NCBI GenBank assembly: GCA_963783675.1
Contig: CAWAOU010000016.1
Location: forward strand, 98,478-162,477
Source of the DNA: an uncultured Gammaproteobacteria bacterium
GTDB lineage: Bacteria > Pseudomonadota > Gammaproteobacteria > Competibacterales > JAHEDQ01
Length of the DNA: 64,000 nt
Direction: 5' to 3'
The notes beneath the pieces were generated by a model, which saw only the letters and a list, made by a program, of their open reading frames with translations, was not told where the DNA came from and ran no database searches. Made by a program: the position numbers and the translations under genes. This document shows positions 1 through 64,000 of this stretch, piece by piece. Numbering within the stretch: position 1 is the first letter of the stretch; each line of letters starts with the position of its first letter.

Positions 1-1091
1 AGCATGGTGTCGCTGAAGGTCTTCGCGGCAAACCGGGTCGCAGAACCTTCCACCGCCTCGCCAACACGTGGCATCCGACCCCTTTCGGGGCACAACGCGG
101 CCAGAAACGCTCGGGTGGCCGTCAGGAAACGGGCAAGTTCTCCAACCCAGGGCTCCCGGAACCGCCGCCCGACACAATAGGCAAGCGCCAGGATTTCCAA
201 TAAGCGCGCCTGCACGTCCGTGCTGCGCTCGGGCCAAAGCCCGTCTCGGCCAACGCGCACCGAGATCAGCTCGCTCAGGCTTTTGTTGGCCAGGTCACGC
301 CAGGTTCGACCCTCAGAGCCAAGGTCAAACACGCTGGTGCACACATACAGGGCAACCAGGCGTGTCACCCGTTCGTGATCTGGCACGCCACCCGCCCCCA
401 GGGACTCGCTGAGGTGGCTCACGTGGTGATACAACGCCCGCTCCAGACCGGGCACCGTACCGAGCAGCCCCTGCTCGCCATCACGCAGAACGACAATGCC
501 GTGGGCCAGGGTCCAGCTCAGGAGTCGGATCGCCACCTCGGTGGCGTTGGCCCAGTGCACCCCCATCCCTCTTGGACACTGCTCTATCCAGCCCTGAATC
601 TGGAAGGCAATGGACTCCCGGTAGGCGTTGTTGCCGGCCACGGCGTAGCCCACCGCCAGAGGAACCAGATGCTGCTGTCGCCCCAGTTCCCAGGTGTAGC
701 GAATGCTGCCGACGGTTTTCGGATTCCATACGTCGATATCGGCGGCCGGCAAATCCGGCGCGACCCGTCCGGTCAGAGGGTCACGGCTCCACTGGACCGG
801 CCAGCCGGCATCGAAAGCGTCCTGGCCGAACAGCCGGACACGGCCGCTGGCGGCCTCGGTCAACACAGTCTCGTTGAGTTCGAAATTCCGGTGCCAGTGC
901 CGAACCCAAGCGGCCAGGGGCGCGAACAGGTCGTGGCCTGGCCGCACAGTGACAGGAAGCAGGGCCGACTCGCCTGACGTGCCGTTGTCGGTGGCGGCCC
1001 GAGCGGAAACCCCGCTCGTCGGTGGCCGCTTGAAGACCGCAATCGGGTCAAAACCGGTACCCACCCTGAGGCGCGTGCCCAAACTCTTCAT
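1..1091 (-). CDS. heparinase II/III-like protein (N-terminal part; the gene continues beyond the window start)
   Basis: Absent from the ORF track because it has no stop inside the window. My reverse translation from the ATG at 1091..1089 reads MKSLGTRLRVGTGFDP...DIDVWNPKTVGSIRYTWELGRQQHLVPLAVGYAVAGNNAYRESIAFQIQGWIEQCPRGMGVHWANATEVAIRLLSWTLAHG and stays open to base 1. I associate this WElgRqqHL ... Y ... WI ... GxxW ... EVAIRxxSW pattern with heparinase II/III N-terminal domains. Confidence 0.6.
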   Translation of the reverse strand, partial: MKSLGTRLRVGTGFDPIAVFKRPPTSGVSARAATDNGTSGESALLPVTVRPGHDLFAPLAAWVRHWHRNFELNETVLTEAASGRVRLFGQDAFDAGWPVQWSRDPLTGRVAPDLPAADIDVWNPKTVGSIRYTWELGRQQHLVPLAVGYAVAGNNAYRESIAFQIQGWIEQCPRGMGVHWANATEVAIRLLSWTLAHGIVVLRDGEQGLLGTVPGLERALYHHVSHLSESLGAGGVPDHERVTRLVALYVCTSVFDLGSEGRTWRDLANKSLSELISVRVGRDGLWPERSTDVQARLLEILALAYCVGRRFREPWVGELARFLTATRAFLAALCPERGRMPRVGEAVEGSATRFAAKTFSDTM

Positions 1092-1128
1092 ACGGCATCC
1101 TCGACTGGCTGACTTTGGACTGTCGGAG

Positions 1129-1214
1129 TCCAACGGCTCGGAGCGAACCGCAGCGGCGAGGGATTCAGTCCGTCACCGTCGCACGGCGCGGGATCCGAGT
1201 TCGAATCCGTTGGA
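1129..1214. other. long imperfect stem-loop (rod-like hairpin) upstream of the heparinase-like start codon
   Basis: The outer stem TCCAACGG (1129-1136) pairs perfectly with CCGTTGGA (1207-1214). The next stem pairs CTCGG with CCGAG. An inner hairpin at about 1150-1182 is capped by ATTCAGT. No ORF covers the region convincingly. Confidence 0.5.
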
Positions 1215-1404
1215 GACACCAAATATTGTTCCTGAACTGCGCATTGATGAAGCGCAATCCGCCGCTGCCGGAGTGAGACGGAGGCGTTGCGGCCGGTACG
1301 AAATATCCGCCGAGCCGGTGCGGGCGCACAACCCGATCAACCCAACGCATATCTACCGCCGCAGCAAACCCAAAGAAAGCGTGAGCCGTGTCCCGAATAG
1401 CCTG

Positions 1405-1482
1405 TATGCAGATTGGGACCGAAATTCACCGCTTCATCGTTGGAAATCCAGGCAATAAAACAACTGATACCCGCGATCCGCC
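1405..1482 (+). repeat. copy A of an ~80-nt intergenic repeat family
   Basis: Hand alignment to 50204-50278 gives about 52 identities over 70 aligned positions. Shared core: TGCAnnTTGGGACyGAAAnnCACnnCTTCATCrTTGnArATnnnGGCAATArAnCAACnnnTACCCGCrA. Lies 20-100 nt past the stop of the 1503..4817 gene. Confidence 0.6.
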
Positions 1483-1502
1483 CAGAGGTGGCCGCAGGAC
1501 CG

Positions 1503-4500
1503 CTAAGGCCGCGGCTGCCCCTCACTGAGATTGCGGTAGTAGGACTCAACCATCAGCCGTTGGTGGCGTCCCGGCTCGGCCCGGCTATCGGCCGACACGG
1601 TGCTGGCGCCGGCGGACACGCCCTCTCGCAAAGCCCGTTCACTGGCTTTGATCTGGGCCAGCAAGGCATCGTGGCGGCGCATCAGCGCTTCGGGATCCGC
1701 CGACGAACCCGCCTCCCTTTGCGCCTGCAGGGCGTTGATCACAGCCTGAATATCCTGGGCAAGATCCGGTGCCGGCGGAAAGGTCTCGAGCAGTTCACCC
1801 AGATCCTCCACCTGGCGCCCCAGTTCAGCATCGATGTCGGCCAGTTCGGCGGTGCCCAGGTCTGCCCCGGTCCCCGCGCTGCGGCCGATGGCGCCCGCGC
1901 GAAGCCGGTTCCGATTGGCCTGCAGACCCCGTATCGCCCCGCGCATGCGCTCGAGGGCGCGGCCCAGGCGGGCCTCCCCGCTTTCGCCGATGGTCTCGCC
2001 CGCCACCGCGAGGCGCTCGCCCAGACGCTGCAATTCGCGCTCGATATCCGCTTCGCCGCGCTGCACCAGTCCCTCTGGATCTTCCATCATGCGGCGCTGG
2101 GCGGCGCCGATGCGCTCTGCCAACGCAGACGTCCGCATTTCCTCGGCGGCTTCACGCAAAGCCTTGGAGGTCGCAGGCTGGTCGGCCTCGGCAGAGGCCG
2201 CGATACGATCCAGATCGGCTTCCAGCGCCCGCATCTGTTCGGACAAGGCGCCTTTCCGCCGGGCCAGCCTGGACACCGCATTTCCATCGGCCGGATCGTT
2301 CCTCAGGGTCGACTCCAATTCCCGCGTGATCGTCTGCTGCTCTGCCGAGGCAGACGCGGCCCGCTGCTGCGCATCACCCACCTCCCGAGACAGTCGGGCC
2401 GGCCGCTCACCTTCCAGGGCGCTGCGCGCCTGATTGATCCGGTCCAGGGCGGTCTCGCTGGCATCGGCCGCCTCGCCCCCCTGGCCTTGACCGGATCGAC
2501 GCATGGCCTGGGCCGCGGATTGCAGCTGTTCCATTGAACGACGCAAGGCTTCGCTGTCGCGCTTTCGGCTCAGCCGCTCGAGCTGTCGTACCAGTTCCTC
2601 CAGCTCTTCGGCCAATGCCTGTTGACTGTCACCCGCCCCAGCCCCTTGCTGCATGCGGCGCCGGGCGCGCTCCACTTCGGTCTGCTGGCGTTGGGCCAGC
2701 TCCCGCAGCTTGCGCATGGTCTCGTCGAGCTGGTTTCGTTCAGCATTCCAGCGCCCACGCTGCACGTCCTCATACGGGTTTCGGAACTTGTCCATCTCCA
2801 GTTGAAACAGATTGGCCAGTTCGTTGGCGGACTCACCACCCCCACCCCCCGCGCTGCCCATCGCCACCTGGACATCGCGGAAAGCGGCATCGGCCCGCTG
2901 AAGGTGGCCCAGTGCGGCGCGTGCCTGGGGCAGGGCCTGCTGCACATCGGCGACCGACAGCAGTGCCTCAACCTCCTTCATGGCCTTGACCGCCTGCGGC
3001 AATGCGTCCGCCACCTCACGGTAACCCGGCCGGAGATTGACCATGCTGCGTGCGCCCAGGCGCCGGGCAATAGCCTCGGCTCGCACCCGAATGCGGGACT
3101 GGGCCGATTCCAGGGTATCCAGCCTGTCATCCGCCAGAGCCGGGGCCAGGGTGGTCTGATCGCGGCTGAGTTTGAACATGGCCACCACCAGAGCGCGCTG
3201 CTGAGCGGTGAGGGCTTGCTGCCCCTGACCACCCCCGCCCCCGCCCGCGCCGCCGGCGCCACCGGCTGAGCGGAAATGTTGTTCAAAGGGGCGAACATCC
3301 ATAAAGAATATGTCGGTGACCGCCTGGCGATCGCCATCGCCCCGCGTGTCGCGGGCTCGGGCGTAGTAAGCAATCAGATCGCCCGGCACCAGAGGCCGCT
3401 GCTCCAGATACATGAGATGGGTACCGCTGACCTGCTCCTGTCCCAACTCCCCGGTGGCGAGCGGCATCACCTCCTCGGGCCCGCCGTTCACCGACAGCAC
3501 CAGCTCCAGAGCCTGCACCGCGACATCGTCTTCGGCGCTGACCCGGATCTCCATTTCCTCAACCCGGGTCACCCGAGTGTCGCGTCCTGGACTGGAAAGA
3601 CGGATGACGGGCAAAGCGTCGGCATGGGCCACGATCAAATACTCTGGTGTGGCCGGGACCATGCCCAGGGTGCCGGCTGGCAATTCCACCCGATAGTGAC
3701 CGCTTTGGCGAATGTCCAGGCTGCCCCGAAGACGGTCTCCCACCCACGTCAAAGGTACTTCCGTCTCTCCGTCCAACAACAGGCGCCCGCCGGAAACCGG
3801 GTGATCCGGGATCACCTCGACGTCCACCCGACTGCCTTCCACCGTCCGTATATCGGTGCCGTTCTCTACCCGCTCCGGCGGTCGCCCGGTTCCGCTGGGA
3901 TATTGATACAGAAAGTCGATGCGGCTGACCTGGGGACGTGGAATCACGTCGATGCGATGCACCGGCGATCGAAGCTCGGCAGCTTCCACGTAGTATTCCT
4001 GGGCCGTGTCCAGGTCAAACAAAAAGAGTTCGTACGCCCCGTCGGCGGAGGTGGCGCCCATGGGTGTGCGTACCCACTCGGACTCGCCGGTGCCGCGGCT
4101 GGCCAGAACCACCAACTCCGGGGCGAAACCCGCCACCGTCGCCTCGACAAGCTGGTCCGCGCCCTGCAAAACCACCGCATCCCCAGGCGCCACGGCGACC
4201 GAGTACGGGTTTGCGGAGACCGATTCGCTGGCGGGCACGAGCAGCAAACGGATGCCGTGACGCAGTTTGTCGGGCCCCACAGCCACCAGCAGGCCCGCGA
4301 TAACGGCAATCAGAATAAGCATCAATGCCGCCCGCCGTTGGGCGGTCTGTTCCAGATCGGCAACGCCATGGGCACCGGTACCGGTTTCAACCGCGTTGCT
4401 CAGCAGGCGCTGGGCCAAAGCGGGCGATATGTCTCCCGGTTCAGAGGACGCTGGATACGGCGTGCCGGAAAACTGCGCCGCGCTGAGGAGCAGGGCGTCG

Positions 4501-4817
4501 AGTCCCGGAATCCGCCGCTCCACATAGCGAGCAAGCCTGGCATCCGGCATCCGTGCGAACAGCCGGAAAGGCAGGATCACGATCAGCAGCGCCGCCACCA
4601 AAGCGTAAACCGCCCAGCGGACTCGCGACACGATCATGGGATCGAAACGGGCGGCGTCCATGATCAGCACACCGCAGAGTGCCACCAGAAGACAAAGACC
4701 CAAGGCTATGGCGGCGCCTTCCGTGACCCGACGTATCCGAAGGCGACGACGTACACCGGACATGAGGTCAGCGAATGCGCTTTGGCTGCGGGTCCACTGG
4801 ATGACCGGATCGTTCAT
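1503..4817 (-). CDS. large membrane protein, DUF4175-like; terminal gene of the MoxR operon
   Basis: 1104-aa ORF. It has N-terminal hydrophobic helices (AAIALGLCLLVALCGVLIM; AVYALVAALLIVILPF), Gly-rich linkers (GGAGGAGGGGGGQGQQ; SAGGGGGES) and a long Q/E/R/A-rich, coiled-coil-like C-terminal half. Its start overlaps the upstream stop (ATGA at 4814-4817). Confidence 0.75.
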   Translation of the reverse strand: MNDPVIQWTRSQSAFADLMSGVRRRLRIRRVTEGAAIALGLCLLVALCGVLIMDAARFDPMIVSRVRWAVYALVAALLIVILPFRLFARMPDARLARYVERRIPGLDALLLSAAQFSGTPYPASSEPGDISPALAQRLLSNAVETGTGAHGVADLEQTAQRRAALMLILIAVIAGLLVAVGPDKLRHGIRLLLVPASESVSANPYSVAVAPGDAVVLQGADQLVEATVAGFAPELVVLASRGTGESEWVRTPMGATSADGAYELFLFDLDTAQEYYVEAAELRSPVHRIDVIPRPQVSRIDFLYQYPSGTGRPPERVENGTDIRTVEGSRVDVEVIPDHPVSGGRLLLDGETEVPLTWVGDRLRGSLDIRQSGHYRVELPAGTLGMVPATPEYLIVAHADALPVIRLSSPGRDTRVTRVEEMEIRVSAEDDVAVQALELVLSVNGGPEEVMPLATGELGQEQVSGTHLMYLEQRPLVPGDLIAYYARARDTRGDGDRQAVTDIFFMDVRPFEQHFRSAGGAGGAGGGGGGQGQQALTAQQRALVVAMFKLSRDQTTLAPALADDRLDTLESAQSRIRVRAEAIARRLGARSMVNLRPGYREVADALPQAVKAMKEVEALLSVADVQQALPQARAALGHLQRADAAFRDVQVAMGSAGGGGGESANELANLFQLEMDKFRNPYEDVQRGRWNAERNQLDETMRKLRELAQRQQTEVERARRRMQQGAGAGDSQQALAEELEELVRQLERLSRKRDSEALRRSMEQLQSAAQAMRRSGQGQGGEAADASETALDRINQARSALEGERPARLSREVGDAQQRAASASAEQQTITRELESTLRNDPADGNAVSRLARRKGALSEQMRALEADLDRIAASAEADQPATSKALREAAEEMRTSALAERIGAAQRRMMEDPEGLVQRGEADIERELQRLGERLAVAGETIGESGEARLGRALERMRGAIRGLQANRNRLRAGAIGRSAGTGADLGTAELADIDAELGRQVEDLGELLETFPPAPDLAQDIQAVINALQAQREAGSSADPEALMRRHDALLAQIKASERALREGVSAGASTVSADSRAEPGRHQRLMVESYYRNLSEGQPRP

Positions 4818-6916
4818 GGTGCCGCCCCCGTTCGATTCGCGGCGGACGCCGGTTCCGGCAAACGTCCCCGCCCCACCGACAGTCGGTTTGAAATGCCACT
4901 CTCCAGCAGCAGCAGTGCCAGCGCCACCGCCAGCAAGTAGAGCCCAACAGGCGATTCCGCGTCGGGTTCGGGCCCGGTAGCCTGCGCGGATGCGGTGATG
5001 GACCGCCGCGCCACCCGCCGCACCAGATCGGCGGCATCCAGTGGCTCGAACATCGATTCGGATCGGTCCGCGTTGACCGCGATACGCAAGGCCGGAGCGA
5101 CCCCGTCGGCCCGGTGGGCTTCGTAAATTCCGGCCTCGGCGATCGGTAACAGTGCCTGCCCGGCACGCAGCCGACGTGCGCCCCCCTCTGGCATCTCAAC
5201 AACCACCTGACCCTGTTCAGCGAGGTAACTCAGCCAGTCGGCGGCCCCGGGTGTGATAACGGCGTGGGCGCGAAGATCCGCCACCGAACCGGACCGATAA
5301 GCCCCAGGCACTTGGGTCCAGTTTGCCAACCATCGCACTGCGGCCTGCAGCAAAGGGGGAAAGCCCGGTTCCAAGGGCAAGCTGTTCCAACCGGTATCCA
5401 GCGCGCTGGTCAACACCATGGCGCGTCCCGCGCCGTGTTCCCGGCCTGCCAACAGAGGCGCACCGTCCTCGAGACGTAACGGGACCTGATCGGGCGTGGT
5501 CGCCTGCAAGGACCGGTAGGCCCAGACCCGCACCCCGTCCAGGGCGGCGCCCATGTCCCCGGCAAAGGCAGACGCGATGGCCCCGCCAGCTTCGTCCGCG
5601 AGCACACCCAGGCCTTCCGCGTCGGCCGAGCGCCGAGGTCCGAGCTGCCCAGGCAGGTAATCCGGCCAGGCCGAGCCGGCATCCCGCGCCGCCACCACCA
5701 GCAGGCCGCCGCCACCGGTAACGAAAGCGGACAATGCTTCGGCCGCGGGCCCGGTCGGCAGCGAAACAGCATTCCAGATGATCACCTGGGTATCAGACAA
5801 TGCAGCCGGATTGAGCGCACCGGGACTGAGCCGCCGCAGGCTCACCTCCGGCGACCGGGCCAAGCGCAAGGCCTCCGATATATACAGTCCACCCGCCGTG
5901 ACCGGCTCAGCCGCTTCGATCAACGCGACTCGCAGGGCGCGCCTGGACGGTAGAATCAGATTGTGGGTGTTGTCCGCGGCCACCGCGTCGGCCCCAAGTC
6001 TCAACCGCACATCAAGCGGCTGATCCCGAGCGACGGAAAGGGGCAGAACCACGGTTTGCGACCCGCCAACCGCCAGTTCGAGGGTGCGGCTTTCAACCCG
6101 GCGGCCATCCAACTCCAGACTCAGCTCACCGGCTTGAAGCGCGGCGTCACCGGTGTTGCGAACCACCACCTCCAGATCCGTGCCAAGGTCGCTGGGAAGA
6201 CTCGCCGAATTCACCAATCGGGCCGACATGATGGCCGCGTTGGCACCCACTGGACCGGTTACCGGGACGACCTCGAGCGTCACCTCCGGGTCCAGGGACA
6301 GCGCACCAAGATCGCTGGCGCCGCTGGTCTGCAGATCGGAGATCAGTACGAGCGTTCCGGTGCGGGCGGACCCCTCGTTCAGGGCACGCCCGGCTTCCGC
6401 CAACCCGGCGCCAAAACGGGTGCCGTTGGAACCGGGCTGCACCGTGTCCAGGGCGCTGCGCAGGGCCACGGCATCCCCGGTCAGCGCCTGCACCACTTCC
6501 GCCCGATCATCGAACGCCACCAACGCGGCCCGCTGTCCTGGCTCCAAACTGTCTACCCGATCCAGTACCGCCTGCCGGGCCGCGTTCCAATGCCCGTCCG
6601 CGGACATGCTATAGGATCGATCCAGTACCAGCACCAGGTCCGACTCGCTGCTTGCAGCCGGCGCGGCCGCACGTTCCAGATAGGGTGCTGCAAACCCCAG
6701 TACCAGCAGAGCCAGGGCCAGGCAGCGCAACAGCAGCAGCCAGGGATCGCGCAAGGTCCGATGCCGCCGGGCCTGAAACGGTATCTGGCGAAGAAACATG
6801 AGAGACGGGAAACGCCGCCCGTCACGTTCCTGCCGCTGTGCCAGATGCACCATCACCGGCACCGCCAGTGCGGACAAACCCAGCAGCAGGAGCGGATTGA
6901 ACAAACCCCAACCCAT
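4814..6916 (-). CDS. BatA-like membrane protein (aerotolerance-regulator N-terminal TM module + VWA domain)
   Basis: 700-aa ORF. The N-terminus MGWGLFNPLLLLGLSALAVPVMVHLAQRQ...FPSLMFL is typical of BatA_N. The VWA-type motifs DLVLVLDRSYSM and GTLVLISDLQTSG are present. Its start overlaps the DUF58 stop by 1 nt (TGATG). Confidence 0.85.
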   Translation of the reverse strand: MGWGLFNPLLLLGLSALAVPVMVHLAQRQERDGRRFPSLMFLRQIPFQARRHRTLRDPWLLLLRCLALALLVLGFAAPYLERAAAPAASSESDLVLVLDRSYSMSADGHWNAARQAVLDRVDSLEPGQRAALVAFDDRAEVVQALTGDAVALRSALDTVQPGSNGTRFGAGLAEAGRALNEGSARTGTLVLISDLQTSGASDLGALSLDPEVTLEVVPVTGPVGANAAIMSARLVNSASLPSDLGTDLEVVVRNTGDAALQAGELSLELDGRRVESRTLELAVGGSQTVVLPLSVARDQPLDVRLRLGADAVAADNTHNLILPSRRALRVALIEAAEPVTAGGLYISEALRLARSPEVSLRRLSPGALNPAALSDTQVIIWNAVSLPTGPAAEALSAFVTGGGGLLVVAARDAGSAWPDYLPGQLGPRRSADAEGLGVLADEAGGAIASAFAGDMGAALDGVRVWAYRSLQATTPDQVPLRLEDGAPLLAGREHGAGRAMVLTSALDTGWNSLPLEPGFPPLLQAAVRWLANWTQVPGAYRSGSVADLRAHAVITPGAADWLSYLAEQGQVVVEMPEGGARRLRAGQALLPIAEAGIYEAHRADGVAPALRIAVNADRSESMFEPLDAADLVRRVARRSITASAQATGPEPDAESPVGLYLLAVALALLLLESGISNRLSVGRGRLPEPASAANRTGAAP

Positions 6917-7839
6917 CAGCGCGTTCGCACCAGGCGCGCCCGCTGGGACAGGTACTGGAACAACATACTGTCCAACGGCTGGTCGGTGTACAGGCAGGCG
7001 AAATCGATGTGTCGTTCGCCGCAGGCGCGGCTCAACGCCTGCACATGTTCCGCCAGCGCACTGCGATACTCGTTGCCCACCACGGCCGTGGCCACCGGCA
7101 GACGCTGCCCGGTTTCCATATCCTCCAACACCAGTTCACCCGGGAGATTCAGATCACGCTCCACCGGGTCCAACACCTGCAGGGCGAGCAGATCGTGTCC
7201 CCGAGCCCGGAGCCGATCCAATGCTTTGATCACGTCATTCGGTGGTGCGTAAAAATCCGACACCACGACAACGATGCCACGGCGGCCGAGGCGTTCGCCA
7301 AGGTCGTCCAGGGCAGCGATCAATTCACCCGGGCCTTCCGCCCGGGCCCGGGCGAGATGCCGCAGCAGGCTATCCCGGCGTCGGGCCGAGGGCGGGACCC
7401 AATCGCGCAGGGCGTTGTCGATCACGACAAGACCGACGCGGTCGCGCTGGCGGGCGGCCAAATGCGCCAGGCTGGCCAAAATGTAACGGGCATAGTCAAA
7501 CTTGGACACCGTCCCACTGGCATAGTCCATAGACGCGGATGCATCCAAGACCAGGGTCACATCCGCATTGGTTTCCGTCTCGAAAGTCTTGATATAGAGG
7601 CGGTCGGTGCGGGCAAACAAACGCCAGTCCATGTGACGCACGTCATCGCCACGGGTATAGGGGCGATGTTCGGCAAAATCGGTGGCGGCGCCCATTTTTT
7701 TGGCCCGATGCAAGCCGCTGATGAACCCGTCCACCACGGTCTTGGCCACCAGGTCCAGATTGCCAATGCGGGCCAGCATGGCGGGATCGATGAACCGCTC
7801 GGCGGCGGTTCGACCGGCATTCGCCGTCGCGGCGTTCAA
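6916..7839 (-). CDS. DUF58 domain protein (MoxR-associated, VWA-like)
   Basis: 307-aa ORF containing FAEHRPYTRGDDVRHMDWRLFARTDRLYIKTFETE and VTLVLDASASM, the hallmark DUF58 strings. It has a 4-nt overlap with the moxR-like gene. Confidence 0.85.
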   Translation of the reverse strand: MNAATANAGRTAAERFIDPAMLARIGNLDLVAKTVVDGFISGLHRAKKMGAATDFAEHRPYTRGDDVRHMDWRLFARTDRLYIKTFETETNADVTLVLDASASMDYASGTVSKFDYARYILASLAHLAARQRDRVGLVVIDNALRDWVPPSARRRDSLLRHLARARAEGPGELIAALDDLGERLGRRGIVVVVSDFYAPPNDVIKALDRLRARGHDLLALQVLDPVERDLNLPGELVLEDMETGQRLPVATAVVGNEYRSALAEHVQALSRACGERHIDFACLYTDQPLDSMLFQYLSQRARLVRTR

Positions 7840-8876
7840 CGATCCGCGGTGGGCACGGGCACCGCCTCCAACAGCTGGTCGATGATGTCATCGACGCTCA
7901 CCCGTTCTGACTCCGCATGAAAATTGCGCAACAGACGGTGACGGAGCACCGGGCGAACCAGGGCGCGAACATCCTCAAACCCCACATGGGCGCGGCCGCG
8001 TAGCAATGCCCGCGCCTTGCCCCCCAGTACCAGAAACTGGGCGGCGCGCACGCTGGCCCCATAGGACAGCCAGCGATTGGCAAAGTCGGTGGCCTGTTCG
8101 GTGCCGGGTCGGGTGGCGCGCACCAGCGCCAGGGCATGACGGCTGACCTCGTCAGCGATCGGCACACGACGAACCAGCCGCTGATACGCCAGCAGGGCCG
8201 AGGCGGTGATGGCCGGCGTCAGGGTGGGCTTGGCGTTGCTGGTGGTGGCCTGAACCACTGCGAGTTCATCGTCTTCAGGCAGGTAGTCCAGAAGGATCTC
8301 GAAGGTGAAACGGTCGAGCTGGGCCTCGGGCAACGGATAAGTCCCTTCCAACTCGATGGGGTTCTGGGTGGCAAACACAAAAAACGGGCTGGGCAACGGG
8401 TAGGTCTTGCCCTGAACCGTGACCCGCCGTTCCTGCATGGCCTCCAGCAGCGCGGCCTGGGTCTTCGGCGGTGTGCGGTTGATCTCATCTGCCAAGACCA
8501 TGTTGGCAAACACCGGCCCGTTGACGAACACAAGCTCGCGCCGTCCGGTATCGGGATCCTGCTGAACCAGGTCGGTGCCGGTGATGTCCGAGGGCATCAG
8601 GTCCGGGGTGAACTGGATGCGGGAAAAATCCAGATCCAAAGCCTCGGCGACGGTCTGTACCAGCAGCGTCTTGGCCAGACCCGGCACCCCAACCAGCAGG
8701 CTGTTGCCCCCCACCAGCAGGGTCGTCATCACCAGATCCACCACCTCGTCCTGGCCGACGATGCGCTTGCCGATTTCCGCCAGTATCCGTCGATGATCCT
8801 GCTGCAGCGCCTCGGCCTGCCCGGCATCATCGCTGGGTATCGCTTCGGGGCGATTCGGCTGGGGTTCAGAACTCAC
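7836..8876 (-). CDS. MoxR-family AAA+ ATPase
   Basis: 346-aa ORF with Walker A GVPGLAKT and Walker B VLADEINRTPPKTQAALLEAMQE. Length and C-terminal lid region are typical of MoxR/RavA-like ATPases. Confidence 0.95.
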   Translation of the reverse strand: MSSEPQPNRPEAIPSDDAGQAEALQQDHRRILAEIGKRIVGQDEVVDLVMTTLLVGGNSLLVGVPGLAKTLLVQTVAEALDLDFSRIQFTPDLMPSDITGTDLVQQDPDTGRRELVFVNGPVFANMVLADEINRTPPKTQAALLEAMQERRVTVQGKTYPLPSPFFVFATQNPIELEGTYPLPEAQLDRFTFEILLDYLPEDDELAVVQATTSNAKPTLTPAITASALLAYQRLVRRVPIADEVSRHALALVRATRPGTEQATDFANRWLSYGASVRAAQFLVLGGKARALLRGRAHVGFEDVRALVRPVLRHRLLRNFHAESERVSVDDIIDQLLEAVPVPTADR

Positions 8877-11479
8877 TGGGTCTCTCCTCGGACAGAGTCA
8901 TGTTGGATTGCGTCGGTTGCCGGATCGCCGGACGTGGGGGCGTCGGTGGACGCTTCGACGTCCATACGGTCGCGTATCTGTAGCAGCAGTTCCAAAGCTT
9001 CCGGGTACAGCGGCGCTTGCTCGAGCGCGGCCAGCACCTGCCGTCGAGCATCGGGGGTGTCGCCCGCGCGAAACAAAGCCTCGGCGTGACGATAGCGGGT
9101 CCCCAAGGGATCAGCCGGGTCCAGATCACCCACCGCGCCCCAGGCCTGAGCGGCGCCGCGCCAATCGCCTGCGGCGGACCGCAGTTCCGCCAAGGTCTCG
9201 TACAACGCACGATCAAAGGGTTGAATCAACAAGGCCCGTTCCAGCATGGCCCGGGCACGGTCGGCCTGACCGGTTTTTTCATACAGGGCTGCCAGATCAA
9301 GGTGGGCGTCCAGGTCGTCGGCGTCGATGGCAACGGCCAGTTCCAATTGTTCGATGGCACGATCGAATGCCTGCTGCCGGGTATACAGCGTCGCCAGAAG
9401 GCGATAGCTGCTGTCGGGCCCGGTGTGCTCCGGGAAAAGGTCCTGGGCATGCCTGAGACGTGCCTCCGCCAGGGGCGTGTCATCGGCCTCGACCGCCTCA
9501 CGCCCTTCCACCATCAGTTGGGCATATTGCCCGGACTGAACGGCGGCGGAATCCTCATCCGAACCCAGAGCCGAAAGAATGGGCGCATAGCGGGACCGCA
9601 GATACGCATCAAAGGTCTGGTCCAGGCGCTCACTCGAGAGTCCCAACACTTCCGGCAACAGTTGCTCGGTGGTCCGCCCCCAGCGATAACCGGACAACAG
9701 CCTTGCGATGGCTTCGAACCCATAACTCTGTTCAATCCAGTCCATCAGCAAAGCGCCCTGGGTGTAACCGTACAACATCTGCTCCGGAAAGCTGGGCCGG
9801 ACAAAGGCATCATTCAGCGCGCTGGCGACGGGCAGCCGCCCCTGCTGGAAAGCGGTCAGAAATCCCAGGCTGACGTCTGCGCCCCAGCCGGGTTGCGCCC
9901 TGTGTTCTTCATGTACGGACAAGCCTTCGGTGAACCAGCGTGGTACCCGTGACCGGGTCATGTCCAGATGGAAGGTATGCGCCAGTTCATGCCACAACAC
10001 GGACCCCAGGTTGAAAGCGCCGGGAGGCCGGGCCGAAGGGGAGTCCAGCACCACCACAGGTCCGAACGACACCCCAAGCAGATCGAGTCCCACCAGGCCG
10101 ACTGTGCGCACCGAAAAATCCTCATGGCGGGAGTACACCTCGATCCGGATCGGTGTCGCCGGTTGGTACCGGTAACGCTCCGCCAGGGTGTCGTATGCGC
10201 GTTCGGCGATCGGCAACAGCATCGGTGCCAGGATCGACATTTCGCGGCGGTCGGCCACCAGAATAAAACGCTCCGATTCAACCGTCTCGTACTGGTCCAT
10301 CCGATCCAGCAGATCCAGCGTGTTCTTGGTCCTCACATCAAACGGGTCGCCCCGAAACGCCACCTCGAGACTCCGCCGGCCCTGGTCAACGGCGCCGAGG
10401 CGCATCCGGTTCATACCCAGCAAGGCATGGGCGCGCCAGGCAGACGGCTGACGTCCCAGTGCCCGCACCGCGTACATGACTGCGTCGCGATAGCGTCGAT
10501 TCTGAGCTGCGATCTCGGCCAAGGTCACGTAGGCCTCGTGTTCGCCCGGGGCGATCTGGTCGATCTGCTCCACCAGCGCGGCGGAACGGTTGCCCGCACC
10601 TCGCAGAAAATGAAGCGCCGCAGCGATGGTCAGCGCCTCGGGCGACCTGGGATTGATGCGCAGTGCTTCGGCCACTTCTTGCTGAGCCTGGGAATAATCT
10701 TCCAGCTCAAGCAGGAGGCGGGCGGCAAGAACCCGTGCCGCCACCGAATGAGGCGCCACCTCCAATGCCCGTCTGGCAGCATCGATGGCACTGCGGGAAT
10801 GGTCAAAATGCTGACTGCGGGCCAGTCCAAGCAGGGCGGGCGGATAGTCCGGCTCGATTTCAAGCGCCTCGCGATAGGCATCCAGCGCCTCGGTGTTGTT
10901 ATAGCGGTCCAGCAGCAGGTCGCCCAGAGCGACCCGCGGCGCGGGATCCTCGGGCGACCGCTGCACGGCCTCTTCGTAGATATCCAGCGCTGTGGCGTAG
11001 AGCGATGCGTCCAATGGCGCCAACGCCAGGGCCGCATCGCCGACCGCCACCAACTGCGGCGCCGACAGCCCGCCGGTGGAAGACCGGTAGTCGGCCAGCA
11101 CCGACTCCAGACGCGCCGTGGCGCCATCTGAGTCGCCAAGACGGCGCTGCAGTCGGGCCGAAGCCACCTGAGCCAAGATGCGCCACTCCGAGTCGATGGC
11201 CGCGGCCTTCGAATAGGCCCCGAGAGCGGTTTCATAGGACCCGATGGCACTGTCGGCCTCACCCAGCAGATACCAAAGCCGACCCTGCTCCGGCTGGGCG
11301 ACGGCAGCGCCGGTTCCCAGCTGCGTCCGAACCGCGTCGGCCGCGTCCTTGTAGCGGCCCGCTTCCAGCAGATCACGCACCGGCACATCGGTATCACCCA
11401 TCGCGTGCAAGGGCCAACACAGCCATAGCGCCGAAAAAATCGCCGCCGCCATGGCGCGTCTCACGGTACCTCGACTCAT
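8873..11479 (-). CDS. secreted TPR-repeat protein with a central Peptidase_MA-like HExxH module
   Basis: 868-aa ORF with a signal-like N-terminus (AAAIFSALWLCWPLHAMG). It contains many A/L/Y-rich TPR-like repeats. The motif VLWHELAHTFH...PRWFTEGLSVHEE gives HExxH plus a downstream E, a gluzincin-type arrangement. Confidence 0.8.
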   Translation of the reverse strand: MSRGTVRRAMAAAIFSALWLCWPLHAMGDTDVPVRDLLEAGRYKDAADAVRTQLGTGAAVAQPEQGRLWYLLGEADSAIGSYETALGAYSKAAAIDSEWRILAQVASARLQRRLGDSDGATARLESVLADYRSSTGGLSAPQLVAVGDAALALAPLDASLYATALDIYEEAVQRSPEDPAPRVALGDLLLDRYNNTEALDAYREALEIEPDYPPALLGLARSQHFDHSRSAIDAARRALEVAPHSVAARVLAARLLLELEDYSQAQQEVAEALRINPRSPEALTIAAALHFLRGAGNRSAALVEQIDQIAPGEHEAYVTLAEIAAQNRRYRDAVMYAVRALGRQPSAWRAHALLGMNRMRLGAVDQGRRSLEVAFRGDPFDVRTKNTLDLLDRMDQYETVESERFILVADRREMSILAPMLLPIAERAYDTLAERYRYQPATPIRIEVYSRHEDFSVRTVGLVGLDLLGVSFGPVVVLDSPSARPPGAFNLGSVLWHELAHTFHLDMTRSRVPRWFTEGLSVHEEHRAQPGWGADVSLGFLTAFQQGRLPVASALNDAFVRPSFPEQMLYGYTQGALLMDWIEQSYGFEAIARLLSGYRWGRTTEQLLPEVLGLSSERLDQTFDAYLRSRYAPILSALGSDEDSAAVQSGQYAQLMVEGREAVEADDTPLAEARLRHAQDLFPEHTGPDSSYRLLATLYTRQQAFDRAIEQLELAVAIDADDLDAHLDLAALYEKTGQADRARAMLERALLIQPFDRALYETLAELRSAAGDWRGAAQAWGAVGDLDPADPLGTRYRHAEALFRAGDTPDARRQVLAALEQAPLYPEALELLLQIRDRMDVEASTDAPTSGDPATDAIQHDSVRGETQ

Positions 11480-12501
11480 GGCAGACGCCCCTGACGATGG
11501 GCTCGGCGATTGAGCGCCAGTTCCACCAACAGCGCCTCCAGACGTGTCTCGTAGTCGGATTGCGCCAGGCCGAGTTTGCGCCGTTTCAAACCTTCGATTC
11601 GGTCAACCAACCGCCGCGCCTCCACCTGCAGGGCCAGGCTGGCCCGACCCTGGGCCGTGGACGGATCCCCCGTGTCCGCCGCGGCCAGGTAAAAGCGCCC
11701 GGCCAACGAACCGTCTGCCGCAGCGGCACCGGGTTCCCGGCTTCCGATGCCGTCACCGTTGTCGTCGAGCTGTGCATGTTCGCTGAGCAGGCGATGGTCC
11801 AACCGGTAGGCGCGATCCACTTCCCGTCGGGCATAGTCGAACGCCTCCAGCAGTGAGACCCGCTCATCCTTGTCCGCGTCGGCACCGGGCTCGGCGAAGG
11901 CATCGACGAAATGCGCCGCAAACAGGGTGTGCTGATTCTCTGCGCCGCCGGAGGTGGCGGCGATGACCACTCGATTGGGGGCCGAAAGGTATTGAACGAA
12001 TGCACCGCTACTGGGTGTGGTGTTGACCACCGCCAATGTCCGGTCGGACAGGCGCCCCAGCGCGTCGGCGAGTTCCTTGGCCGAGAGATCCGGCCCAGGC
12101 ACATTGAACAGCACCCGGTCGCCCCGCGCGGTGCCATGCCCGATCAGGACAATCATCACCCGGTCACCTGGCCTTGAGCGGGCCGCAATACGCTCAACGG
12201 CGGCCAGAACTGTGGCTTTATCCGATACCCCGGCGATGACCCCCGGCGCCCGATCCATGCGCTCGCCCAGGTAGACCACGTGCTCCCGAGCAAACCCCAG
12301 GTGCTCGGTGGCCACCTGTGTCAGGGTGGCGGCCCACCGGTGAAACAGATCGCCGTAGTAGTCCTCACCGCCTACGCCGGTGATCACCAGCAGGTGGGTT
12401 TGCGGCCGTTCCTGAGCGACCACTGCTGGGCCCGCGCAGATCAGGACCAGGCTGAGCAAACCGGCAGCCATTCCGACGGTTGAGCGACAATAACCGCTCA
12501 T
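11476..12501 (-). CDS. legumain (peptidase C13)-fold protein lacking the catalytic Cys
   Basis: The ORF track starts it at 12582. I prefer the ATG at 12501..12499, which forms an ATGA overlap with the upstream stop and gives a signal-like N-terminus (MSGYCRSTVGMAAGLLSLVLICAGPAVVAQ). VMIVLIGHGTARGDRVLF...DLSAKEL...LAVVNTTPSSGAF...VVIAATSGGAENQ aligns by eye to the legumain His-Gly and Cys blocks. There is no Cys after the signal peptide. Confidence 0.6.
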   Translation of the reverse strand: MSGYCRSTVGMAAGLLSLVLICAGPAVVAQERPQTHLLVITGVGGEDYYGDLFHRWAATLTQVATEHLGFAREHVVYLGERMDRAPGVIAGVSDKATVLAAVERIAARSRPGDRVMIVLIGHGTARGDRVLFNVPGPDLSAKELADALGRLSDRTLAVVNTTPSSGAFVQYLSAPNRVVIAATSGGAENQHTLFAAHFVDAFAEPGADADKDERVSLLEAFDYARREVDRAYRLDHRLLSEHAQLDDNGDGIGSREPGAAAADGSLAGRFYLAAADTGDPSTAQGRASLALQVEARRLVDRIEGLKRRKLGLAQSDYETRLEALLVELALNRRAHRQGRLP

Positions 12502-14750
12502 GCTAAGGCACACCGTCTGCGGTAAACCCATTCCGCGCAGGCGAGACCCAGCAGCAACAGCAGCAGCAAAGGCATGTCCCACACCGGCAGGCGATCACGC
12601 ACCGGCCGGGTGGCCAGGGTTTCGTCGATGCCCTCCACCAATGAGCCGGCGTCGTCCGCGGGGTAGTAGCGCCCGCCGGTGCGCTGAGCGATGCCCGCGA
12701 GCGCCCGGTCGTTGAACGCGCCGTTCCAGAATTCATCTCCATCGGGGCTGACATCAACGTACGAGCGCGCCGCGGGCACCGAGTTGTCCAGCGCGCCAAC
12801 CACCCACTCGTATCGGCCTATTTCGTTCATCGGCGCAGCGACCGTGTAGACACCCGTCTCATCGGCGCTGGGCACCAGAGGATACCGGCTGACGCGTCCC
12901 AGAGGATCGGTCAGAGTTGCCTCCAGATCGGCGCCGTCCAGGGGAAGATAGCGTTCGTCCCGAGCCACCACCACCAGGTCGACGGACTCCCCCGGCACCG
13001 CCCTGGACGGGCCGGCCTCAACCTCGATACGGGCCGCGGCGGGTCGGGCAAGGCCACGCAGCAGATGTCGCCAAAAAGTTTCATGGGTGTGGTCGGTCAA
13101 CGGCATATCGACCTGCATTTGCCAGCGCCAGGTGTTCTGCACCGCCAGCGCGGCGCTGGTGCCCCGGCCGTAGCGCTGGGTGGCCAGTAGAACCAGCGGC
13201 TCACCGGCCTGATCCAGCCCCTCGAGCAGCACCGTCGCACCGGGCTTGGCGGCCCGCAGCGGGTTGACCACGGTCAGTGGGGGTAGCCGATCCCAGGGTT
13301 CGGCGCCCGATTCAGAGCCGATGCTCAACAATACGTCACGCAGGCCCGCCGGGGTCGGCCGCACCCGCACCTGCTGTCGAAACCCAGTGGCGTCGGTGGA
13401 CAACACCACCGGCATCACCCCGGCCAGCGCAGTCGAGCCATGTCCGCCTTCGGCAAAGGCGTGCCGGCCGCCAAGAAACAATACACCGCCCCCGCGCCGC
13501 TCCACGAATGCGCGGATAGCCGCCTGCTGATCGACGCTGAGCAACGCTGCCTCCACGCTGCCGATGACCAGTGCATCGTACCGAAACAGCTCAGACTCGT
13601 CGGAGGGAAATCCCTGAGCCAATTCGGAGCCATCTTCCACCCCGAGGCGGTAGTATTTGTTCTCGGCGGTACGCACCAGGGAAACCAGCCGGATATTGTC
13701 GTCCTCTGATACCGCGCGGCGGAGGAACTTGACCTCGAAGCGCGGCTCACCTTCGAAATGGAGTACGTTAATCGGTTGGTCCCGGACTTCGACCGTTCTT
13801 TGCAGCCGATTATTTTCGCTAACGATTTCCTCTGAAAGAACATCGGCGCGGAACACGACCTCCCTCGGGCCCGGGGTGTCCAAAATCAACGGCAGCGACA
13901 CCCGAAACCGTTCCCGGTCGGCCGGCAGCACCAGGTTTTGTTCGTGCACGATGGCGCTGTCCACCTCGACCACCAAACGTGCCTGACGTCCCGCCAAACC
14001 CTGATGGCGCAACAGCAGCGTCGCCTCGAGGGCATCGCCGCGAAGCACGGAATCGGGCAGACGGACCTCATCCAGCTGCAGATCGGTTCCGGCCCGGGTC
14101 TCACCCACACCCACCGTGTGGACGGCCACCCCGGCGGCGCGCATTTCAAACAGAGCGCGCTCCAACTCGGGACCGGATTGGAAACCCCCGTCGGAAACCA
14201 GCACCACGGCTGAGACCGGCCGCGCGGTCACCCCGCGCAGCAGTCGGGTGAGCCCCGCCGCAAGATCGCTGCGGGCGCCGGAGAAGCTCAAATCAGTCCC
14301 CGCCGGCAGGTCCTCAACACGATCCGAGAAGCCCAGATAGCGTACGTCGTAGCGCGTCTCCAACGCGGCCGACACGCGGCCCGTACCGGGTGCGAAATCC
14401 TGCATCGCCTGGTCTGCACGGGTGTTCCCGCCGCCCCCGGGAAGGTTCATGCTGAGGGAGTCGTCCAGCAGAACCGCAACCGATCCCGGCACAGGCTGCT
14501 CGGTCTCTACCACAACAGTGGGCCGCAGCAGCACCAACAGCAAAAGACCGAGCAGGGCGGTGCGCAGCCCCCACAGCACGGCCCGATCCGAGCGCCCGAG
14601 TCGCGCCCCGAAATGGGCATAGCCCAGGACCCAGGCCACCATTACAGCCAATATACCCACGGCCAGAACATAGCCCCAGGCGGGCCAGGCGAGTTCCCAC
14701 GCGCCCCGCCAGAGCACATCGGGATCGTACTTGAACAACCATTCCAGCAC
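12498..14750 (-). CDS. membrane protein with a VWA-like domain and a class-I glutamine-amidotransferase-like domain (BatB-like)
   Basis: 750-aa ORF with N-terminal TM helices. VWA-like strings are GSVAVLLDDSLSM and VSAVVLVSDGGFQSG. The stretch RYDALVIGSVEAALLSVDQQAAIRAFVERRGGGVLFLGG resembles a GATase1-like module. Confidence 0.75.
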   Translation of the reverse strand: MLEWLFKYDPDVLWRGAWELAWPAWGYVLAVGILAVMVAWVLGYAHFGARLGRSDRAVLWGLRTALLGLLLLVLLRPTVVVETEQPVPGSVAVLLDDSLSMNLPGGGGNTRADQAMQDFAPGTGRVSAALETRYDVRYLGFSDRVEDLPAGTDLSFSGARSDLAAGLTRLLRGVTARPVSAVVLVSDGGFQSGPELERALFEMRAAGVAVHTVGVGETRAGTDLQLDEVRLPDSVLRGDALEATLLLRHQGLAGRQARLVVEVDSAIVHEQNLVLPADRERFRVSLPLILDTPGPREVVFRADVLSEEIVSENNRLQRTVEVRDQPINVLHFEGEPRFEVKFLRRAVSEDDNIRLVSLVRTAENKYYRLGVEDGSELAQGFPSDESELFRYDALVIGSVEAALLSVDQQAAIRAFVERRGGGVLFLGGRHAFAEGGHGSTALAGVMPVVLSTDATGFRQQVRVRPTPAGLRDVLLSIGSESGAEPWDRLPPLTVVNPLRAAKPGATVLLEGLDQAGEPLVLLATQRYGRGTSAALAVQNTWRWQMQVDMPLTDHTHETFWRHLLRGLARPAAARIEVEAGPSRAVPGESVDLVVVARDERYLPLDGADLEATLTDPLGRVSRYPLVPSADETGVYTVAAPMNEIGRYEWVVGALDNSVPAARSYVDVSPDGDEFWNGAFNDRALAGIAQRTGGRYYPADDAGSLVEGIDETLATRPVRDRLPVWDMPLLLLLLLGLACAEWVYRRRCALA

Positions 14751-14764
14751 CGTGTGGGCCGCTC

Positions 14765-15526
14765 TCAGTAGCTCATGGCATAGACCACAAAATTGATCCC
14801 GATCTCATAGGCATAGGTGGAGTAGCGAAGTGGGTAATAGGGCACATCCGCCCACTCCCAGGCGTCGCCCAGATCCGTGTTCCAGTTAATCAGAACCATG
14901 AGCCGCCCGTGTTCGTCGAAGATACCTCGAACATGGGGTACGCGCCCGTCGAACTCATGGGTCGGCCCTCCGGACGCCTGATGGACATTTGGCACCTGAA
15001 GAATCGTGTCGATGTCGTAAAAAGCGTGGTAGACCGGATGATCCAGAGGCACATCGACGATACGGTACTCGGGAAACACAACGCGCATTTGACGCTCGAA
15101 CGTGGTCCAGGCCCAGGATCCCCAGAAATCGTCGATGACCAGAAAACCTCCGGCCAATAGATATTCACGCAGAGACTTCGCCTGGTCGGCATCCATGGAC
15201 AGGGAGTCCACTTCCACCATGTAGAGCAGTGGAAAATCCCGGAGCGCGGGGTCATCGATGCTGAGCGCGTGATGGGACTCGAAGGCGTCCACCAAGGTTA
15301 AACGCCTCAGCGCAACCAGGAACTGCTCGTCGGCCTTGGGGAAATCGACCGCCCACCGAGGTCCCCAGTCATCGCCGCTGCCGCCATCCATTCCGTAGAT
15401 TCCGCGGGTGAAGTAGAACTCGTGATCCAACAGTTGGGCCGATGTCCCGTCCGCCTGCGCCGATGCACCCAGGGGCATCGCAATAAGCGACAGGGCGGCG
15501 AGCAATCGAGACAGGCGTATTCTCAT
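14765..15526 (-). CDS. DUF4159 domain protein (secreted); first gene of the MoxR operon
   Basis: I prefer the start at ATG 15526 (MRIRLSRLLAALSLIAMPLGASAQA, with GGGGA about 8 nt upstream). FPLLYMVEVDSLSMDADQAKSLREYLLAGGFLVIDDFWG matches the DUF4159 pattern as I remember it. Confidence 0.75.
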   Translation of the reverse strand: MRIRLSRLLAALSLIAMPLGASAQADGTSAQLLDHEFYFTRGIYGMDGGSGDDWGPRWAVDFPKADEQFLVALRRLTLVDAFESHHALSIDDPALRDFPLLYMVEVDSLSMDADQAKSLREYLLAGGFLVIDDFWGSWAWTTFERQMRVVFPEYRIVDVPLDHPVYHAFYDIDTILQVPNVHQASGGPTHEFDGRVPHVRGIFDEHGRLMVLINWNTDLGDAWEWADVPYYPLRYSTYAYEIGINFVVYAMSY

Positions 15527-15669
15527 GAGACGATCCCCGCGGGCCTGTGACTGGTGCATGGATTCAATCCGATCCGCTCGCCAAGTATGCGCCAGAGTGC
15601 CCTCAAGCCCATGGCCCGAGGTGAGCGAACAGGGCCGCTATCTTATTGACCCAAAGGGCGGCACCGGGT

Positions 15670-16236
15670 TCAGTTCCCGTTCAGCGGCCGCATCACCAGT
15701 TCCACACCCCCCAACAACACCGGGGAACCCTCCATATGAACTTCCTCCAATGACACCGCCAGATCATCGTGGGCGGCTTCATCCAGATACGGATCACCCT
15801 TGAACAGGATGCGGGTGGGAAGCGGCGCATAGTCTGGGTGCATAACGACCACGTGTATGTGCTTTGCGCCCCAGTACTGCCCCGGCAGGGCCGTGGTCAA
15901 CCGGAAACCACCGTCTTCACCACTCTGGAAGGTCGCCCGGTAGCGGTCATCGTGATACGCACCGGCGCCATCGGCCTGCCAGACCTGTAGCTGTGCGCCG
16001 GCAATGGGTTGTCCCGTGCTGGCCAGCACCCGCCCCCTCAGGTGCAAACGCTGACCCGGATCGCCGGGTGCCCACAAGCGGGTTGTCGCCTGAGCGTCGG
16101 ATGAATACTCGGGCCCGAGCGCCGTCTCGGGGGTGGGCTCCAGCGACTGTTGAGCCGCCGACGCGTTCCAGGCAAGACAAAAAATGATCAGTCCCATGTG
16201 CAGGCGCAGTCCAACGGGCAAACGGGTCATGTGCAT
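15670..16236 (-). CDS. intradiol ring-cleavage dioxygenase-like protein (secreted)
   Basis: 188-aa ORF with a signal-like N-terminus. LHLRGRVLASTGQPIAGAQLQVWQADGAGAYHDDRY and GAKHIHVVV...TRILFKGDPYL resemble the intradiol dioxygenase core. Confidence 0.7.
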   Translation of the reverse strand: MHMTRLPVGLRLHMGLIIFCLAWNASAAQQSLEPTPETALGPEYSSDAQATTRLWAPGDPGQRLHLRGRVLASTGQPIAGAQLQVWQADGAGAYHDDRYRATFQSGEDGGFRLTTALPGQYWGAKHIHVVVMHPDYAPLPTRILFKGDPYLDEAAHDDLAVSLEEVHMEGSPVLLGGVELVMRPLNGN

Positions 16237-16490
16237 ACTGGAATCTCCGAATCTGTGGTATGCGAGTGGCCGTCCCGCGCACGAGTACCATACCTGGCCA
16301 GTACGGGCGGCGTGTCAGCGCTTTGGCGATACTCAATTCATCAATATAGATCGTGACGGGTGAATCCGGTGCCCCCAATTACAAGATCGCAACATTGGAC
16401 AGCACCTGCCCATGGTCTATACCCATAGTTGAGGAAAGCGCTGTCCAGCGCGCGGTCGCGCCGGCGTCTTCAGGGAGCATGGAGAGAACG

Positions 16491-17477
16491 ATGAGCCTGC
16501 ATGACCTTGCCCACGACCCACTGCTGGTTCGAATACTGACCCATCCGGATCACGATTCCGACCTCTGGCGTAAAGATTTCGGGCGATTCATGCAAGGCGA
16601 TTTATCCTTGACCCGGCGTTCCGCCAGTGAGTCGGCGGTGATCGCCATACAACGTCTTATGATCTTTCTGGGTCACTCCACCGCCTCCAGCGGTGCTTTT
16701 TCCGTGGACGGCGACTTTGGCCGCGGCACCAACCGTGGAATCGCACAATTTCGGCTGGAGCACGGTCTCAGCACAGCCATCAGCAGGAGCCAGTTGTGCT
16801 ACCCCTGCCGATGGAACACGGCGAGAAATCTGATTGCCTCGGTACCGGAGGCCCGGCTGACCCCGGCGGTACTTGAGGCCATGGCGAACGAGGCCCTCAA
16901 ACGGTGCGAGTCCGGCCACATCATGGCCGGTGATGTGGAAGATGCGCTGTTTCATCTGAACGCACTGCAAAAACGCCAGTTTCTGACGTGCCGGAACATT
17001 GCAGAGCGCTACGCCGAAGACGCGCGCAGGGCCTGTGACCGGGTGCAGGAACAGAGTGGGGTCAAGGTGCTGCCGATCTGGGTGCTGTCCATCATTCGGC
17101 AGGAAACCGCCGGGGTCATGCGACCCCGCTTCGAACAGCATTATCTGACCCGGCTCAACGGCCGGAACCCAAACTCCGATCTGAGCGAAATCCGGATGCA
17201 GTCCATGAGCCTCGGACTGGGTCAGATCATGGGCGCCAATTACAAGCAGGTGGGCGCCGAGAGCGCCCATGAACTGTTCACCGCACCCAGTGATCAGCAG
17301 ATCGAATTCGTCGCTCGTTTTCTCAAACCCCGCGCCGACACCGTGGCCCGAAGCCATCCAACGGAAGCGGATTTCAGACGCGTTTCCAGGTTCTACAACG
17401 GCCCGAAGTATGAGGCGCACCACTACCACGAATCCCTGGCACGGTGGTTCAGTGAGTATCGCTCACTGGGGGTTTGA
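16491..17477 (+). CDS. peptidoglycan-binding domain + N-acetylmuramidase (DUF3380-type) protein
   Basis: The frame is open from 16353. I prefer the ATG at 16491, with GGAGA 5 nt upstream. AIQRLMIFLGHSTASSGAFSVDGDFGRGTNRGIAQFRLEHGL looks like PG_binding_1. RVSRFYNGPKYEAHHYHESLARWF looks like the muramidase C-terminal signature. Confidence 0.75.
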   Translation: MSLHDLAHDPLLVRILTHPDHDSDLWRKDFGRFMQGDLSLTRRSASESAVIAIQRLMIFLGHSTASSGAFSVDGDFGRGTNRGIAQFRLEHGLSTAISRSQLCYPCRWNTARNLIASVPEARLTPAVLEAMANEALKRCESGHIMAGDVEDALFHLNALQKRQFLTCRNIAERYAEDARRACDRVQEQSGVKVLPIWVLSIIRQETAGVMRPRFEQHYLTRLNGRNPNSDLSEIRMQSMSLGLGQIMGANYKQVGAESAHELFTAPSDQQIEFVARFLKPRADTVARSHPTEADFRRVSRFYNGPKYEAHHYHESLARWFSEYRSLGV

Positions 17478-17560
17478 ACAGGACTGGCAGGAGGGCGAAC
17501 GGACCTCACCGACTCTGTTTGACTCTGTGCGAATGACCCAGACCCGCACGGGAATCCCGC

Positions 17561-18385
17561 TCAGGGGCTTCGATACCGACGTCTGCGACTTTGCAACGCC
17601 TGGGCGACGAACAAGAGTGTGAGGGACACAGCCAGAACGACGCTGGCGATGGCATTGATCTCCGGTGTCACGCCCCTACGGATGGATGAAAAAACATAAA
17701 TCGGGAGTGTGGTGTCGGCGCCGGCCACGAAAAACGCAATCACGAAATCGTCAAAGCTGAAGGTGAAGCTGAGCAGAAAGCCCGACATCACCGCAGGGAA
17801 AATCTGGGGCAGCGTGATCTGAAAAAAGGTCCGCATGGGTGGCGCATAGAGATCCGAGGACGCTTCGATCAGCGATCGGTCCATGTCCTGAATCCGGGTG
17901 CGCACGATGACAATGACCAGGGCCATGGTAAACAGGGTATGGGCGGCGATCACCGTGCCGGTGCCAAGCCTCAGACGGGGCGCCTGGCCGAGGTTCGCCG
18001 GCCAGGCGGCCGCCAGTAGCGGATTGACCGCATCGAACACGGTGACCAATGCCACCAGGGTGGCAATGCCGATGACAATGCCGGGTATGATGATGGCGGT
18101 GTAGGTCAGGCCGTCGAACATCAACCTCAGCACGCCACGCACCCGCTGCAGCGCCAGGGCCGCCATGGTGCCCATCACGGTGGCCAGCACCGCGGTGCAC
18201 AGCGCGATAAGCAGGCTGTTGATCAACGCCTCCATCATGAACGGGTTGCCGAACGCCCGCCCATACCAGCTTGCGGAACAGCAGCTGAAGTCGCTTGCAT
18301 GACGCCCCGCGTTGAAGCTGAACAGCACGATCAGGGCGATGGGCCCGTATAGAAACACATAGATGACCGCTGCATAGACCCGCAT
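17561..18385 (-). CDS. ABC transporter permease (PotC-like, polyamine-type)
   Basis: 274-aa ORF with about six hydrophobic segments and the EAA-loop IEASSDLYAPPMRTFFQITLPQIFPAVMSG. Its start overlaps the upstream permease stop by 1 nt. Confidence 0.9.
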   Translation of the reverse strand: MRVYAAVIYVFLYGPIALIVLFSFNAGRHASDFSCCSASWYGRAFGNPFMMEALINSLLIALCTAVLATVMGTMAALALQRVRGVLRLMFDGLTYTAIIIPGIVIGIATLVALVTVFDAVNPLLAAAWPANLGQAPRLRLGTGTVIAAHTLFTMALVIVIVRTRIQDMDRSLIEASSDLYAPPMRTFFQITLPQIFPAVMSGFLLSFTFSFDDFVIAFFVAGADTTLPIYVFSSIRRGVTPEINAIASVVLAVSLTLLFVAQALQSRRRRYRSP

Positions 18386-19257
18386 CAGATGACTGAAACG
18401 TCTTCCCGCCGACGACCGCGGGATGCGAAGTAAAGATACCCGGTCACCGCCAACAGCATAATTACCACCAGGGCAACGGCCACCGCCGAGCCGAACGGCC
18501 AGTTGCGGGACTGCAGAAACAGGTCCACCAGGGCGTTGCCCACGAAGAACACCTTGCCGCCGCCGAGGATGGCGGGGATCAGGTACTCACCCATCAACAG
18601 GATGAACACCAGCAAGCACCCGGTGACGATGCCGGGCAGTGACATGGGCAGGGTCACCTGCAGAAATGATCTGAGCGGACTGGCCCCGAGATCGGCCGAG
18701 GCTTCCAGCAGCCGTTTGTCCAGTTTCTCCAGACTGACGTAAATGGGAAACACCATCAGCGGCAGATAGCCGTAGACGATGCCCACCAGAACCGCGAATG
18801 GCGTATTGATCAGGCGCACATCGTCCAGGCCGAACTGGGCCAGAAGTGCCGGAATGCCGCGCCCCCCCAGGATGAAAATCCAGGCATAGGTTCGAATCAG
18901 AAAGCTGGTCCAGAACGGCACCACCACCAGGGCGAGCAGCAAAGGCTTGGCCCGGGCGCTGGCGCGGACCCCGAGGAAATAGGCCAGCGGATAGGCAAAC
19001 AGCAAACACAGTACCGTGCCCAAGGGCGCCAGGGTCAGGGTGTTGGTGAACGCCTTGAGCCGGGCCGGAAGATTGGCGTACTGGGCCAAGGTGAAGGCCG
19101 GCTGGTATCCCCCAGCCGGCCCCCGCTCCCCCAGGCTGAACACCAGGATCACGACCAATGGAAGCACCAGGAGCAGCAGAAACCACAGGGTGGTCGGCAG
19201 CAACAGCATGGCGGTGACAACGCTGCGTGACCCGTCGGATTGCTGTGCCTTGGCCAT
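18385..19257 (-). CDS. ABC transporter permease (PotB-like, polyamine-type)
   Basis: 290-aa ORF with the EAA-loop LEASADLGASPLRSFLQVTLPMSLPGIVTG. Confidence 0.9.
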   Translation of the reverse strand: MAKAQQSDGSRSVVTAMLLLPTTLWFLLLLVLPLVVILVFSLGERGPAGGYQPAFTLAQYANLPARLKAFTNTLTLAPLGTVLCLLFAYPLAYFLGVRASARAKPLLLALVVVPFWTSFLIRTYAWIFILGGRGIPALLAQFGLDDVRLINTPFAVLVGIVYGYLPLMVFPIYVSLEKLDKRLLEASADLGASPLRSFLQVTLPMSLPGIVTGCLLVFILLMGEYLIPAILGGGKVFFVGNALVDLFLQSRNWPFGSAVAVALVVIMLLAVTGYLYFASRGRRREDVSVI

Positions 19258-19281
19258 GCCGGTCGGCTGCCCCCGGTCCGA

Positions 19282-20430
19282 TCAGGCCGCCTTGAAGCGG
19301 GCCAGAATCTCGGCCCGCAGCGGATCGGTCAAGGTGGTTGCCGCACCGAACTCCAGCGGGTCCAGCAGCTCCGCCGCCGGATACATGATGGGGTCGTTGA
19401 GCATCTCCTCAGGCAGCAGGTCGTTGGTGCGGCTGTCGGCGCTGGGATAACCATGGACCATGACTTCCCGGGCATTGACCTCGGGATCCAGCAGATAGTT
19501 GATCAGGGCATAGGCCGCCTCCGGATGCTCCGCGCCCTTCGGAATGGCGTAGAAATCACTCCAGATTTCACCGCCTTCCCGACCCAAGACATAGACCATC
19601 TCCGGCATGTCTCGGTGCAACTGGGACCCGTCTCCGGTCCAACACATGGACATCCAGGCATCACCGCTGCGCATGGAGGGCTGATAGTCGCTGTTGATGG
19701 CAAACAGATGCGGCTTGGCCTTGAGCAGCAGTTCCTCGGCATCGGCCAGTTCCTTGGGATCCACCGAATTGAAGGAGTAGCCGTAGTACTTGAGCGCGTT
19801 GCCGATGGTGGTGAGTTGATAGTCGTGCACCATGGTCCGCCCCGAGGCCGGGCCCATGGTGAGATCCCAGAACGCCTTCCAGGTGGTGGGGTTGTCGGTC
19901 ACCTTGGCGGAGTTCACCACGTAACCGGTGGTGCCCCAGTTCTTGGGCACCGCGTACACGGTGCCGTTGACGGTGCCGGGTTCAGTAAATCGCGAATCGT
20001 ATGCGTCGGGCACAAAGTTGGGCAGCTTGGACAGATCCAGGGGCTCGATCAGGTCCAGGTCCACATAGGTTGTGATGGTGTAGTTGGTGGGCACGAAAAC
20101 GTCCCAACCGCTTCCGCCCGCCTGCAACTTAGCCAGCATCTCCTCGTTGGACCCGAACACGTTAACCTGGCTGCTCACCCCGGTCAGCTCGGCAAAAGTT
20201 TCGAAGTTCTGCGGGTCGTGGTAGTTCGGCCAGGTGGCCAACACCACCCGGTCGCCCAAGTCCGCGGCGTGAGCCCTGCGGCTTGCCAGCAGGCCCGGCA
20301 TATTGGCGGCCAGCACCGCGCTGGCGGTACCGAGCCCGGTGAGGCCCATGAAATCCCGGCGGCTCAGGCTCCCGGTCTTGCGATGGCGCCACAACAGTTT
20401 CATAAAGGTCTTGCGGTCGATGGTGCTCAT
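19282..20430 (-). CDS. periplasmic substrate-binding protein (PotD/PotF-like) with a twin-arginine signal
   Basis: I prefer the ATG at 20430, with GGGAGA upstream. The N-terminus is MSTIDRKTFMKLLWRHRKTGSLSRRDFMGLTGLGTASAVLA...AHA. The body has a PotD/F-like pattern (VVLATWPNY..., WGTTGYVVN). Confidence 0.9.
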   Translation of the reverse strand: MSTIDRKTFMKLLWRHRKTGSLSRRDFMGLTGLGTASAVLAANMPGLLASRRAHAADLGDRVVLATWPNYHDPQNFETFAELTGVSSQVNVFGSNEEMLAKLQAGGSGWDVFVPTNYTITTYVDLDLIEPLDLSKLPNFVPDAYDSRFTEPGTVNGTVYAVPKNWGTTGYVVNSAKVTDNPTTWKAFWDLTMGPASGRTMVHDYQLTTIGNALKYYGYSFNSVDPKELADAEELLLKAKPHLFAINSDYQPSMRSGDAWMSMCWTGDGSQLHRDMPEMVYVLGREGGEIWSDFYAIPKGAEHPEAAYALINYLLDPEVNAREVMVHGYPSADSRTNDLLPEEMLNDPIMYPAAELLDPLEFGAATTLTDPLRAEILARFKAA

Positions 20431-20511
20431 GGTCGGTATCTCCCGTTCATGGGTGGTTGCTGCGGTGGCATGGTCGCACACCGGTGGATGTATCTCTGGG
20501 CGCCGGTCCGA

Positions 20512-21669
20512 TCAGTCATCCAACAGGACCAGGCCCGAGGCGCTGCGCCAACCTATGCGGACCGGGTCACCGGGCCCGAGACCCAGCATCATTGCCGGTG
20601 ACGTTTTTGGCGTGCGCACCAGCACCTCGCCCAAGTCGCCGGTGCGCACCCGAAACTCAGCCTGGTCGCCGAGATAGATTCGATTGCTGATGGAGCCGGT
20701 CAGATGAACGTCCCAATCCTGCGGATTGTCGGTCGCGGTCGCGGCCTCGGACTGGGGCATCATATGGATAACCTCCGGGCGCACCGCCACCACGCAGGCA
20801 CTGCCGACGGCCAGCGCGGGGGCGCTCGCGGAAGGGGGAGCGGATAGCAACATGCCCCCCGCCGTCCGCACAACGATCTCAGGGTCATCCGTCGACTCGG
20901 ACCGGCCCTCGAAAAAGTTCGACTCCCCGACAAAGTCCGCCACATAGCGGTTGACCGGGGCATCATAGAGTTCAGCCGGCGTAGCCGACTGCGTAATGCG
21001 ACCGGCGCGCATGATGCTGATGGTGTCGCTCATGGACAGGGCTTCCTCCTGGTCATGAGTCACCAGCAGAAAGGTGATGCCCACCTCCCGCTGCAGCGAC
21101 TGCAGTTCCATCTGCATTTCCCGCCGCAGCTTACGATCCAGTGCGGCCAGCGGCTCATCCAGCAACAACACCGTAGGCCGATTGATCAGGGCCCGGGCCA
21201 GAGCCACCCGCTGCTGTTGTCCACCGGACAACTCCCAGATCTGCCGCCCGCCGAATCCCGGCAGGCGCACCAGTTCCAGCGTTTCCTCCACCCGCCTGGC
21301 CACTTCCGAAGCCGGCGGACGAGGTGAACGTTGTCGCAAACCATAGCCTATGTTGTCGGCCACGTTGAAATGGGGAAACAACGCATAGTGTTGAAACACC
21401 ATGTTCACCGGGCGCTTGTGTGCCGGCACGCCAACCATCGGGCGGTCTCCGATCATGACCTGGCCGGCACTGGGCTGATCAAAGCCCGCGATCAGTCGCA
21501 ATGAGGTGGTCTTGCCGCAGCCCGACGGGCCGAGAAACGAGTGAAACGCGCCCTGACGCACGGCCAGGTCCACCCGGTCCAAGGCGGTGACGTCGCCGAA
21601 TCGCTTGGTGACACCCAGAAACTGGATATCCAAGGCGGTGGATTGGGGTTTGTTCAAAGTCGCATACAT
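20512..21669 (-). CDS. ABC transporter ATP-binding protein (PotA-like)
   Basis: Walker A GPSGCGKTT, signature LSGGQQQRVALARAL and Walker B VLLLDEPL are present. The ORF is open to 21756. The ATG at 21669 (MYATLNKPQ...) gives the usual distance to the first beta-strand, but the start is uncertain. Confidence 0.9.
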   Translation of the reverse strand: MYATLNKPQSTALDIQFLGVTKRFGDVTALDRVDLAVRQGAFHSFLGPSGCGKTTSLRLIAGFDQPSAGQVMIGDRPMVGVPAHKRPVNMVFQHYALFPHFNVADNIGYGLRQRSPRPPASEVARRVEETLELVRLPGFGGRQIWELSGGQQQRVALARALINRPTVLLLDEPLAALDRKLRREMQMELQSLQREVGITFLLVTHDQEEALSMSDTISIMRAGRITQSATPAELYDAPVNRYVADFVGESNFFEGRSESTDDPEIVVRTAGGMLLSAPPSASAPALAVGSACVVAVRPEVIHMMPQSEAATATDNPQDWDVHLTGSISNRIYLGDQAEFRVRTGDLGEVLVRTPKTSPAMMLGLGPGDPVRIGWRSASGLVLLDD

Positions 21670-22039
21670 TCCAGACCAGGTCGGATCGGCAACCGGAAGG
21701 ACATCGCTCCGGCGTGCGCCATCCAAGGCGTGCATCATCCAAGTAGAGTAGATCATACAGAAGGGGAACGGTGCTTCAGCGTAACACCCAGGTTGGGCAT
21801 CTCATGAGACGCCCAACCTCCGTCGGTTCCAGGTGGATGTGCTGCGGTGTGCGAAGGTACCCGAATCATATAGCTCGCGACCCGAGGCGGTGGAGCCAGC
21901 AGAGATGTTGCCCGTCACCGCAACTTTCAACGGTTATGAACCATGGCGCGACAGCAAACCTGCCGCAATCCGTCAGGGTCATAGCCCCTGGTTTTACTCG
22001 CGCGGTTGCACGTCTATCAGGCAAACAAGCTGGCCTGGG

Positions 22040-22200
22040 ACGAAACCCGAGACAGTGGTAAGCGCTGGACAGAATGGCAAGCATCCTTGCACTCCGAGTG
22101 ACTGAGGATCTTTAATCACCACAGGATCTTCAATGCGAGCGATGATCTTGACGCGGCCACCGCAGCGCTTTCAGGTCTCAAGGTCGATGTTCCGCGGCAG
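22040..22200 (-). pseudogene. relic of an IS91-family-like transposase C-terminus
   Basis: The minus strand reads NIDLET*KRCGGRVKIIARIEDPVVIK, then (after a frameshift) ILSH / LGVQ. This resembles the C-x-x-C-G-G-x-[MV]-x-I-I-A-x-I-x-D-x-x-V-I-x-K-I-L-x-H-L-G tail I associate with IS91-type transposases. A TGA sits where the first Cys is expected. No intact upstream body is present. Confidence 0.4.
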
Positions 22201-22580
22201 GGACCCCAGTTACCCGACGCCAGGCAGAGTCCCCAGCGCGCGGTTCTTCCGCACCGAGGTCAACCTTCTTTTCTCAGCTCCTTCAGTCAGTTGGCGTTAA
22301 GTAAGTGCCATTCGGCTCTGAGACCAGTCCTCGAAGGTCTTGATAGGTTACGAGACTGCGCTGGGGGTCACGGAAAGCTCAGCCGAGGCACCCGAACGTG
22401 CGGCGAACTGAAACACGCGCATGACATTCAGGGACGGGCCCTTCGGACGCGCGAATGCAACTGGTATTCGCTACCCCTCGACCTTTTTTGCCTCGACATT
22501 CTGAACGTCATGCATCAAAGCTGCGGATTAGCAACACACCGCTCCATCGCTCAAGCTAAGGAAAACTCAGGAGATCAGAC

Positions 22581-23897
22581 ATGAGCATTGCACGACGTAA
22601 CTGGGTTCCCAATCAGAGCGAAGCACGTGTACAGAGCATCGCGGAACGCACGGCGCTGGAGAGCAGCGCCCAGAGTCTTGCTCAGATCAACGCTCTGGCA
22701 GAACGCAACCGGGCCATCCACGAAAGGGAGTGTTTTAATCTGAACCCCGCGACCAACGTCATGAATCCGAAGGCCGAGGCCCTGTTGGCCTCCGGCATCG
22801 GGTCGCGCCCGTCATTGGGCTATCCGGGGGACAAGTATGAGATGGGCCTGGAAGCCATCGAAGAAATCGAGGTCATCGCGGCCACGCTTTGCGCTGAGGT
22901 GTTTGACGCCCGGTTCGCCGAGATAAGGGTGCCATCGGGCGCCATCGCCAACCTCTACGGCTTTATGGCGACCTGCAAGCCGGGGGACACGATTATCGCG
23001 CCCCCTGCGTCCATTGGCGGGCACGTCACCCACCACGCCGCAGGATGCGCCGGCCTTTACGGATTGAGAATCCTGAACGCACCGGTACGCGTCGATGGGT
23101 ACACCGTCGATGTGGACGCGCTGCGCGATCTGGCCCTGCGCGAGAAGCCCCGGCTGATCACGGTCGGCGGAAGCCTCAACCTGTTCGAGCACCCGGTACG
23201 CGAGGTCCGCGCCATCGCCGACGAACTGGGCGCCAAGGTGATGTTCGACGCGGCCCATCAATGCGGGATCATTGCCGGCAAAGCCTGGGCGAACCCCCTG
23301 GCAGAGGGGGCGCACCTCATGACCATGAGCACCTACAAGAGCCTTGGTGGTCCGGCGGCGGGACTGATCGTCTCCAACGACGCCGAGATTGCAGAACGCC
23401 TCGACGCCATCGCCTTCCCGGGGATGACCGCAAACTTTGATGCCGCAAAGTCGGCCGCTCTGGCTGTGACCATGCTCGATTGGCGCGAACACGGACGCGC
23501 CTATGCCAGGGAAATGATCGACATGTCCATGGCCTTGGCGCAGGCGCTGGACGCTCGGGACGTGCCCGTTTTTGCAGGGAGCCGAGGGTTCACCTCGTCG
23601 CATCAATTCGCCGTCGCGGCGGCGACCTATGGCGGCGGTCAGGCGGCGTCGAAAAGGTTGCGCCAGGCGGGTTTTCTGGCCTGCGGGATCGGCTTGCCGA
23701 TAGAAGACGTCGCGGGCGATATGAATGGGCTGCGCATAGGCACACCGGAACTGGTCAGATGGGGTATGACGCGAACCCATGCGGACCGACTGGCGCAGTT
23801 GATCGCAAAGGCGCTGACCAGCGCCGATCCGGCCGAGATGCTGCCCGAAGTGTCTGCCTGGCGACAGGAATTCGATCGGCTGCACTTCGTGATTTGA
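22581..23897 (+). CDS. serine hydroxymethyltransferase-fold PLP enzyme (divergent GlyA-family paralog)
   Basis: 438-aa ORF with AGGAG 7 nt upstream. NLNPATNVMNP, GYPGDKYEMG and HLMTMSTYKSLGGPAAGLIV parallel the SHMT blocks. The expected PLP-Lys sits in STYKS rather than the canonical TTHKT. Confidence 0.85.
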   Translation: MSIARRNWVPNQSEARVQSIAERTALESSAQSLAQINALAERNRAIHERECFNLNPATNVMNPKAEALLASGIGSRPSLGYPGDKYEMGLEAIEEIEVIAATLCAEVFDARFAEIRVPSGAIANLYGFMATCKPGDTIIAPPASIGGHVTHHAAGCAGLYGLRILNAPVRVDGYTVDVDALRDLALREKPRLITVGGSLNLFEHPVREVRAIADELGAKVMFDAAHQCGIIAGKAWANPLAEGAHLMTMSTYKSLGGPAAGLIVSNDAEIAERLDAIAFPGMTANFDAAKSAALAVTMLDWREHGRAYAREMIDMSMALAQALDARDVPVFAGSRGFTSSHQFAVAAATYGGGQAASKRLRQAGFLACGIGLPIEDVAGDMNGLRIGTPELVRWGMTRTHADRLAQLIAKALTSADPAEMLPEVSAWRQEFDRLHFVI

Positions 23898-24041
23898 GCG
23901 TTGGCCAGCGCAGCCCGGATTCAGCATCTCAGGGCAAACCGATCGTATCTGCCCGATCGCCGGTGAGGCGCCTCTGATCTATTCCGGACGACGAAGATTG
24001 GCGGGTGGAATGTACAGATTCAAGAGGCGGATCGCGGGGCA

Positions 24042-24127
24042 GATCGCGGGTAATAGTTGTTCTATTGCCAAAATCTGCAACGATGAAGCTTGTGCATTTC
24101 AGTCCCAAGGTGCACGTTCACGAATAG
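24042..24127 (-). repeat. copy C (inverted orientation) of the ~80-nt intergenic repeat family
   Basis: The plus strand GATCGCGGGTAATAGTTGTTCTATTGCCAAAATCTGCAACGATGAAGCTTGTGCATTTCAGTCCCAAGGTGCACGTTCACGAATAG is the reverse complement of the A/B consensus. The match to copy B extends into ...TGCACGTTyAyGnATAG. Confidence 0.6.
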
Positions 24128-24139
24128 ATCAGACCTCCC

Positions 24140-25885
24140 CTAGTTCTCATGCACTTCAACAACGGTCTCCCTCGCTGCCTGTTTGACTCTCCGTAGCTCG
24201 CGCAAGTGGTCCGCCAGACGAATTGCCATTGCAACAATGGTTAAAACGGGATTTGCTTGACCGCAAGTTGGGAACACGGCGCTGCTTGCAACGTACAGAT
24301 TCTCCATCCCATGTACGCGGCAGTTCGGGTCTACGACACCGTACTTTGGGTCAATGGACATTCGAGTTGTTCCGGCTTGGTGCACACCGTCTCCGACCTG
24401 GTCAAGTATGTGTTCCTCGCGATCGGCTCTTTTGTACTCAAGCTCTCCTACGTTGCTGCGCCGTAACGCCGCATCAATTAATTCGTGCGCCGATGCGGTG
24501 CTCTCTATGTCGGATTCCTTCCATCTGTAGTCTACCGTCAGGCGTGGCATTCCAAGGCTGTCTTTCTCTCGCGACAGATACACGCGACTGTCCCTATTCG
24601 GAGACTGCTCGCTGCAGTATCTCAAATCATACACATTGTTTTTACTCTTTATAACAAACCCCGGGATTCGTGGTTTCTGGACGTAACGCTGATACAGCCA
24701 TCTCGGAACAACGCTCAGTACCGCGGGAAAGTCTGATATGACATTCCTTAGATGCTTTCCATATGTGCTAACGTCGGTGCCGTCCAGTCGCTTCTTTAAC
24801 ATCTCGGTCCTTCCAAGAGCCAATTTCCGCTGATACCCGGGGGCAAGGAGATCCCTTAACCCTGGCGTCTGCAAGGCGAGGTAACTCATCGAGAGTACGC
24901 CACTTCCATGGACTGGATCATGCTTGGGGGAATTATCCAGCGATGCGACAAAGTTGAGGATACCGCGTTCTCTCTGTTTGGCTTCAGGTATCCAAAATCG
25001 GCGCCTACAATAGATTCCGTCCCGAGTTTTTTCAAATCCGTAAACGACATTACTTTTACGGTCTTTTAATTTGATTTTCGCGATGGAGCCGTAAATGTGA
25101 CCCATATAACCCCGGCCAAGCCAACCCGAGTGATTACCAATCCCATCCTTCTGAATGTAATTCGACGCAAGCAAAAGCCGCGTGGTTTCAAGGCAACCCG
25201 CCGCGAGGATGAAATCTTTTGCTTTTACATAATAGTTATTTCTTTTGAGCGACGAGACCGTCAGCTGAGATATCCGATCACTAGACTGAGCCAGATCTAA
25301 ACTCGTGCAATTGCTGTTCAGAAACAGCCGAAGGGATGGACTGTCCTCGAGCTGCCTCCTGTACCTGCGGCCGAAGTTTGTCGGGGGACCCCATCGCTCC
25401 AACGCGCTAGTGACCACTTCACCATCGGGGAATTCGGGGATCATATCTCGTTGTGCCGATGGAACTGCGAGGTTCGAACTGTAAAGATATTCACCGACTT
25501 CGCAGTAAACTTGGGCTCTACGGTAGAAGGGCTCTAATGTTGTCTTGGAAAAAGGCCATCCAGATAAGTCGACGTAGTCCCGTTCTTCGAAATCGATATC
25601 ATCGAGTGGAAGGCAGCGGCCGCCCCAGACCGTTGTAGTTCCACCAAGCTGGCGATGACGGGATTCGTGGAGAGGCGCATGGCAGCCGCTGTTAACCAAA
25701 GTGCCCTTGTACAGGTCCTGAGTTGCATCATCCAGTTCTGTGCTACCCCCCTCAAGCAATATTACATCTAAGTTTGCAGCCGCGAGTTCTAGTGCGAGGG
25801 TGATTCCGCCGGCACCACCGCCGACCACACAAATGTCACTTTCGAATACAGCACCCGCTTCTATTTTGTGTCCGTCGATGATCAC
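24140..25885 (-). CDS. GMC-family FAD-dependent oxidoreductase
   Basis: 581-aa ORF with the N-terminal dinucleotide fold DICVVGGGAGGITLALELA...LLEGG. The C-terminal strings HQAGTTRMS and NLYVASSAVFPTCGQANPVLTIVAMA are typical of GMC_oxred_C. Visibly AT-richer than the flanks. Confidence 0.9.
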   Translation of the reverse strand: MIIDGHKIEAGAVFESDICVVGGGAGGITLALELAAANLDVILLEGGSTELDDATQDLYKGTLVNSGCHAPLHESRHRQLGGTTTVWGGRCLPLDDIDFEERDYVDLSGWPFSKTTLEPFYRRAQVYCEVGEYLYSSNLAVPSAQRDMIPEFPDGEVVTSALERWGPPTNFGRRYRRQLEDSPSLRLFLNSNCTSLDLAQSSDRISQLTVSSLKRNNYYVKAKDFILAAGCLETTRLLLASNYIQKDGIGNHSGWLGRGYMGHIYGSIAKIKLKDRKSNVVYGFEKTRDGIYCRRRFWIPEAKQRERGILNFVASLDNSPKHDPVHGSGVLSMSYLALQTPGLRDLLAPGYQRKLALGRTEMLKKRLDGTDVSTYGKHLRNVISDFPAVLSVVPRWLYQRYVQKPRIPGFVIKSKNNVYDLRYCSEQSPNRDSRVYLSREKDSLGMPRLTVDYRWKESDIESTASAHELIDAALRRSNVGELEYKRADREEHILDQVGDGVHQAGTTRMSIDPKYGVVDPNCRVHGMENLYVASSAVFPTCGQANPVLTIVAMAIRLADHLRELRRVKQAARETVVEVHEN

Positions 25886-25930
25886 TCTCTATCTCCCCCT
25901 AATTAGCAATTGCTGTTCATAAATACCTAA

Positions 25931-27118
25931 GGAACCTCTGCAGATTTCCCGGCAGGGTATAATGCCGATCATTGGTCCACACCCCTTCGACGCCCACAAC
26001 CGAGAGACACCAGATGAAGCAAACCACCTTTGCCTCGTTGAGCTACCCGTCGAAGAAGATGCAGACGAGACGGGAAAAGTTTCTGGCGGAGATGGATCAG
26101 GCGGTGCCTTGGGCGCAGTTGATCGCGCTGATCGAACCTCATTACACCAACAAGGGCCAACGCGGGCGCTCGCCGATGCCGCTTCAGAGCGTGCTGCGGA
26201 TCTACTTCATGCAGCAGTGGTATGCAATGTCCGATCCGGCGATGGAAGATGCGCTCTACGAGATTGAATCGATGCGCCGTTTTGCCGGGCTGGAGTTGAT
26301 CGACGACGCCTTGCCTGATGAGAGCACAATTCTCAGGTTTCGCCACCTGCTCGAGCGCCGCCAGTTGACGAAGCGGATGTTGGACACGATCAACACGCTG
26401 CTGGAGGAACGAGACGCGCTTCTCAAAGGTGGCACCATGATCGATGCCACGATCATTCACGCCGCGCCCTCGACGAAGAACCGGGCGAAGGCACGTGATC
26501 TGGAGATGCACCAGACCAAGAAAGGCAACCGGTGGTACTTCGGGATTAAGCTGCAGGTGGGGGCGGACGTGAACAGCGGTGCCGTGCACACCGTCTCGGC
26601 CACGCCGGCCAACGCGCCCGACATGAGTGAGATGCCGAATCTGCTGCGCGAGGACGATCGCTCGGTGCTCGGTGACGCGGCTACGTGAACAAAGGTATCA
26701 AGCAGGGCGGCCCGCGAGGCGGGCGTTTACTGGGGTGTGGCGCTGAAAGCCCAGCCGAAACGCCGATTGGGTGGCGGGCAGAAGCGGCGCAATCGAAAGA
26801 TGTCCTCGATTCGCAGTCGCGTCGAGCATGTATTTCGGGTGCTGAAGCGCCAATTCGGCTACGCCCAAGGTCGATACCGCGGCTTAGCCAAGAATGCGGC
26901 ACAGGTCTTTACCCTGATCGCGCTCACCAATTTGTACCTGAAGAGGCGGCAGTTGATGGCCTGAGCGGACCCGTCCGCCCGGAATCTGCGAACCGGGGCG
27001 AAACGGGCCGGAAGCAGACGCAAAACAGGCAGGAAATCGCCAAGTCATCCGGTTTTCTGTACGCGGACAGCGCCTCATGGAGATTCTGTCGCCTTTTCGC
27101 AAATTCTTCAGAGGCTCC
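25931..27118 (+). mobile_element. IS5-family insertion sequence (about 1.19 kb), transposase disrupted
   Basis: Imperfect terminal inverted repeats: GGAACCTCTGCAG (25931-25943) versus the reverse complement of CTTCAGAGGCTCC (27106-27118), which is GGAGCCTCTGAAG. The internal gene is clearly IS5-like. I could not identify a clean target-site duplication. Confidence 0.8.
26014..26964 (+). pseudogene. IS5-family DDE transposase, interrupted
   Basis: MKQTTFASLSYPSKKMQTRREKFLAEMDQAVPWAQLIALIEPHY...MEDALYEIESMRRFAG...MHQTKKGNRWYFGIKLQVG parallels E. coli IS5 InsH. There is an in-frame TGA at 26686-26688 (GDAAT*). The C-terminal part SSIRSRVEHVFRVLKRQFGYAQGRYRGLAKNAAQVFTLIALTNLY resumes in the original frame. 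Confidence 0.85.
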
Positions 27119-27269
27119 CAAACGATCAGTGGGATGGAAGAGTTACTATCAATGGCGATACGATCAAGGCTATGACCGCCTGCAGTTATTTCGGAGATTC
27201 TCAAGCTCCCCTTCGGGAGGCACAATCCATATAGCACAACCTGGCTGTGTGGAACACAAAAGGCGTGCG

Positions 27270-27536
27270 CTACGCAAGTTTTCTGTTGGCATGAAGGGTA
27301 GTCAGATTTTGTCGCTTCATTTTTCTGGCGACATAGCGAACGGCAACAACCGCGATCAAAGCGATTCCCAAGATTATCAAAATGACGGCTAGCGCAAGAA
27401 AGAAACTCTCCTGAAGAGCATCGTTTTCGTCAAGTCGATTGCAATAAAATATCTTTTCAGGAATGCCGGAAACCAACCCAGCGATTACCATTATAATTCC
27501 TGACCAAGACACTTTCGACATACGTCTCATCCCCAA
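27270..27536 (-). CDS. small hydrophobic protein (two predicted TM helices), function unknown
   Basis: 88-aa ORF in a very AT-rich stretch. Hydrophobic segments are WSGIIMVIAGLVSGI and FFLALAVILIILGIALIAVVAV, followed by a basic tail. No homolog recognised. Confidence 0.4.
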   Translation of the reverse strand: MGMRRMSKVSWSGIIMVIAGLVSGIPEKIFYCNRLDENDALQESFFLALAVILIILGIALIAVVAVRYVARKMKRQNLTTLHANRKLA

Positions 27537-27538
27537 TG

Positions 27539-27721
27539 TTAGCTACTAGCGTTGTTCTTACGGCCTGTCCAAGAAGGGCTAACTTTGTTGACATAATCAA
27601 ATTCAAATAATATTACTGAGCACCACGGAAAAAAGTTAATCCATGTTGGTATCATGGCGAGGATGGCGGTTGTTGTTATTTCAACCTGAGCCGCACGGTC
27701 GATGCTTGTCCTTGAACTCAT
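27539..27721 (-). CDS. possible small membrane protein, function unknown
   Basis: The AT-rich part of ORF 27539..27808 read from the internal ATG at 27721 gives MSSRTSIDRAAQVEITTTAILAMIPTWINFFPWCSVILFEF.... Its stop lies 2 nt before the next ORF's start. Weak call. Confidence 0.25.
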   Translation of the reverse strand: MSSRTSIDRAAQVEITTTAILAMIPTWINFFPWCSVILFEFDYVNKVSPSWTGRKNNASS

Positions 27722-28048
27722 CGTCTGAACGGCGTTCGGGCAGCGTCGGTTCCTCCCTATACCCGTCGCAGCCCGCCGACCGCCCCTACCCCGCTCGGAC
27801 GGCGTCACCCGCGCCCGGTACCGGCTGTTGGGCGCAAAGACCCCGTTATAAGCGGGTCAGGTTGACCCGCGGTTTGGGCACCCCATAGACCCGTATCCCC
27901 CGTCGCTTGCGGGTGTTTGCGAAGGCACCCGACTCATCCAGCACCCGACCCGGGTCGGGTGGAAGATTGTGCCGGCGGCGTCAACGACCTATAACTGACA
28001 ATGGCCGGCGCAATCGTGTGACGGGCCGCCAAACGGGGGAAACCACAT

Positions 28049-29215
28049 ATGAAGACGGGCTTGGGTTCATGCGCGGCGTTCGCGTTTGCGCTGGCGACCG
28101 GTGTCGCCGCTACCGCCGGCGCCGCCGATATGCTCGACAAATTGGGCGCCGGCGAAGGGCAGGTCAATATCGTGGCCTGGCCGGGCTACATCGAGCGCGG
28201 CGAAACCGACAAGAACTTCGATTGGGTGTCGAAGTTCGAGGCGGCCACCGGTTGCGAGGTCAAGGTCAAGACCGCCAACACCTCGGACGAGATGGTGGCG
28301 CTGATGAACGAGGGTGGGTTCGACCTGGTCACCGCCTCCGGCGACGCCTCGCTGCGGCTGATCGCGGGCAAGCGGGTGCAACCCGTCAACATCGCACTGA
28401 TTCCCAGTTGGGGCACGGTGGACGATCGCCTGAAAAACGCGCCCTGGCATACGGTGGACGGCATGCACTACGGCACCCCGTATATGTGGGGGCCCAATGT
28501 GCTGATGTACAACACCACCGCGTTCAAGGAAGCGCCCACCAGCTGGAACGTGGTGTTCGAGGAAATGACGCTGTCGGACGGTGCCACCAACAAGGGCCGG
28601 GTTCAGGCCTACGACGGGCCTATACACGTGGCCGATGCCGCCAACTACCTGATGTTCCATCAGCCGGAACTGGGCATCAAAAGCCCGTACGAGCTGAACG
28701 AGGATCAGTACAAGGCGGCCCTGGACCTGCTACGCCAACAGCGTCAGTTAGTCGGCCGATACTGGCACGACGCCTTTATCCAGATCGACGATTTCAAGAA
28801 CGAGGGCGTGGTGGCCTCGGGCTCCTGGCCATTCCAGGTAAACCTGCTGGCGGGGGACAAACAGCCCATCGCCTCGGTAATCCCCCAGGAAGGGGCCACC
28901 GGCTGGGCCGACACCACCATGATGCATACCGATGCGGAGAACCCGAACTGCGCCTACATGTGGATGGAACACACCCTGTCGTCAAATTTGCAGAGTGATC
29001 TATCGGTCTGGTTCGGCGCCAATCCATCGGTACCGGCCGCCTGCACCGATGGCCGCGGCATACAGACCGCCGAGGGCTGCACCACCAACGGCATGGACGA
29101 TTTCGAACGCATCAAATTCTGGCAGACCCCGGTGTCAAAATGCGCCAGCCAGGGCGAGTGCGTTCCCTACTACCGATGGGTGTCGGACTACATCGGCGTC
29201 ATCGGCGGACGTTGA
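28049..29215 (+). CDS. periplasmic substrate-binding protein (PotD/PotF-like), Sec-type signal
   Basis: 388-aa ORF with signal MKTGLGSCAAFAFALATGVAATAGA. The strings NIVAWPGYIE, WGPNVLMYNT and WADTTMMH fit the polyamine-type SBP pattern. Confidence 0.9.
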   Translation: MKTGLGSCAAFAFALATGVAATAGAADMLDKLGAGEGQVNIVAWPGYIERGETDKNFDWVSKFEAATGCEVKVKTANTSDEMVALMNEGGFDLVTASGDASLRLIAGKRVQPVNIALIPSWGTVDDRLKNAPWHTVDGMHYGTPYMWGPNVLMYNTTAFKEAPTSWNVVFEEMTLSDGATNKGRVQAYDGPIHVADAANYLMFHQPELGIKSPYELNEDQYKAALDLLRQQRQLVGRYWHDAFIQIDDFKNEGVVASGSWPFQVNLLAGDKQPIASVIPQEGATGWADTTMMHTDAENPNCAYMWMEHTLSSNLQSDLSVWFGANPSVPAACTDGRGIQTAEGCTTNGMDDFERIKFWQTPVSKCASQGECVPYYRWVSDYIGVIGGR

Positions 29216-29253
29216 TTGCGATTCAGGAAACCCCTGATGCGGTCTGATATGCA

Positions 29254-30243
29254 ATGACCGGGGCGGTCCGATTTTCCCGGGTGTCGCGACATTTCGGTGA
29301 CGTCCGCGCGGTGGACGCGGTGGATCTGGAGGTCGCCGCGGGCGAGTTTTTCGCCATGCTGGGTCCATCAGGATCGGGCAAGACGACCTGTCTGCGCCTG
29401 ATCGCCGGTTTCGAACAACCCACCGCCGGGCACATCGAAATCTTCGGCGAAACGGCGGAAGGCGTCCCGCCCTATCGGCGCAACGTCAACACGGTGTTTC
29501 AGGACTATGCCCTGTTCCCGCATCTGAATGTGCTGGACAACGTCGCCTACAGCCTGATGGTGCGGGGCGTGGCAAAGCCGGACCGTCATCGGGCGGCGGA
29601 ACAGGCGCTGGAACTGGTTCAGTTGCCCGGCTACGGGACACGCCGCCCGGGCCAGCTGTCCGGCGGCCAGCGTCAGCGGGTGGCCCTGGCCCGGGCCCTG
29701 GTCAATCGGCCCAAGGTGCTGCTGCTGGACGAACCCCTGGGGGCGCTGGATCTGCGCCTGCGGGAACAGATGCAGGAAGAGCTCAAGGCCCTGCAAAAAT
29801 CCCTGGCCATCACCTTTGTGTTTGTCACCCACGATCAGGGGGAGGCGCTGTCCATGGCCGATCGCGTTGCCGTCTTCGACCAGGGACGCATCATCCAGGT
29901 GGGCAGCCCCGAAGACATCTACCAGCGACCGAACACCCGCTTTGTCGCCGAATTCGTGGGCTCATCCAACGTGCTGCCACCAGCTTTCGTCCAGGCCCGG
30001 TGGGGACGGGATGCCTGGGCGAGCCTACGCCCCGAGGCGGTCACCCTGGGTCGGGAGGACGGCATCCAGGCCCGTCTGATCTCCCGGGCCTATCTCGGCG
30101 CCAGCACCCGTCTGGTGCTCGATGCCGAAGGCCTGCGCCTCAGCGCGATGGTCCCCACCGGCCAGGCCTTGCCGGCGGACGGGGATACGGTGACCGTGTC
30201 CTGGGCGCCGGAGGCGGTTCACTTTATGACCGGCGAGGAATGA
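29254..30243 (+). CDS. ABC transporter ATP-binding protein (PotA-like)
   Basis: Walker A GPSGSGKTT, signature LSGGQRQRVALARAL and Walker B VLLLDEPLGALD are present. Confidence 0.9.
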   Translation: MTGAVRFSRVSRHFGDVRAVDAVDLEVAAGEFFAMLGPSGSGKTTCLRLIAGFEQPTAGHIEIFGETAEGVPPYRRNVNTVFQDYALFPHLNVLDNVAYSLMVRGVAKPDRHRAAEQALELVQLPGYGTRRPGQLSGGQRQRVALARALVNRPKVLLLDEPLGALDLRLREQMQEELKALQKSLAITFVFVTHDQGEALSMADRVAVFDQGRIIQVGSPEDIYQRPNTRFVAEFVGSSNVLPPAFVQARWGRDAWASLRPEAVTLGREDGIQARLISRAYLGASTRLVLDAEGLRLSAMVPTGQALPADGDTVTVSWAPEAVHFMTGEE

Positions 30244-31187
30244 GCGGGTCCGGCACGGCCATTCTGCCCGGACGACGGGGCCTGTTCGGCGGCCTGTGGG
30301 ATCTGTTCTGGCGCAGACCGAATCTGCTGCTGTTTCTGATGCTGCTGCCACCGGTGCTGTGGCTGGGCATCATCTATCTCGGCGCCCTGTTCGCACTGCT
30401 TGCCCAGAGCTTTTTCTCCATCGACGAGTTCTCCGGCCTGGTGCGCTACGAGTTCACCCTGAAGACCTATGGCGAGCTGCTGCGGCCCTCCAATTTCGAC
30501 ATCATCGTGCGCACCGTAACCATGGCGGCTCTGGTCACCGTCGCCGCCGCGGTGGTCGCCTTTCCCATCGCCTACTACGCCGCGCGCTACGCACGGGGCA
30601 AGTGGAAGGCTTTGTTCTATTTAGGGGTGATGCTGCCCTTGTGGTCCAGCTACCTGGTGAAGATCTACGCCTGGAAACTGATCCTGGCAAAGGAGGGCAT
30701 ACTCAACTGGGTGTTTGCCAAACTGCATCTGACCTGGCTGCTGGATGCCCTGCTGGCCATCCCGATTATTGGCGGAAACTCCCTGTCCATCAGTTATATC
30801 GGCACCTTTGTGGTGTTTCTTTACGTCTGGCTGCCGTTCATGATCCTGCCGCTGCAGGCGGCTCTGGAACGGGTGCCGGCCACCCTGACCGAGGCCTCTT
30901 CGGATCTGGGCGCGGCCCCGCGACAAACACTGCGTCACGTGATTCTGCCGCTGGCCCTGCCCGGCATGATCGCCGGCTCGATCTTCACCTTTTCGCTCAC
31001 CCTGGGCGACTACATCATCCCCCAGATCATCGGCACTTCGAGGCTATTCATCGGCCAAGCGGTGTACGCACAGCAGGGCACCGCCGGCAACATTCCCCTG
31101 GCAGCGGCGTTTACCGTGGTGCCCATCGTGATCATGGGGGTCTATCTCTGGCTGGCCAAACGTCAAGGGGCCTTCGATGCGCTCTGA
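30240..31187 (+). CDS. ABC transporter permease (PotB-like)
   Basis: The frame is open from 30000. The ATG at 30240 overlaps the ATPase stop (ATGA) and starts [43 protein letters not shown]. The EAA-loop is [30 protein letters not shown]. Confidence 0.9.
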
Positions 31188-31992
31188 CCACTCCCAGTCG
31201 GCACCGCTGGGGCTGAAGATCGCAGCCGTGGCCGGACTGCTGTTTCTGCACCTGCCGATCGCGTTGATTTTCGTCTACGCCTTCACCACCGAGGAAAAAA
31301 GCTACCAGTGGCCGCCGCCGGGCTTCACCCTGAAATGGCTGGGCGTCACCTGGGAGCGGTCCGATGTGTGGGAGGCCCTGACCCTGTCGGTGCAGGTGGC
31401 GACGATTTCGACCCTGGTGGCGCTGGTACTGGGGACGCTGTGCGCGGCGGCGGTGTCCCGCTCAAGATTTTTCGGCCGGGAGACGCTGTCACTGCTGGTG
31501 ATCCTGCCCATCGCACTGCCCGGCATCATCACCGGCATCGCGCTGCGATCCGCCTTTAACCTGGCCGACATCCGGTTCTCGTTCTGGACCATTGTGCTGG
31601 GCCACGCCACCTTCTGCGTGGTGGTGGTCTATAACAATGCCGTGGCCCGATTTCGCCGCACCTCCGGATCCCTGATCGAGGCGTCTATGGATCTGGGCGC
31701 CGACGGCTTCCAGACCTTTCGATATGTGATCCTGCCCAACATCGCCACCGCGCTGCTGGCCGGTGGCATGCTGGCCTTTGCCCTGTCCTTCGACGAGGTG
31801 ATCGTCACCACCTTCACCGCCGGCCAACAGGCCACGCTTCCGATCTGGATGCTGGAGGAACTGGTCAGACCGCGACAGCGGCCGGTCACCAATGTGGTGG
31901 CCATGGTGGTGGTGGTGGTGACCTTCGTACCGATTCTGGGGGCCTACTACCTCACCCGGGACGGCGACCAGATCGCCGGCGCCGGAAAATAG
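31177..31992 (+). CDS. ABC transporter permease (PotC-like)
   Basis: 271-aa ORF with the EAA-loop [30 protein letters not shown]. It overlaps the previous gene by 11 nt. Confidence 0.9.
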
Positions 31993-32017
31993 CACGGCGA
32001 CACCGCCAGGGCGTCAT

Positions 32018-35000
32018 TCAACCCGCGTCCGATGGCACCGTGTTGCGGCGTCCCTTGCGATCCGCCAGCTTCTGCAGAAACACATAGAACGCGGGTACGA
32101 ACAGCAGCGCCAGGCAGGTTGATGCAAGCATGCCGCTGAGTACGGTGATGCCGATGGATTTGCGTGAATTGGCTCCCGCGCCACTGGCCAGCACCAGGGG
32201 CAACACCCCGAGAATAAATGCAAACGAGGTCATCAGAATCGGCCGAAACCGAACCTGGGCGGCCTCAACCGCCGCGGACACGGCGTCGGCGCCCTGGTTG
32301 TAGCGCTCTCTTGCCACCTCCACAATCAGGATCGCATTCTTGGCCGACAGTGCAATCAACAGCACCAGCCCGATTTGCACGTAGAGGTTGTTGGCTATGC
32401 CCACCGCCAGCAAGACGCTCACCGTGCCCAAAAGCGCCAGCGGCACGGCGAAAATAACCGCGCCGGGTATCAGCCAGCTTTCATACTGGCCGGCTAGAAC
32501 GAAGTACACCAGCAGCACGGACAGGGCGAAAATAAAGTACTCCGTATTGCCCAGCAGCTTTTCCTGGTAGGACATGCCGGTCCACTGGTAGTCCATACCG
32601 CCGGCCAGACTTGCATCGGCGATCTGCTCCATCGCGGTCATGGCCTGGCCCGTGCTGAAGCCCCGGTCCGGGACGCCAACCACGGTGGCCGACGGGTAAA
32701 GGTTGTAGAGCGAGATCAGATCCGGCCCGACCCCGGGTGTCATTTCCACCAGCGAACCGATGGGCACCATATCACCCGTGTTGCTGCGCACGTAGAACTG
32801 CATGATGTCATCGGGGGTCAAGCGAAACGGCTGGTCCGCCTGGGCAAACACCATGAAGTTGTGCCCGAAACGGGTGAACTGGTTGACATAGCTGGAGCCG
32901 AGGTAGCTTTGCAGGGTGCTGAAGGCATCCCCCACCGGTACCGCAAAGGTCTCGGCTTTGCTTCGATCCAGCACCACGTCCACATTGGGTGCGTCGGCCC
33001 GAAACGGGCTGAAGGCAAAGCGAATACCCTCATGCTTGGCCCCGGCCTCCCCGATCTTCGCGGCCACGTCCTGGAGCTTTCCATAGTCGTAGTTGTTGTC
33101 TATCAGGTTGACCTGCATCTGGAACCCGCTGGCCAGACCCACACCCTGTATCGGCGGCGGCACCAGCACCAGGGATTTCGCCTCCTCTACGCCCTGGACC
33201 GTATCGGACAGTGCCTGATAGAGGGGCAGCAGGCCCTCTGCCTTACCCCGCTGATCCCAGGGCTCGAGAATCACGTAGATCACGCCGGAACTGGACTGCG
33301 GGGCGCTGTTCTGCAGCAGCGAGGTCCCGGCAATGGTCACCGCATGCAGCACGCCCGGCACCTTGGACACCCGCTCCGACAGCGCTGTCAGCGCCTGGCC
33401 GGTTCGGTCCAGGGTCGCACCGCTGGGCAGTTGAACCGAGATCACCATGTAGCCCTGATCCTCCACCGGTATGAAACCGGTGGGCACCCGAGTGAATCCC
33501 CAGCCGGCGACCACCACCAGCAGCAATGCCATCAGCACGGCAATGCCGCTGTGCCCGGCCAACCGGCGGACCAACCCCACATAGCCCCGTTCCATGCGGG
33601 CGTACAGCCAGTTAAAACCCCGGAACACAATAAATTTGCCCGCCGCCGGGTTGACCGGGCGCAACCACTGGCCGCATTGGGTCGGCTTCAGAGTCAGGGC
33701 GTTAATGGCGCTGATCAAGGCGGTGGCGGCAATGACCAGGGCGAACTGTCGATACATCTGGCCGGTTACCCCCGGTAGGAAGGCGGCCGGAACAAAGACG
33801 GACATCAAGACCAGGGTGATCCCCACGATGGGGCCGGTGAGCTCTGACATGGCGTCGATGGCGGCCTGCCGGGGTGACTTGCCCCGCTCGATGTGTTGGG
33901 TCGAGCCCTCCACCACCACGATGGCGTCGTCCACCACGATGCCGATGGACAGCACGATGGCGAACAGGGTCAGCGTGTTGATGCTGAAATCCAGCATATA
34001 CATGGCGGCGAAGGCGCCGATGATGGTCACCGGGACTGTGGTCACCGGCACCAGGATGGCGCGGAAACTTTGCAGGAACAGTACAATGACCACCAGCACC
34101 AAAACCCCGGCCTGGAACAAGGTGACATAGACTTCATCAATGGACTGGGACACGAAATCGGTGGTGTCCAGGGGAATCCCGTAGGTCAATCCTTCCGGGA
34201 ACGCTTTCGCCAGGCGGTCCATCCGGGCCTTGACGGCCTCGGCCGTATCCAGCGCATTGGCTTCGGGCAGCAGGAAAATCGCCAGACCACCTGCCGGCTT
34301 TCCATCCAGATTGAAGGACTGGCTGTAGCTCCGGGCCCCGAGTTCCACCCGCGCCACATCGCGCACCCGGGTGATCTGCCCGCCCCTGCCTTGTTGCGCC
34401 TTGACGATAATGGACTCGAACTGGTCCGCCTGATCCAGCGGACCAGACACGTTCACATCCATCTGAAAATCCTGGCTGCTGGGTGCCGGCGGCATACCCA
34501 GTTGGCCCGCTCCAACTTTTACGTTTTCGCCCTGAATGGCCTGAATCACGTCGGACGGCGTCAGGGAACGCTGCTGCATCTTCTCCGGATCGAGCCAGAT
34601 GCGCATGCTGTACTCACCGATGCCAAACACCACCACGTCGCCCACTCCGGGCAAACGCGCCAGCTCATCCCGTAACGAGATGGTGGCGTAGTTGCTCAGA
34701 AACAGGGCGTCGTACTCACTGTTGCTGGATTGCAGGGTGACGATCTGCAGGATCGAGGTGGACTTCTTGCTGGTGACCACCCCTTGCTGCTGCACTGCCG
34801 AGGGCAGCTGCGCGGTGGCGGCGGCCACCCGGTTCTGCACCAGTACCTGGGCGATGTCGGGATCGGTGCCGATATCAAAGGTCACGGTCAGGGTGTACTG
34901 ACCGTTGCTGGCGCTGGTGGATTCCATGTAGAGCATGTTCTGAACCCCGTCCACCTGCTGCTCGATGGGCAGGGCCACGGTTTCCACCAGGGTCTGGGCG

Positions 35001-35161
35001 CTGGCACCGGGAAACCGGGCATTGACCTGCACGGTGACCGGCGTGATCGGAGGATACTGGGCCACCGGCAATTGAAATATCGCCACGCCACCCAACAGCA
35101 ACATGACACAGGCAATGACGTTGGCCAGCACCGGCCGTTCGATAAAGAACTTGGCCATCAT
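32018..35161 (-). CDS. RND efflux transporter, inner-membrane pump (HAE1/AcrB-like)
   Basis: 1047-aa ORF. N-terminus MMAKFFIERPVLANVIACVMLLLGG. The TM4 motif is [14 protein letters not shown]. Twelve-TM-type hydrophobicity with two large loops. Confidence 0.95.
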   Translation of the reverse strand: MMAKFFIERPVLANVIACVMLLLGGVAIFQLPVAQYPPITPVTVQVNARFPGASAQTLVETVALPIEQQVDGVQNMLYMESTSASNGQYTLTVTFDIGTDPDIAQVLVQNRVAAATAQLPSAVQQQGVVTSKKSTSILQIVTLQSSNSEYDALFLSNYATISLRDELARLPGVGDVVVFGIGEYSMRIWLDPEKMQQRSLTPSDVIQAIQGENVKVGAGQLGMPPAPSSQDFQMDVNVSGPLDQADQFESIIVKAQQGRGGQITRVRDVARVELGARSYSQSFNLDGKPAGGLAIFLLPEANALDTAEAVKARMDRLAKAFPEGLTYGIPLDTTDFVSQSIDEVYVTLFQAGVLVLVVIVLFLQSFRAILVPVTTVPVTIIGAFAAMYMLDFSINTLTLFAIVLSIGIVVDDAIVVVEGSTQHIERGKSPRQAAIDAMSELTGPIVGITLVLMSVFVPAAFLPGVTGQMYRQFALVIAATALISAINALTLKPTQCGQWLRPVNPAAGKFIVFRGFNWLYARMERGYVGLVRRLAGHSGIAVLMALLLVVVAGWGFTRVPTGFIPVEDQGYMVISVQLPSGATLDRTGQALTALSERVSKVPGVLHAVTIAGTSLLQNSAPQSSSGVIYVILEPWDQRGKAEGLLPLYQALSDTVQGVEEAKSLVLVPPPIQGVGLASGFQMQVNLIDNNYDYGKLQDVAAKIGEAGAKHEGIRFAFSPFRADAPNVDVVLDRSKAETFAVPVGDAFSTLQSYLGSSYVNQFTRFGHNFMVFAQADQPFRLTPDDIMQFYVRSNTGDMVPIGSLVEMTPGVGPDLISLYNLYPSATVVGVPDRGFSTGQAMTAMEQIADASLAGGMDYQWTGMSYQEKLLGNTEYFIFALSVLLVYFVLAGQYESWLIPGAVIFAVPLALLGTVSVLLAVGIANNLYVQIGLVLLIALSAKNAILIVEVARERYNQGADAVSAAVEAAQVRFRPILMTSFAFILGVLPLVLASGAGANSRKSIGITVLSGMLASTCLALLFVPAFYVFLQKLADRKGRRNTVPSDAG

Positions 35162-35180
35162 GACGGCTGCGGCCCCCGCC

Positions 35181-36272
35181 TCACGGACTCGCCTCCAGCA
35201 CCTTCACTTTCTGTCCCGGCCTGGCGTAGGCCAAACCCTTGACGATGATCCGGTCGGTGGCATCCAAGCCACCCGTCACCACACGCGACTCACCCTTTTG
35301 CTCGCCCACCTGGATCCGTTTCTGACGGACCACGTCCTGATCATCCACCACCAGCACGAAGGCGCCGGCCTGATCTCGCTCCACCGCCCGGTTTGGCACC
35401 GCAAGATGCTGGATCGGACTGCCAAATCGGATTCTGACCCGGGCGAACAGGCCGGGCACAAACAGGCCGTCCGGGTTGTCGAGCACGGCGCGCAATTGAA
35501 TGGTGCCACTGCCCTGATCCACGCCAGGGGCAACGTAGTCCAGGGTGCCCTGGTAGGGGTAATCGCTGTCGTTACCAATGGCCACCAGCACCGGAAGCGT
35601 GCCAACCTGCTTCATCGGATCATCGTCCTGGGCCATGAGACGGCGCCGCACGCCGAGAGCGTCCGGTGCATTGATGCTGAAATCTAGATAAATCGGATCG
35701 ACCTGCTGCAACGCCACCAGCTGGGTCACCCCGGTGTTGGGACCCACCAGGTTTCCGGCATCCACCAGACGCGCCCCGAGTTGCCCGGCAAAGGGCGCGC
35801 TGATTTCCGTATAGCCCAGATTGATGGCCGCGAGCTGCGTATTGGCATCGGCCTCGTCACGTTTTGCCCGCCAGCTTTCAACCCGCGTCTGCGAGGTCGC
35901 GTCCTGCGAGATCAAGCGCAGCTGCCGGGCGTACTCGCTTTGGGCCTGGCTGAGTTGTGCCTGATACAGCTTCAACTGCTGTTCATAGGTGTTGCGCTGG
36001 ATGGAGAACAAAGGCGCGCCCTTGGCCACCCGACTTCCGTCCCGGAAATGCACCGCTTCCAGTACCCCGTCCACCCGGGCGACGATGTTTGCCGTGGCCG
36101 ACGCCTCGAAGGTTCCGGTGGCGTCCAAATGCTCACTGACGGCGGCGGGCTTGGGCCGCTGGACCGTGACCTCGTTGGGCGCCGCGGCTTGCTGCGCCAA
36201 TGCAGCGGGCGGGCACCATGGGATCGCGGACATCGCGGCCAGCGTCAGGGCAAAAGAGCGCATCCTGGTCAT
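35181..36272 (-). CDS. RND efflux periplasmic adaptor (membrane fusion protein)
   Basis: 363-aa ORF with a signal peptide (MRSFALTLAAMSAIPWCPPAALAQ). It has a coiled-coil hairpin region (YEQQLKLYQAQLSQAQSEYARQLRL) and a beta-barrel C-terminus. Its start has a 4-nt overlap with the OMF stop. Confidence 0.9.
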   Translation of the reverse strand: MTRMRSFALTLAAMSAIPWCPPAALAQQAAAPNEVTVQRPKPAAVSEHLDATGTFEASATANIVARVDGVLEAVHFRDGSRVAKGAPLFSIQRNTYEQQLKLYQAQLSQAQSEYARQLRLISQDATSQTRVESWRAKRDEADANTQLAAINLGYTEISAPFAGQLGARLVDAGNLVGPNTGVTQLVALQQVDPIYLDFSINAPDALGVRRRLMAQDDDPMKQVGTLPVLVAIGNDSDYPYQGTLDYVAPGVDQGSGTIQLRAVLDNPDGLFVPGLFARVRIRFGSPIQHLAVPNRAVERDQAGAFVLVVDDQDVVRQKRIQVGEQKGESRVVTGGLDATDRIIVKGLAYARPGQKVKVLEASP

Positions 36273-37837
36273 GGTGTGGTCACTTCGGTTACGCCTCCCG
36301 TGGGCGAAGGGGCTGGTTGTTCGCTGTCCGGCGCTTCAGCGCCGGCGGCAGGCAGCACCTCGCCCCAATTGGTGCGTTGACGCATATCGTCCGCCACCGC
36401 CTCGGACACGATGCTGCGTCCCTGGCGGATCTGCCAGCCGCCACCCAGAGCGCGGTAAACCGAAACCAAGGCGAGTAGAACCTGTCCTCGGCTTTGTGCC
36501 AGGGCGTTTTCCACCTGGAGCTGCGAGTCGAACGCGTTGAGCACCGCGGTGAAACCGGTCTCGCCGTCCTTGTACTGGATCATGGCCAGCCCGGTCGTAC
36601 GTCTCGCCGAGACCGCGGCCTCGGTGAGCGCGGCCACAATGCGCTTGCCGTAAACAAAAGCGGCCAGCGCATTCTCCACATCCTGCTGGGCCGCCAGCAC
36701 CGTGTTTTGATAACTGAGCACCGCTTCCTGGAACAGCGCGTCCTGTACCCGCACCTGGTTGGTCAGCCGTCCGTAGTTGAAGATCGGGAATACGAAACCC
36801 GCCCCAGCCTGAGCGAATCGGCTGTTCCAGTTAAAAATATCAGACACGGACGATCGGCCCAGGTTGGTGGAGCCATAGCCAAAGAAACCGGACAGGGAAA
36901 ACGAGGGATAGAGCTGGGACTCGGCCACACCAATCACCGCCGACTGCGCCGCCGCCGTCTGCAGAGACTCACGCACGTCCGGTCGTCGGCGCAATAGGTC
37001 CAGGGGTATCCCCACGTCCACCTGGGGTGGCGCCCTGGGTACGTCGATGGTGTCTGCCAGCATGGGATCGGCATAACCCGGCGCCTCCCCCAGCAGCAGG
37101 CTCAGCGTGTTGGCGGTCTGCCGCCACTGCTGCTCGAGACCCGGAATCTGAGCCTGGGTTTCCGCCAGCCGGGTTGTGGCCTGGGACACGTCCAGCGCAC
37201 TGGTTTCACCGTTTTCGAAACGGACCCGGGCCAAACGCAAACCCTCGCGCTGGACCTCGGCATTGGCGGCGTTCACCGCCAACTGAGCGTCCAGCGTTCG
37301 GATTGCAACGAAACCGTTGGCGACGCTGGCGACCAGCGTGACCAGGGCATCGTCATAGGCCGCGATGGTGCTGAACAGGGCGGCCTGGTCCGCCTCGATG
37401 CCGCGCCGATACTTGCCCCAGAAATCGATCTCCCAGGTCGCGCCAAAACCAATCCGGTCGGTGACGACATCCGTCCCGGAGTCGAGCAAGCCTGTATTCG
37501 CGTACTGGTAGTTGATCGAGCCGGTCAAGGCCTGCTGCTGGGGAAACTGAGCGCCTATGGCGATGTTGAGCTGGGCCTGGGCCTGGAGAATACGCACCCC
37601 GGCCACCTGCAGATTGGGATTGTTGCGATAGGCCGTGTCCACCAGCATGTCCAGTGTAGGACTGTCGAGCGCTTGCCACCACGCCCGGTCGGCTGCGCTC
37701 TCACTGGCGCGCAAATCGGGTGATTGCTCACGCCATTGCGGGTTCACAGTCACATCGGGGTCCACAAAATCGGGACCCACTGTGCAGGCGCTCAGGGCCA
37801 AGGTCGCACACGCCAGACCGCACGCCGCATACCTCAT
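36269..37837 (-). CDS. RND efflux outer-membrane factor lipoprotein (NodT family)
   Basis: I prefer the ATG at 37837, giving MRYAACGLACATLALSAC|TVGPDF with a lipobox. The ORF-track extension to 37969 is R/P/G-rich and unlikely to be real. The protein has the OMF two-repeat architecture, and its start overlaps the SGNH stop (ATGA). Confidence 0.9.
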   Translation of the reverse strand: MRYAACGLACATLALSACTVGPDFVDPDVTVNPQWREQSPDLRASESAADRAWWQALDSPTLDMLVDTAYRNNPNLQVAGVRILQAQAQLNIAIGAQFPQQQALTGSINYQYANTGLLDSGTDVVTDRIGFGATWEIDFWGKYRRGIEADQAALFSTIAAYDDALVTLVASVANGFVAIRTLDAQLAVNAANAEVQREGLRLARVRFENGETSALDVSQATTRLAETQAQIPGLEQQWRQTANTLSLLLGEAPGYADPMLADTIDVPRAPPQVDVGIPLDLLRRRPDVRESLQTAAAQSAVIGVAESQLYPSFSLSGFFGYGSTNLGRSSVSDIFNWNSRFAQAGAGFVFPIFNYGRLTNQVRVQDALFQEAVLSYQNTVLAAQQDVENALAAFVYGKRIVAALTEAAVSARRTTGLAMIQYKDGETGFTAVLNAFDSQLQVENALAQSRGQVLLALVSVYRALGGGWQIRQGRSIVSEAVADDMRQRTNWGEVLPAAGAEAPDSEQPAPSPTGGVTEVTTP

Positions 37838-48614: not shown

Positions 48615-49820
48615 CTAGCCCTCCGTCGGCGCCTTGGTCTCGGACGCCTCCGGAGAAGGCGGATCGGGATCGGGATTGCCTTGCCGAGGATCCTGGCTCA
48701 TGCGCGGATCGACCACGATGCCTGGACGCACCTTCTGGATGCCCTCAACGATTACCTTCTCATCCGGTTCCAGACCCTCGGTAACAACCAACTGCCCGGC
48801 ATCGGCCCGCCCGGTCTTGATCCTGCGTTGCTCCACCTTATTACCGGGGCCAACGACCATCACGAACGTGCCGGCCTGATCCTCCTGAACCGCGGATTGT
48901 GGAATGGTCAGGGCTTCGGCCTCCTCCTCACTGCTCAGAAGGGCCCGCACATAGAGCCCAGGAACCAGGAGCTTTTCCGGATTATCGAACTTGGCGCGCA
49001 CGATGACCGTACCGGTATTGCGATCCACAACGTTATCGATGAAATCGATGCGCCCGACCTGATCGAACAGGCTGCCGTCGGGCAACCGCAGTCTCAAGGC
49101 AACCGACTCCAGATCGTCAACACCCTTGTTCTGTTCCAGCAACCGCCGCTTGGCAGTGATGATGTCCCCTTCGCTGACGCTGAAATTGACGTAAATAGGG
49201 TCCAGTTCAACCAGGCGCGCCAATTCCCCGGCCTGAGAATCCACCAGATCCCCCACACTGAAAATGGCCCGCCCGATACGGCCGCTGATGGGTGCGGTGA
49301 TCAGGGTATGCCCCAGGTCGATTTCCGCCTTCTCAAGTTCCGCCTGGACGGACATGAGTTTTGCCTCGGCAGTCAGCTTGCTCTCTTCGGCCTCTTCCAG
49401 ACGCTGGGTACTGCCGGCGTTTTCCTTCACCAGGTTGGTCTGACGCTGCACATCCTGATTGGCCCGCAAGAGAGATGCTTGGACCTCTGCTACGGCCCCC
49501 TCCGCAGCCGACACCTGCGCCTGGTAGATGGCCGGATCGATCAGAAACAGGGGCATCCCCACGTCGACGTCCTGACCCTCACTGAAACGACGTTCCTTCA
49601 AATATCCCGCCACCTGGGCCCGCAGGGACACGTCGTTGACCGCCACTGTCCTGCCTATGTACTCGACCGACTCGTCCACCGTCTCCACGGTCGCGGCGGC
49701 AATCAGCACACCGGGTGGAGGCCCCTCGACCGCAGGGGCCTGACTCTCGCTACAGGCCGCTAGCGCAAGCGACAATGCGCCTGCAGCAAAAGGAACGAAT
49801 AGACGGCGCACTGGATTCAT
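48615..49820 (-). CDS. RND efflux periplasmic adaptor (membrane fusion protein), second copy
   Basis: I prefer the ATG at 49820, giving a lipoprotein-type MNPVRRLFVPFAAGALSLALAAC. The ORF-track extension to 50081 is R/C-rich and unlikely. It has a coiled-coil plus beta-barrel layout. Confidence 0.9.
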   Translation of the reverse strand: MNPVRRLFVPFAAGALSLALAACSESQAPAVEGPPPGVLIAAATVETVDESVEYIGRTVAVNDVSLRAQVAGYLKERRFSEGQDVDVGMPLFLIDPAIYQAQVSAAEGAVAEVQASLLRANQDVQRQTNLVKENAGSTQRLEEAEESKLTAEAKLMSVQAELEKAEIDLGHTLITAPISGRIGRAIFSVGDLVDSQAGELARLVELDPIYVNFSVSEGDIITAKRRLLEQNKGVDDLESVALRLRLPDGSLFDQVGRIDFIDNVVDRNTGTVIVRAKFDNPEKLLVPGLYVRALLSSEEEAEALTIPQSAVQEDQAGTFVMVVGPGNKVEQRRIKTGRADAGQLVVTEGLEPDEKVIVEGIQKVRPGIVVDPRMSQDPRQGNPDPDPPSPEASETKAPTEG

Positions 49821-50190
49821 ATCGGGCCTTCGAAAACTGTGATCGGCGCATCGACCGGGATGGGCACACCCGGGCAAAACAATCTGGATTTGGATTAAGA
49901 CGCACAGTCTACAGAATGTGTGACCGACTCGCATGGAAGCTCGCACGCAATCGGTCATTCGAAACCGGCGAAGCCTAAACGCCCCGCCCCGCTCATGTGC
50001 AGCGGCCAATGGCGCGAGCATCCCGCGCCCGAGCCAACAGCGCCGCATGCGGACAGGCCTGGGAGACGTCTTGCGTCTCAACCGCGCTTAATACACCTGA
50101 TTGAGAGCCAGAGCCGCAGACATGTTCGTCGTCAGAACACTCGAAGACCAACCTTGAAGCACAAGGCGCGCGGGCTAAGGCGTCTCTGAC

Positions 50191-50278
50191 CTATGCATAA
50201 ACGTGCATATTGGGACTGAAACGCACAGCTTCATCATTGCAGATCTCGGCAATAGACCAACGACTACCCGCAAACTGC
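50191..50278 (+). repeat. copy B of the ~80-nt intergenic repeat family
   Basis: CTATGCATAAACGTGCATATTGGGACTGAAACGCACAGCTTCATCATTGCAGATCTCGGCAATAGACCAACGACTACCCGCAAACTGC. Aligns to copy A and, reverse-complemented, to copy C. Contains ATTGC-N8-GCAAT dyad symmetry. Confidence 0.6.
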
Positions 50279-50344
50279 GTCTCGCATCTGCGCATTTTCG
50301 GTCACCGATCTGATTCGTCCAGAGTAAATCAGAAACGCCTTAAC

Positions 50345-51082
50345 TCATGCTGCCGGAGCGTCTTCTTGCCCGGCGGTTGGTTCCACCAAGTCGAGGTAGG
50401 CATACCAGGTCGCATGGCCCAGCAGTGGAAAGATCACGATCATGCCTATGAGCAACGTAGCGAATCCCACGCCGACGATTAGCACGCACAGGGCACCCCA
50501 CACGAGCATCACCGGCAGATCCGCACCCAGCGTCACGCGGAGCCTGGTGTGCATTGCGGTGCCCGCGTCGACGTCCCGGTCGATGATCATCGGCACCGAG
50601 ACAACCGAGAGGGCGGAGACAACGCAGGCCAGTATTCCTCCGACCACCAGATAGGAAACCATTTGGGCCGCGGTCAAATTGACCAGAACATCGCCCCACA
50701 TGGTCTCGAAGTAGTTTGGGCCAACGCTGCCAAAGGTCATGAACAGCATCAGGCCGGACAGGCCAAACCAGGCGAAGCTGAACAGCAACAGCGTGCCGGC
50801 GTAGCGCAACAAGCTCTCGCGATGCTCCGAGAGAGACTGAAGTGAGGTATCGAAATTCGAAACCCCGCCACTGGTCCGCAATCGTGACAGCTCACACAAT
50901 CCTGTGGCCATGATCGGGCCAACTAACAGGAATCCGGAAATCGCGGCGGCATGCGCGTAAGGAAGCTGTCCGATGGTGAGAATCAGGGCACCCAGAATGC
51001 TCACCAAAACGCCGCAGCCAAGGCTGGCACCCTTGTGATGGAGCAGGTCATCCCATCCCCTGCTCAAGGAAGGTCTGATCAA
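50345..51082 (-). CDS. DUF2189-like integral membrane protein (5' end possibly disrupted)
   Basis: 245-aa ORF beginning at a TTG. LSRGWDDLLHHKGASLGCGVLVSILGALILTIG plus four or five further hydrophobic segments fit my recollection of DUF2189. No ATG or GTG start is available in frame. Confidence 0.65.
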   Translation of the reverse strand: MIRPSLSRGWDDLLHHKGASLGCGVLVSILGALILTIGQLPYAHAAAISGFLLVGPIMATGLCELSRLRTSGGVSNFDTSLQSLSEHRESLLRYAGTLLLFSFAWFGLSGLMLFMTFGSVGPNYFETMWGDVLVNLTAAQMVSYLVVGGILACVVSALSVVSVPMIIDRDVDAGTAMHTRLRVTLGADLPVMLVWGALCVLIVGVGFATLLIGMIVIFPLLGHATWYAYLDLVEPTAGQEDAPAA

Positions 51083-51160
51083 TTGATACGAATCGCGTTT
51101 CGGTCCACAAGGGCGCAGATGCGAGGCCCCCGGCGCGATCGCAGCAATTGACCTTCCTTA
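51066..51160. repeat. ~95-bp imperfect palindrome overlapping the DUF2189 start
   Basis: The left arm AAGGAAGGTCTGATCAATTGATACGAATCGCG (51066-51097) pairs with the right arm CGCGATCGCAGCAATTGACCTTCCTTA (51134-51160). The paired blocks are 9 + 6 + ~9 bp with small bulges, around a 36-nt centre. Confidence 0.7.
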
Positions 51161-52111
51161 ACCAGGTGAAGGGTCGAGTGAGGGGAACACGCCGAATGTC
51201 CGGCGTCCGCAGAAAATGGCCACTCGGATCGCTTAACATACTCATCCTGGTTCGTCCGTGCGGAGATTCTCCGCATCTTAAACATCGTCCCCCGACAAGA
51301 GGTATGTCAAAAAAGACGAGTCGCCGAAGCGCGAGCGCGGAGCCGACATCCGAGTCGAAGTCCAATGTGTCAACTCTTCGGGCGTCAAGATCGACTACAA
51401 GGTTCCACGATCTTTCGAATTCCTGACGGACTCCCAAATGAGCGCAGGCCAGTCCTGCGCCCACCCGCCTAGCGCCTGGGCGCTCCTCGCCTTGCTGAGA
51501 TGCAACGCACTTGCGGGAAGAGACACCAGCCTGCATCGCTTACCGATTTATCGTTTGATGTAGATCGCTGCCGTGGTATTGAGGTGAAATCCTCGATGCC
51601 AAGCTGAATGAGCCGGTTAACCCAAGTATCGGGCGCCCGACCGGCGATGATTGCGGCCACACAAGGCAATCTATGAGGCCCCGTCTATAATAAGCAGACG
51701 GGCTCTACCATCGGATGCTCCGCGGTCACGGCGATTCGGGTATCGCATTCGGAGGCAATACAGATCGATCTTCGACATCCCGCGGCGGCAGTAGACCCGC
51801 TGGGAGGGTTCGTTAGAGCAGCGTGCCGCTTGACGTGAAATGCATCCGGAACAAGCTCCTTAGTCGCCCAGTGCGCTGGAAAACGATCGCTGCCGACATC
51901 ATTGCGGCAAACAAAGAACGCTAAACTCAGTAACGAGGACATGGTGACGCTGACATCAGGCCATCCGGAACCGGCCAGCAAACCCTCACGCAGGCCGGAG
52001 TCACTATTCCAGCGGCGCTGAACCACGTCTAAGCGATTGCAGCCGCTGGCGCGCCGGTAGTGCTCTATTGCGCGGCTTCATCAACGATATTCAATCGGAG
52101 CACCGAAAACT

Positions 52112-53902
52112 ATGCGAATTCTGCTTATTGCTTCTGCATACAACGGGTTAACCCAGCGCGCACATGTCGAACTGGACACGTTGGGACATGAGGTTTCCAT
52201 CACGCTGGCGCTGAGTGAAGCGGAAATCAGGCAGGCACTCGCCTTCTTCGAGCCTGATCTCATCATCTGCCCATTCCTTCGAGAAAGGGTACCGGACGAT
52301 GTATGGCAGCAACATGTTTGTATCATCATCCACCCTGGCATCAAGGGCGATCGGGGTCCGTCCTCACTCGATTGGGCAGTCATGGAGAACGAAGCGGAAT
52401 GGGGCGTGACCGCTTTGCAGGCCGCAGAAGAAATGGATGCCGGCGATATTTGGGCGACATCGAATTTTCCGATGAGACCGGCAACCAAAGCCAGTCTTTA
52501 CCGGCGCGAAGTAACGCAAACCGCGATCAAAGCGATGTTGGAAGCCGTGAACCATTTCTCAACCGGAACATACCGACCGGAACCTCTCAATTACAGCAAC
52601 ACCGATGTTCGTGGAACACTGCGCCCATCGATGAAACAAAGCGAACGGGCAATTGACTGGAACATCGATAGAACAGAGGACATCGTCAGAAAAATCAATG
52701 CCGCAGACAGCAATCCCGGATTACTGGACAGGATCAATGGAGAACCTTTCTATCTGTACGGCGTGCATAGAGAGGGAATACTGCAAGGCTCTGTTCCTGG
52801 CGAAATAATCGCCCAGCGACATGGTGCGATCTGCCGAACCACCATCGACGGTGCAGTATGGATCACGCATTTGAAGCGAACAAAAGCTCAACGAGTGCCT
52901 TTTTACAAACGATGGACAGTCGCCCAGAGACTGGATTTCAAACTCCCGGCGGCGACGCTCCTCGGAGCAACCTTAAACAACATCGACGAATCAAACATTG
53001 AACCGCTGTTCATGGGGGAAGAGGAAACCTACAAAGAAATTTGGTACCGGGAAAGAAATGAAATTGGTTACTTGCACTTCGACTTCCACAATGGCGCCAT
53101 GAGCACACAACAATGTCATCGTTTGCGCGAAGCCTATCGCCTCGCCCGTGAACGCCCCACCCGGGTCATCGTTTTGATGGGAGGGCAGGACTTTTGGTCC
53201 AATGGAATCCACCTCAACGTTATCGAAGCCGCAAAGGACCCAGCCGCCGAGTCCTGGCGAAATATCAATGCTATTGATGACGTAGTGCGAGAGATCATCA
53301 CAACAACGACGCATTTGACGCTTTCCGCGGTGTGGGGCGGAGCAGGTGCTGGTGGCGCAATAATGCCGTTGGCCGCTGACCGCGTTTGCGCGCGTGCAGG
53401 CTGCATTATGAATCCTCATTATAAAACCATGGGTTTGTACGGTTCCGAATACTGGACTTATCTGTTACCCAAGCGAATCGGAAAAGCCAGGGCTGTCGAA
53501 ATGATGCAAACACCCCTACCCCTCGGCATGAAGAAAGCCGTCGAAATCGGTATGATCGACAATATATTGTCTGACAACTTCGACGAATTCGGCGATCAAA
53601 TAGCGCAGATCGCCGAATCAATGGCCGACGATGCGAATTTCGGAAATGCTCTTCAGCACAAGATCAAACGTCGCGCCAAGGACGAAGAAATCCGTCCACT
53701 GGCCGCGTATCGCGCAGCTGAACTCAAGCAAATGAAAATGAATTTCTCCGGCCAATTCTACGGCGGCGATCAGAATTATCATCAGGCCCGTTACAATTTC
53801 GTTCACAAAATTCGGCCCAAGCAAACTGCCGAATACCTGGCTAGGCACCGGCGGATTGATAGTCGAATGTTTGAAGAGTTAACGCAACCGCTCAACTATT
53901 AG
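52112..53902 (+). CDS. HypX/HoxX-like two-domain protein (N-terminal formyltransferase fold + C-terminal crotonase/enoyl-CoA-hydratase fold)
   Basis: 596-aa ORF. MRILLIASAYNGLTQRAHVELDTLGHEV...IIIHPGIKGDRGPSSLDWAVMENEAEWGVTALQAAEEMDAGDIWAT closely parallels HypX N-termini as I recall them. The C-terminal strings are RVIVLMGGQDFWSNGIHLNVIEAA and AVWGGAGAGGAIMPLAADRV. Confidence 0.9.
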   Translation: MRILLIASAYNGLTQRAHVELDTLGHEVSITLALSEAEIRQALAFFEPDLIICPFLRERVPDDVWQQHVCIIIHPGIKGDRGPSSLDWAVMENEAEWGVTALQAAEEMDAGDIWATSNFPMRPATKASLYRREVTQTAIKAMLEAVNHFSTGTYRPEPLNYSNTDVRGTLRPSMKQSERAIDWNIDRTEDIVRKINAADSNPGLLDRINGEPFYLYGVHREGILQGSVPGEIIAQRHGAICRTTIDGAVWITHLKRTKAQRVPFYKRWTVAQRLDFKLPAATLLGATLNNIDESNIEPLFMGEEETYKEIWYRERNEIGYLHFDFHNGAMSTQQCHRLREAYRLARERPTRVIVLMGGQDFWSNGIHLNVIEAAKDPAAESWRNINAIDDVVREIITTTTHLTLSAVWGGAGAGGAIMPLAADRVCARAGCIMNPHYKTMGLYGSEYWTYLLPKRIGKARAVEMMQTPLPLGMKKAVEIGMIDNILSDNFDEFGDQIAQIAESMADDANFGNALQHKIKRRAKDEEIRPLAAYRAAELKQMKMNFSGQFYGGDQNYHQARYNFVHKIRPKQTAEYLARHRRIDSRMFEELTQPLNY

Positions 53903-53941
53903 AATCAGTTGCTTTGATAGCATGCCGAGAGGGAATTACCG

Positions 53942-54781
53942 ATGTTCTTTAGAGACTGGGTGGTTCTGTTGGTAGACGATGAGCCTGATGTGCTCACCAT
54001 GTCTAAGTTGTTGATGAGAAAATTCGAGGTCTATGGCCTTCCGATCAAGATCTACACCGCGAAAAGTAAAGCCGAGGCAGTAGAGCTACTCGCGAACGAT
54101 CTTGAAGTGGCAAGTTCGCTGGCGGTTGCGTTTATTGACGTGGTCATGGAGACGGATTCAGCGGGCTTGGAACTATGTGAGTATATTCGCGATGACATGG
54201 GGAACAGACTCAGTCAGCTTTTCATACGAACCGGTCAGCCGGGAATAGCGACCGAGATGGATGTAATCGATCGATACGATATAAATGGCTATTTCACCAA
54301 GGTCGAAACAAGCCAAACCAAACTCTATTCCGTCGTAAAAAGCAGTGTGCGCCAGTATCTGTTATTCGGCATGTCGCTGGCAACCATTGGAGTTCTAAAC
54401 GATCTGATTGCTGCTTCGAAGTCCCGAGACGCAATCCTGGATGCCATCCATCACTTGTGTGGGTACAATATAGAGCTGGAGGATACTCCGCGATGGCTCA
54501 TTGTCGATGATGAAGTTTTATTCGAGGAAGAAATCGACGCAGCGAGGGGCGTCGAAACCTGCGCAGAAATGCTGTCACTCGAAGGTATCGACCTGAATCC
54601 CGCGGGTGACAAATACGTTAAGGGAAATGATGGTTTTCAATTAATACACATAACTAAGAAACCGACCCAAGCAGAGACAACATATCTCTTCCAAACGAGA
54701 TTCTCTCCGCCAGAACACGTCGTCAGCTTGATGCATAGCGTGTTCTCAGGTCTGGCAACGGCGTGGCGACAATCCTCTTGA
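53942..54781 (+). CDS. response-regulator receiver (REC) protein with an unassigned ~150-aa C-terminal domain
   Basis: 279-aa ORF with GAGGGA upstream. REC landmarks are VLLVDDEPDV, the phospho-acceptor context VAFIDVVMETDSAG, and INGYFTK. I recognise no DNA-binding or enzymatic motif in the C-terminal half. Confidence 0.8.
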   Translation: MFFRDWVVLLVDDEPDVLTMSKLLMRKFEVYGLPIKIYTAKSKAEAVELLANDLEVASSLAVAFIDVVMETDSAGLELCEYIRDDMGNRLSQLFIRTGQPGIATEMDVIDRYDINGYFTKVETSQTKLYSVVKSSVRQYLLFGMSLATIGVLNDLIAASKSRDAILDAIHHLCGYNIELEDTPRWLIVDDEVLFEEEIDAARGVETCAEMLSLEGIDLNPAGDKYVKGNDGFQLIHITKKPTQAETTYLFQTRFSPPEHVVSLMHSVFSGLATAWRQSS

Positions 54782-54946
54782 TATTGAATCAGGGCGGATC
54801 GTTTTGTGTGCCAACAACAACGTTGCTCGGGAGGCTCTGATCTATTCCTGAATCTGCGCCTTAAATCACACATTTCACCCTTCAATTCGCTTTGTCCAGA
54901 CTAATTCAGGGATTCCCCAGGATGAGCATATCGAGCAAATGATCTA

Positions 54947-56143
54947 ATGATAAAGGAAAGTGTCAAACACATTCCCTACTTTAGCGAGCTCAGTGACGCC
55001 GAATTGCAGGAGATCGTCGACACCGGGCATGAGAAAACCTTTGCACCTGATCAGTTGGTTTTTGAGCAGGGAGACCGCGGGGACTATATGTATGTCATCG
55101 TTGAAGGTCAGGTTCGGGTTTTCTACCAAACGGAGGGGGAGGAAATCACTTTGTCGACGCTCGCTAGGGGCGCGTTCTTCGGTGAAATGGCACTGATCGA
55201 TGATGGTCCACGGTCCGCCAGTGTCCGAACGCTTGTCTCGTGCCATTTCTTTTTATTGGGACGAGCGGAGTTTCTCGAACTACTCGCCCGTTCGACCCCT
55301 ATGCTTTCCGATGTCATGCGAGGACTGAGTGGCAGGATTCGGACGTTGGGGCGTGATTTTGTCGTCACATCACTGCAGAAACGTCACGTTGAGGACCAGG
55401 CCGAAATCGATCGGCACCGTGCCATATCGCAGATGGTGGCGGGGGTTGCCCACGAGATCAACACACCCATCGGGATCGCCAGCCAAGGGGCAAAGTTTAT
55501 CAGCGAAACACTGAGCCCGGCATTGATTGCGAAGTTGGGCGAAGACGGTGACGCTTTGGAAGCGGTGACGGATGTTGTGGATGCGGCACGGCTCATCGAT
55601 GCCAACATCCAGCGTGCCGACAGATTGATCGGATCGTTCAAGAATATCTCTGTCCGGCAGATCTCTGCCGCACTGGAGACGATTGATCTTCGCGAATTGC
55701 TGGATGAAATCATTGCGCTCTATCCTGTCCAAAGCAAGAGTGCCAATTTGACGATCCATATCACCGACAATCTGGGTGATGATCGCGTTTGGACGGGCTT
55801 TCCCGGCTACCTGACGCAGGTTCTGTTGAACCTGATCCAAAATGCTCAAATCCACGCCTATCCAGCGGATTCAAACGAGACCGTGGAGATTGTGTTGGCG
55901 AAAAACGCGGAATGCTACATAGTCGAGGTGAAGGATTTTGGCTGCGGTATCAATGAGGACGATCTTAAAGAGGTGTTCACGGCATTCTATACGACGAAGC
56001 GCGGCCAAGGGGGTACCGGGCTGGGGATGGCTATCGTCCATAGTCTGGTAACGGACGCTCTGCGAGGTACGATCGAAACGAGTTCTACAATCGGACAAGG
56101 TACGAGCGTATCCATTCGTTTCCCGAAACAACTGAAGGTCTGA
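54947..56143 (+). CDS. sensor histidine kinase with an N-terminal cyclic-nucleotide-binding domain
   Basis: 398-aa ORF. The cNMP-binding string is FFGEMALIDDGPRSASVRT, the H-box is VAGVAHEINTPIGIA, and the G2 box is KRGQGGTGLGMAIVHSLV. There are no TM segments, so it is predicted to be cytoplasmic. Confidence 0.9.
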   Translation: MIKESVKHIPYFSELSDAELQEIVDTGHEKTFAPDQLVFEQGDRGDYMYVIVEGQVRVFYQTEGEEITLSTLARGAFFGEMALIDDGPRSASVRTLVSCHFFLLGRAEFLELLARSTPMLSDVMRGLSGRIRTLGRDFVVTSLQKRHVEDQAEIDRHRAISQMVAGVAHEINTPIGIASQGAKFISETLSPALIAKLGEDGDALEAVTDVVDAARLIDANIQRADRLIGSFKNISVRQISAALETIDLRELLDEIIALYPVQSKSANLTIHITDNLGDDRVWTGFPGYLTQVLLNLIQNAQIHAYPADSNETVEIVLAKNAECYIVEVKDFGCGINEDDLKEVFTAFYTTKRGQGGTGLGMAIVHSLVTDALRGTIETSSTIGQGTSVSIRFPKQLKV

Positions 56144-56532
56144 CCCAAGGGTTAGAACAATAAAACGCTGCGCGGCGGACCTGCGCTTCAAAGCACCGCG
56201 GCCCCCAACTTCTAGGCCTGACCCGACCATTCCTACGTCTACAGGCACAGCTTAATCGGGCCGTGTAAAGGAGTGATGGTGAGTTTGTAACCGGCGGGTA
56301 AAGTTTCTGTGAAGCTGCGTAATCAAGAACCTTGCGGCTCGAGCGTCACCGGAGTAACCCTGGTCACGGCGCCCGTGTATCCGAGTAGCGTTTGTCGGTT
56401 TGCCGGAAGTTAAGGTGGCAACCCAGAGCCACTACCCGGTGCCCGGCAACGGGCTTGCGGCTGGCCCTTGGAAAGCGGTAGCGGGGTATTTGAGCGCCTG
56501 GAGCTGGGTTTCCGAGTTGGAAGGATAACGAC

Positions 56533-57927
<1,395 letters not shown>

Positions 57928-58070
57928 GCGGCGCACCGATTGCCCAACCCAGTGCTGTTTTTAACGCCATGGCGCGGCGCCAATGACCCCATCGCCCTAC
58001 GTCCGAAATGCCAGGATGGCCGCGGTCCGGAACGGGCCTTAGGCGACAGGATTGCTCGTTTTGAGAACCG

Positions 58071-58631
58071 TCAGTCGCCACCTTGGCGCAGCAGGACGAC
58101 GGATCGGCTCAGTGCCACTCTGGGTCGGCCCTTCTCTGAGAATCCTGCACGCCGGGCGGCCTCTACGCTGGCTTCGAACGCGTCCCTTTCGACATGGATC
58201 TTGGGCTCGACGATATGCAAGAGTGCGCCCGCGTTGAGCACCTCTCGCACCTGCTTGAACAAGTTCTCAGGGTTCGGAACTTCGTGAACCATCCAGAAAG
58301 CAACGGCAAATCCGAACCGCGGATCTTTGCTGAGCCCCAAATCGTTTGCAGTGGATTTGACGAATTCGGCGCGTTCCAAGAGCCCGACGCGCTCAAGGCG
58401 TCGCCGGGTCATCGCGAGCATATGTGCTTGCAGATCAACCGCGACCACCAAGCCATCAGGGCCGACCAGCCGCGCCAGGCCCTCGCTATTGAAGCCCGCC
58501 CCGCATCCGATGTCGAGTACATGCATTCCGGGGCGAACCCATTCCCCGAAGATTTGTTCGGGATCGTAGAGTAACCGGCGGATCGGATTGTCGAAACTGC
58601 GCACGAACCACCAGGGACAAACATGGGCCAT
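58071..58631 (-). CDS. class I SAM-dependent methyltransferase (small)
   Basis: I prefer the ATG at 58631, with GAGGAG upstream, giving MAHVCPWWFVRSFDNPIRR.... Motif I is VLDIGCGAGFNS, followed by VVAVDLQAHML. The ORF-track extension to 58880 is R-rich and unlikely. Confidence 0.8.
   Translation of the reverse strand: MAHVCPWWFVRSFDNPIRRLLYDPEQIFGEWVRPGMHVLDIGCGAGFNSEGLARLVGPDGLVVAVDLQAHMLAMTRRRLERVGLLERAEFVKSTANDLGLSKDPRFGFAVAFWMVHEVPNPENLFKQVREVLNAGALLHIVEPKIHVERDAFEASVEAARRAGFSEKGRPRVALSRSVVLLRQGGD

Positions 58632-64000: not shown

What the first reader, a model, noticed from the sequence alone, without database searches (positions are those of the whole stretch)
1405..1482. Three diverged copies of an ~80-nt intergenic element (1405-1482 +, 50191-50278 +, 24042-24127 -)
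Seen: hand alignment of copy A with copy B gives about 52/70 identities. Copy C in reverse complement matches B over an even longer stretch. The shared core in the orientation of C's plus strand is GCGGGTAnnnGTTGnTyTATTGCCnnnATyTsCAAyGATGAAGCn(T)GTGnrTTTCrGTCCCAAnnTGCAy.

All three copies are intergenic. In that orientation each lies shortly after a stop codon: about 20 nt after 1503, about 70 nt after 50345, and about 145 nt after 23897. The short reading frames across them are not conserved (M-K-R-stop in A, different frames in B and C), so the element is not a peptide gene. It contains an ATTGC-N8-GCAA(T/C) dyad and, in B and C, a GTGCr...TGCAC stem. Copy C sits exactly where base composition drops into the GMC/IS5 islet.

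Inference: this is a REP/MITE-like repeat, a 3'-UTR or sRNA module, or a shared operator. I do not recognise it as any Rfam family.
Basis: seen in the sequence. Interest (0 to 1): 0.5.

Follow-up and report, generated by a model that had tools for sequence, protein, structure and literature searches.

The report
Small IS5-derived mobile repeat (MITE)
The three ~80-base look-alikes are the middles of a 160-172-base non-coding "hitch-hiker" transposon (a MITE) that is copied around the genome by an IS5-type transposase; this is a previously undescribed family of a well-known, ordinary kind of element.

Summary
The three ~80-nt similarities (nhmmer E 1e-25 to 1e-31) are the central parts of a longer repeat. 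It is 160 bp, or 172 bp with a 12-bp internal duplication, non-coding and an imperfect palindrome. It has ~20-bp terminal inverted repeats (GGAGCCTCTGATyTATTC...) and 4-bp direct target-site duplications of the YTAR type (CTAG, CTAA, TTAG, TTAA).

The window holds four copies, not three:
- two full-length: C 23967-24139 (+) and B 50179-50339 (-);
- one truncated core fragment: A ~1389-1487 (-);

The family has at least 36 copies in the fetched parts of one Competibacteraceae MAG. It has 42 distinct full-length loci in the metagenome project that also holds this window's own region. It matched no other of 185,579 species representatives, and no plasmid, virus or Rfam family.

An 1188-bp IS5-family insertion sequence lies 1.8 kb from copy C. 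Its transposase is a pseudogene. Its first 11 terminal bases are identical to the repeat's, and intact relatives make the same 4-bp CTAG duplications.

Copies show no strand bias relative to genes and no interior covariation, so an sRNA, 3'-UTR or operator reading is not supported.

Verdict: an IS5-group-derived (type II) MITE. It is a new member of a known kind and of low to moderate interest.

The parts
23967..24139 (+). Copy C: full-length MITE, long form (173 bp, with the 12-bp internal duplication). Its flanking 4-mers are GTGA (23963-23966) and CTAG (24140-24143). The CTAG contains the stop codon of the convergent GMC-oxidoreductase ORF (24140-25885, -).
   Evidence: nhmmer with the full-length profile gives E 9e-50, model positions 6-174. 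Ends and flanks come, the sequence, and the GMC Pfam match.
50179..50339 (-). Copy B: full-length MITE, 161 bp. Its flanking 4-mers are TTAA (50340-50343) and TTAG (50175-50178, read on the - strand). It starts 1 nt after the TGA stop of the DUF2189 gene (50345-51082, -). It ends ~95 nt upstream of the longest ORF start of the HlyD/RND efflux operon (48615-50081 and 45444-48611, -).
   Evidence: Profile hit E 1e-45. Ends are, and Pfam matches of the neighbours. The orthologous copy is present in an 88%-identical relative, L055.
1389..1487 (-). Copy A: degenerate fragment. Profile positions 70-144 map to 1407-1481. The left arm is missing, since the 1104-aa ORF ends at 1503. The right arm is recognisable only by eye down to ~1389 (...GGCTCAC).
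   Evidence: nhmmer E 2.5e-17 with the full profile and 1e-25 with the core profile. The alignment is and the sequence. The extension to 1389 is my reading of the sequence, not a scored match.
54830..54916 (-). Copy D: a fourth copy of 87 bp with an internal deletion. Both terminal repeats are kept: GGAATCCCTGAATTAGTCTGG... and ...GAATAGATCAGAGCCTCC. Its flanking 4-mers are CTGG and CGAG.
   Evidence: nhmmer hits 54921-54852 (model 5-75, E 3.6e-10) and 54852-54826 (model 147-173).
25931..27118 (+). IS5-family insertion sequence of 1188 bp, the candidate partner or source of the MITE. Its left end is CTAA|GGAACCTCTGCAGATTTCC and its right end is ...TTCTTCAGAGGCTCC|CAAA. The transposase gene is 26014-26964 and is interrupted by an in-frame stop at 26686-26688, so it is a pseudogene.
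   Evidence: NCBIfam NF033581 IS5 family transposase, 223 bits against a cutoff of 140. Pfam gives DUF772 plus DDE_Tnp_1. The read-through translation is and the ends. The transposase is 72% identical to an ISMca7-family transposase and 82-85% identical to intact 316-aa transposases. The same truncated ORF is seen in 10 contigs from several samples.

Best explanation
[quoted passage not shown] It is a 160-bp non-coding DNA, or 172 bp with a 12-bp internal duplication. It carries the terminal inverted repeats recognised by an IS5-group DDE transposase but has no transposase gene of its own.

**Shown**
- The element has ~20-bp inverted termini, GGAGCCTCTGATyTATTC.
- It is flanked by 4-bp direct duplications of a YTAR-like target.
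- It is present in dozens of dispersed, almost always intergenic copies in two related uncultured gammaproteobacterial lineages.
- Its terminal 11 bp are identical to the right end of an 1188-bp IS5-family IS in the same window.
- Intact relatives of that IS make CTAG duplications.

**Inferred**
- A transposase of this IS type, supplied in trans from an intact copy elsewhere, binds the MITE ends, excises or copies the element and inserts it at YTAR sites, duplicating 4 bp.
- In a 61% G+C genome such sites are concentrated at TAA/TAG stop codons and in intergenic DNA. This would explain why many copies abut gene ends.
- Only the termini (~20-30 bp) resemble the IS, so it is a 'type II' MITE rather than a simple internal-deletion derivative.
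- Because the whole element is an imperfect palindrome, read-through transcripts would contain a ~75-bp hairpin. That hairpin could affect termination, processing or stability of neighbouring mRNAs. This is a side effect, not a demonstrated function.

For: **Anatomy**
- An alignment of 38 copies with flanks shows that similarity starts and stops sharply at ...YTAR|GGAGCC...GGCTCC|YTAR, and the flanks are unrelated.
- In the consensus the left and right ends are reverse complements over 20 of 21 nt. The whole consensus folds as one hairpin at -97.6 kcal/mol.

**Target-site duplication**
- In the MAG, flanking 4-mers match within copies more than between copies: 76 matched positions against 58.5 in permutations, p < 1e-4.
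- In 40 independent metagenome loci the figures are 107 against 82.3 (p < 1e-4). Nine loci have perfect 4-mers against 3.2 expected (p = 0.0015).
- The perfect pairs include the non-palindromic TGAG/TGAG, CTAA/CTAA, TTAG/TTAG and CCAG/CCAG. These can only be direct duplications, not an extension of the inverted repeat.

**Copy number and dispersal**
- 32 exact core matches lie on 28 contigs of one MAG, with further copies nearby.
- 93 profile hits, giving 42 distinct full-length loci, lie in 584 kb of metagenome contigs.
- Median identity to the consensus is 93%, with a maximum of 98%.

**Partner IS**
- The window IS at 25931-27118 has ends GGAACCTCTGCAGATTT and GGAGCCTCTGAAGAATTT. Against the MITE right end, the first 11 nt are identical and 20 of 30 match ungapped.
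- The transposase matches NF033581.
- Intact 1188-bp relatives are flanked by CTAG/CTAG.
- The MAG also has such an IS, with end CTAG|GGAAGCCCTGCAGATTT.

**Non-coding and strand-neutral**
- The element is 47.5% G+C in a 61% G+C window.
- Relative to tandem flanking genes, its orientation is 10 same against 8-9 opposite in each of the two samples. Copies occur in tandem, convergent and divergent intergenic regions.
Against: - No empty (unoccupied) orthologous site was found, so mobility is inferred from structure and not observed. The one orthologous comparison available, L055, shows the copy already present.
- Both IS copies seen next to the family are pseudogenes. The window copy has a stop at codon 238 of the listed ORF (25972-26688). 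MAG locus L023 has a stop at codon 8. No intact transposase with exactly matching ends was recovered, and no further IS copy occurs in 584 kb of MITE-bearing contigs.
- Similarity to the IS is limited to the terminal ~11 bp exactly, and to ~20/30 more loosely. Many IS5-group ends begin GGA, so part of this resemblance is generic.
- In the MAG sample the outermost ~8 bp are the least conserved part of the element. That would be unexpected for currently active copies, although the metagenome sample shows well-conserved ends.
Confidence: 0.9

Rival explanations
1. REP/REPIN-type repeat. The palindromic units would be moved by a RAYT (Y1, HUH) transposase acting on single-stranded hairpins.
For: The whole element is an imperfect palindrome that folds into one long hairpin. 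It is multi-copy, intergenic and often sits at gene 3' ends. REPINs are likewise pairs of inverted units.
Against: - 4-bp direct target-site duplications are present, including non-palindromic ones. REP/REPIN elements are not flanked by them (established knowledge).
- The termini match a DDE-type IS5 element.
- At 160-172 bp the element is longer than typical REPINs.
- There is no GTAG-type 5' tetranucleotide; the ends are GGAGCC.
- No RAYT gene was looked for genome-wide, so its absence is not shown.
Confidence: 0.03
2. A family of structured small RNAs or 3'-UTR modules. The repeat would be a transcribed, strand-specific RNA element such as a terminator, stabiliser or sRNA gene that has been duplicated.
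For: - The predicted hairpin is very stable.
- About a quarter of copies abut a stop codon.
Against: - There is no Rfam match at gathering threshold over the window, nor at E <= 1 on the element.
- The RNAalifold covariation term is about zero.
- On the full hairpin, 88.0% of cells are paired against 87.4% in shuffles. Double-sided changes are confined to the outermost pairs, which are the TSD and terminal bases.
- Orientation relative to flanking genes is random.
- Copies also lie in divergent promoter regions.
- No sigma-70-like promoter or intrinsic terminator pattern was found in copy B.
Confidence: 0.03
3. A shared operator or protein-binding site, that is, a cis-regulatory DNA motif conserved upstream of co-regulated genes.
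For: The conserved dyad ATTGC-N8-GCAA lies at the centre. Copy B lies upstream of an RND efflux operon.
Against: - Conservation is uniform at 92-95% over all 160 bp and is not focused on a dyad.
- Copies occur between convergent genes, where there is nothing to regulate.
- Neighbouring genes are functionally unrelated.
- Relatives of the DUF2189 gene at 75-80% identity have no copy nearby, though they lie in different gene contexts.
Confidence: 0.02
4. Segmental duplication of flanking genes, or chance similarity.
For: None beyond the initial small number of copies.
Against: Similarity ends sharply at the element boundaries and the flanks are unrelated in all copies. Profile E-values are 1e-25 or better. 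More than 70 further copies lie in unrelated contexts.
Confidence: 0.01

Closest known systems
IS5-family-associated MITEs: Porphyromonas gingivalis BrickBuilt, MITE293 and MITE700 (with ISPg1/3/4/9), and the Neisseria ATR element (with ISNme1)
   Same: These are short non-coding repeats whose terminal inverted repeats are identical or nearly identical to those of IS5-family insertion sequences in the same genome, while the interior is unrelated to the IS ('type II' MITE). They are multi-copy and mostly intergenic (PMC4596501).
   Different: - The sequences are unrelated: those TIRs are GAGACCTTTGCA..., whereas here they are GGAGCCTCTGAT....
- The hosts differ (Bacteroidota and Neisseria, against uncultured Gammaproteobacteria).
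- BrickBuilt carries an internal minisatellite and has irregular TSDs. The present family is a near-perfect palindrome with regular 4-bp YTAR duplications.
IS5 and the ISMca7-type IS5-group insertion sequences (autonomous elements)
   Same: The termini begin with the same GGA(A/G)(C/G)C.CTG motif and the 4-bp duplication is of the same CTAG/CTAA type. The window IS is 1188 bp with a DDE transposase (NF033581) that is 72% identical to an ISMca7-family transposase. IS5's YTAR target and 4-bp duplication are established knowledge.
   Different: The repeat has no transposase gene, is 160-172 bp long, and shares only ~20-30 terminal bp with the IS.
Correia elements (Neisseria), RUP (Streptococcus pneumoniae) and ERIC/IRU (enterobacteria): classical bacterial MITE-like palindromic repeats (from my own knowledge)
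   Same: They are 100-170-bp imperfect palindromes with terminal inverted repeats. They have tens to hundreds of intergenic copies, are often co-transcribed with neighbours, and include internally deleted size variants.
   Different: Correia and RUP duplicate TA and are linked to other transposase types. Correia elements carry documented promoters, IHF sites and RNase III processing, and none of these has been shown here.
REP/REPIN elements with RAYT transposases
   Same: They are palindromic, intergenic, high-copy and located at gene 3' ends.
   Different: REPs have no target-site duplications and are moved by a Y1 (HUH) enzyme. The present element has 4-bp direct duplications and DDE-IS termini.

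Membership tests
Bacterial MITE (non-autonomous IS derivative) | Short (about 50-500 bp), with no transposase gene | tested here: met
   The consensus is 160 bp, or 172 bp with a 12-bp duplication. It is far too short for a transposase. Some reading frames are open across 53 codons, but copies lie in both orientations between genes and carry indels.
Bacterial MITE (non-autonomous IS derivative) | Terminal inverted repeats | tested here: met
   The two ends are reverse complements at 20 of 21 consensus positions, GGAGCCTCTGAT(T/C)TATTC. The ends are well conserved in 40 metagenome loci.
Bacterial MITE (non-autonomous IS derivative) | Direct target-site duplications flanking the copies | tested here: met
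   The flanks are 4-bp duplications. Within-copy concordance exceeds permutations in two independent samples (p < 1e-4 in both). Nine of 40 are perfect, including non-palindromic 4-mers.
Bacterial MITE (non-autonomous IS derivative) | Many dispersed copies with unrelated flanks | tested here: met
   There are four copies in the window, at least 36 in fetched parts of MAG Ww208, and 42 distinct full-length loci in metagenome contigs.
Bacterial MITE (non-autonomous IS derivative) | Termini shared with an autonomous IS of the same host | tested here: met
   The right end of the window IS at 25931-27118 shares 11 of 11 terminal nt and 20 of 30 ungapped. The MAG has a related IS end. Caveat: both IS copies are pseudogenes.
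Bacterial MITE (non-autonomous IS derivative) | Presence/absence polymorphism (empty sites) between related genomes | tested here: inconclusive
   No empty site was found among the fetched loci, but all were selected for carrying the element. The only orthologous comparison, L055, has the copy. Relatives at 75-80% identity lack synteny.
Bacterial MITE (non-autonomous IS derivative) | Mobilisation in trans by the cognate transposase | not testable with these tools
   This needs a transposition assay.
IS5 family, IS5 group (for the partner IS at 25931-27118) | DDE transposase of the IS5 family | tested here: met
   NF033581 scores 223 bits against a cutoff of 140. Pfam gives DUF772 plus DDE_Tnp_1. 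The protein is 72% identical to an ISMca7-family transposase. The gene carries one in-frame stop.
IS5 family, IS5 group (for the partner IS at 25931-27118) | ~1.2-kb element with short TIRs and a 4-bp YTAR duplication | tested here: met
   The element is 1188 bp with flanks CTAA and CAAA, which is one mismatch. Intact 82%-identical relatives are 1188 bp with CTAG/CTAG.
REP/REPIN (RAYT-associated) | No target-site duplication; conserved 5' GTAG-type tetranucleotide | tested here: not met
   Direct 4-bp duplications are present and the termini are GGAGCC.
REP/REPIN (RAYT-associated) | Cognate RAYT gene in the genome | not tested
   Only a 64-kb window and fragments of the MAG were available, so no genome-wide Y1 transposase search was done.
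Any Rfam RNA family | Covariance-model match | tested here: not met
   There were no matches at gathering threshold on the whole window and none at E <= 1 on 23900-24200.

The most novel reading that the evidence does not exclude
The most novel reading not excluded is that the family has been co-opted rather than being merely parasitic.

(a) Its ~75-bp hairpin could act as a strand-independent RNA module, such as a bidirectional attenuator, an RNase III site or an mRNA stabiliser. It would sit at gene ends and between co-transcribed genes, as copy B does between the DUF2189 gene and the RND efflux operon.

(b) Its terminal repeat could serve as the dedicated landing site of a second, site-specific insertion sequence. 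In three MAG copies the same foreign element interrupts the repeat at exactly the same base. It begins an ORF MNITHIA..., which suggests but does not show an IS110/IS1111-type element.
Probability: 0.15. Interest if true: 0.4.

Novelty: new member of a known kind. Interest (0 to 1): 0.22.

Why it matters
**Practical value.** It is mainly useful for annotation. It names and delimits a repeat family that breaks assemblies and could be mistaken for sRNAs or regulatory motifs. The affected organisms are uncultured gammaproteobacteria related to a Competibacteraceae MAG.

**What the family offers**
- A consensus, a profile and a clear IS5-group partner.
- High-copy markers for strain typing and for following transposition bursts in metagenomes.
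- A further example of a 'type II' MITE that shares only its termini with its IS.
- An illustration of how a YTAR target steers insertions onto stop codons in a G+C-rich genome. One copy's terminal CTAG contains a neighbour's stop codon.

**Limits.** It does not open a new mechanistic question.

Tried and rejected
- **Rfam.** No match at gathering threshold on the whole window or at E <= 1 on copy C.
- **Plasmids.** blastn of copy C against 72,556 plasmids found nothing.
- **Viral contigs.** One hit, which the profile shows to be a chance 24-nt match in an AT-rich phage.
- **Single-sequence folding of the ~100-nt cores.** z-scores were about 0, except for C. This was misleading because the cores are only part of the hairpin.
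- **RNAalifold and explicit pair counting on 33 full-length copies.** No covariation beyond the terminal and TSD positions.
- **Promoter and terminator scan around copy B.** Nothing found.
- **TA-dinucleotide (IS630/mariner-type) duplication.** I considered this first, from the YTA|...|TAR flanks. I dropped it in favour of a 4-bp duplication once non-palindromic perfect 4-mers and the IS5 ends were seen.
- **Search of the window for the MITE terminal repeat as the end of a larger element.** 24-mer with up to 3 mismatches; nothing found. The IS match is shorter than that.
- **Empty-site searches.**
  - Homologues of the DUF2189 gene at 75-80% identity lie in different gene contexts and have no copy.
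  - An in-silico 'excised' query for 106 copies against all fetched DNA returned only tandem-copy artefacts.
- **Search for more IS5 copies in 0.8 Mb of fetched DNA.** Only the window IS, its own re-assemblies, the deliberately fetched relatives (L048-L054) and one truncated MAG copy turned up.
- **L006 (Ktedonobacterales).** This hit from the genome scan is a chance pattern match and is not recognised by the profile.

Full report
**1. Checking the observation**

The three stretches are present as described and align with long invariant blocks. A profile made from them finds exactly these three places in the window, at E = 1e-25 to 1e-31. Nothing else scores below E = 1. The similarity is real, intergenic and far beyond chance.

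**2. Relatives elsewhere**

I scanned one genome per species, 185,579 species in all, for the core pattern TATTGCCNNNATNTNCAANGATGAAGC. This gave 33 loci.
- 32 of them lie on 28 contigs of a single MAG, 'Candidatus Competibacteraceae bacterium Ww208'.
- The 33rd, from a Ktedonobacterales MAG, is not recognised by the profile and is a chance match.
- Plasmids, viral contigs and Rfam gave nothing.

**3. True extent and anatomy**

I aligned 38 copies with 80 nt of flank on each side.

The 166-nt consensus below includes the flanking TAG and CTA:

TAGGGAGCCTCTGATTTATTCTGGACGAAGCAGATTGGAGGGTGAAATGTGCAGATTCAAGGCGCAGATCGCGGGTAATAGTTGTTCTATTGCCAAGATTTGCAACGATGAAGCTGTGCATTTCAGTCCCAAGATGCACGTTCACGAATAGATCAGAGGCTCCCTA

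- The two ends are inverted repeats, GGAGCCTCTGAT(T/C)TATTC.
- The whole element is an imperfect palindrome predicted to fold as a single hairpin at -97.6 kcal/mol.
- The element proper is 160 bp and 47.5% G+C, in a window of 60.7% G+C.

**4. Copies in the window**

With the full-length profile the window contains four copies.

| Copy | Coordinates | Strand | State |
|---|---|---|---|
| C | 23967-24139 | + | Full-length, 173 bp, with a 12-bp internal duplication |
| B | 50179-50339 | - | Full-length, 161 bp |
| A | ~1389-1487 | - | Fragment; only model positions 70-144 are scored |
| D | 54830-54916 | - | 87 bp; the left ~70 nt are joined to the right ~25 nt |

**5. Target-site duplications**

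The bases next to the ends read YTAR on both sides. The target is often palindromic, so I asked whether the two flanking 4-mers of a copy agree with each other more than with those of other copies.

| Sample | Matched positions, observed vs permuted | Identical 4-mer pairs |
|---|---|---|
| MAG | 76 vs 58.5, p < 1e-4 | 4 |
| 40 distinct metagenome loci | 107 vs 82.3, p < 1e-4 | 9 vs 3.2 expected, p = 0.0015 |

The metagenome loci were selected with a different pattern, so the two samples are independent. The perfect pairs there include the non-palindromic TGAG/TGAG, CTAA/CTAA, TTAG/TTAG and CCAG/CCAG. These can only be direct duplications. The element therefore makes 4-bp target-site duplications with a YTAR preference.

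**6. The partner IS**

Composition does drop there.

- The ORF at 25972-26688 matches the IS5-family transposase model NF033581 at 223 bits, against a cutoff of 140. It also matches DUF772 and DDE_Tnp_1.
- Reading through one in-frame stop gives a complete 316-aa transposase.
- That protein is 72% identical to an ISMca7-family IS5 transposase and 82-85% identical to intact metagenomic ones.
- The IS spans 25931-27118 (1188 bp). Its left end is CTAA|GGAACCTCTGCAGATTTCC and its right end is ...TTCTTCAGAGGCTCC|CAAA.
- Read inwards, the right end is GGAGCCTCTGAAGAATTT.... Its first 11 nt are identical to the MITE terminus, and 20 of 30 match ungapped.
- Intact 82%-identical relatives are also 1188 bp. 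They have ends GGAAACTCTGCAGAAATCCC and CTAG/CTAG flanks.
- The MAG carries a related IS end, CTAG|GGAAGCCCTGCAGATTT, whose transposase gene has a stop at codon 8.

So the repeat and this IS type share both their terminal sequence and their 4-bp target type. Beyond ~30 bp the repeat's interior is unrelated to the IS. This is the 'type II' MITE situation described for IS5-family-associated MITEs in Porphyromonas and Neisseria (PMC4596501).

**7. Abundance, age and distribution**

A metagenome scan with GTGNNTTTCAGTCCCAANNTGCAC returned 69 loci. All come from one project, contigs Ga0316187-Ga0316197. The window's own IS region is also found in that project.

- The profile finds 93 copies there: 73 full-length at 42 distinct loci, plus fragments.
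- About half carry the 12-bp internal duplication.
- Some lie in tandem and share a CTAG (L094 and L096).
- Conservation is uniform along the element at 92-95% per segment. Median identity to the consensus is 93% and the maximum is 98%. The 'core' is therefore not specially conserved.
- Copy B is also present at the orthologous site in a relative whose DUF2189 protein is 88% identical (L055). Some insertions thus predate that split.

The family therefore occurs in at least two lineages: the window's organism and MAG Ww208. These two also share a 1.3-kb stretch at 91% nucleotide identity. That the window's organism is a relative of the Competibacteraceae MAG is an inference from these two facts.

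**8. Tests of the RNA and operator readings**

*Orientation.* In both samples copies lie in tandem, convergent and divergent intergenic regions. The metagenome sample has 18, 8 and 6 respectively. Orientation relative to tandem neighbours is 10 same against 8 opposite, and the MAG sample is about 10 against 9.

*Covariation.*
- RNAalifold gives a covariation term of about zero.
- On the full hairpin, 88.0% of cells pair, against 87.4% after shuffling.
- Double-sided changes are confined to the outermost pairs, which are the TSD and the first terminal bases.

*Signals.* No promoter-like or terminator-like pattern is found around copy B.

The palindrome is therefore inherited by descent. It is not maintained by compensatory change, and the element is strand-neutral. 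This argues against an sRNA or 3'-UTR module and against an operator.

**9. Relation to neighbouring genes**

About a quarter of copies abut a stop codon: 9 of 40 in the metagenome sample and about 10 of 38 in the MAG sample.
- In the window, the right-hand CTAG of copy C contains the TAG stop of the GMC oxidoreductase ORF.
- Copy B begins 1 nt after the TGA of the DUF2189 gene and lies upstream of an HlyD/AcrB-type efflux operon.

The simplest explanation is target choice. YTAR sites in a G+C-rich genome are enriched at TAA/TAG stops and in intergenic DNA. This is inference.

**10. What is missing**

- No empty site was found.
- No intact transposase with exactly matching ends was recovered.
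- Mobility and the identity of the mobilising enzyme are therefore inferred from anatomy and not observed.

**11. Verdict**

It is an IS5-group-associated MITE of 160 or 172 bp with 4-bp YTAR duplications.

I found no description of it in Rfam or in a full-text search. It is a new member of a well-known kind. Interest is low to moderate.

Noticed in passing
L009:1-108, L014:2636-2743, L033:3937-4044 (MAG Ww208): In three separate MITE copies the outermost ~9 nt of one terminal repeat are replaced, at exactly the same base (...GATCAGA|TGGCATGG...), by an identical 108-nt foreign sequence. That sequence leads into an ORF starting MNITHIA.... In all three the fetched sequence ends a few nt after this 108-nt stretch, at or near a contig end. 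This looks like a second multi-copy IS that inserts site-specifically into this MITE's end, as IS110/IS1111-type elements do with REPs and transposon ends. The family was not identified.
   Followed up: partly
window 54830-54916 (-): A fourth, internally deleted copy of the repeat (87 bp) keeps both terminal repeats but lacks the core.
   Followed up: yes
window 25931-27118 (+); also L042-L047: The 1188-bp IS5-family element has an in-frame stop at 26686-26688. The same truncated ORF is seen in 10 contigs from several samples, so the pseudogene is fixed in the population. It sits with a GMC oxidoreductase gene in a low-G+C islet (about 24140-27800, G+C 0.46-0.55 against 0.61-0.66 outside).
   Followed up: yes
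L094:8247-8592 and L096:1947-2292: Two MITE copies lie head-to-tail and share one CTAG, with a long form next to a short form. This suggests that the duplicated target at a copy's end is itself re-used as a target.
   Followed up: partly
metagenome loci L056-L124; window copy C 24028-24039: About half of the copies in the window's own community carry a 12-bp internal insertion (consensus GGGGCGGAACGC) that looks like a diverged duplication of the adjacent GG(C/G)GCAGATCGC, giving a 172-bp subfamily. The MAG copies are all of the 160-bp form.
   Followed up: partly
window 57084-58394 vs L033:2246-3556; window 57058-57076 (-): A 1.3-kb stretch is 91% identical at nucleotide level to the MAG. It holds a VIT1/CCC1-like membrane protein gene and the start of a methyltransferase gene. 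Right next to it, GGAAGATCTGCAGACTTCC resembles the IS5 left end with 3 mismatches, so it may be a solo IS-end relic marking a transferred segment.
   Followed up: no
window 50345-51082 (-): The DUF2189 ORF lacks about 22 N-terminal residues that all close homologues have (alignment A3). Its start may be mis-set, or the gene may be 5'-damaged.
   Followed up: no
L023:1-240 (MAG Ww208): An IS5-type element in the MAG has the left end CTAG|GGAAGCCCTGCAGATTTGCC. Its transposase gene has a stop at codon 8, so both IS copies seen near this MITE family are dead.
   Followed up: partly

Follow-up and report, generated by a model that had tools for sequence, protein, structure and literature searches.

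An eight-gene MoxR/DUF58/VWA operon with a Cys-less legumain-fold protein and a TPR-embedded gluzincin: a candidate trans-envelope system

Results and discussion

Gene content and organization of the operon

The window analysed here, a stretch of 64,000 nucleotides from an uncultured Gammaproteobacteria bacterium, carries a tightly packed operon of eight genes on its minus strand (1503–15559); the genes numbered below all lie on this strand. In the order G1 to G8, the genes encode a DUF4159 protein, a TM-VWA-GATase1-like protein, a Cys-less clan-CD (legumain-fold) protein, a TPR-gluzincin, a MoxR ATPase, a DUF58 protein, a BatA_N-VWA protein and a DUF4175-type giant. All eight ORFs were found where an initial annotation of this DNA had placed them, and their coordinates bear out the same-strand order given there. 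Its description of the junctions stands in part. As described, five junctions overlap by 4 nt, a sixth overlaps by 1 nt (TGATG at 6916) and the seventh is a 14-nt gap, but only three of the 4-nt overlaps read ATGA (4814, 11476 and 12498), whereas those at 8873 and 7836 are GTGA and TTGA and hold the GTG start of G5 and the TTG start of G6, respectively. Because the same overlaps recur in orthologous loci, the junction coupling is more than chance: a 4-nt overlap joins G2 to G3 in 67/81 loci and G3 to G4 in 45/59, and G6 and G7 overlap by 1 or 4 nt in 43/61.

An additional same-strand gene, G0 (15670–16236), lies upstream of G1 and had been overlooked. The operon is flanked by an ABC transporter in the window and by cytochrome oxidase in locus L001.

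The MoxR–DUF58 pair and the membrane proteins

G5 (7836–8876) is a cytoplasmic MoxR AAA+ ATPase of the MRP type (Pfam AAA_3, 205 bits; AAA_lid_2, 54.7 bits) with Walker A (GVPGLAKT, nt 8667–8690) and Walker B (VLADE, nt 8484–8498) motifs. The adjoining G6 (6916–7839) encodes a cytoplasmic, VWA-like DUF58 protein (DUF58, 184 bits; VWA_2, 36 bits) that carries a MIDAS-like DASAS motif at nt 7531–7545, and a hydropathy scan revealed no TM segment in it.

Three proteins are predicted to reside in the inner membrane; their topologies are predictions throughout, read from hydropathy with the help of the positive-inside rule. G7 (4814–6916) combines a BatA_N 2-TM hairpin, a periplasmic VWA domain, Ig-like and GATase1-like regions and a C-terminal TM helix (Pfam BatA, 61.7 bits; VWA_2, 60 bits). 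Its MIDAS is complete, with DRSYS at nt 6608–6622 plus invariant T166 and D194, and its predicted cytoplasmic loop holds the invariant residues H24, F36–F41 and P46, including the FPSLMF motif (nt 6794–6811). G2 (12498–14750) is a full-length paralog of G7 (hhalign 99.2%, E 8.6e-20, 534 columns), built from an N-terminal 2-TM hairpin, a VWA domain with the MIDAS motif DDSLS (nt 14451–14465), Ig-like domains, a GATase1-like domain and a C-terminal TM helix. The window protein itself gave no VWA or GATase match in Pfam; among the 26 members of its family, GATase1_like was detected in 23, VWA in 13 and Filamin in 13, and the family profile matched the PDB entries 3soz, 2gk3 and 3rht together with the VWA structure 4cn8, i.e. 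GATase1-like and VWA structures. Both paralogs are predicted to have 2+1 TM helices and a large periplasmic domain, in agreement with the BatA-like protein BB0173, the VWA domain of which was mapped experimentally as periplasmic (PMC5700661).

G8 (1503–4817) is a 1104-aa DUF4175-type protein with three predicted TM helices and a large periplasmic part. In the window protein the DUF4175 match stays under the Pfam cutoff (24.6 versus 27.3 bits); the domain was found in 15 of 16 orthologs with a best E of 2.4e-16. A beta-rich periplasmic domain (about aa 210–510), whose family counts 5470 cluster representatives, is followed by a Gly-rich linker and then by nearly continuous helix over about 570 aa; this secondary structure was read from a low-confidence AF2 model (pLDDT 44). 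The predicted cytoplasmic loop is again conserved (DARLARYVE, nt 4518–4544), with invariant D92, A96, Y98 and E100.

The secreted proteins

Signal peptides are predicted for G0, G1, G3 and G4, and G5 and G6 are predicted to be soluble. G1 (14765–15559) is a secreted DUF4159 protein (152.9 bits) with a signal-like N-terminus; DUF4159 belongs to the clan Glutaminase_I (PMC4702930). The start at 15526 chosen in the initial annotation is an in-frame alternative ATG, from which the signal peptide is cleaner than from 15559. G0 encodes a secreted 188-aa protein of the Dioxygenase_C/CarboxypepD_reg-like type (Dioxygenase_C, 51.3 bits). In 9/9 gammaproteobacterial loci a G0 ortholog immediately precedes the DUF4159 gene, and none was found at that position in the loci of other phyla examined, which makes G0 a possible ninth operon member specific to Gammaproteobacteria.

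G3 (11476–12501) matches Peptidase_C13 slightly above the Pfam cutoff (23.5 versus 22.8 bits). Its AF2 model (pLDDT 87.5) retrieved legumain/AEP as top Foldseek matches (E about 1e-8, probability 1.0), followed by PIGK and metacaspases. This model and the alignments described next corroborate the earlier assignment as a legumain fold lacking its nucleophile. In common with legumain, GPI8 (PIGK) and the metacaspases (clan CD, C13 and kin), G3 retains the His-Gly of the catalytic dyad at the same strand-loop position (GHG, nt 12133–12141). In contrast to these enzymes the catalytic Cys is missing (equivalent stretch TTPSS, nt 12007–12021), and by hand alignment the equivalent of Asn42 appears to be missing as well. 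No Cys occupies the nucleophile position in any of 119 homologs and 82 loci (about 200 sequences), where Ala, Thr, Ser or Pro is found instead. G3 further differs from its legumain kin by a C-terminal helical hairpin and an invariant loop, TEHAxLDD(N/D)GDG, of which the stretch LDD(N/D)GDGxG(S/T) lies at nt 11740–11769. As the His and other polar residues are invariant throughout, G3 may not be a mere pseudo-enzyme, judging from its sequence conservation.

G4 (8873–11479) is a secreted protein of TPR–gluzincin–TPR architecture, in which Pfam detects TPR families and Peptidase_MA_2 (33.9 bits versus a cutoff of 32.4). Like the M1 enzymes among the clan MA(E) gluzincins, it combines HExxH (HELAH, nt 9977–9991, with the putative catalytic Glu at residue 498) with a downstream W-x-x-E-G Glu ligand (WFTEG, nt 9923–9937); unlike them, the putative catalytic domain is set between two long TPR arrays. 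The gluzincin site had been called apparently intact, and the orthologs agree, HExxH and W[FL]xEG each being kept in 57/58. The similarity to the M1 enzyme LTA4 hydrolase (4gaa) is a motif-level match and not significant, and sequence searches detected no solved structural relative of G4. Its orthologs carry ordinary Sec-type signal peptides, and a twin-arginine motif is not conserved; therefore G4 would cross the membrane unfolded.

Conservation and linkage across genomes

Relatives of G3 are encoded in at least 558 species genomes. Gemmatimonas aurantiaca, Gemmatirosa kalamazoonensis and Arhodomonas are among the carriers available in culture. Neighbourhoods were examined for 79 loci from Gammaproteobacteria, Gemmatimonadota and Acidobacteriota, and in 79/79, across all three phyla, G3 directly adjoins or follows the VWA-GATase gene G2. 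No other pair in the cluster is as tightly coupled as G2–G3; the term "passenger" previously applied to G3 is incorrect, and across these loci the gene is not a lineage-specific hitch-hiker. The MoxR–DUF58–BatA–DUF4175 set (G5–G8) was found wherever the contig was long enough, and a rearranged locus (L083/L084) contains the same eight families in a different gene order. G4 is only a semi-core member, absent beside the cluster in most Vicinamibacterales loci, where a second DUF4159 paralog sits instead.

A proposed function in envelope maintenance

Gene content, domain identities, catalytic-motif status, predicted topology, paralogy and linkage conservation are established for this operon; in the following proposal, all contacts between the proteins, the way in which the signal runs and the identity of the substrate are what we infer. 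Tentatively, and at a confidence that falls somewhat short of even, we read the operon as a conserved trans-envelope MoxR (MRP-type)/DUF58/VWA system of two sub-modules, with envelope maintenance as its output. The generic core would be G5–G8, i.e. a cytoplasmic MoxR hexamer, its DUF58 partner, the inner-membrane protein G7 and the giant G8. A periplasmic add-on would consist of G1–G4, joined by G0 in Gammaproteobacteria, and would comprise soluble G1, the G7 paralog G2, G3 as translationally coupled to G2, and G4. The conserved cytoplasmic loops of G7 (FPSLMF) and G8 may serve as docking sites for MoxR/DUF58, and ATP hydrolysis would remodel or assemble the membrane proteins; this change would determine the ligand-binding state that the MIDAS domains of G7 and G2 adopt in the periplasm. 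Together with the long helical G8, these domains could organise a periplasmic platform on which G4 would act as sole canonical protease and G3 as a subunit that binds substrate or regulates without being catalytic itself, so that envelope proteins would be processed or turned over. The coupling of cytoplasmic MoxR/DUF58 across the membrane to candidate clients that are all periplasmic is conjectural, and the ATPase-gated proteolytic or adhesion machine envisaged in the initial annotation may likewise be entertained as an inference. As G4 is missing from most Vicinamibacterales loci, its proteolysis cannot be the universal output.

The same absence would suit a structural or adhesive envelope scaffold without essential catalysis, in which VWA-MIDAS, Ig-like domains and helical G8 link the inner membrane with either peptidoglycan or the outer membrane, MoxR/DUF58 serve assembly only, and G3 and G4 are structural or vestigial. 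The lost nucleophile of G3, the approximately 570-aa helix of G8 (in a low-confidence model), the many non-catalytic members of the clan holding GATase1-like and DUF4159 domains, and the envelope integrity and morphology phenotype cited for RL3499–3502 (see below) fit such a scaffold. However, HExxH and the third-ligand Glu are kept in G4 orthologs of two phyla (57/58), which argues for maintained catalysis where G4 is present, and we consider a purely structural role rather unlikely. A MoxR/VWA chaperone in the manner of CoxD/E, NorQ/D, CbbQ/O or Mg-chelatase, which would insert a cofactor into a client encoded in the cluster or help it to mature, appears more improbable still. Such a client could for example be the Zn peptidase G4 or the Fe-type Dioxygenase_C-like G0, both putative metalloproteins, which would be loaded with metal or folded into an export-competent form; MoxR family precedents (PMC3893208), the MoxR1-dependent export of RipA (PMC12067865) and a weak NCBIfam similarity of G5 to BchD/ChlD and cobaltochelatase subunits point in this direction. 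Yet the Sec-type G4 orthologs would be unfolded at crossing, most Vicinamibacterales loci lack G4, G0 is limited to Gammaproteobacteria, and such a chaperone would not account for the three large membrane proteins with their periplasmic MIDAS domains.

The combination of MoxR, DUF58, BatA_N-VWA and a TPR protein is a Bat/MRP signature, and the operon could be read as an ordinary Bat (Bacteroides aerotolerance) operon with known members and roles, its extra genes being annotation noise. Several observations make this decidedly improbable: no Pfam BatD or SH3-type BatE family was detected in the eight proteins at E<=0.01, the NCBIfam BatA model reached 17 bits against a cutoff of 380, and DUF4159, GATase1-like, C13-like, Peptidase_MA_2 and DUF4175 do not belong to the Bat repertoire. 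The earlier view that the operon exceeds the textbook Bat set is upheld. Moreover, the study of Leptospira bat mutants did not demonstrate a specific function for Bat (PMC3557215, abstract). By far the least credible reading is a MoxR-vWA system that serves in anti-phage defence or biological conflict and deploys caspase-like and metallopeptidase effectors. Conflict systems of this type that employ proteases as effectors were put forward by Kaur et al. 2020 (as cited in PMC12067865), G3 has a caspase-like fold, and G5 also matches Pfam bpMoxR, but at 44 bits compared to 205 for AAA_3. PADLOC matched 0/9 proteins to a known defence model, the supposed effector G3 lacks its nucleophile, the non-ATPase components are all envelope-located, and the cluster is stable, syntenic and phylum-wide with housekeeping flanks (the ABC transporter and cytochrome oxidase mentioned above) rather than patchy in its spread.

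Comparison with known systems

A literature survey did not find the function or gene set of this operon described. Bat operons (Bacteroides; Leptospira batABD, Borrelia bb0170–bb0176) likewise contain an MRP-type MoxR, then DUF58 and a BatA_N double-TM protein with VWA, as well as a TPR protein. The window operon differs in lacking BatB/C/D/E-type proteins, in a BatA score far under the NCBIfam cutoff, and in adding DUF4159, a second VWA-GATase1-like paralog, the Cys-less C13-fold protein, the TPR-embedded gluzincin and the DUF4175 giant.

In mycobacteria, a moxR1–DUF58–VWA trio is similarly conserved beside secreted envelope peptidases (ripA/ripB), and RipA export is reported to be assisted by MoxR1 (PMC12067865). 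Conversely, these peptidases are NlpC/P60 cell-wall hydrolases, not gluzincins or clan CD members, and the mycobacterial system exports via Tat and is devoid of DUF4159, GATase1-like and DUF4175 proteins.

The MRP-type operon RL3499–RL3502 of Rhizobium leguminosarum is probably the best functional precedent for the G5–G8 core, and RL3501 and RL3502 are, by their annotations, probably homologous to G7 and G8. As described, the R. leguminosarum operon has four genes and no C13-like or Peptidase_MA gene. Like the window operon, this "broadly conserved operon" (Vanderlinde et al. 2011, J Bacteriol 193:2684) combines an MRP-type MoxR with membrane proteins, and according to the passages citing it in PMC3893208 and PMC5700661 it is required for membrane integrity and morphology.

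Operon organization and translational coupling

ORF listing and translation place eight consecutive genes on the minus strand of the window, in agreement with the initial annotation: G1 (DUF4159, 14765-15559), G2 (TM-VWA-GATase1-like, 12498-14750), G3 (Cys-less legumain-fold protein, 11476-12501), G4 (TPR-gluzincin, 8873-11479), G5 (MoxR, 7836-8876), G6 (DUF58, 6916-7839), G7 (BatA_N-VWA, 4814-6916) and G8 (DUF4175-type, 1503-4817). Read directly, the junctions comprise five 4-nt stop/start overlaps, a 1-nt overlap (TGATG at 6916) and, separating G1 from G2, a 14-nt gap. The pattern had been described correctly, but the 4-nt overlaps are not all ATGA as claimed: ATGA is found only at 4814, 11476 and 12498, with GTGA at 8873 and TTGA at 7836. 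The resulting non-ATG starts of G5 and G6 are plausible because the TTG of G6 is the sole start codon upstream of its conserved N-terminal region, while for G5 GTG is the earliest start codon past the preceding in-frame stop, the only later Met lying inside the AAA domain. Translational coupling is conserved across orthologous loci, with 4-nt overlaps at the G2/G3 junction in 67 of 81 loci and at G3/G4 in 45 of 59, and a 1-nt or 4-nt overlap at G6/G7 in 43 of 61. A scan for promoters and terminators gave no signal above shuffled expectation.

Many long antisense ORFs overlap the operon, e.g. 3276-4940 (+) and 5963-7252 (+), and further upstream an ORF at 16353-17477 (+), with an N-acetylmuramidase domain (60 bits), overlaps one at 16602-17429 (-) that matches no family. 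Such overlapping opposite-strand ORFs in the window are typical high-GC artefacts. Very long "G3" and "G4" ORFs were likewise discarded: in high-GC DNA the open frame simply runs on upstream, so that these ORFs overlap G2 in a different frame.

At 15670-16236 (-), 110 nt upstream of G1, lies a gene (G0) for a secreted protein of 188 aa with a Dioxygenase_C/CarboxypepD_reg-like domain and an HIH motif. Orthologs are found at this position in 9/9 gammaproteobacterial loci, and no locus from Gemmatimonadota or Acidobacteriota has one; G0 may be a lineage-specific ninth operon member. An operon further upstream, 17561-20481 (-), encodes an ABC importer (an SBP_bac_8 solute-binding protein and two BPD_transp_1 permeases) and appears unrelated to the cluster. 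In L001, a gammaproteobacterial MAG locus, an M28 peptidase is encoded at 5235-6089 (-), two genes upstream of the cluster and opposite to it in strand; the 5 kb preceding the window's cluster showed no counterpart.

Conservation and genomic linkage

A protein search with G3 returned at least 2078 homologs, and when one genome per species was scanned, at least 558 genomes proved to encode a G3 relative. Linkage was assessed by tblastn of all eight window proteins against the best 79 loci of these genomes, which by record titles belong to Gemmatimonadota (~44), Acidobacteriota (~24, mostly Vicinamibacterales) and Gammaproteobacteria (8), with 3 unclassified. The closest relative, at 86% identity, is a Candidatus Competibacteraceae MAG. 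G2 lies directly upstream of G3 in 79/79 loci, and G5-G6-G7-G8 follow downstream wherever the contig is long enough. As the loci were ascertained via G3, they show that G3 always accompanies the MoxR core and do not measure the fraction of MoxR cores without G3.

In the tblastn data, Gammaproteobacteria, Gemmatimonadota and some Acidobacteriota have G4 in the slot that separates G3 from the MoxR block. In most Vicinamibacterales this slot is occupied by a second, divergent DUF4159 paralog, and Gemmatimonadota often carry both. The possibility that the two protease-fold genes are mere hitch-hikers, which had been named as the decisive test, does not hold for G3, which adjoins G2 in all 79 loci and has the MoxR core downstream wherever the contig reaches; G4 is semi-core, being absent from its slot in most Vicinamibacterales. 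The second paralog lies directly upstream of moxR, as at L033 11015-11803, L050 11014-11805, L065 10942-11733 and L003 8594-9415; it replaces G4 in many Vicinamibacterales and comes after G4 in Gemmatimonadota. Loci L033 and L042 show a further DUF4159-like ORF past the G8 gene, and the window has the G1-type copy only.

One metagenomic lineage (L083/L084) shows the order G4-DUF4159-MoxR-DUF58-BatA-DUF4175-G2-G3. Retention of the gene set despite this rearrangement is stronger evidence for functional linkage than synteny alone. In the same lineage an ISAZ013-family DDE transposase (IS element) is inserted at 6927-9322 inside the BatA_N-VWA gene, and G2 is apparently split into two frames, so that the rearranged system may be decaying. 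In the plasmid collection, only the megaplasmid of Gemmatirosa kalamazoonensis, an unannotated record, carries G3 and G8 relatives; on this 1.1-Mb plasmid or chromid of a cultured strain (NZ_CP007129.1) they lie ~8 kb apart at ~737-748 kb.

The MoxR-DUF58 pair

The Pfam families expected for G1 and G3 to G7 were recovered throughout: DUF4159, C13 (just above threshold), TPR with Peptidase_MA_2, AAA_3, DUF58, and BatA with VWA. G5 matches AAA_3 (205.1 bits) and AAA_lid_2 (54.7 bits), and Walker A (GVPGLAKT) and Walker B (VLADE) motifs can be read from its sequence, as can a MIDAS-like DASAS motif in the DUF58 protein G6. Neither protein has a TM segment or a signal peptide. In the MRP subfamily of MoxR proteins, moxR is immediately followed by a DUF58 gene and then by one or more genes for VWA membrane proteins (Snider & Houry 2006, as cited in PMC12067865). 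G5 combines both MRP features, i.e. an AAA_3 core with Walker A/B motifs and lid, and the gene order G5-G6-G7, found in the window and in all loci of sufficient length.

Comparison with Bat operons gave a mixed picture for G7, which matches Pfam BatA (61.7 bits) and VWA_2 (60 bits); it is 700 aa long with extra domains and scores 17.3 bits against the NCBIfam model VWA_BatA_Lepto (cutoff 380). No BatD-type or SH3-type family was matched in the eight proteins in Pfam or NCBIfam at E<=0.01, and the sole TPR protein of the cluster is the peptidase fusion G4.

The two protease-fold proteins

G3 matches Pfam Peptidase_C13 at 23.5 bits (cutoff 22.8). An AF2 model built on 31 homologs reached a pLDDT of 87.5, and Foldseek comparison with the PDB returned legumains and plant asparaginyl endopeptidases/ligases (AEP/PAL) first (E ~1e-8), followed by the GPI-transamidase PIGK, metacaspases, a paracaspase and caspases; the legumain, AEP/PAL, PIGK and metacaspase matches range from E 1e-8 to 1e-6. 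G3 has a clan-CD (caspase-haemoglobinase) fold. Its profile aligns with metacaspases as far as the catalytic GHG; Gly121-His122 is invariant in 119 homologs, and G-H-(G/A) also in 82 loci. Conversely, positions 161-164 after the fourth strand, the Ala-Cys site of clan CD, hold A, T, S, P or G and no Cys in the 119 homologs, and no Cys was found at residues 155-170 in the 82 genomic loci. This confirms the proposal of a legumain fold devoid of its nucleophile. The putative counterpart of Asn42, placed by hand alignment with human legumain, appears to be Gly. S165, T183, E188, E241-H242 and an LDD(N/D)GDGxG(S/T) loop are invariant, and these polar residues indicate strong constraint at a polar site. 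Judging from residue conservation, G3 cannot be a canonical cysteine peptidase, and the pipeline name "C13 family peptidase" that is sometimes given to this Cys-less family is probably misleading. From the AF2 model and a hydropathy scan, G3 is predicted to carry a signal peptide and to end in a helical hairpin. An apparent G3-TPR fusion (P0096, locus L085, JGI 3300000983 contig; genes 2841-4439 and 6224-7151) was rejected as a Rosetta-stone fusion, as MoxR is also split into two ORFs on this contig and frameshift errors are likely.

G4 carries TPR arrays on both sides of a Peptidase_MA_2 catalytic domain of clan MA(E). The HExxH motif, HELAH at aa 497-501, is kept in 57/58 orthologs, and so is the third-ligand Glu (E518) of a W[FLVY]xEG motif 16 residues downstream, a Glu that forms an invariant alignment column. 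The gluzincin site that had seemed intact in the single protein thus holds up across the family, and G4 is the only component with a canonical hydrolase site predicted to be intact. A PDB sequence search with the catalytic domain gave no significant match; the sole echo was the M1 HExxH...NEG site, where E518 aligns with the NEG motif of 4gaa in a match that is not significant alone. Tat export was considered, as the window protein has an RR pair, yet orthologs carry ordinary signal peptides and the idea was dropped.

Membrane proteins and predicted topology

G1 scores above the Pfam gathering threshold for DUF4159 (PF13709), matching profile positions 9-202 of 202 (152.9 bits). The VWA and GATase-like domains assigned to G2 and the DUF4175-like nature of G8 are upheld at family level and not by the single window proteins. 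G2 by itself has no significant Pfam match; in its family GATase1_like is matched in 23 of 26 orthologs and VWA in 13, and the profile hits GATase1-like proteins of solved structure as well as a VWA structure. Window G8 scores 24.6 bits against DUF4175 (PF13779; cutoff 27.3), and 15/16 orthologs match (best E 2.4e-16). NCBIfam TIGR02302 matched neither G8 nor 8 relatives.

G2 and G7 are paralogs over nearly their full length (hhalign probability 99.2%, E 8.6e-20, 534 columns), with a common architecture of a 2-TM hairpin, a VWA domain with MIDAS, an Ig-like, a GATase1-like and a second Ig-like domain, and a C-terminal TM helix. The MIDAS residues D99, S101, S103, T166 and D194 are invariant in G7, as are D96, S98, S100 and D187 in G2, where the remaining position is Thr in the consensus and Ser in the window protein. 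An invariant motif in the Arg-rich TM1-TM2 loop of G7 (H24, F36-P-S-L-M-F41, P46) is lacking in G2. G8 (1104 aa) has three TM helices and conserved D92, A96, Y98 and E100 in a predicted cytoplasmic loop. Its beta-rich domain belongs to a family of 5470 cluster representatives by exhaustive HMMER search; the 1 and 0 matches from word-indexed protein searches reflect a failure of sensitivity, not absence. A Gly-rich linker and ~570 residues predicted to be almost wholly helical complete G8 (AF2 on a two-row alignment, low confidence at pLDDT 44), and no solved relative was found. The large domains of G2, G7 and G8 are predicted to be periplasmic (hydropathy scan and positive-inside rule), in agreement with the experimental topology of the BatA-like protein BB0173 (PMC5700661).

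Proposed function

The cluster is most likely an extended MRP-type MoxR/DUF58/VWA envelope system, with G5-G8 as its generic core and G1-G4 as an add-on in the periplasm. G5 and G6 would bind the conserved loops that G7 and G8 are predicted to have on the cytoplasmic side, and ATP-driven remodelling would be passed on to the MIDAS domains on the periplasmic side of the G7/G2 pair. Together with G8, this pair may organize a platform where the gluzincin G4 would act, with G3 as a non-catalytic or non-canonical partner that is coupled to G2 translationally and probably physically. Functional precedents suggest a role in envelope maintenance: in Rhizobium leguminosarum, membrane integrity and morphology depend on the MRP operon RL3499-RL3502 (as cited in PMC3893208 and PMC5700661), and in mycobacteria a moxR1-DUF58-VWA operon keeps its place beside the genes for the secreted peptidases RipA/RipB (PMC12067865).

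Among the alternatives, a purely structural scaffold is plausible, albeit with a clearly minor share of the probability. The missing Cys of G3 and the lack of G4 in most Vicinamibacterales favor it, whereas the invariant zinc site of G4 argues for catalysis where this protein is present. A cofactor-insertion chaperone for a cluster-encoded metalloprotein is possible but rather unlikely, as it leaves unexplained the three large membrane proteins with periplasmic MIDAS or helical parts and G4 is Sec-exported. A plain Bat operon is unlikely. The early impression of more than a textbook Bat set proved correct: BatB-E-type proteins are missing, five non-Bat families are present and NCBIfam BatA stays far below cutoff, a content that speaks strongly against such an operon. 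Anti-phage defence is highly improbable, given that PADLOC-DB models match 0 families for the 9 proteins and that synteny is stable and phylum-wide.

The extended envelope system could also take a more specific, "inside-out" form, which we regard as speculative and unlikely. Here, the MoxR/DUF58 motor would switch the MIDAS states of the two paralogs, much like integrin I-domains, and so gate a periplasmic protease complex in which the Cys-less, His-keeping G3 presents substrates to the TPR-gluzincin or uses a non-canonical nucleophile. The periplasm of diderm bacteria contains no ATP. If true, the inside-out reading would define, for diderms, a new class of extracytoplasmic proteolysis under ATP control, and ATP-dependent control of periplasmic proteolysis would be a new route for energy into this compartment.

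Relation to known MoxR systems

Of the bacterial gene clusters that, to our knowledge, still lack a mechanism, the operons of the MRP-type MoxR/DUF58/VWA kind belong to the most widespread, and for the Bat, Rhizobium and mycobacterial operons we know of phenotypes only. The variant described here gives the ATPase module concrete candidate partners, i.e. a conserved and apparently active zinc protease, a nucleophile-less legumain-fold protein and a pair of paralogous MIDAS membrane proteins, which stay linked in Gammaproteobacteria, Gemmatimonadota and Acidobacteriota alike. The targets of MoxR-VWA envelope systems thereby become addressable in the cultured carriers Gemmatimonas, Gemmatirosa and Arhodomonas, and a Cys-less clan-CD family of at least 2,000 sequences is delimited as a by-product. 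Full-text literature searches combining the characteristic families (DUF4159, DUF4175, C13, Peptidase_MA_2) with MoxR returned no description of the cluster, and the literature names DUF4175 only in connection with AdvA, a short division protein of Acinetobacter that is unrelated. In summary, the MoxR-DUF58-VWA kind of system is already known; what appears to lack an earlier description is its composition here, its division into two modules, the paralogy of G2 and G7, and the Cys-less legumain family.

Follow-up and report, generated by a model that had tools for sequence, protein, structure and literature searches.

A low-GC islet around a defective IS5 element in an uncultured gammaproteobacterium: a probable patchwork of separate events

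The islet described here occupies about 3.8 kb between two transporter operons, with an SHMT-like gene on its left and a ydcS-type ABC transporter operon on its right, and lies within a 64-kb stretch of DNA that was analyzed as a whole and is referred to below as the window. From left to right we assigned the following features.

23967..24139, no strand: palindromic, MITE-like repeat of 173 bp ("repeat copy C"), with the SHMT-like and GMC genes converging on it
24140..25885, minus strand: orphan gene for a GMC-family FAD oxidoreductase, intact, 581 aa, GTG start, GGGGGAGA ribosome-binding site, GC 0.514
25886..25930, no strand: stub of the GMC upstream region, 45 bp, GC 0.36, ending in the presumed IS5 target CTAA (25927-25930)
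25931..27118, plus strand: IS5-family insertion sequence, defective, 1188 bp, with ends GGAACCTCTGCAGATTTCC... and ...CAAATTCTTCAGAGGCTCC
26014-26964, plus strand: IS5 transposase reading frame of about 316 codons, interrupted in frame by a single TGA at 26686-26688 (codon 225)
27119..27227, no strand: spacer between IS5 and the small-protein module, 109 bp, GC 0.50
27228..27729, minus strand: putatively foreign module of low GC (0.44), a small-membrane-protein gene preceded by 190 bp of non-coding DNA that is conserved
27270..27521, minus strand: gene for a DUF3955-like protein, 83 aa, with two transmembrane helices and the conserved loop FYGNRLDENxVLQESFFLPL
27539..27808, minus strand: spurious ORF, not a gene

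An AT-richer islet had been noted by eye in the initial annotation, and the drop in GC content is borne out by sliding-window GC, GC3, codon distance and tetranucleotides alike. From a background of about 0.63 the GC content decreases to 0.51 across the GMC gene, and at 27.23-27.73 kb it is down to 0.44. In 300-bp windows it goes from 0.65 at 23550-23849 to 0.52 at 24000-24299, remains at 0.46-0.54 up to 25.9 kb, is 0.58-0.65 at 26.0-27.0 kb and 0.43-0.47 at 27.15-27.75 kb, and has reached 0.66 by 27750-28049; by segment it is 0.514 for the GMC gene, 0.597 for IS5 and 0.442 for 27228-27729, compared with 0.617 and 0.631 in the flanks. The drop that had been placed right after repeat copy C is thus real, but its onset is at the repeat itself (GC 0.54), and the low-GC DNA stops at about 27,730, where the background is regained, and not at 27,810. 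Likewise, the GC content is lowered over the GMC gene and at 27.23-27.73 kb as had been claimed, but not over the IS5 element, and the islet is two low-GC blocks with a host-like IS5 between them rather than a uniformly AT-rich segment.

The codon usage follows the same pattern. The GC3 of the GMC gene is 0.541 against 0.731 ± 0.055 for 32 reference genes of the window (z = -3.5), its codon-usage distance B of 0.432 exceeds the maximum among all 32 of them (0.414), and the tetranucleotide correlation with the whole window is 0.37 at 24001-26000, compared with a mean of 0.86. The cargo of the islet, with GC3 values of 0.46-0.54, deviates from the host background as horizontally acquired DNA would, and the central IS5 (0.72-0.80) is host-like. 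Beyond the islet, 500-bp windows with a GC content of 0.52 or less were found in the 64-kb window only at 52.4-55.7 kb. The usual signatures of integration (a tRNA gene or integrase, and flanking direct repeats) are lacking: in agreement with the initial annotation no direct repeats of at least 10 nt connect the two islet borders, no tRNA gene is present in the 64-kb window, and no integrase was seen among the ORFs examined.

The protein encoded in the first low-GC block matches Pfam GMC_oxred_C (PF05199) with 101.5 bits (cut-off 24.6) over model positions 1-139 of 139, and DAO (PF01266) with 29.0 bits (cut-off 27.9), and in the same Pfam search PF00732 (GMC_oxred_N) was not detected. The FAD motif GGGAGG is found within VVGGGAGG (residues 20-27), an N-terminal sequence of the GxGxxG type. 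GMC oxidoreductases have a catalytic pair of His and His/Asn near the C-terminus, and we take the candidate catalytic residues of this protein to be those in the motifs HQAGTTRM and GQANPVLT. Matches in the PDB are limited to the C-terminal 130 aa and comprise glucose dehydrogenase, fructose dehydrogenase and pyranose oxidase; by analogy, the GMC enzyme would oxidise a sugar hydroxyl. In an alignment of 119 homologues 103 columns are conserved at a level of 90% or higher, and the protein retains 98 of these, showing that it is not decaying.

A protein search for the donor of the GMC gene had been suggested, and it did return homologues scattered over many phyla (Cyclobacteriaceae, Gammaproteobacteria, Pyrinomonadaceae, Pedosphaera, Halothece, Pirellulales and Actinomycetota among those named), but the best non-self match is 51-52% identical, with none above 52% among 5.8 billion proteins, and a donor cannot be named from a homologue this distant. 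The adjoining SHMT-like gene has relatives of 71-84% identity in marine Alphaproteobacteria, so that cargo and flank are incongruent in identity and phyletic pattern, as judged from similarity matches. In the loci L106, L107 and L109 and in a Skermanella plasmid an aldo-keto reductase gene is found directly upstream of the GMC homologue, inside glycosyltransferase/Wzy/Wzz clusters. This module of aldo-keto reductase, GMC and glycosyltransferase recurs in polysaccharide clusters of distant phyla (4 genomes) and appears to be uncharacterised. The GMC protein of the window is homologous to its GMC member over the full length (39-52% identity, 97% coverage), but its gene stands alone between IS5 and the MITE-like repeat, without the reductase or any glycosyltransferase, and no remnant of a reductase was found in the window. 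Since the gene is an orphan out of its context, its presence should not be taken as a metabolic capability of the organism.

The second low-GC block, the module at 27228..27729, shares 86% DNA identity over 432-502 bp with three metagenome contigs (L192-L194) of GC 0.44-0.46, and the similarity ends at 27228 and 27729. Two tiny membrane ORFs had been reported in this area, one of which (27270..27521) is a real gene. Its family comprises 38 representative proteins at E <= 1e-3 and 328 with a profile search, and Pfam PF13127 (DUF3955) matches 9 of 13 close family members, the best at 6e-10. In its size, layout of two helices and loop motif the window protein fits DUF3955, although the protein itself has no PF13127 match at E <= 1 and carries C instead of G and A instead of P at two positions that are nearly invariant in the family. 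DUF3955-like relatives adjoin a phage-type integrase and several transposases. The other ORF (27539..27808), which was called in none of the population contigs, can be ruled out as a gene: it has no homologue in the protein collection, not even itself, its frame contains two stops in the 86%-identical relative, and the differences from this relative are distributed 13/10/5 over codon positions 1/2/3.

The horizontal origin of the two low-GC blocks, which had been proposed from the base composition, is well supported by the GMC identities of at most 52% across phyla and by the 86% identity of the module to contigs of 44-46% GC. Alternatively, the segment could be native and vertically inherited, with a low GC content caused by weak selection, low expression or local mutation bias. 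Such an origin would agree with the finding of the islet at the same site in every known member of the population (7 of 7 spanning contigs, from seven samples, 99.8-99.9% identity) and with the lack of flanking repeats, tRNA and integrase, and no comparison genome with shared synteny was found: 0 of 160 SHMT-bearing loci of other taxa (80 genome and 80 metagenome loci) have any of the neighbouring genes in common with the window. One population variant with a 1-bp deletion in the GMC gene also hints at relaxed selection, but this must be set against the conserved columns that the protein has kept and against closest relatives that are spread across phyla. Moreover, vertical descent in a lineage of 62% GC leaves unexplained why 500 bp, including non-coding DNA, are so similar to DNA of 44-46% GC, and the small-protein family repeatedly adjoins mobile-element genes. 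We regard a native origin as quite unlikely.

The islet is flanked and interrupted by repeats, which raises the possibility that the metagenome assembly has misjoined the GMC piece across the MITE and the IS5. Short-read contigs with the GMC gene do end inside both repeats, those in repeat copy C at 24039-24060, from which we conclude that the MITE-like repeat is multi-copy in the genome, and the contigs of one sample switch between IS5 copies. However, seven contigs from seven samples and two repositories (ENA and JGI) cover 23800-28100 without gaps at the identity given above, and the MITE copies within the window are only about 72% alike and therefore cannot mislead a long-k-mer assembler, making an artefact extremely improbable.

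Elements of the IS5 group in the IS5 family are about 1.2 kb long, carry a single transposase ORF, have short inverted repeats that begin with GGAAGG, and duplicate a 4-bp YTAR target. The transposase in the window matches NCBIfam NF033581 (IS5 family) with 223 bits (cut-off 140) as well as Pfam DUF772 and DDE_Tnp_1, and the element agrees with the group in its length of 1188 bp, its single-frame DDE transposase, its ends beginning GGAACC/GGAGCC, and a left flank, CTAA, that is a YTAR site. It differs by the in-frame TGA at codon 225, by inverted repeats that are identical at only 17 of 25 positions (25931-25955 compared with the reverse complement of 27094-27118, where about 6 are expected by chance), and by its right flank CAAA; its closest plasmid-borne relative is only 72% identical. 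The element had been described as dead, and it is indeed disabled, but by the one in-frame TGA and not by a frameshift, as the alignment to an intact 314-aa copy of the same population (L088) in single-frame tblastn contains one stop codon. No variant at this codon was seen in any contig aligned across 26686-26688, and the element lacks the uninterrupted transposase ORF of an autonomous element. The left end of IS5 is corroborated by the flank of another copy, which diverges there. Because the right flank is CAAA and the left CTAA, the target duplication is imperfect; the flanks match at 3 of 4 positions, for which we calculated a likelihood of about 5% by accident, and they look like a decayed 4-bp target duplication.

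The initial annotation considered that the IS5 may have delivered the patch or later disrupted part of it. Delivery of the low-GC DNA could have been by a transposon, composite or one-ended, or by co-integration mediated by the IS, with decay afterwards. The position of the IS in the middle of the islet agrees with this, and the imperfect duplication could equally stem from recombination of one IS copy with another. The contigs of one sample connect both islet halves with different IS5 copies, at about 26218, and the repeat at the left border has ends resembling those of IS5 and no target duplication of its own. On the other hand, a simple old insertion would equally leave a 3/4 flank match, the GC3 of the IS is host-like in contrast to that of its presumed cargo, and low-GC DNA is found on either side of a single IS copy, with no second copy, as in a composite transposon, in the 64-kb window. 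The same IS family is multi-copy in the host population, where short-read contigs end inside IS5. Delivery by IS5 is thus unlikely. The later disruption is favored, in that the GMC gene was parted from its upstream DNA, but no gene is visibly broken.

In our opinion the islet is likely to be a small patchwork from several separate events and not a functional system. Two lower-GC foreign pieces would have come into the gap between the SHMT-like gene and the ydcS-type ABC transporter operon. The GMC gene appears to have been torn from a polysaccharide-synthesis module of aldo-keto reductase, GMC and glycosyltransferase, and the second piece would be the 500-bp module with a DUF3955-like gene, the family of which seems to travel with transposases and integrases. 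Later, an IS5 resident in the host would have inserted at CTAA, at a distance of 41 bp from the start codon of the GMC gene on its upstream side, so that the DNA formerly preceding this gene came to lie 1.2 kb farther off, and a nonsense mutation would then have cost the IS5 its transposase. The left border is formed by a resident MITE-like repeat with IS5-like ends, located exactly at the GMC stop codon. Whereas the shift in composition, the identities of the genes, the limits of the IS, its nonsense codon, the DNA relative of the small-protein module and the lack of the reductase partner are observed, we infer the order of events and the direction of transfer, the latter being assumed from composition only for the 86%-identical module.

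The islet is an ordinary case. It resembles other small genomic islets, which are strain-specific and compositionally atypical, in its atypical GC, GC3, codon and tetranucleotide usage, in the patchy distribution of its cargo, in its association with an IS and a MITE, and in its site between conserved operons; it differs by lacking an integrase, a tRNA target and direct repeats at its flanks, and by being apparently assembled from two or more unrelated foreign pieces instead of forming one unit. The practical value is limited. The annotation is corrected with respect to the number of real small genes (one, not two), the type of mutation in IS5 (nonsense, not frameshift) and the exact limits of the IS, and two by-products may be of modest use, namely a lineage-specific MITE family with IS5-like ends and the recurrent aldo-keto reductase/GMC/glycosyltransferase module.

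Repeat copy C has the terminal inverted repeats GGCGCCTCTGATCTATTC / GAATAGATCAGACCTCCC, with 13-nt inverted ends at 23972-23984 and 24122-24134, and is predicted to fold into one long hairpin (-33.7 kcal/mol, z = -3.3). A full copy X (50184-50336, minus strand), a partial copy (1407-1488) and a solo end (54835-54847) are also present in the window, giving two full and two partial copies of a short, non-coding repeat with terminal inverted repeats, as expected for a MITE. The family has no match in Rfam (searched with copy C), and copy C was not found in the 160 loci of other taxa. Repeats of this family have ends in or near the second low-GC island of the window (50.2 and 54.8 kb). Compared by eye, the end GGCGCCTCTGATCTATTC agrees at 13 of 18 positions with GGAAGCTCTGATTTATTG, which terminates an IS5 copy of this population. 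Besides these ends, the repeat shares with MITEs from IS5-family elements a length of 150-175 bp, the lack of coding capacity, the terminal inverted repeats and hairpin fold, multiple copies, an intergenic location, and the CTAA/TTAA flanks of copy X, but copy C is without a target duplication (GTGA versus CTAG), and only two full copies were seen. Mobilisation of the repeat by the IS5 transposase is our conjecture.

The right flank CTAG of copy C (24140-24143) includes the GMC stop codon, so that the repeat abuts the GMC gene. The MITE, or IS5 transposase acting on MITE ends, could in principle be more than an incidental border and have captured the foreign DNA for the chromosome, which would account for the perfect CTAG target that copy C has next to the GMC gene without a matching duplication on the host side, and for the ends of the family at the second island. 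We consider such a capture very unlikely; if true, the MITE family would have served this lineage repeatedly as a site at which acquired genes dock.

The change in composition at the islet is genuine and substantial. Measured in 300-bp windows, the GC content is 0.65 at 23550-23849 and 0.52 at 24000-24299, remains at 0.46-0.54 up to 25.9 kb, climbs to 0.58-0.65 between 26.0 and 27.0 kb, sinks to 0.43-0.47 over 27.15-27.75 kb and has regained 0.66 by 27750-28049. The mean of 500-bp windows across the window is 0.607 ± 0.047, and values of 0.52 or less are found, besides the islet, only at 52.4-55.7 kb. In the window's 32 reference genes GC3 is 0.731 ± 0.055, and in the GMC gene, which encodes an FAD oxidoreductase, it is 0.541 (z = -3.5). 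The codon-usage distance of the GMC gene (0.432) exceeds the maximum among the reference genes (0.414), and the tetranucleotide correlation with the whole window is 0.37 for the 24-26 kb chunk against a mean of 0.86. The drop that the initial annotation had noticed by eye was thus borne out, as was its statement that the islet as a whole lacks direct repeats: none flank it, no integrase gene was found at the islet and no tRNA gene in the window. The features of the islet and its edges are as follows.

Up to 23897: SHMT-like gene on the left flank, with host-like GC continuing to about 23966
23967-24139: repeat copy C, 173 bp, with inverted ends CTCTGATCTATTC and GAATAGATCAGAC
24140-25885, minus strand: GMC gene, encoding an intact 581-aa GMC flavoprotein (PF05199, 101.5 bits)
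Adjoining the IS5 element: AT-rich upstream stub of the GMC gene, 45 bp, last bases CTAA
25931-27118: IS5-family element, 1188 bp (NF033581, 223 bits)
Right of the IS5 element: spacer, 109 bp
27228-27729: small-protein module, GC 0.44, with 86% DNA identity to three contigs of GC 0.44-0.46
27270-27521, minus strand: small membrane-protein gene, 83 aa, two helices
27539-27808: second small open reading frame, not a gene
From 28049: ydcS-type ABC operon on the right flank

The right edge is sharp: at 27730 the GC content rises abruptly to 0.75, and the DNA similarity of the module ends at this very position. The islet is a small mosaic of an ordinary kind, and its parts are considered in turn.

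The GMC protein carries the FAD motif GGGAGG and the motif HQAGTTRM, and, aligned with 119 homologues, retains 98 of the 103 columns conserved at 90% or more, which is in the normal range for the family. Its relatives in the PDB are sugar oxidisers (glucose dehydrogenase, fructose dehydrogenase and pyranose oxidase) that align with the last 130 residues only. A search of 5.8 billion proteins gave 1,073 homologues, the best of them at most 52% identical, and the relatives with names are scattered over many phyla, Actinomycetota included (cluster member P0124). All homologues with upstream DNA on their contig (the retrieved loci L106, L107 and L109 and a Skermanella plasmid) have an aldo-keto reductase gene directly 5' of the GMC gene, and all four lie amid glycosyltransferase and other polysaccharide-synthesis genes. 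No remnant of such a reductase was found in the window, so the GMC gene is here an orphan out of context. The aldo-keto reductase-GMC oxidoreductase pairs are located as follows.

L106, 5051-7677
L107, 4887-7653
L109, 5064-7683
L200, 6099-9981

The reductase and GMC genes of L109 and L200 either touch or share a few bases. Two of the pairs come from uncultured low-GC genomes, one from a cyanobacterium and one from an alphaproteobacterial plasmid; all lie inside surface-polysaccharide clusters and may carry out a two-step sugar oxidation/reduction step; a literature search returned nothing relevant on a polysaccharide module of GMC and aldo-keto reductase genes.

At the other end of the islet, the 83-aa protein belongs to a family of 38 representative proteins (328 by profile), with matches to Pfam DUF3955 in 9 of 13 relatives; the literature search on DUF3955 gave nothing relevant. 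Neighbours of the genes for its relatives are either several transposases and a phage-type integrase or fragments of transposases. In viral contigs one distant DUF3955 relative was seen and no match to the module. Since the similarity breaks at about 27659 in L192, the module is found in three or more different contexts. The 190 bp of non-coding DNA upstream of the small gene (27537-27729) are 86% identical to L193, which equals the conservation of the gene itself. Of the two tiny membrane ORFs proposed originally, only the one at 27270-27521 is a gene of a real family. The frame at 27539-27808 has no homologue, is never called as a gene and is interrupted by stops in the 86%-identical relative, with differences mainly at codon positions 1 and 2, and we regard it as spurious.

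The flanking SHMT-like gene provides a contrast, as its relatives in marine Alphaproteobacteria are 71-84% identical; the host itself was taken to be an uncultured, probably marine alphaproteobacterium. Together with the composition, the phyletic scatter and reductase context of the GMC gene and the mobile-gene neighbours of the module, the identity of these relatives makes a foreign origin the best reading of both low-GC blocks, and horizontal acquisition of the islet likely. The SHMT-like protein search returned 80 genome and 80 metagenome loci, and 0 of these 160, all of other taxa, carried any of 17 neighbouring window proteins, a result that is uninformative about the islet rather than negative. 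Exact-protein matches to the SHMT-like, GMC and ydcS-type proteins came from the same population only, always with the islet, and seven contigs from seven samples that span it at 99.8-99.9% identity all contain it. The SHMT-like gene had no conserved neighbours among 160 other genomes, and its protein scores 273 bits against the NCBIfam cut-off of 335 for genuine SHMT.

The initial annotation had also proposed that the IS5 element might have delivered the islet or later disrupted part of it. We placed its left end at the point where the flank of a second IS copy diverges, and its right end by reverse-complement comparison with the left end (27094-27118, 17 of 25 identical), which replaces a candidate at 27025-27051 (12/20). 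The resulting flanks are CTAA on the left and CAAA on the right. The element has a GC content of 0.597 and a GC3 of 0.72-0.80, both host-like. Given this composition, its multiple copies in the host, the low-GC DNA on both sides and the near-duplicate flanks, the element was most likely a later arrival by simple transposition, inserted after the cargo and afterwards dead, and delivery of the cargo by it is unlikely. As the element landed 41 bp upstream of the GMC start codon, the DNA that originally lay upstream of this gene must have been displaced. The number of hits in a promoter and terminator scan did not exceed that in shuffled sequence.

Compared with an intact 314-aa copy from the population, the transposase aligns in one frame with a single TGA codon (26686-26688), at which the population contigs aligned across it show no variants. 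This alignment refutes both the frameshift or deletion considered from the NCBIfam match (model positions 1-200 and 220-285) and the two frameshifts read by eye. In sample ERZ27251168 the islet is divided into halves between two contigs (L088, 11305-12605, and L099, 1-700), each of which switches near window position 26218 to a different IS5 copy, representing either an assembly chimera or a true IS-to-IS recombination variant. L088 carries the intact 314-aa transposase. It also has a 1-bp deletion at window position 25101 that breaks the GMC gene into parts of 220 and 272 aa, suggesting that this gene is dispensable unless the deletion is a consensus error.

Repeat copy C folds into a single long hairpin (z = -3.3). 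The repeat ends start with GG..CCTCTGAT, as do IS5 ends in the same population, and we read copy C as a putative MITE of IS5 type. Its left flank is GTGA and its right flank CTAG, which includes the TAG that ends the GMC reading frame, and hence there is no target duplication. Short-read contigs stop within copy C, at 24039-24060, which indicates that its core occurs more than once in the genome. The window holds the following further copies, and all copies are intergenic.

50184-50336: copy X, second full copy, flanked by CTAA and TTAA
1407-1488: partial copy
54835-54847: solo repeat end, with one gene of the second low-GC island on either side

The family had no match in Rfam and was not found in 160 loci of other taxa, and a plasmid collection gave no match to the repeat or the tail.

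The second low-GC island (52000-56200) is larger, with GC 0.48-0.53, GC3 0.55-0.61 and tetranucleotide correlations of 0.35-0.57. Its genes are listed here.

52112-53902: formyltransferase/enoyl-CoA hydratase fusion of HypX/HoxX-like architecture, 596 aa
53942-54781: response-regulator-like protein
54947-56143: cyclic-nucleotide-binding histidine kinase

A GMC paralogue linking the two islands was considered and refuted, as the fusion protein has no GMC similarity. Closer to the islet, the divergently oriented genes for the ABC ATPase and the SHMT-like protein are separated by an 820-bp gap without a called gene (21757-22580), where the GC content is somewhat lower (0.56-0.59) and the population is polymorphic at several positions, one of them a 1-bp indel at 21985. 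Two paralogous polyamine-type ABC transporter loci in opposite orientation (17561-21756 and 28049-31992) enclose the islet together with the SHMT-like gene, and their ATPase genes share 142 nt at 75% identity (21092-21233 and 29654-29795).

Follow-up and report, generated by a model that had tools for sequence, protein, structure and literature searches.

A three-gene locus encoding a HypX homolog and a putative two-component pair

Positions 52112 to 56143 of the window, by which we mean the whole 64,000-nucleotide (64-kb) stretch of DNA analyzed, contain three co-oriented genes. These encode a HypX-like protein, a response regulator that we call REC-X and a histidine kinase with a cyclic nucleotide monophosphate (cNMP)-binding domain. 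The locus and its surroundings comprise the following features:

50345-51082, minus strand: DUF2189 gene, flank
51083-52111, no strand: upstream stretch of ~1 kb without a recognizable gene (Pfam, Rfam, promoter and repeat scans)
52112-53902, plus strand: hypX-like gene, 596 aa; Formyl_trans_N, Formyl_trans_C and ECH_1 (Pfam) and a match to PDB 6j0p
53942-54781, plus strand: recX, response regulator, 279 aa; REC signature residues and fold
54947-56143, plus strand: soluble sensor histidine kinase, 398 aa; cNMP_binding, HisKA and HATPase_c (Pfam)
53797-56193, no strand: stretch shared with metagenome contig L092 at 98.5% identity (blastn of L092 against the window)
56533-57045, minus strand: GNAT gene, flank

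An earlier note, made from the letters of this DNA, had described the same three genes between the same DUF2189 and GNAT flanks, and all of its coordinates and features for 52112-56143 checked out. Specifically, recX lies 39 nt 3′ of hypX and encodes a 279-aa protein with the residues and fold of a REC domain, and the kinase gene follows after a further 165 nt, with Pfam matches to cNMP_binding (8.4e-25), HATPase_c (5.5e-24) and, weakly, HisKA (19.5 bits).

The note had also remarked on an AT-richer stretch. Indeed, the GC contents of hypX (0.516), recX (0.483) and the kinase gene (0.530) all fall below that of the window (0.607), a deficit of 8 to 12 points. The similarity between L092 and the window stops ~50 nt past the stop codon of the kinase gene; this point marks the right-hand edge of the module. 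Beyond it, L092 carries unrelated genes, one for an OmpR-type regulator and one for a PAS hybrid kinase. On the other side, ORF fragments of 51083-52111 had no Pfam matches at E ≤ 1, and the same stretch yielded no Rfam match, no σ70-like site on the plus strand and no bounding repeats, nor was a σ54 site found 5′ of hypX. This stretch is presumably the site of the module's promoter and left boundary. Judged from its sequence, the three-gene unit was probably acquired horizontally, and the mobile module proposed in the note fits the GC deficit, the point at which the L092 similarity ends and the occurrence of the module in Alphaproteobacteria as well as Gammaproteobacteria.

The HypX homolog retains the proposed catalytic residues

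The window HypX matched Formyl_trans_N (E = 7.1e-09), Formyl_trans_C (E = 2.5e-10) and ECH_1 (E = 7.3e-19) and, over residues 1 to 583, the crystallized HypX from Aquifex aeolicus (PDB 6j0p; E = 2.6e-157). All four peptide motifs previously quoted for it are present in the translation, and the claim of a full HypX architecture held. The protein is 45% identical to HypX from Cupriavidus necator and, as estimated from the alignment, ~50% identical to that from A. aeolicus.

In our alignments the REC-X-linked "class A" clade to which the window protein belongs, the "orphan" HypX proteins and C. necator HypX all share H74, D80, D109, Y437 and E446 without variation. The first three residues, together with the equivalents of the Tyr and Glu, are the proposed catalytic residues of HypX (PMC6802093), and that paper cites Ralstonia eutropha mutants in which a change of the equivalent Tyr or Glu abolishes HypX function. 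The comparison with a structurally characterized HypX that had been suggested as a check thus finds all five proposed catalytic residues kept. When the CoA contacts named in PMC6802093 were placed by hand on the alignment of the window and A. aeolicus proteins, most were conserved or conservatively replaced; R9, one contact to the CoA 5′-diphosphate, reads as Ala in the window HypX. These alignments support the window protein as a bona fide HypX homolog with intact catalytic residues, and we predict that it is a class A CO synthase acting from N10-formyl-THF via formyl-CoA to CO.

REC-X and the cNMP-binding kinase

At 23.0 bits, the Pfam REC match of REC-X falls short of the gathering score of 30.2 bits; its REC identity is secured by the fold and by the invariance of D12, D13, D66 (the phospho-acceptor), T97 and K120. 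The protein consists of the REC domain, a long linker helix (residues ~125 to 158) and a C-terminal α/β domain (~160 to 279); AF2 modeled the entire protein at a pLDDT of 89.8 and the isolated C-terminal domain at 93.3. Foldseek found significant solved relatives for the REC half only, the best REC-only match being HupR, a hydrogenase regulator and the Rhodobacter counterpart of HoxA; the C-terminal domain had no match at E < 0.001. Neither Pfam nor the AF2 model nor Foldseek revealed a DNA-binding or enzymatic domain or fold in REC-X. Nine positions of the C-terminal domain are invariant among the HypX-linked group, and G222 alone remains so when HypX-less homologs are included; no invariant Cys or His was found in this domain in the class A alignment. 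By these alignments, the conserved surface of the C-terminal domain is specific to the HypX-linked subfamily.

Full-length REC-X homologs at 39 to 49% identity have the same type of cNMP kinase beside them and no HypX nearby. The existence of these pairs means that REC-X has, or had, a HypX-independent output, and the cNMP kinase and REC-X are a self-standing two-component system that occurs also without HypX.

The description of the window kinase as soluble is borne out by the lack of a transmembrane-grade segment (maximum KD19 = 1.35), and Pfam identified neither an MHYT nor a gas-sensing domain in it. Across the class A cNMP kinases the H-box AGVAHExNTP (phospho-acceptor H169), the phosphate-binding cassette FGExAL..PR(S/T)A.V and the G1 and G2 boxes are invariant, and the phosphotransfer motifs of both kinase and REC-X are intact. 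The invariance of the canonical cNMP cassette (Gly-Glu ... Arg-Ser-Ala) argues for a nucleotide ligand rather than haem. Kinases with this cassette are encoded in the window and at L001-L005, L007, L099 and L172; at the Methylomicrobium and Methyloglobulus class A loci the kinase sensor is instead MHYT-PAS.

The trio recurs and its members codiverge

The neighborhood analysis proposed in the note was carried out on class A loci from genomes (L001-L008, L012 and L013) and metagenomes (L093-L100), together with L172. The REC and kinase partners recur: hypX-recX plus a kinase gene occurs at at least 10 independent genome loci and at least 8 metagenome loci, in Methylocystis, Methylomicrobium, Methyloglobulus, Methyloterricola and uncultured Gammaproteobacteria, thus spanning both Alpha- and Gammaproteobacteria. 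In every class A locus compared, recX lies directly 3′ of hypX, whereas the position of the kinase gene varies (downstream, convergent in L007 or upstream in L172). Intergenic gaps within the module are mostly 10 to 39 nt. Among the matches listed, none of the 78 genome loci with a HypX of ≤55% identity has REC-X. Because the trio recurs across such distant taxa, its linkage, as read from gene neighborhoods, exceeds chance. Pairwise identities of HypX correlate with those of REC-X (r = 0.99) and of the cNMP kinase (r = 0.97); at the sequence level, this adjacency and codivergence are signs of coinheritance, not of physical contact. In a simple neighbor-joining tree, calculated without support values, the class A HypX proteins form one group, nested among other orphan lineages and separate from the clade linked to hyp operons, in which hypE lies immediately 5′ of hypX.

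Hydrogenase context and relation to known systems

The earlier statement that the 64 kb lack hydrogenase and hyp genes was confirmed: no frame of the window contained a signature motif of [NiFe]-hydrogenases or Hyp proteins, and no hydrogenase or Hyp Pfam family was found among the 46 ORFs scanned. Around ~18 class A loci, likewise, no hyp or hydrogenase gene was found within the ≤8 to 10 kb fetched on each side. Aerobic methanotrophs are the main carriers of the class A clade, and many aerobic methanotrophs possess [NiFe]-hydrogenases. One Methyloglobulus metagenome-assembled genome encodes a second HypX (L018) in addition to its class A copy (L013).

HypX of C. necator, Rhizobium leguminosarum and A. 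aeolicus is the aerobic synthase of the CO ligand in [NiFe]-hydrogenase maturation (PDB 6J0P). The window HypX resembles these HypX/HoxX proteins in being two-domain and full-length, with the catalytic residues and most CoA contacts kept, but it falls in a separate clade, is encoded outside a hypABFCDE operon and has REC-X rather than hypE as its fixed partner. On C. necator pHG1, hoxA (response regulator) comes directly after hypX and is followed by hoxBC and hoxJ (kinase), so that, as at our locus, regulator and kinase genes lie 3′ of hypX on the same strand. Adjacency of hypX to such genes is therefore not unusual by itself, and by analogy the class A gene order may be one more form of hydrogenase regulation. 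However, HoxA is a REC-σ54 AAA+-HTH transcription factor whereas REC-X lacks such domains, and phmmer with HoxA retrieved no REC-X at E < 1e-8. Moreover, C. necator has the H2-sensing regulatory hydrogenase HoxBC, whereas the module has no HoxBC and its kinase would sense via a cNMP-binding domain.

Among gas-related systems, bacterial NO units place H-NOX or NosP sensor genes beside histidine kinases or diguanylate cyclases. As here, gene adjacency ties a diatomic-gas pathway to two-component or c-di-GMP signaling, but those units encode a sensor and not a gas-producing enzyme, whereas the conserved element here is a predicted gas synthase. The haem-based bacterial CO sensors CooA (of the CRP family) and RcoM are one-component DNA-binding regulators. 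The CooA sensor domain is homologous to cNMP-binding domains and so related to the N-terminal domain of the window kinase, which, however, keeps the canonical cNMP cassette.

Unexpectedly, genes for MHYT-domain proteins are immediate neighbors of orphan hypX in five distant lineages. Among the matches listed, such adjacency was found at 7 of 28 well-flanked orphan loci vs. none of 43 hyp-linked loci. Next to orphan hypX, the MHYT domain is part of a fusion with a kinase or GGDEF-EAL output, and in Peribacillus hypX is paired with a gene for an MHYT-PAS-GGDEF-EAL protein. Some orphan hypX genes also lie beside a gene for an acyl-CoA dehydrogenase or an aldehyde dehydrogenase. In 2024, the MHYT domain of CoxC, an MHYT-LytTR regulator of Afipia carboxidovorans, was demonstrated to sense CO with copper (PMC11347149). 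CoxC thus shares its sensor with the Methylomicrobium and Methyloglobulus module kinases and the neighbors of orphan hypX, but it responds to external CO and controls CO oxidation genes with no CO-producing enzyme of its own, and the window kinase lacks MHYT. The orphan hypX-MHYT adjacency is the strongest hint of a link between HypX and CO signaling. In the searchable literature we found no paper tying HypX to MHYT or to such kinases and, in keeping with the note, no description of a HypX-REC-cNMP-kinase trio.

A possible signal-gated CO synthase

The reading we tentatively favor, at somewhat less than even chances, is that the module ties a HypX-type CO synthase that is catalytically intact to a two-component system, apart from the hyp/hydrogenase operon, such that CO synthesis is signal-gated. 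A cyclic nucleotide would bind the N-terminal domain of the kinase and set its autophosphorylation, the phosphoryl group would move to D66 of REC-X, and REC-X would act by protein-protein contact through its C-terminal domain. The most economical target would be the coencoded HypX, making CO synthesis the gated output. The CO might be used by a [NiFe]-hydrogenase encoded at another locus or might act on a CO-responsive target, for example the MHYT sensors beside related orphan hypX genes. The place of an apparently intact HypX in this conserved unit, with no hydrogenase genes close by, suggests that some bacteria place CO production under signaling control.

A less likely alternative is that HypX has its conventional role, supplying the CO ligand under oxic conditions to one or more [NiFe]-hydrogenases elsewhere in the genome, with the two-component genes as regulatory accompaniment or hitchhikers. 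The conserved residues for known HypX chemistry, the C. necator gene order, the HupR match of REC-X and the frequent hydrogenases of methanotrophs all agree with it, and the literature we found gives HypX no other role. It accords less well with the lack of hyp and hydrogenase genes in the window and in the DNA fetched around the ~18 class A loci, the separation of class A from the clade in which hypE precedes hypX, the second HypX in Methyloglobulus, and a REC-X that lacks the AAA+ and HTH domains of HoxA and has no adjoining regulatory hydrogenase.

We consider it improbable that CO is the input, made constitutively by HypX as an internal cue (e.g., of C1/folate status), sensed by the adjoining two-component system and relayed via REC-X. 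The MHYT kinases of the Methylomicrobium/Methyloglobulus branch, the MHYT fusions beside orphan hypX and the CO response of CoxC point this way, but the kinases of the window, L001-L005, L007, L099 and L172 carry the cNMP cassette in place of MHYT. Moreover, the HypX-less REC-X pairs use the cNMP kinase, which therefore appears to be the ancestral partner, and the C-terminal domain of REC-X offers no invariant Cys or His to suggest a haem or metal gas sensor.

Still less probable is that CO release has been lost in the orphan and class A paralogs, with the same fold now serving other acyl- or formyl-CoA chemistry (e.g., formyl-CoA production or formyl removal). Measured HypX activities all come from the hyp-linked clade, identity to the characterized enzymes is modest, R9 is replaced and some orphans have the dehydrogenase neighbors noted above. 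Against this, the five catalytic residues are invariant, with the R. eutropha Tyr/Glu mutants functionless as cited in PMC6802093, R9-type contacts are reported not to be crucial for CoA binding, and a CO product agrees with the repeated presence of a CO-sensing domain encoded next door. Finally, although signaling genes are common and the 165-nt gap 5′ of the kinase gene could hold a separate promoter, a chance assembly of three unrelated genes in an AT-richer island is scarcely credible given that the same codiverging families occur together in Alpha- and Gammaproteobacteria with their order rearranged and their membership kept.

The locus and its surroundings

The locus consists of three co-oriented ORFs, whose coordinates, lengths and 39- and 165-nt spacings match those in the earlier note:

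52112-53902, + strand, hypX-like gene, 596 aa (Pfam Formyl_trans_N, Formyl_trans_C and ECH_1)
53942-54781, + strand, recX, 279 aa, starting 39 nt after hypX and encoding the response regulator REC-X
54947-56143, + strand, sensor histidine kinase gene, 398 aa, 165 nt after recX

The trio is indeed AT-richer than the DNA around it, with GC fractions of 0.516, 0.483 and 0.530 versus 0.607 for the window, and the flanking genes were identified by Pfam as the DUF2189 and GNAT genes that had been claimed. The reported absence of hydrogenase genes from the 64 kb was also borne out: no [NiFe]-hydrogenase or Hyp signature motif was found in any frame, and none was detected by Pfam in the 46 ORFs. Over these 64 kb, the window HypX is not encoded within or beside a hyp/[NiFe]-hydrogenase cluster. 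The 46 ORFs have the Pfam content of ordinary chromosomal genes only, including a Bat/MoxR operon, ABC transporters, two RND efflux systems, a deformylase, MgtE, toxins and transposase/integrase genes, and Pfam scans of them revealed no nucleotide cyclase. The source organism is uncultured; the closest named relative of the MoxR protein, from an Arenicellales MAG, is 74% identical, an exact MoxR match occurs on one ENA contig alone, and an exact look-up of the window HypX gave no match.

No folate/ZTP-type riboswitch or any other Rfam family was found in the window at gathering thresholds. There is no sigma-70-like site on the + strand upstream of hypX, and the sigma-54 pattern occurs as often as expected by chance, with no site upstream of hypX. 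The ∼1 kb that separates hypX from the DUF2189 gene (51083-52111) contains no recognisable gene, Rfam family or consensus promoter; its ORF fragments gave no Pfam match even at E≤1, and its GC content is near the genome level, in contrast to that of the trio. Elsewhere in the window, 28 kb from hypX, an SHMT-like PLP enzyme is encoded at 22581-23897 (SHMT Pfam match of 138 bits, with weaker lyase and aminotransferase matches), beside genes for ABC transporters and a GMC oxidoreductase. A link of this enzyme to the HypX substrate through folate/C1 metabolism is conceivable.

The window HypX looks catalytically intact

HypX proteins were recognised as polypeptides of ∼560-600 aa in which a formyltransferase-like half is fused to a crotonase-like half. 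HypX/HoxX is an N10-formyl-THF-dependent CO synthase that acts via formyl-CoA. In the literature searched, HypX is an accessory factor that supplies the CO ligand to O2-tolerant [NiFe]-hydrogenases; recent reviews treat it solely as a hydrogenase maturase, and no role outside hydrogenase maturation was found there. The full HypX architecture attributed to the window protein was confirmed by Pfam, with the formyltransferase-like N-terminal half and the crotonase/enoyl-CoA-hydratase-like C-terminal half in one 596-aa protein, and its residues 1-583 align to the crystallised Aquifex aeolicus HypX (PDB 6j0p) with an E value of 2.6e-157. In A. aeolicus HypX, the formyl-transfer triad is His74, Asp80 and Asp109, and Tyr416 and Glu426 (Tyr439 and Glu449 in R. 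eutropha) are needed for formyl-CoA decarbonylation; mutation of the Tyr/Glu equivalents in R. eutropha gives a HypX-minus phenotype (PMC6802093). Aligned with 6j0p, the window HypX retains the catalytic residues (H74, D80, D109, Y437 and E446), and none of the five varies in an alignment of 16 sequences, which covers the clade from hypX-recX-kinase loci (class A), a pair of orphan HypX proteins and the C. necator enzyme.

The residues that tether CoA are R9, Q15, R131, R542, S194, Q195 and N306, among which the contacts to the CoA 5'-diphosphate, R9 included, are not crucial (PMC6802093). When these contacts were mapped by hand onto the window HypX/6j0p alignment, Q15, R131, S200 (=S194) and N327 (=N306) proved to be kept, N201 (=Q195) and K566 (=R542) are conservative changes, and R9, replaced by A9, is the sole contact lost. 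Judging by these predicted residues, the window HypX looks catalytically intact.

The hypX-recX-kinase unit is conserved and co-diverging

Analysis of HypX neighbourhoods showed that the REC and kinase partners singled out in the earlier note recur beside progressively more distant HypX homologs. In the recurring pattern, hypX is followed by a gene for a 278-295-aa protein without Pfam annotation (REC-X), plus a sensor kinase gene.

HypX homologs encoded in the trio (identity to the 596-aa window HypX)
Two long contigs of one ENA sample: 77%, trio present
NCBI MAG: 71%, trio present
Methylomicrobium MAG: 65%, trio present
Methylocystis echinoides: 65%, trio present
Methyloterricola oryzae: 63-64%, trio present

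A search for REC-X homologs returned a large full-length family, in which each "longest contig" value has its counterpart among the HypX hits. At REC-X identities of at least 56%, hypX lies immediately upstream wherever upstream DNA is present (loci L093-L100, among the metagenome matches listed; L numbers denote fetched comparison loci). Intergenic gaps in the module are mostly 10-39 nt. At most loci the kinase gene follows the other two, but it is convergent in Methylocystis (L007) and precedes them in Methyloterricola (L172), and this variation indicates that the hypX-recX pair is the fixed core. Pairwise identities of HypX correlate with those of REC-X (r=0.99) and of the cNMP kinase (r=0.97). 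Thus, the hypX-recX-kinase unit is conserved and co-diverging. The HypX enzyme family is known; for the wiring of HypX, REC-X and a variable sensor kinase, no description was found in the literature searched, to which it is new.

In the two relatives at 77% identity, further signalling genes surround the trio (L001:3873-9250 and 14520-17068, with the equivalent in L004). They encode a REC-guanylate-cyclase-domain protein, a REC-HATPase_c_2 protein, a sigma-54 activator, and a HAMP hybrid kinase accompanied by a single-domain REC. The guanylate-cyclase-domain protein could provide, close by, the nucleotide that the kinase senses.

Class A HypX is a lineage distinct from hyp operons

A scan of species-representative genomes yielded at least 80 HypX loci, a sample rather than a census, which fell into three classes when searched with profiles of REC-X, of the kinase and of C. 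necator Hyp and Hox proteins:

Class A: hypX-recX-kinase
Class B: hypCDE(ABF)-hypX, in many cases with hoxA-hoxBC-hoxJ after it
Class C: orphan hypX lacking both arrangements

Among the matches listed, REC-X is confined to loci whose HypX shares 63% identity or more with the window protein, and it is missing from all 78 loci with HypX at 55% identity or less. A group of 604-aa HypX proteins at ∼60% identity is orphan-type and lacks REC-X. Class A loci contain no hyp or hydrogenase gene in the fetched DNA, up to 8-10 kb on each side, whereas at hyp-linked loci hypE directly precedes hypX. In a neighbor-joining tree (without support values), class A forms one group nested among class C lineages, and class B is a separate large clade. 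By gene location as well as by its place in the tree, class A HypX is therefore a lineage distinct from hyp operons.

A regulator gene and a kinase gene beside hypX are not unprecedented in themselves, since the gene order on C. necator pHG1 is hypA-B-F-C-D-E-X, then hoxA, hoxBC and hoxJ. However, the partners in the window differ in identity from HoxA and HoxJ, and hydrogenase genes are missing from the window. The HoxA/HoxJ-HoxBC system has sigma-54 AAA+ and HTH domains in its regulator and an adjacent regulatory [NiFe]-hydrogenase; REC-X lacks those domains by Pfam and in its AF2 model. The idea that it is a truncated HoxA was rejected on the Pfam result and on the comparison with the Hox profiles. 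No HoxB or HoxC homolog was found in the window or at class A loci.

One genome, Methyloglobulus sp. MAG_AAO_AS.71, encodes two HypX paralogs, of which one is REC-X-linked (L013, 63% identical to the window protein) and the second (L018, 51%) lies on a short contig. HypX is also found on plasmids, annotated "hydrogenase maturation protein", in Acaryochloris marina (pREB1, L010) and in the endofungal symbiont Mycetohabitans rhizoxinica (pBRH01, L011); neither plasmid copy has a hyp, hydrogenase, REC-X or MHYT gene within 9 kb.

REC-X combines a REC domain with a C-terminal domain that differs between sub-families

The 279-aa protein had been called a REC-domain protein, and this assignment stands: D12, D13, D66, T97 and K120 are invariant in 36 homologs and the AF2 model has a REC fold, with a Pfam REC match that is sub-threshold (23.0 bits versus a cutoff of 30.2). 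In the model (pLDDT 89.8), the REC domain is followed by a long helix (∼125-158) and a compact alpha/beta domain. Foldseek searches with full-length REC-X gave significant matches via the REC half only, the best REC-only match being HupR with a target-normalised TM-score of 0.78. Modelled alone (pLDDT 93.3), the C-terminal domain had no PDB match at E<0.001 and resembled GAF-, longin- and profilin-like sandwiches weakly. We did not assign it the fold of the 6oap-type dual-sensor kinase structures, as that full-length match was dominated by the REC half and the domain-only model was unmatched. Nor is a haem or metal gas sensor supported for this domain, which has no invariant Cys or His and one nearly invariant His near the C terminus. 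Residues 140-279 contain no Pfam domain, and no recognisable DNA-binding or enzymatic output domain was found there, which suggests that REC-X most likely signals by protein-protein contact or ligand binding.

The end of the linker helix, residues 140-158 (window 54359-54415), is borderline hydrophobic (KD19 = 1.74). We judged a membrane anchor unlikely because homologs have polar residues there and the model packs the helix against the C-terminal domain; it is probably a buried packing helix.

Among the matches listed from the metagenome scan, REC-X homologs that are full-length but at 39-49% identity (L101-L116) lack a neighbouring HypX gene. The three loci checked encode REC-X paired with the same cNMP_binding-HisKA-HATPase kinase among unrelated neighbours:

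L101, 3982-8831, HypX-less kinase and REC-X pair
L114, 8001-10076, HypX-less kinase and REC-X pair
L116, 776-2843, HypX-less kinase and REC-X pair

These pairs indicate that the cNMP-kinase and REC-X form a two-component system in its own right, to which HypX was joined in the class A lineage. It is apparently an uncharacterised system, predicted from sequence to respond to cyclic nucleotides. Another enzyme in the place of HypX was considered and dismissed, the neighbours being unrelated (PDH E1, CHAT protease, tetrapyrrole methylase and desaturase).

The REC half and linker are conserved across HypX-linked and HypX-less REC-X, but the C-terminal domain is not. Nine C-terminal positions are invariant in HypX-linked REC-X, W185, F194, G222, D223, Y225, F250, F254, P257 and W275, and G222 alone among them remains so once the HypX-less homologs are added. 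This difference between sub-families indicates that the REC-X output surface changes with the presence of HypX, which fits, but does not prove, a putative HypX-specific interaction.

The sensor kinase is predicted to bind a cyclic nucleotide

All three domains ascribed to the window kinase were recovered by Pfam, cNMP_binding strongly (87 bits versus a cutoff of 27.5), HATPase_c with E=5.5e-24 and HisKA weakly, and the kinase is soluble as stated, with no transmembrane-grade segment. The phosphotransfer motifs AGVAHEINTP (H169), DFGCG and GGTGLG do not vary among class A kinases. The cNMP cassette of the window kinase reads FGEMAL...PRSASV, in which G79, E80, R89 and A91 are likewise invariant. 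The phosphate-binding cassette is canonical by sequence, and nucleotide binding is predicted. A CooA-like haem sensor was rejected for the cNMP domain because this cassette is canonical and invariant.

The sensor varies among class A loci. The cNMP-binding kinase is found in the window and at L001-L005, L007, L092, L093, L099 and L172, and an MHYT-PAS kinase at L006, L012 and L013 (Methylomicrobium and Methyloglobulus) and at the metagenome loci L094 and L096-L098. Pfam detected no MHYT domain in the window kinase, and the MHYT profile found nothing in window 42-64 kb.

MHYT genes adjoin orphan hypX

Clustering of flanking ORFs showed that the most recurrent neighbours of class A and class C HypX are signalling proteins. 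Several encode MHYT domains and abut an orphan hypX:

L015, 7194-9920, MHYT-PAS-GAF kinase, a cyanobacterium
L024, 11736-14156, MHYT-PAS-GGDEF-EAL protein, Peribacillus huizhouensis
L037, 7905-8672, and L070, 9004-9864, stand-alone MHYT proteins, two Gammaproteobacteria
L083, 11784-12800, stand-alone MHYT protein, Kitasatospora

The MHYT profile also matches a gene at the orphan loci L076 and L084. Among the loci listed, MHYT genes occur in 10 of 49 class A and C loci versus 0 of 43 class B loci (Fisher p=0.0014); those of class C are always within 100 nt of hypX, and of the 28 class C loci whose upstream DNA reaches 3 kb or more, 7 are MHYT-adjacent. To our knowledge, no membrane domain other than MHYT has experimental backing as a CO sensor. 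In CoxC, the MHYT domain confers CO responsiveness, for which copper is required (2024; PMC11347149). No paper naming MHYT together with HypX was found in the literature searched, where we found no description of their adjacency. As the window kinase lacks MHYT, this evidence concerns the wider group of orphan HypX proteins and not the window locus directly.

Other neighbours were also observed. In Ferrimonas, a RelA_SpoT-type small alarmone synthetase gene lies directly downstream of an orphan hypX (L052:11776-12549). A DJ-1/PfpI-AraC regulator is encoded directly upstream of orphan hypX in several methanotrophs (L062:8837-9910, L027, L077 and L087), and the same regulator family is found upstream of the class A module in Methylomicrobium (L006/L012).

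Possible roles of the module

In the reading that we favour, a cyclic nucleotide would gate the kinase, which would phosphorylate REC-X at D66, and REC-X would in turn modulate HypX, so that CO synthesis would be a regulated output. We put forward such signal-gated CO synthesis tentatively, as a possibility that stops a little short of probable. The main rival is the conventional role, in which the window HypX serves a hydrogenase encoded elsewhere in the genome. This would agree with the published function of the family and with the predicted active site, and has to accommodate a lineage that lies apart from hyp genes; we consider it rather unlikely. If it holds, aerobic supply of the CO ligand would be separable from the hyp operon and open to control by cyclic nucleotides. 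CO as an input, altered chemistry or chance jointly take the remaining weight.

The finding extends well beyond the window. A conserved clade of seemingly intact HypX proteins away from hyp genes and tied to a two-component system, together with orphans directly beside MHYT genes, suggests that bacteria may make CO deliberately and under signal control. The broadest form of signal-gated CO synthesis would make the non-hyp HypX proteins, that is, the REC-X-linked clade and the MHYT-adjacent orphans of cyanobacteria, Bacillota, Actinomycetota and Gammaproteobacteria, dedicated and hydrogenase-independent synthases of CO as a signalling gas. Here, the gate would run from the cNMP kinase through REC-X to HypX, and the readout would be by copper-MHYT sensors coupled to kinase or c-di-GMP outputs. 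We regard a proposal of this breadth as unlikely. Animals use CO derived from haem oxygenase as a signal; if the proposal is true, bacteria would have a comparable endogenous CO pathway, the long-enigmatic MHYT domain would have a physiological ligand source, and the uncharacterised cNMP-kinase and REC-X system would have a function. Cultivated carriers include Methylocystis echinoides, Methyloterricola oryzae, Methylomicrobium spp., Peribacillus huizhouensis and Kitasatospora spp. Genomes with a class A or orphan HypX include those of M. echinoides (GCA_027923385.1), M. oryzae (GCA_000934725.1), Methylomicrobium sp. Wu6, P. huizhouensis DSM 105481, Kitasatospora sp. NBC_00085 and Mycetohabitans rhizoxinica HKI 454.

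The module bears signs of horizontal acquisition

The GC content of the trio is 8-12 points under that of its surroundings, and the module is found in both Alpha- and Gammaproteobacteria at ∼65% identity. The metagenome contig L092 matches window 53797-56193 at 98.5% identity and diverges completely beyond it: past the shared stretch, L092 encodes an OmpR-type regulator and a PAS hybrid kinase, and the window a GNAT toxin, VIT1, a methyltransferase, a ParE toxin and an integrase-core gene. The GC deficit, the spread across classes and the divergence from L092 are signs of horizontal acquisition. No convincing direct or inverted repeats bound the AT-richer trio. The stretch right after the module (56533-61595) is variable and mobile-looking, and a transposase gene lies elsewhere in the window:

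56533-57045, - strand, GNAT acetyltransferase gene, with no room for an upstream antitoxin gene
59902-60192, - strand, ParE toxin gene
60567-61595, + strand, integrase-core (rve_3) gene
25972-26688, DUF772/DDE transposase gene

Follow-up and report, generated by a model that had tools for sequence, protein, structure and literature searches.

The gene at positions 53942..54781 (+ strand) of the window, by which we mean the whole 64,000-nt stretch of DNA analysed, encodes a response regulator (RR) of 279 aa plus stop, which very probably consists of a receiver (REC), a long helix and a GAF-like domain with no output domain fused behind it. Because nothing follows the GAF-like domain, its output must act on a separate protein. 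Our favoured reading, held with middling confidence, is that RR would belong to an uncatalogued family and act in this way as a functional response regulator that can be phosphorylated, and that HypX, the product of the neighbouring gene, would be its likeliest partner in the clade to which the window belongs.

The reading frame is real, and its translation from the ORF list is the 279-aa protein quoted in an earlier reading made from the letters (hereafter the sequence-only reading); the start codon is well supported, with M1, F2, F3 and W6 invariant across the clade. Residues 1-123 (53942..54310, + strand) form the receiver, as delimited by alignment, AlphaFold2 and Foldseek. The AlphaFold2 model of the receiver is a (beta-alpha)5 fold, with five alternating strand/helix units over residues 6-119, and solved receivers match the RR model with TM scores of 0.74-0.87 and rmsd values of 2.0-3.4 Å when searched with Foldseek against the PDB. 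The residues D12, D13, D66, T97 and K120 are invariant among the 53 homologues of alignment A1 and are conserved in at least 95% of the 83 family members that the genomic and metagenomic loci supplied. The receiver motifs picked out in the sequence-only reading were therefore the right ones: LLVDDEPDV holds D12 and D13, FIDVVME holds the phospho-acceptor D66 (codon 54137-54139), and GYFTK holds K120. With Pfam, RR gives only a sub-threshold match, to Response_reg (PF00072; residues 8-122, 23 bits vs a cutoff of 30.2, E 9.5e-5), and the same profile is matched at E ≤ 1 by 44 of the 46 diverse family members, with a best E of 4.3e-10. Judged by such scores, the receiver of RR is a diverged REC subfamily, as in its REC-DUF3369 relatives (29.1 bits in the Vibrio locus L018).

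The rest of the protein is divided into a linker helix (residues ~124-158; 54311..54415, + strand), defined from the model, conservation and hhalign, and a globular alpha/beta domain predicted to be GAF-like (residues ~159-279; 54416..54778, + strand), defined from the model and conservation and belonging to no Pfam or NCBIfam family. Residues ~124-279 of RR have no match in the 2025 copy of Pfam, and the C-terminal half of the 46 diverse family members is matched by no Pfam family in any of them. NCBIfam (2026) yields weak matches to the receiver of RR only and nothing in its C-terminal region, a PDB sequence search with RR returns no match, and the Pfam profiles GAF, GAF_2 and GAF_3 match neither RR nor the 46 relatives at E ≤ 1. 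Pfam and NCBIfam also find no HTH/winged helix, LytTR, GGDEF, EAL, HD-GYP, CheB, PP2C or AAA+ domain in RR and the 46 relatives, bearing out the earlier observation that the region carries no HTH, GGDEF, EAL, HD-GYP, CheB or PP2C signature. Most response regulators are transcription factors and the RR gene stands in an apparent operon open to autoregulation, and the C-domain could on these grounds be a cryptic DNA- or RNA-binding output that makes RR a transcription factor for hypX or other genes. However, no HTH, winged-helix, LytTR or other nucleic-acid-binding family is matched, the structural matches described below include no nucleic-acid-binding fold, except that CodY is matched by its GAF domain and not by the part that binds DNA, and the C-domain is acidic (pI 5.0, vs 4.6 for the whole RR). 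We give this explanation very little credence.

The full-length AlphaFold2 model of RR, built from alignment A1, has a mean pLDDT of 90.7 and a pTM of 0.85, and the C-region modelled alone reaches a pLDDT of 91.1 with the same secondary structure as in the full-length model. Behind the receiver, the model contains one helix of 34 residues (125-158) and another at 162-173, then a strand (184-188), an inserted helix (200-211), three main strands (224-227, 232-237 and 246-251) accompanied by shorter ones, and finally a helix at 258-277. The globular part thus reads as a helix, strands interrupted by the inserted helix, four further strands and a closing helix. The top whole-protein Foldseek matches in the PDB are the REC-GAF structures 6oaq, 6oap and 6ob8 (E 5e-9 to 1e-7), whose alignments to RR run over ~320-330 columns and cover both domains. 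For the C-domain alone, the best match is 3p01 (E 0.026, probability 0.98, TM 0.51/0.46, rmsd ~8 Å), and the GAF domains of CodY, Nlh1, 3cit and 6oap match it at TM 0.40-0.48. GAF is the commonest fold among the leading matches of the C-domain, none of which reaches E ≤ 0.001 and among which roadblock/longin-type folds are also listed. From the model, we describe the C-domain with moderate confidence as GAF-like. The sequence-only reading, which had taken this region for a new or rare effector domain, is not contradicted by a confident match to a known output domain in either Foldseek or the profile searches, since what is matched is a sensory/relay fold, GAF does not count as an output domain, and with the isolated domain the matches are weak.

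The linker helix carries a motif conserved across the family (T124, K127, L128, Y129, K133 and R137). In the globular part, S161 and the G222-D223 turn are conserved family-wide among the locus-derived members, and W275 is conserved at 90% or more. Mean pairwise identity in the broad family is 57% for the receiver vs 20.5% for the globular C-domain, and within the close clade the two values are 75% and 50%. Conservation across thousands of homologues, together with the confident predicted fold, implies that the C-region is not chance or junk ORF sequence. Among the 83 family members, the C-domain contains no invariant His or Cys and no cluster of catalytic-looking residues; for want of an invariant His or Cys, a DosS/DosT-like GAF domain that binds haem or metal was rejected. 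The low identity, the few fixed residues, the lack of an invariant His or Cys and the acidic pI suggest a binding or dimerisation module; the conservation pattern fits such a module, and not an enzyme, a haem/metal sensor or a DNA binder, and the C-domain most likely acts by binding another protein. A likeness to NHL/'Pizza' beta-propellers, seen in a profile search against the PDB, was rejected as a repeat-summation artefact with ~4 bits per stretch and individual E values of 400-650; the match is limited to a 35-residue hairpin (L.P.GD.YV...G..LI) in the C-domain.

Over 4,700 homologues of the full-length RR were found, of which the best 120 are full length and 54-99% identical, are labelled only 'response regulator' or 'CheY-like chemotaxis protein', and include several from Methylomicrobium, Methyloprofundus and other Methylococcaceae. 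When the C-region profile A2 was searched against 1.84 billion representative proteins (E ≤ 0.001), the C-domain was found in 184 clusters at 50% identity, and the genuine matches are almost all proteins of 270-300 aa with the domain at ~124-288, or fragments of such proteins. The C-domain has essentially one architecture, in which it follows a REC domain and nothing is fused after it. Two proteins, P0166 and P0197, were considered as other architectures and rejected, as they look like chimeric or frameshifted gene calls, and long multi-stretch A2 matches were set aside as summation artefacts of the NHL-like hairpin. Full-length members occur in Anaerolineaceae and Chloroflexia (39-42% identity) and also in Lysobacterales, and the family spans Gammaproteobacteria, Chloroflexi and Lysobacterales. 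Of the description as a new or rare effector domain, the first word stands insofar as the domain is uncatalogued in Pfam 2025 and NCBIfam 2026. The domain is not rare, however, given the numbers of clusters and homologues, and its fold is probably not new, as it is GAF-like in the model and placed where DUF3369 sits in the nearest REC relatives. What is new is the domain family, absent from both databases, its stand-alone architecture and the module of HypX, regulator and (MHYT or cNMP) kinase described below, on which we found nothing in the literature searched; the receiver and the GAF-like second domain are of known kinds.

The gene upstream of RR (52112..53902, + strand) encodes a HypX of 596 aa, a formyl-THF/CoA-dependent CO-forming maturase assigned by homology to 6j0p, and ends 39 nt before the RR gene. 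It matches the Aquifex aeolicus HypX (6j0p) over its full length at E 2.6e-157 and keeps all five proposed catalytic residues (H74, D80, D109, Y437 and E446), with Y437 and E446 aligned to the catalytic Tyr416 and Glu426 (PMC6802093). By these residues and its full-length homology, the upstream gene is an authentic HypX, an enzyme that under oxic conditions supplies the [NiFe]-hydrogenase cofactor with CO, made from N10-formyl-THF through formyl-CoA (PMC6802093; PMC12134894). The window HypX stands apart from hydrogenase genes: no hydrogenase or Hyp protein is encoded among the 20 other window ORFs scanned, which include most of the largest. A scan for promoters and terminators over 51000-56700 gave nothing above background, and the limits of the operon carry no such signal.

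Downstream of RR, a partner histidine kinase of 398 aa (54947..56143, + strand; identified by Pfam, NCBIfam and motif inspection) starts after a gap of 165 nt, and both neighbours, the HypX-type gene and the kinase, are as the sequence-only reading had described them. At the N-terminus of the kinase is a cNMP-binding domain whose phosphate-binding cassette (FGEMALIDDGPRSAS) is intact; H169 lies in the H-box HEINTP, and the N, G1 and G2 boxes are likewise intact. A cNMP-binding kinase adjoins the RR gene in the window and in the loci L002 and L005-L007, and a kinase of the same core family adjoins many family loci by tblastn. Within the HypX clade, the downstream kinase is of the cNMP-binding type only in the sub-clade of the window (window, L002 and L158), and in L003 a cNMP-binding kinase lies on the opposite strand; an MHYT kinase is downstream in 10 of 14 HypX-clade loci, confirmed by Pfam for L001. 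A cyclase gene lies near L002. In CoxC, MHYT has been found by experiment to sense CO, with copper (PMC11347149).

For synteny, we combined eight genomic or assembly loci with 79 metagenomic loci for which a distant member (A4) was the seed, and scored the neighbours by tblastn. HypX lies immediately upstream of RR in all 18 loci in which the regulator is genuinely at least 56% identical to that of the window, that is, in 19 of 19 with the window. L124 and L096 were left out of this count, since in both it was only a partial match confined to the receiver that cleared the 55% cut, and the upstream sequence of L124 is 64 nt long. The gaps between HypX and RR are 10-39 nt (window, L001, L003 and L004). 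Among the more distant members with at least 400 nt of upstream flank, none of 47 has HypX upstream, and HypX was rejected as the general partner of the family on this count: it is not the ancestral or general target, and the C-domain is not a dedicated HypX-binding module. Of the 40 distant loci whose flank extends for 1.5 kb or more on one side, 20 have a cNMP-binding kinase next to the regulator, the Chloroflexi loci among them. Five residues (W185, F194, F250 and, in the linker helix, L140 and T148) are present in 100% of the HypX-linked RRs, and their conservation elsewhere is 27% at most. When ORFs within 4 kb of RR were clustered over the 87 loci, only kinases, the clade-specific HypX and tandem RR paralogues recurred; the remaining recurrent clusters were discarded as antisense ORF artefacts of GC-rich DNA.

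The distribution of neighbours bears on the main rival to our reading, according to which the GAF-like domain is a sensor of a small molecule (a cyclic nucleotide or metabolite), RR unites ligand binding with phosphorylation in one protein and feeds back on its own kinase, and HypX is merely co-transcribed; in variants of it, RR would be a phosphate sink or a kinase modulator. Ligand binding is a classic role of GAF domains, kinases are often the target of stand-alone proteins of the receiver type, and the locus data point the same way in that the widest-spread partner of the family is a cNMP-binding kinase, most members have no HypX neighbour, and the cyclase gene mentioned above is close to L002. 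The globular part, however, shows no pocket-like conserved cluster, keeping only the G222-D223 turn and S161 at 20.5% identity, and lacks an invariant His or Cys to which haem or metal could bind. Feedback on the kinase would also leave unexplained both the 19/19 adjacency to HypX and the residues fixed specifically in that clade. We consider the sensor explanation possible but doubtful.

In the mechanism that we favour, the adjacent cNMP-binding kinase (through H169) would phosphorylate D66; the linker helix and GAF-like domain would take up a new position in response, in the way proposed for REC-DUF3369 proteins, and binding to a partner protein would change as a result. In the HypX clade, HypX, encoded 39 nt upstream, is the leading candidate for this partner or target. 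With such a link, the aerobic synthesis of the CO ligand for [NiFe]-hydrogenase maturation would respond to a cyclic-nucleotide signal, and in the sister genomes with an MHYT-type kinase it would respond to a gas signal (CO or O2). The earlier proposal that RR regulates the HypX-like enzyme by contact and not by DNA binding is plausible, being consistent with the lack of a DNA-binding domain, the acidic C-domain and the 19/19 adjacency. The evidence that joins RR to HypX consists of gene order, and adjacency could reflect co-expression or the regulation of something else; direct control of HypX by RR is accordingly put forward here as a tentative possibility. The more specific version, in which RR is a phosphorylation-controlled adaptor that would bind HypX and gate aerobic CO synthesis under the drive of an MHYT (CO/O2-sensing) or cNMP kinase, seems to us rather improbable. 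If it were true, it would represent two-component control of a metallocofactor-biosynthesis enzyme after translation, possibly with a feedback loop on free CO.

The signal output of response regulators that have no DNA-binding or enzymatic domain is known for few examples only. The RR family, which occurs widely among environmental bacteria, is confidently modelled and is missing from the domain databases searched; it could be defined as a new family. The order of HypX, regulator and kinase is strict in methanotroph-type Gammaproteobacteria, with a kinase of the cNMP-binding or MHYT type, and provides a testable lead to signal-dependent control of the oxygen-tolerant CO-ligand route for [NiFe]-hydrogenases, which is not described in the literature searched. 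Should the link be one of co-expression only, a correction of annotation remains: these proteins are REC plus a GAF-like domain, not a 'CheY-like chemotaxis protein'.

Among known systems, the receivers closest to that of RR are found in REC-DUF3369 proteins (the RpfY family, e.g. V. cholerae VCA0210, and hybrid kinases). In about 70 genomic loci the match to RR is confined to residues 6-139, at 43-48% identity, and of the two such loci examined, L018 (Vibrio) encodes REC-DUF3369-HD-GYP and L066 (Azospirillum) encodes REC-DUF3369-HisKA-HATPase-REC-Hpt. DUF3369 (PF11849) is a GAF-like cytoplasmic domain that nearly always follows a receiver and probably modulates REC signalling to HD-GYP, GGDEF or kinase outputs; the HD-GYP survey that describes it gives no structure or known ligand (bioRxiv 10.1101/2021.11.05.467447). 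The first ~18 residues of the linker helix are common to RR and the REC-DUF3369 proteins, with the shared motif reading KLYS..K..R in RR vs KLFT..A.R in the latter, and related kinase cores are encoded alongside the REC-DUF3369 genes, as for RR. DUF3369 begins at the equivalent of RR residue ~128 and has 168 profile positions vs ~155 residues in RR. By sequence, the receiver and linker helix of RR are clearly akin to those of REC-DUF3369 proteins. The two differ in how they end, as RR stops at residue 279 without an output domain, whereas the DUF3369 proteins continue into HD-GYP, GGDEF/EAL or kinase domains.

The kinship does not extend detectably into the globular part. PF11849 is not matched at E ≤ 1 by RR or any of the 46 diverse members, and the positive controls L018 and L066 match it at E 2e-37 and 3e-37, respectively. 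For profile comparison by hhalign, we built a DUF3369 alignment of 55 sequences from the fetched loci. A shallow family profile gave no signal against it (probability 2.7%), and the diverse profile A3 (Neff 5.7) gave a probability of 63% and E 6.9e-5, of which the confident part is the first two helices only; at a relaxed threshold, A3 and DUF3369 align collinearly from end to end with low confidence. When the linker helix was removed from both profiles, the comparison fell to E 0.12 and a probability of 0.5%, vs E 0.32 for the reversed control. DUF3369 membership was rejected because PF11849 is not matched and no profile signal is left once the helix is removed. RR probably works like a REC-DUF3369 module minus its output, but we do not file it as a DUF3369 member.

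These comparisons also bear on whether RR could be a truncated descendant of a REC-DUF3369-output protein that has lost its HD-GYP, GGDEF or kinase module and persists as a weakly functional or decaying remnant. The 43-48% identity over residues 6-139, the position of the C-domain, its DUF3369-like length, the low-confidence collinear alignment and the fast evolution of the globular part would all suit such an origin. A remnant would not be expected, however, to keep one architecture and length throughout thousands of sequences from three or more bacterial lineages, nor a confidently predicted fold, conserved start and stop positions and W275, and 50% identity in the C-domain within the clade together with fixed residues; nor is the globular part detectably DUF3369. 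The single architecture, the confident fold, the conserved ends and the identity within the clade imply purifying selection on a working protein, and we give the remnant explanation little credence. Given the conservation pattern and the acidic composition, the decaying remnant and the cryptic DNA binder are both unlikely.

The REC-GAF 'dual sensor' kinase of 6oaq, 6oap and 6ob8 resembles RR in that its REC and GAF domains align with those of RR through a long connecting helix (TM 0.45-0.50), at a sequence identity of just 8-13%. According to the PDB entry titles, the 6oaq protein is a light-responsive histidine kinase, whereas RR stops after its GAF-like domain and contains no invariant Cys or His able to hold a cofactor.

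RssB (3eq2) and LqsR (6sy9), both among the Foldseek matches, consist like RR of a receiver and a second domain that does not bind DNA, and RssB acts by protein-protein contact. Their matches are driven by the receiver, with overall rmsd values of 11-21 Å, and both are absent from the matches of the C-domain alone, implying that their second domains differ in fold from that of RR.

The gene order hypX-hoxA-hoxBC-hoxJ of Cupriavidus necator also has HypX (formerly 'HoxX') followed by a response regulator and a kinase. Hydrogenase transcription is controlled there by HoxA, a sigma-54 activator of the NtrC type equipped with AAA+ and HTH domains, neither of which is present in RR. The likeness to C. 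necator lies in the receiver and the locus: the HupR/HoxA-type receivers 2jk1 and 2vuh are among the better receiver matches of RR in Foldseek (TM 0.79-0.84), and in both organisms HypX is encoded directly upstream of the response regulator gene with a kinase nearby.

The HypX gene directly upstream of the regulator (window 52112-53902, + strand) matches the Aquifex aeolicus HypX structure 6j0p with an E value of 2.6e-157 and keeps the catalytic residues; judged by its sequence, it encodes an authentic HypX. It is also an orphan in the window, where a Pfam scan of 20 other ORFs of the 64 kb, most of the largest among them, found no hydrogenase or hyp gene. Similarly, the annotated genes within ≤8 kb at L001-L003, three loci carrying homologues of the regulator, include no hydrogenase or hyp gene.

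Among the other gene groups of the window, we noticed two separate RND efflux systems on the - strand. The first (32018-37969) comprises an AcrB-type pump and an outer-membrane factor, with a 363-aa ORF between the pump and the next gene, and the second (45444-50081) contains a 1055-aa ORF, read from its sequence as a putative RND pump, and an adjoining 488-aa ORF. At 1503-11479 (- strand), what looks like an operon joins a BatA/VWA 'aerotolerance-like' gene with the genes for a large TPR/peptidase-MA protein and for a DUF4175-like protein of 1104 aa. Gene content 3' of the kinase is patchy (56533-61595): a GNAT acetyltransferase (-), a VIT1 iron transporter (+), a SAM methyltransferase (-), a ParE toxin (59902-60192, -), and an rve_3 integrase (60567-61595, +), suggesting a stretch rich in toxin-antitoxin or mobile elements.

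The regulator, a receiver followed by a GAF-like domain, occurs as tandem paralogues in some non-HypX loci (L006, 6969-7874 and 7914-8891; L114, 625-1422 and 1308-2378). Two proteins appeared to be fusions, P0197 (442 aa) of a cNMP-kinase fragment with a regulator fragment, and P0166 (688 aa) of a regulator fragment with an acyl-CoA-synthetase-like protein; neither is likely to be a real architecture, and chimeric or frameshifted gene calls are the probable explanation. Residues ~210-245 of the regulator (window ~54570-54676) carry a hairpin motif, L.P.GD.YV...G..LI, so close to NHL-repeat blades that profile searches returned beta-propeller ('Pizza') matches, which are spurious summed hits.

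The N-terminal domain of the window's histidine kinase (54947-56143, + strand) is of the cNMP-binding type, and its phosphate-binding cassette, FGEMALIDDGPRSAS, is intact; the same pair of cNMP-kinase and regulator is present in the Chloroflexi loci (L005-L007). Near the HypX-regulator-cNMP-kinase cluster of L002 lie a HisKA-REC-guanylate/adenylate cyclase protein (129-1715, - strand), which might supply the cNMP signal, and a split NtrC-type (sigma-54) regulator (10698-12135, + strand), which may be HoxA-like.

In most HypX-linked loci, the regulator is followed by a membrane kinase of the MHYT-PAS type, encoded at 8878-10812 in L001 and by equivalent genes in L004, L131, L137, L138, L141, L145, L149, L152, and L160. 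Since MHYT senses CO in CoxC (PMC11347149), the gene of a CO-producing enzyme adjoins that of a putative CO/O2 sensor kinase in these loci.
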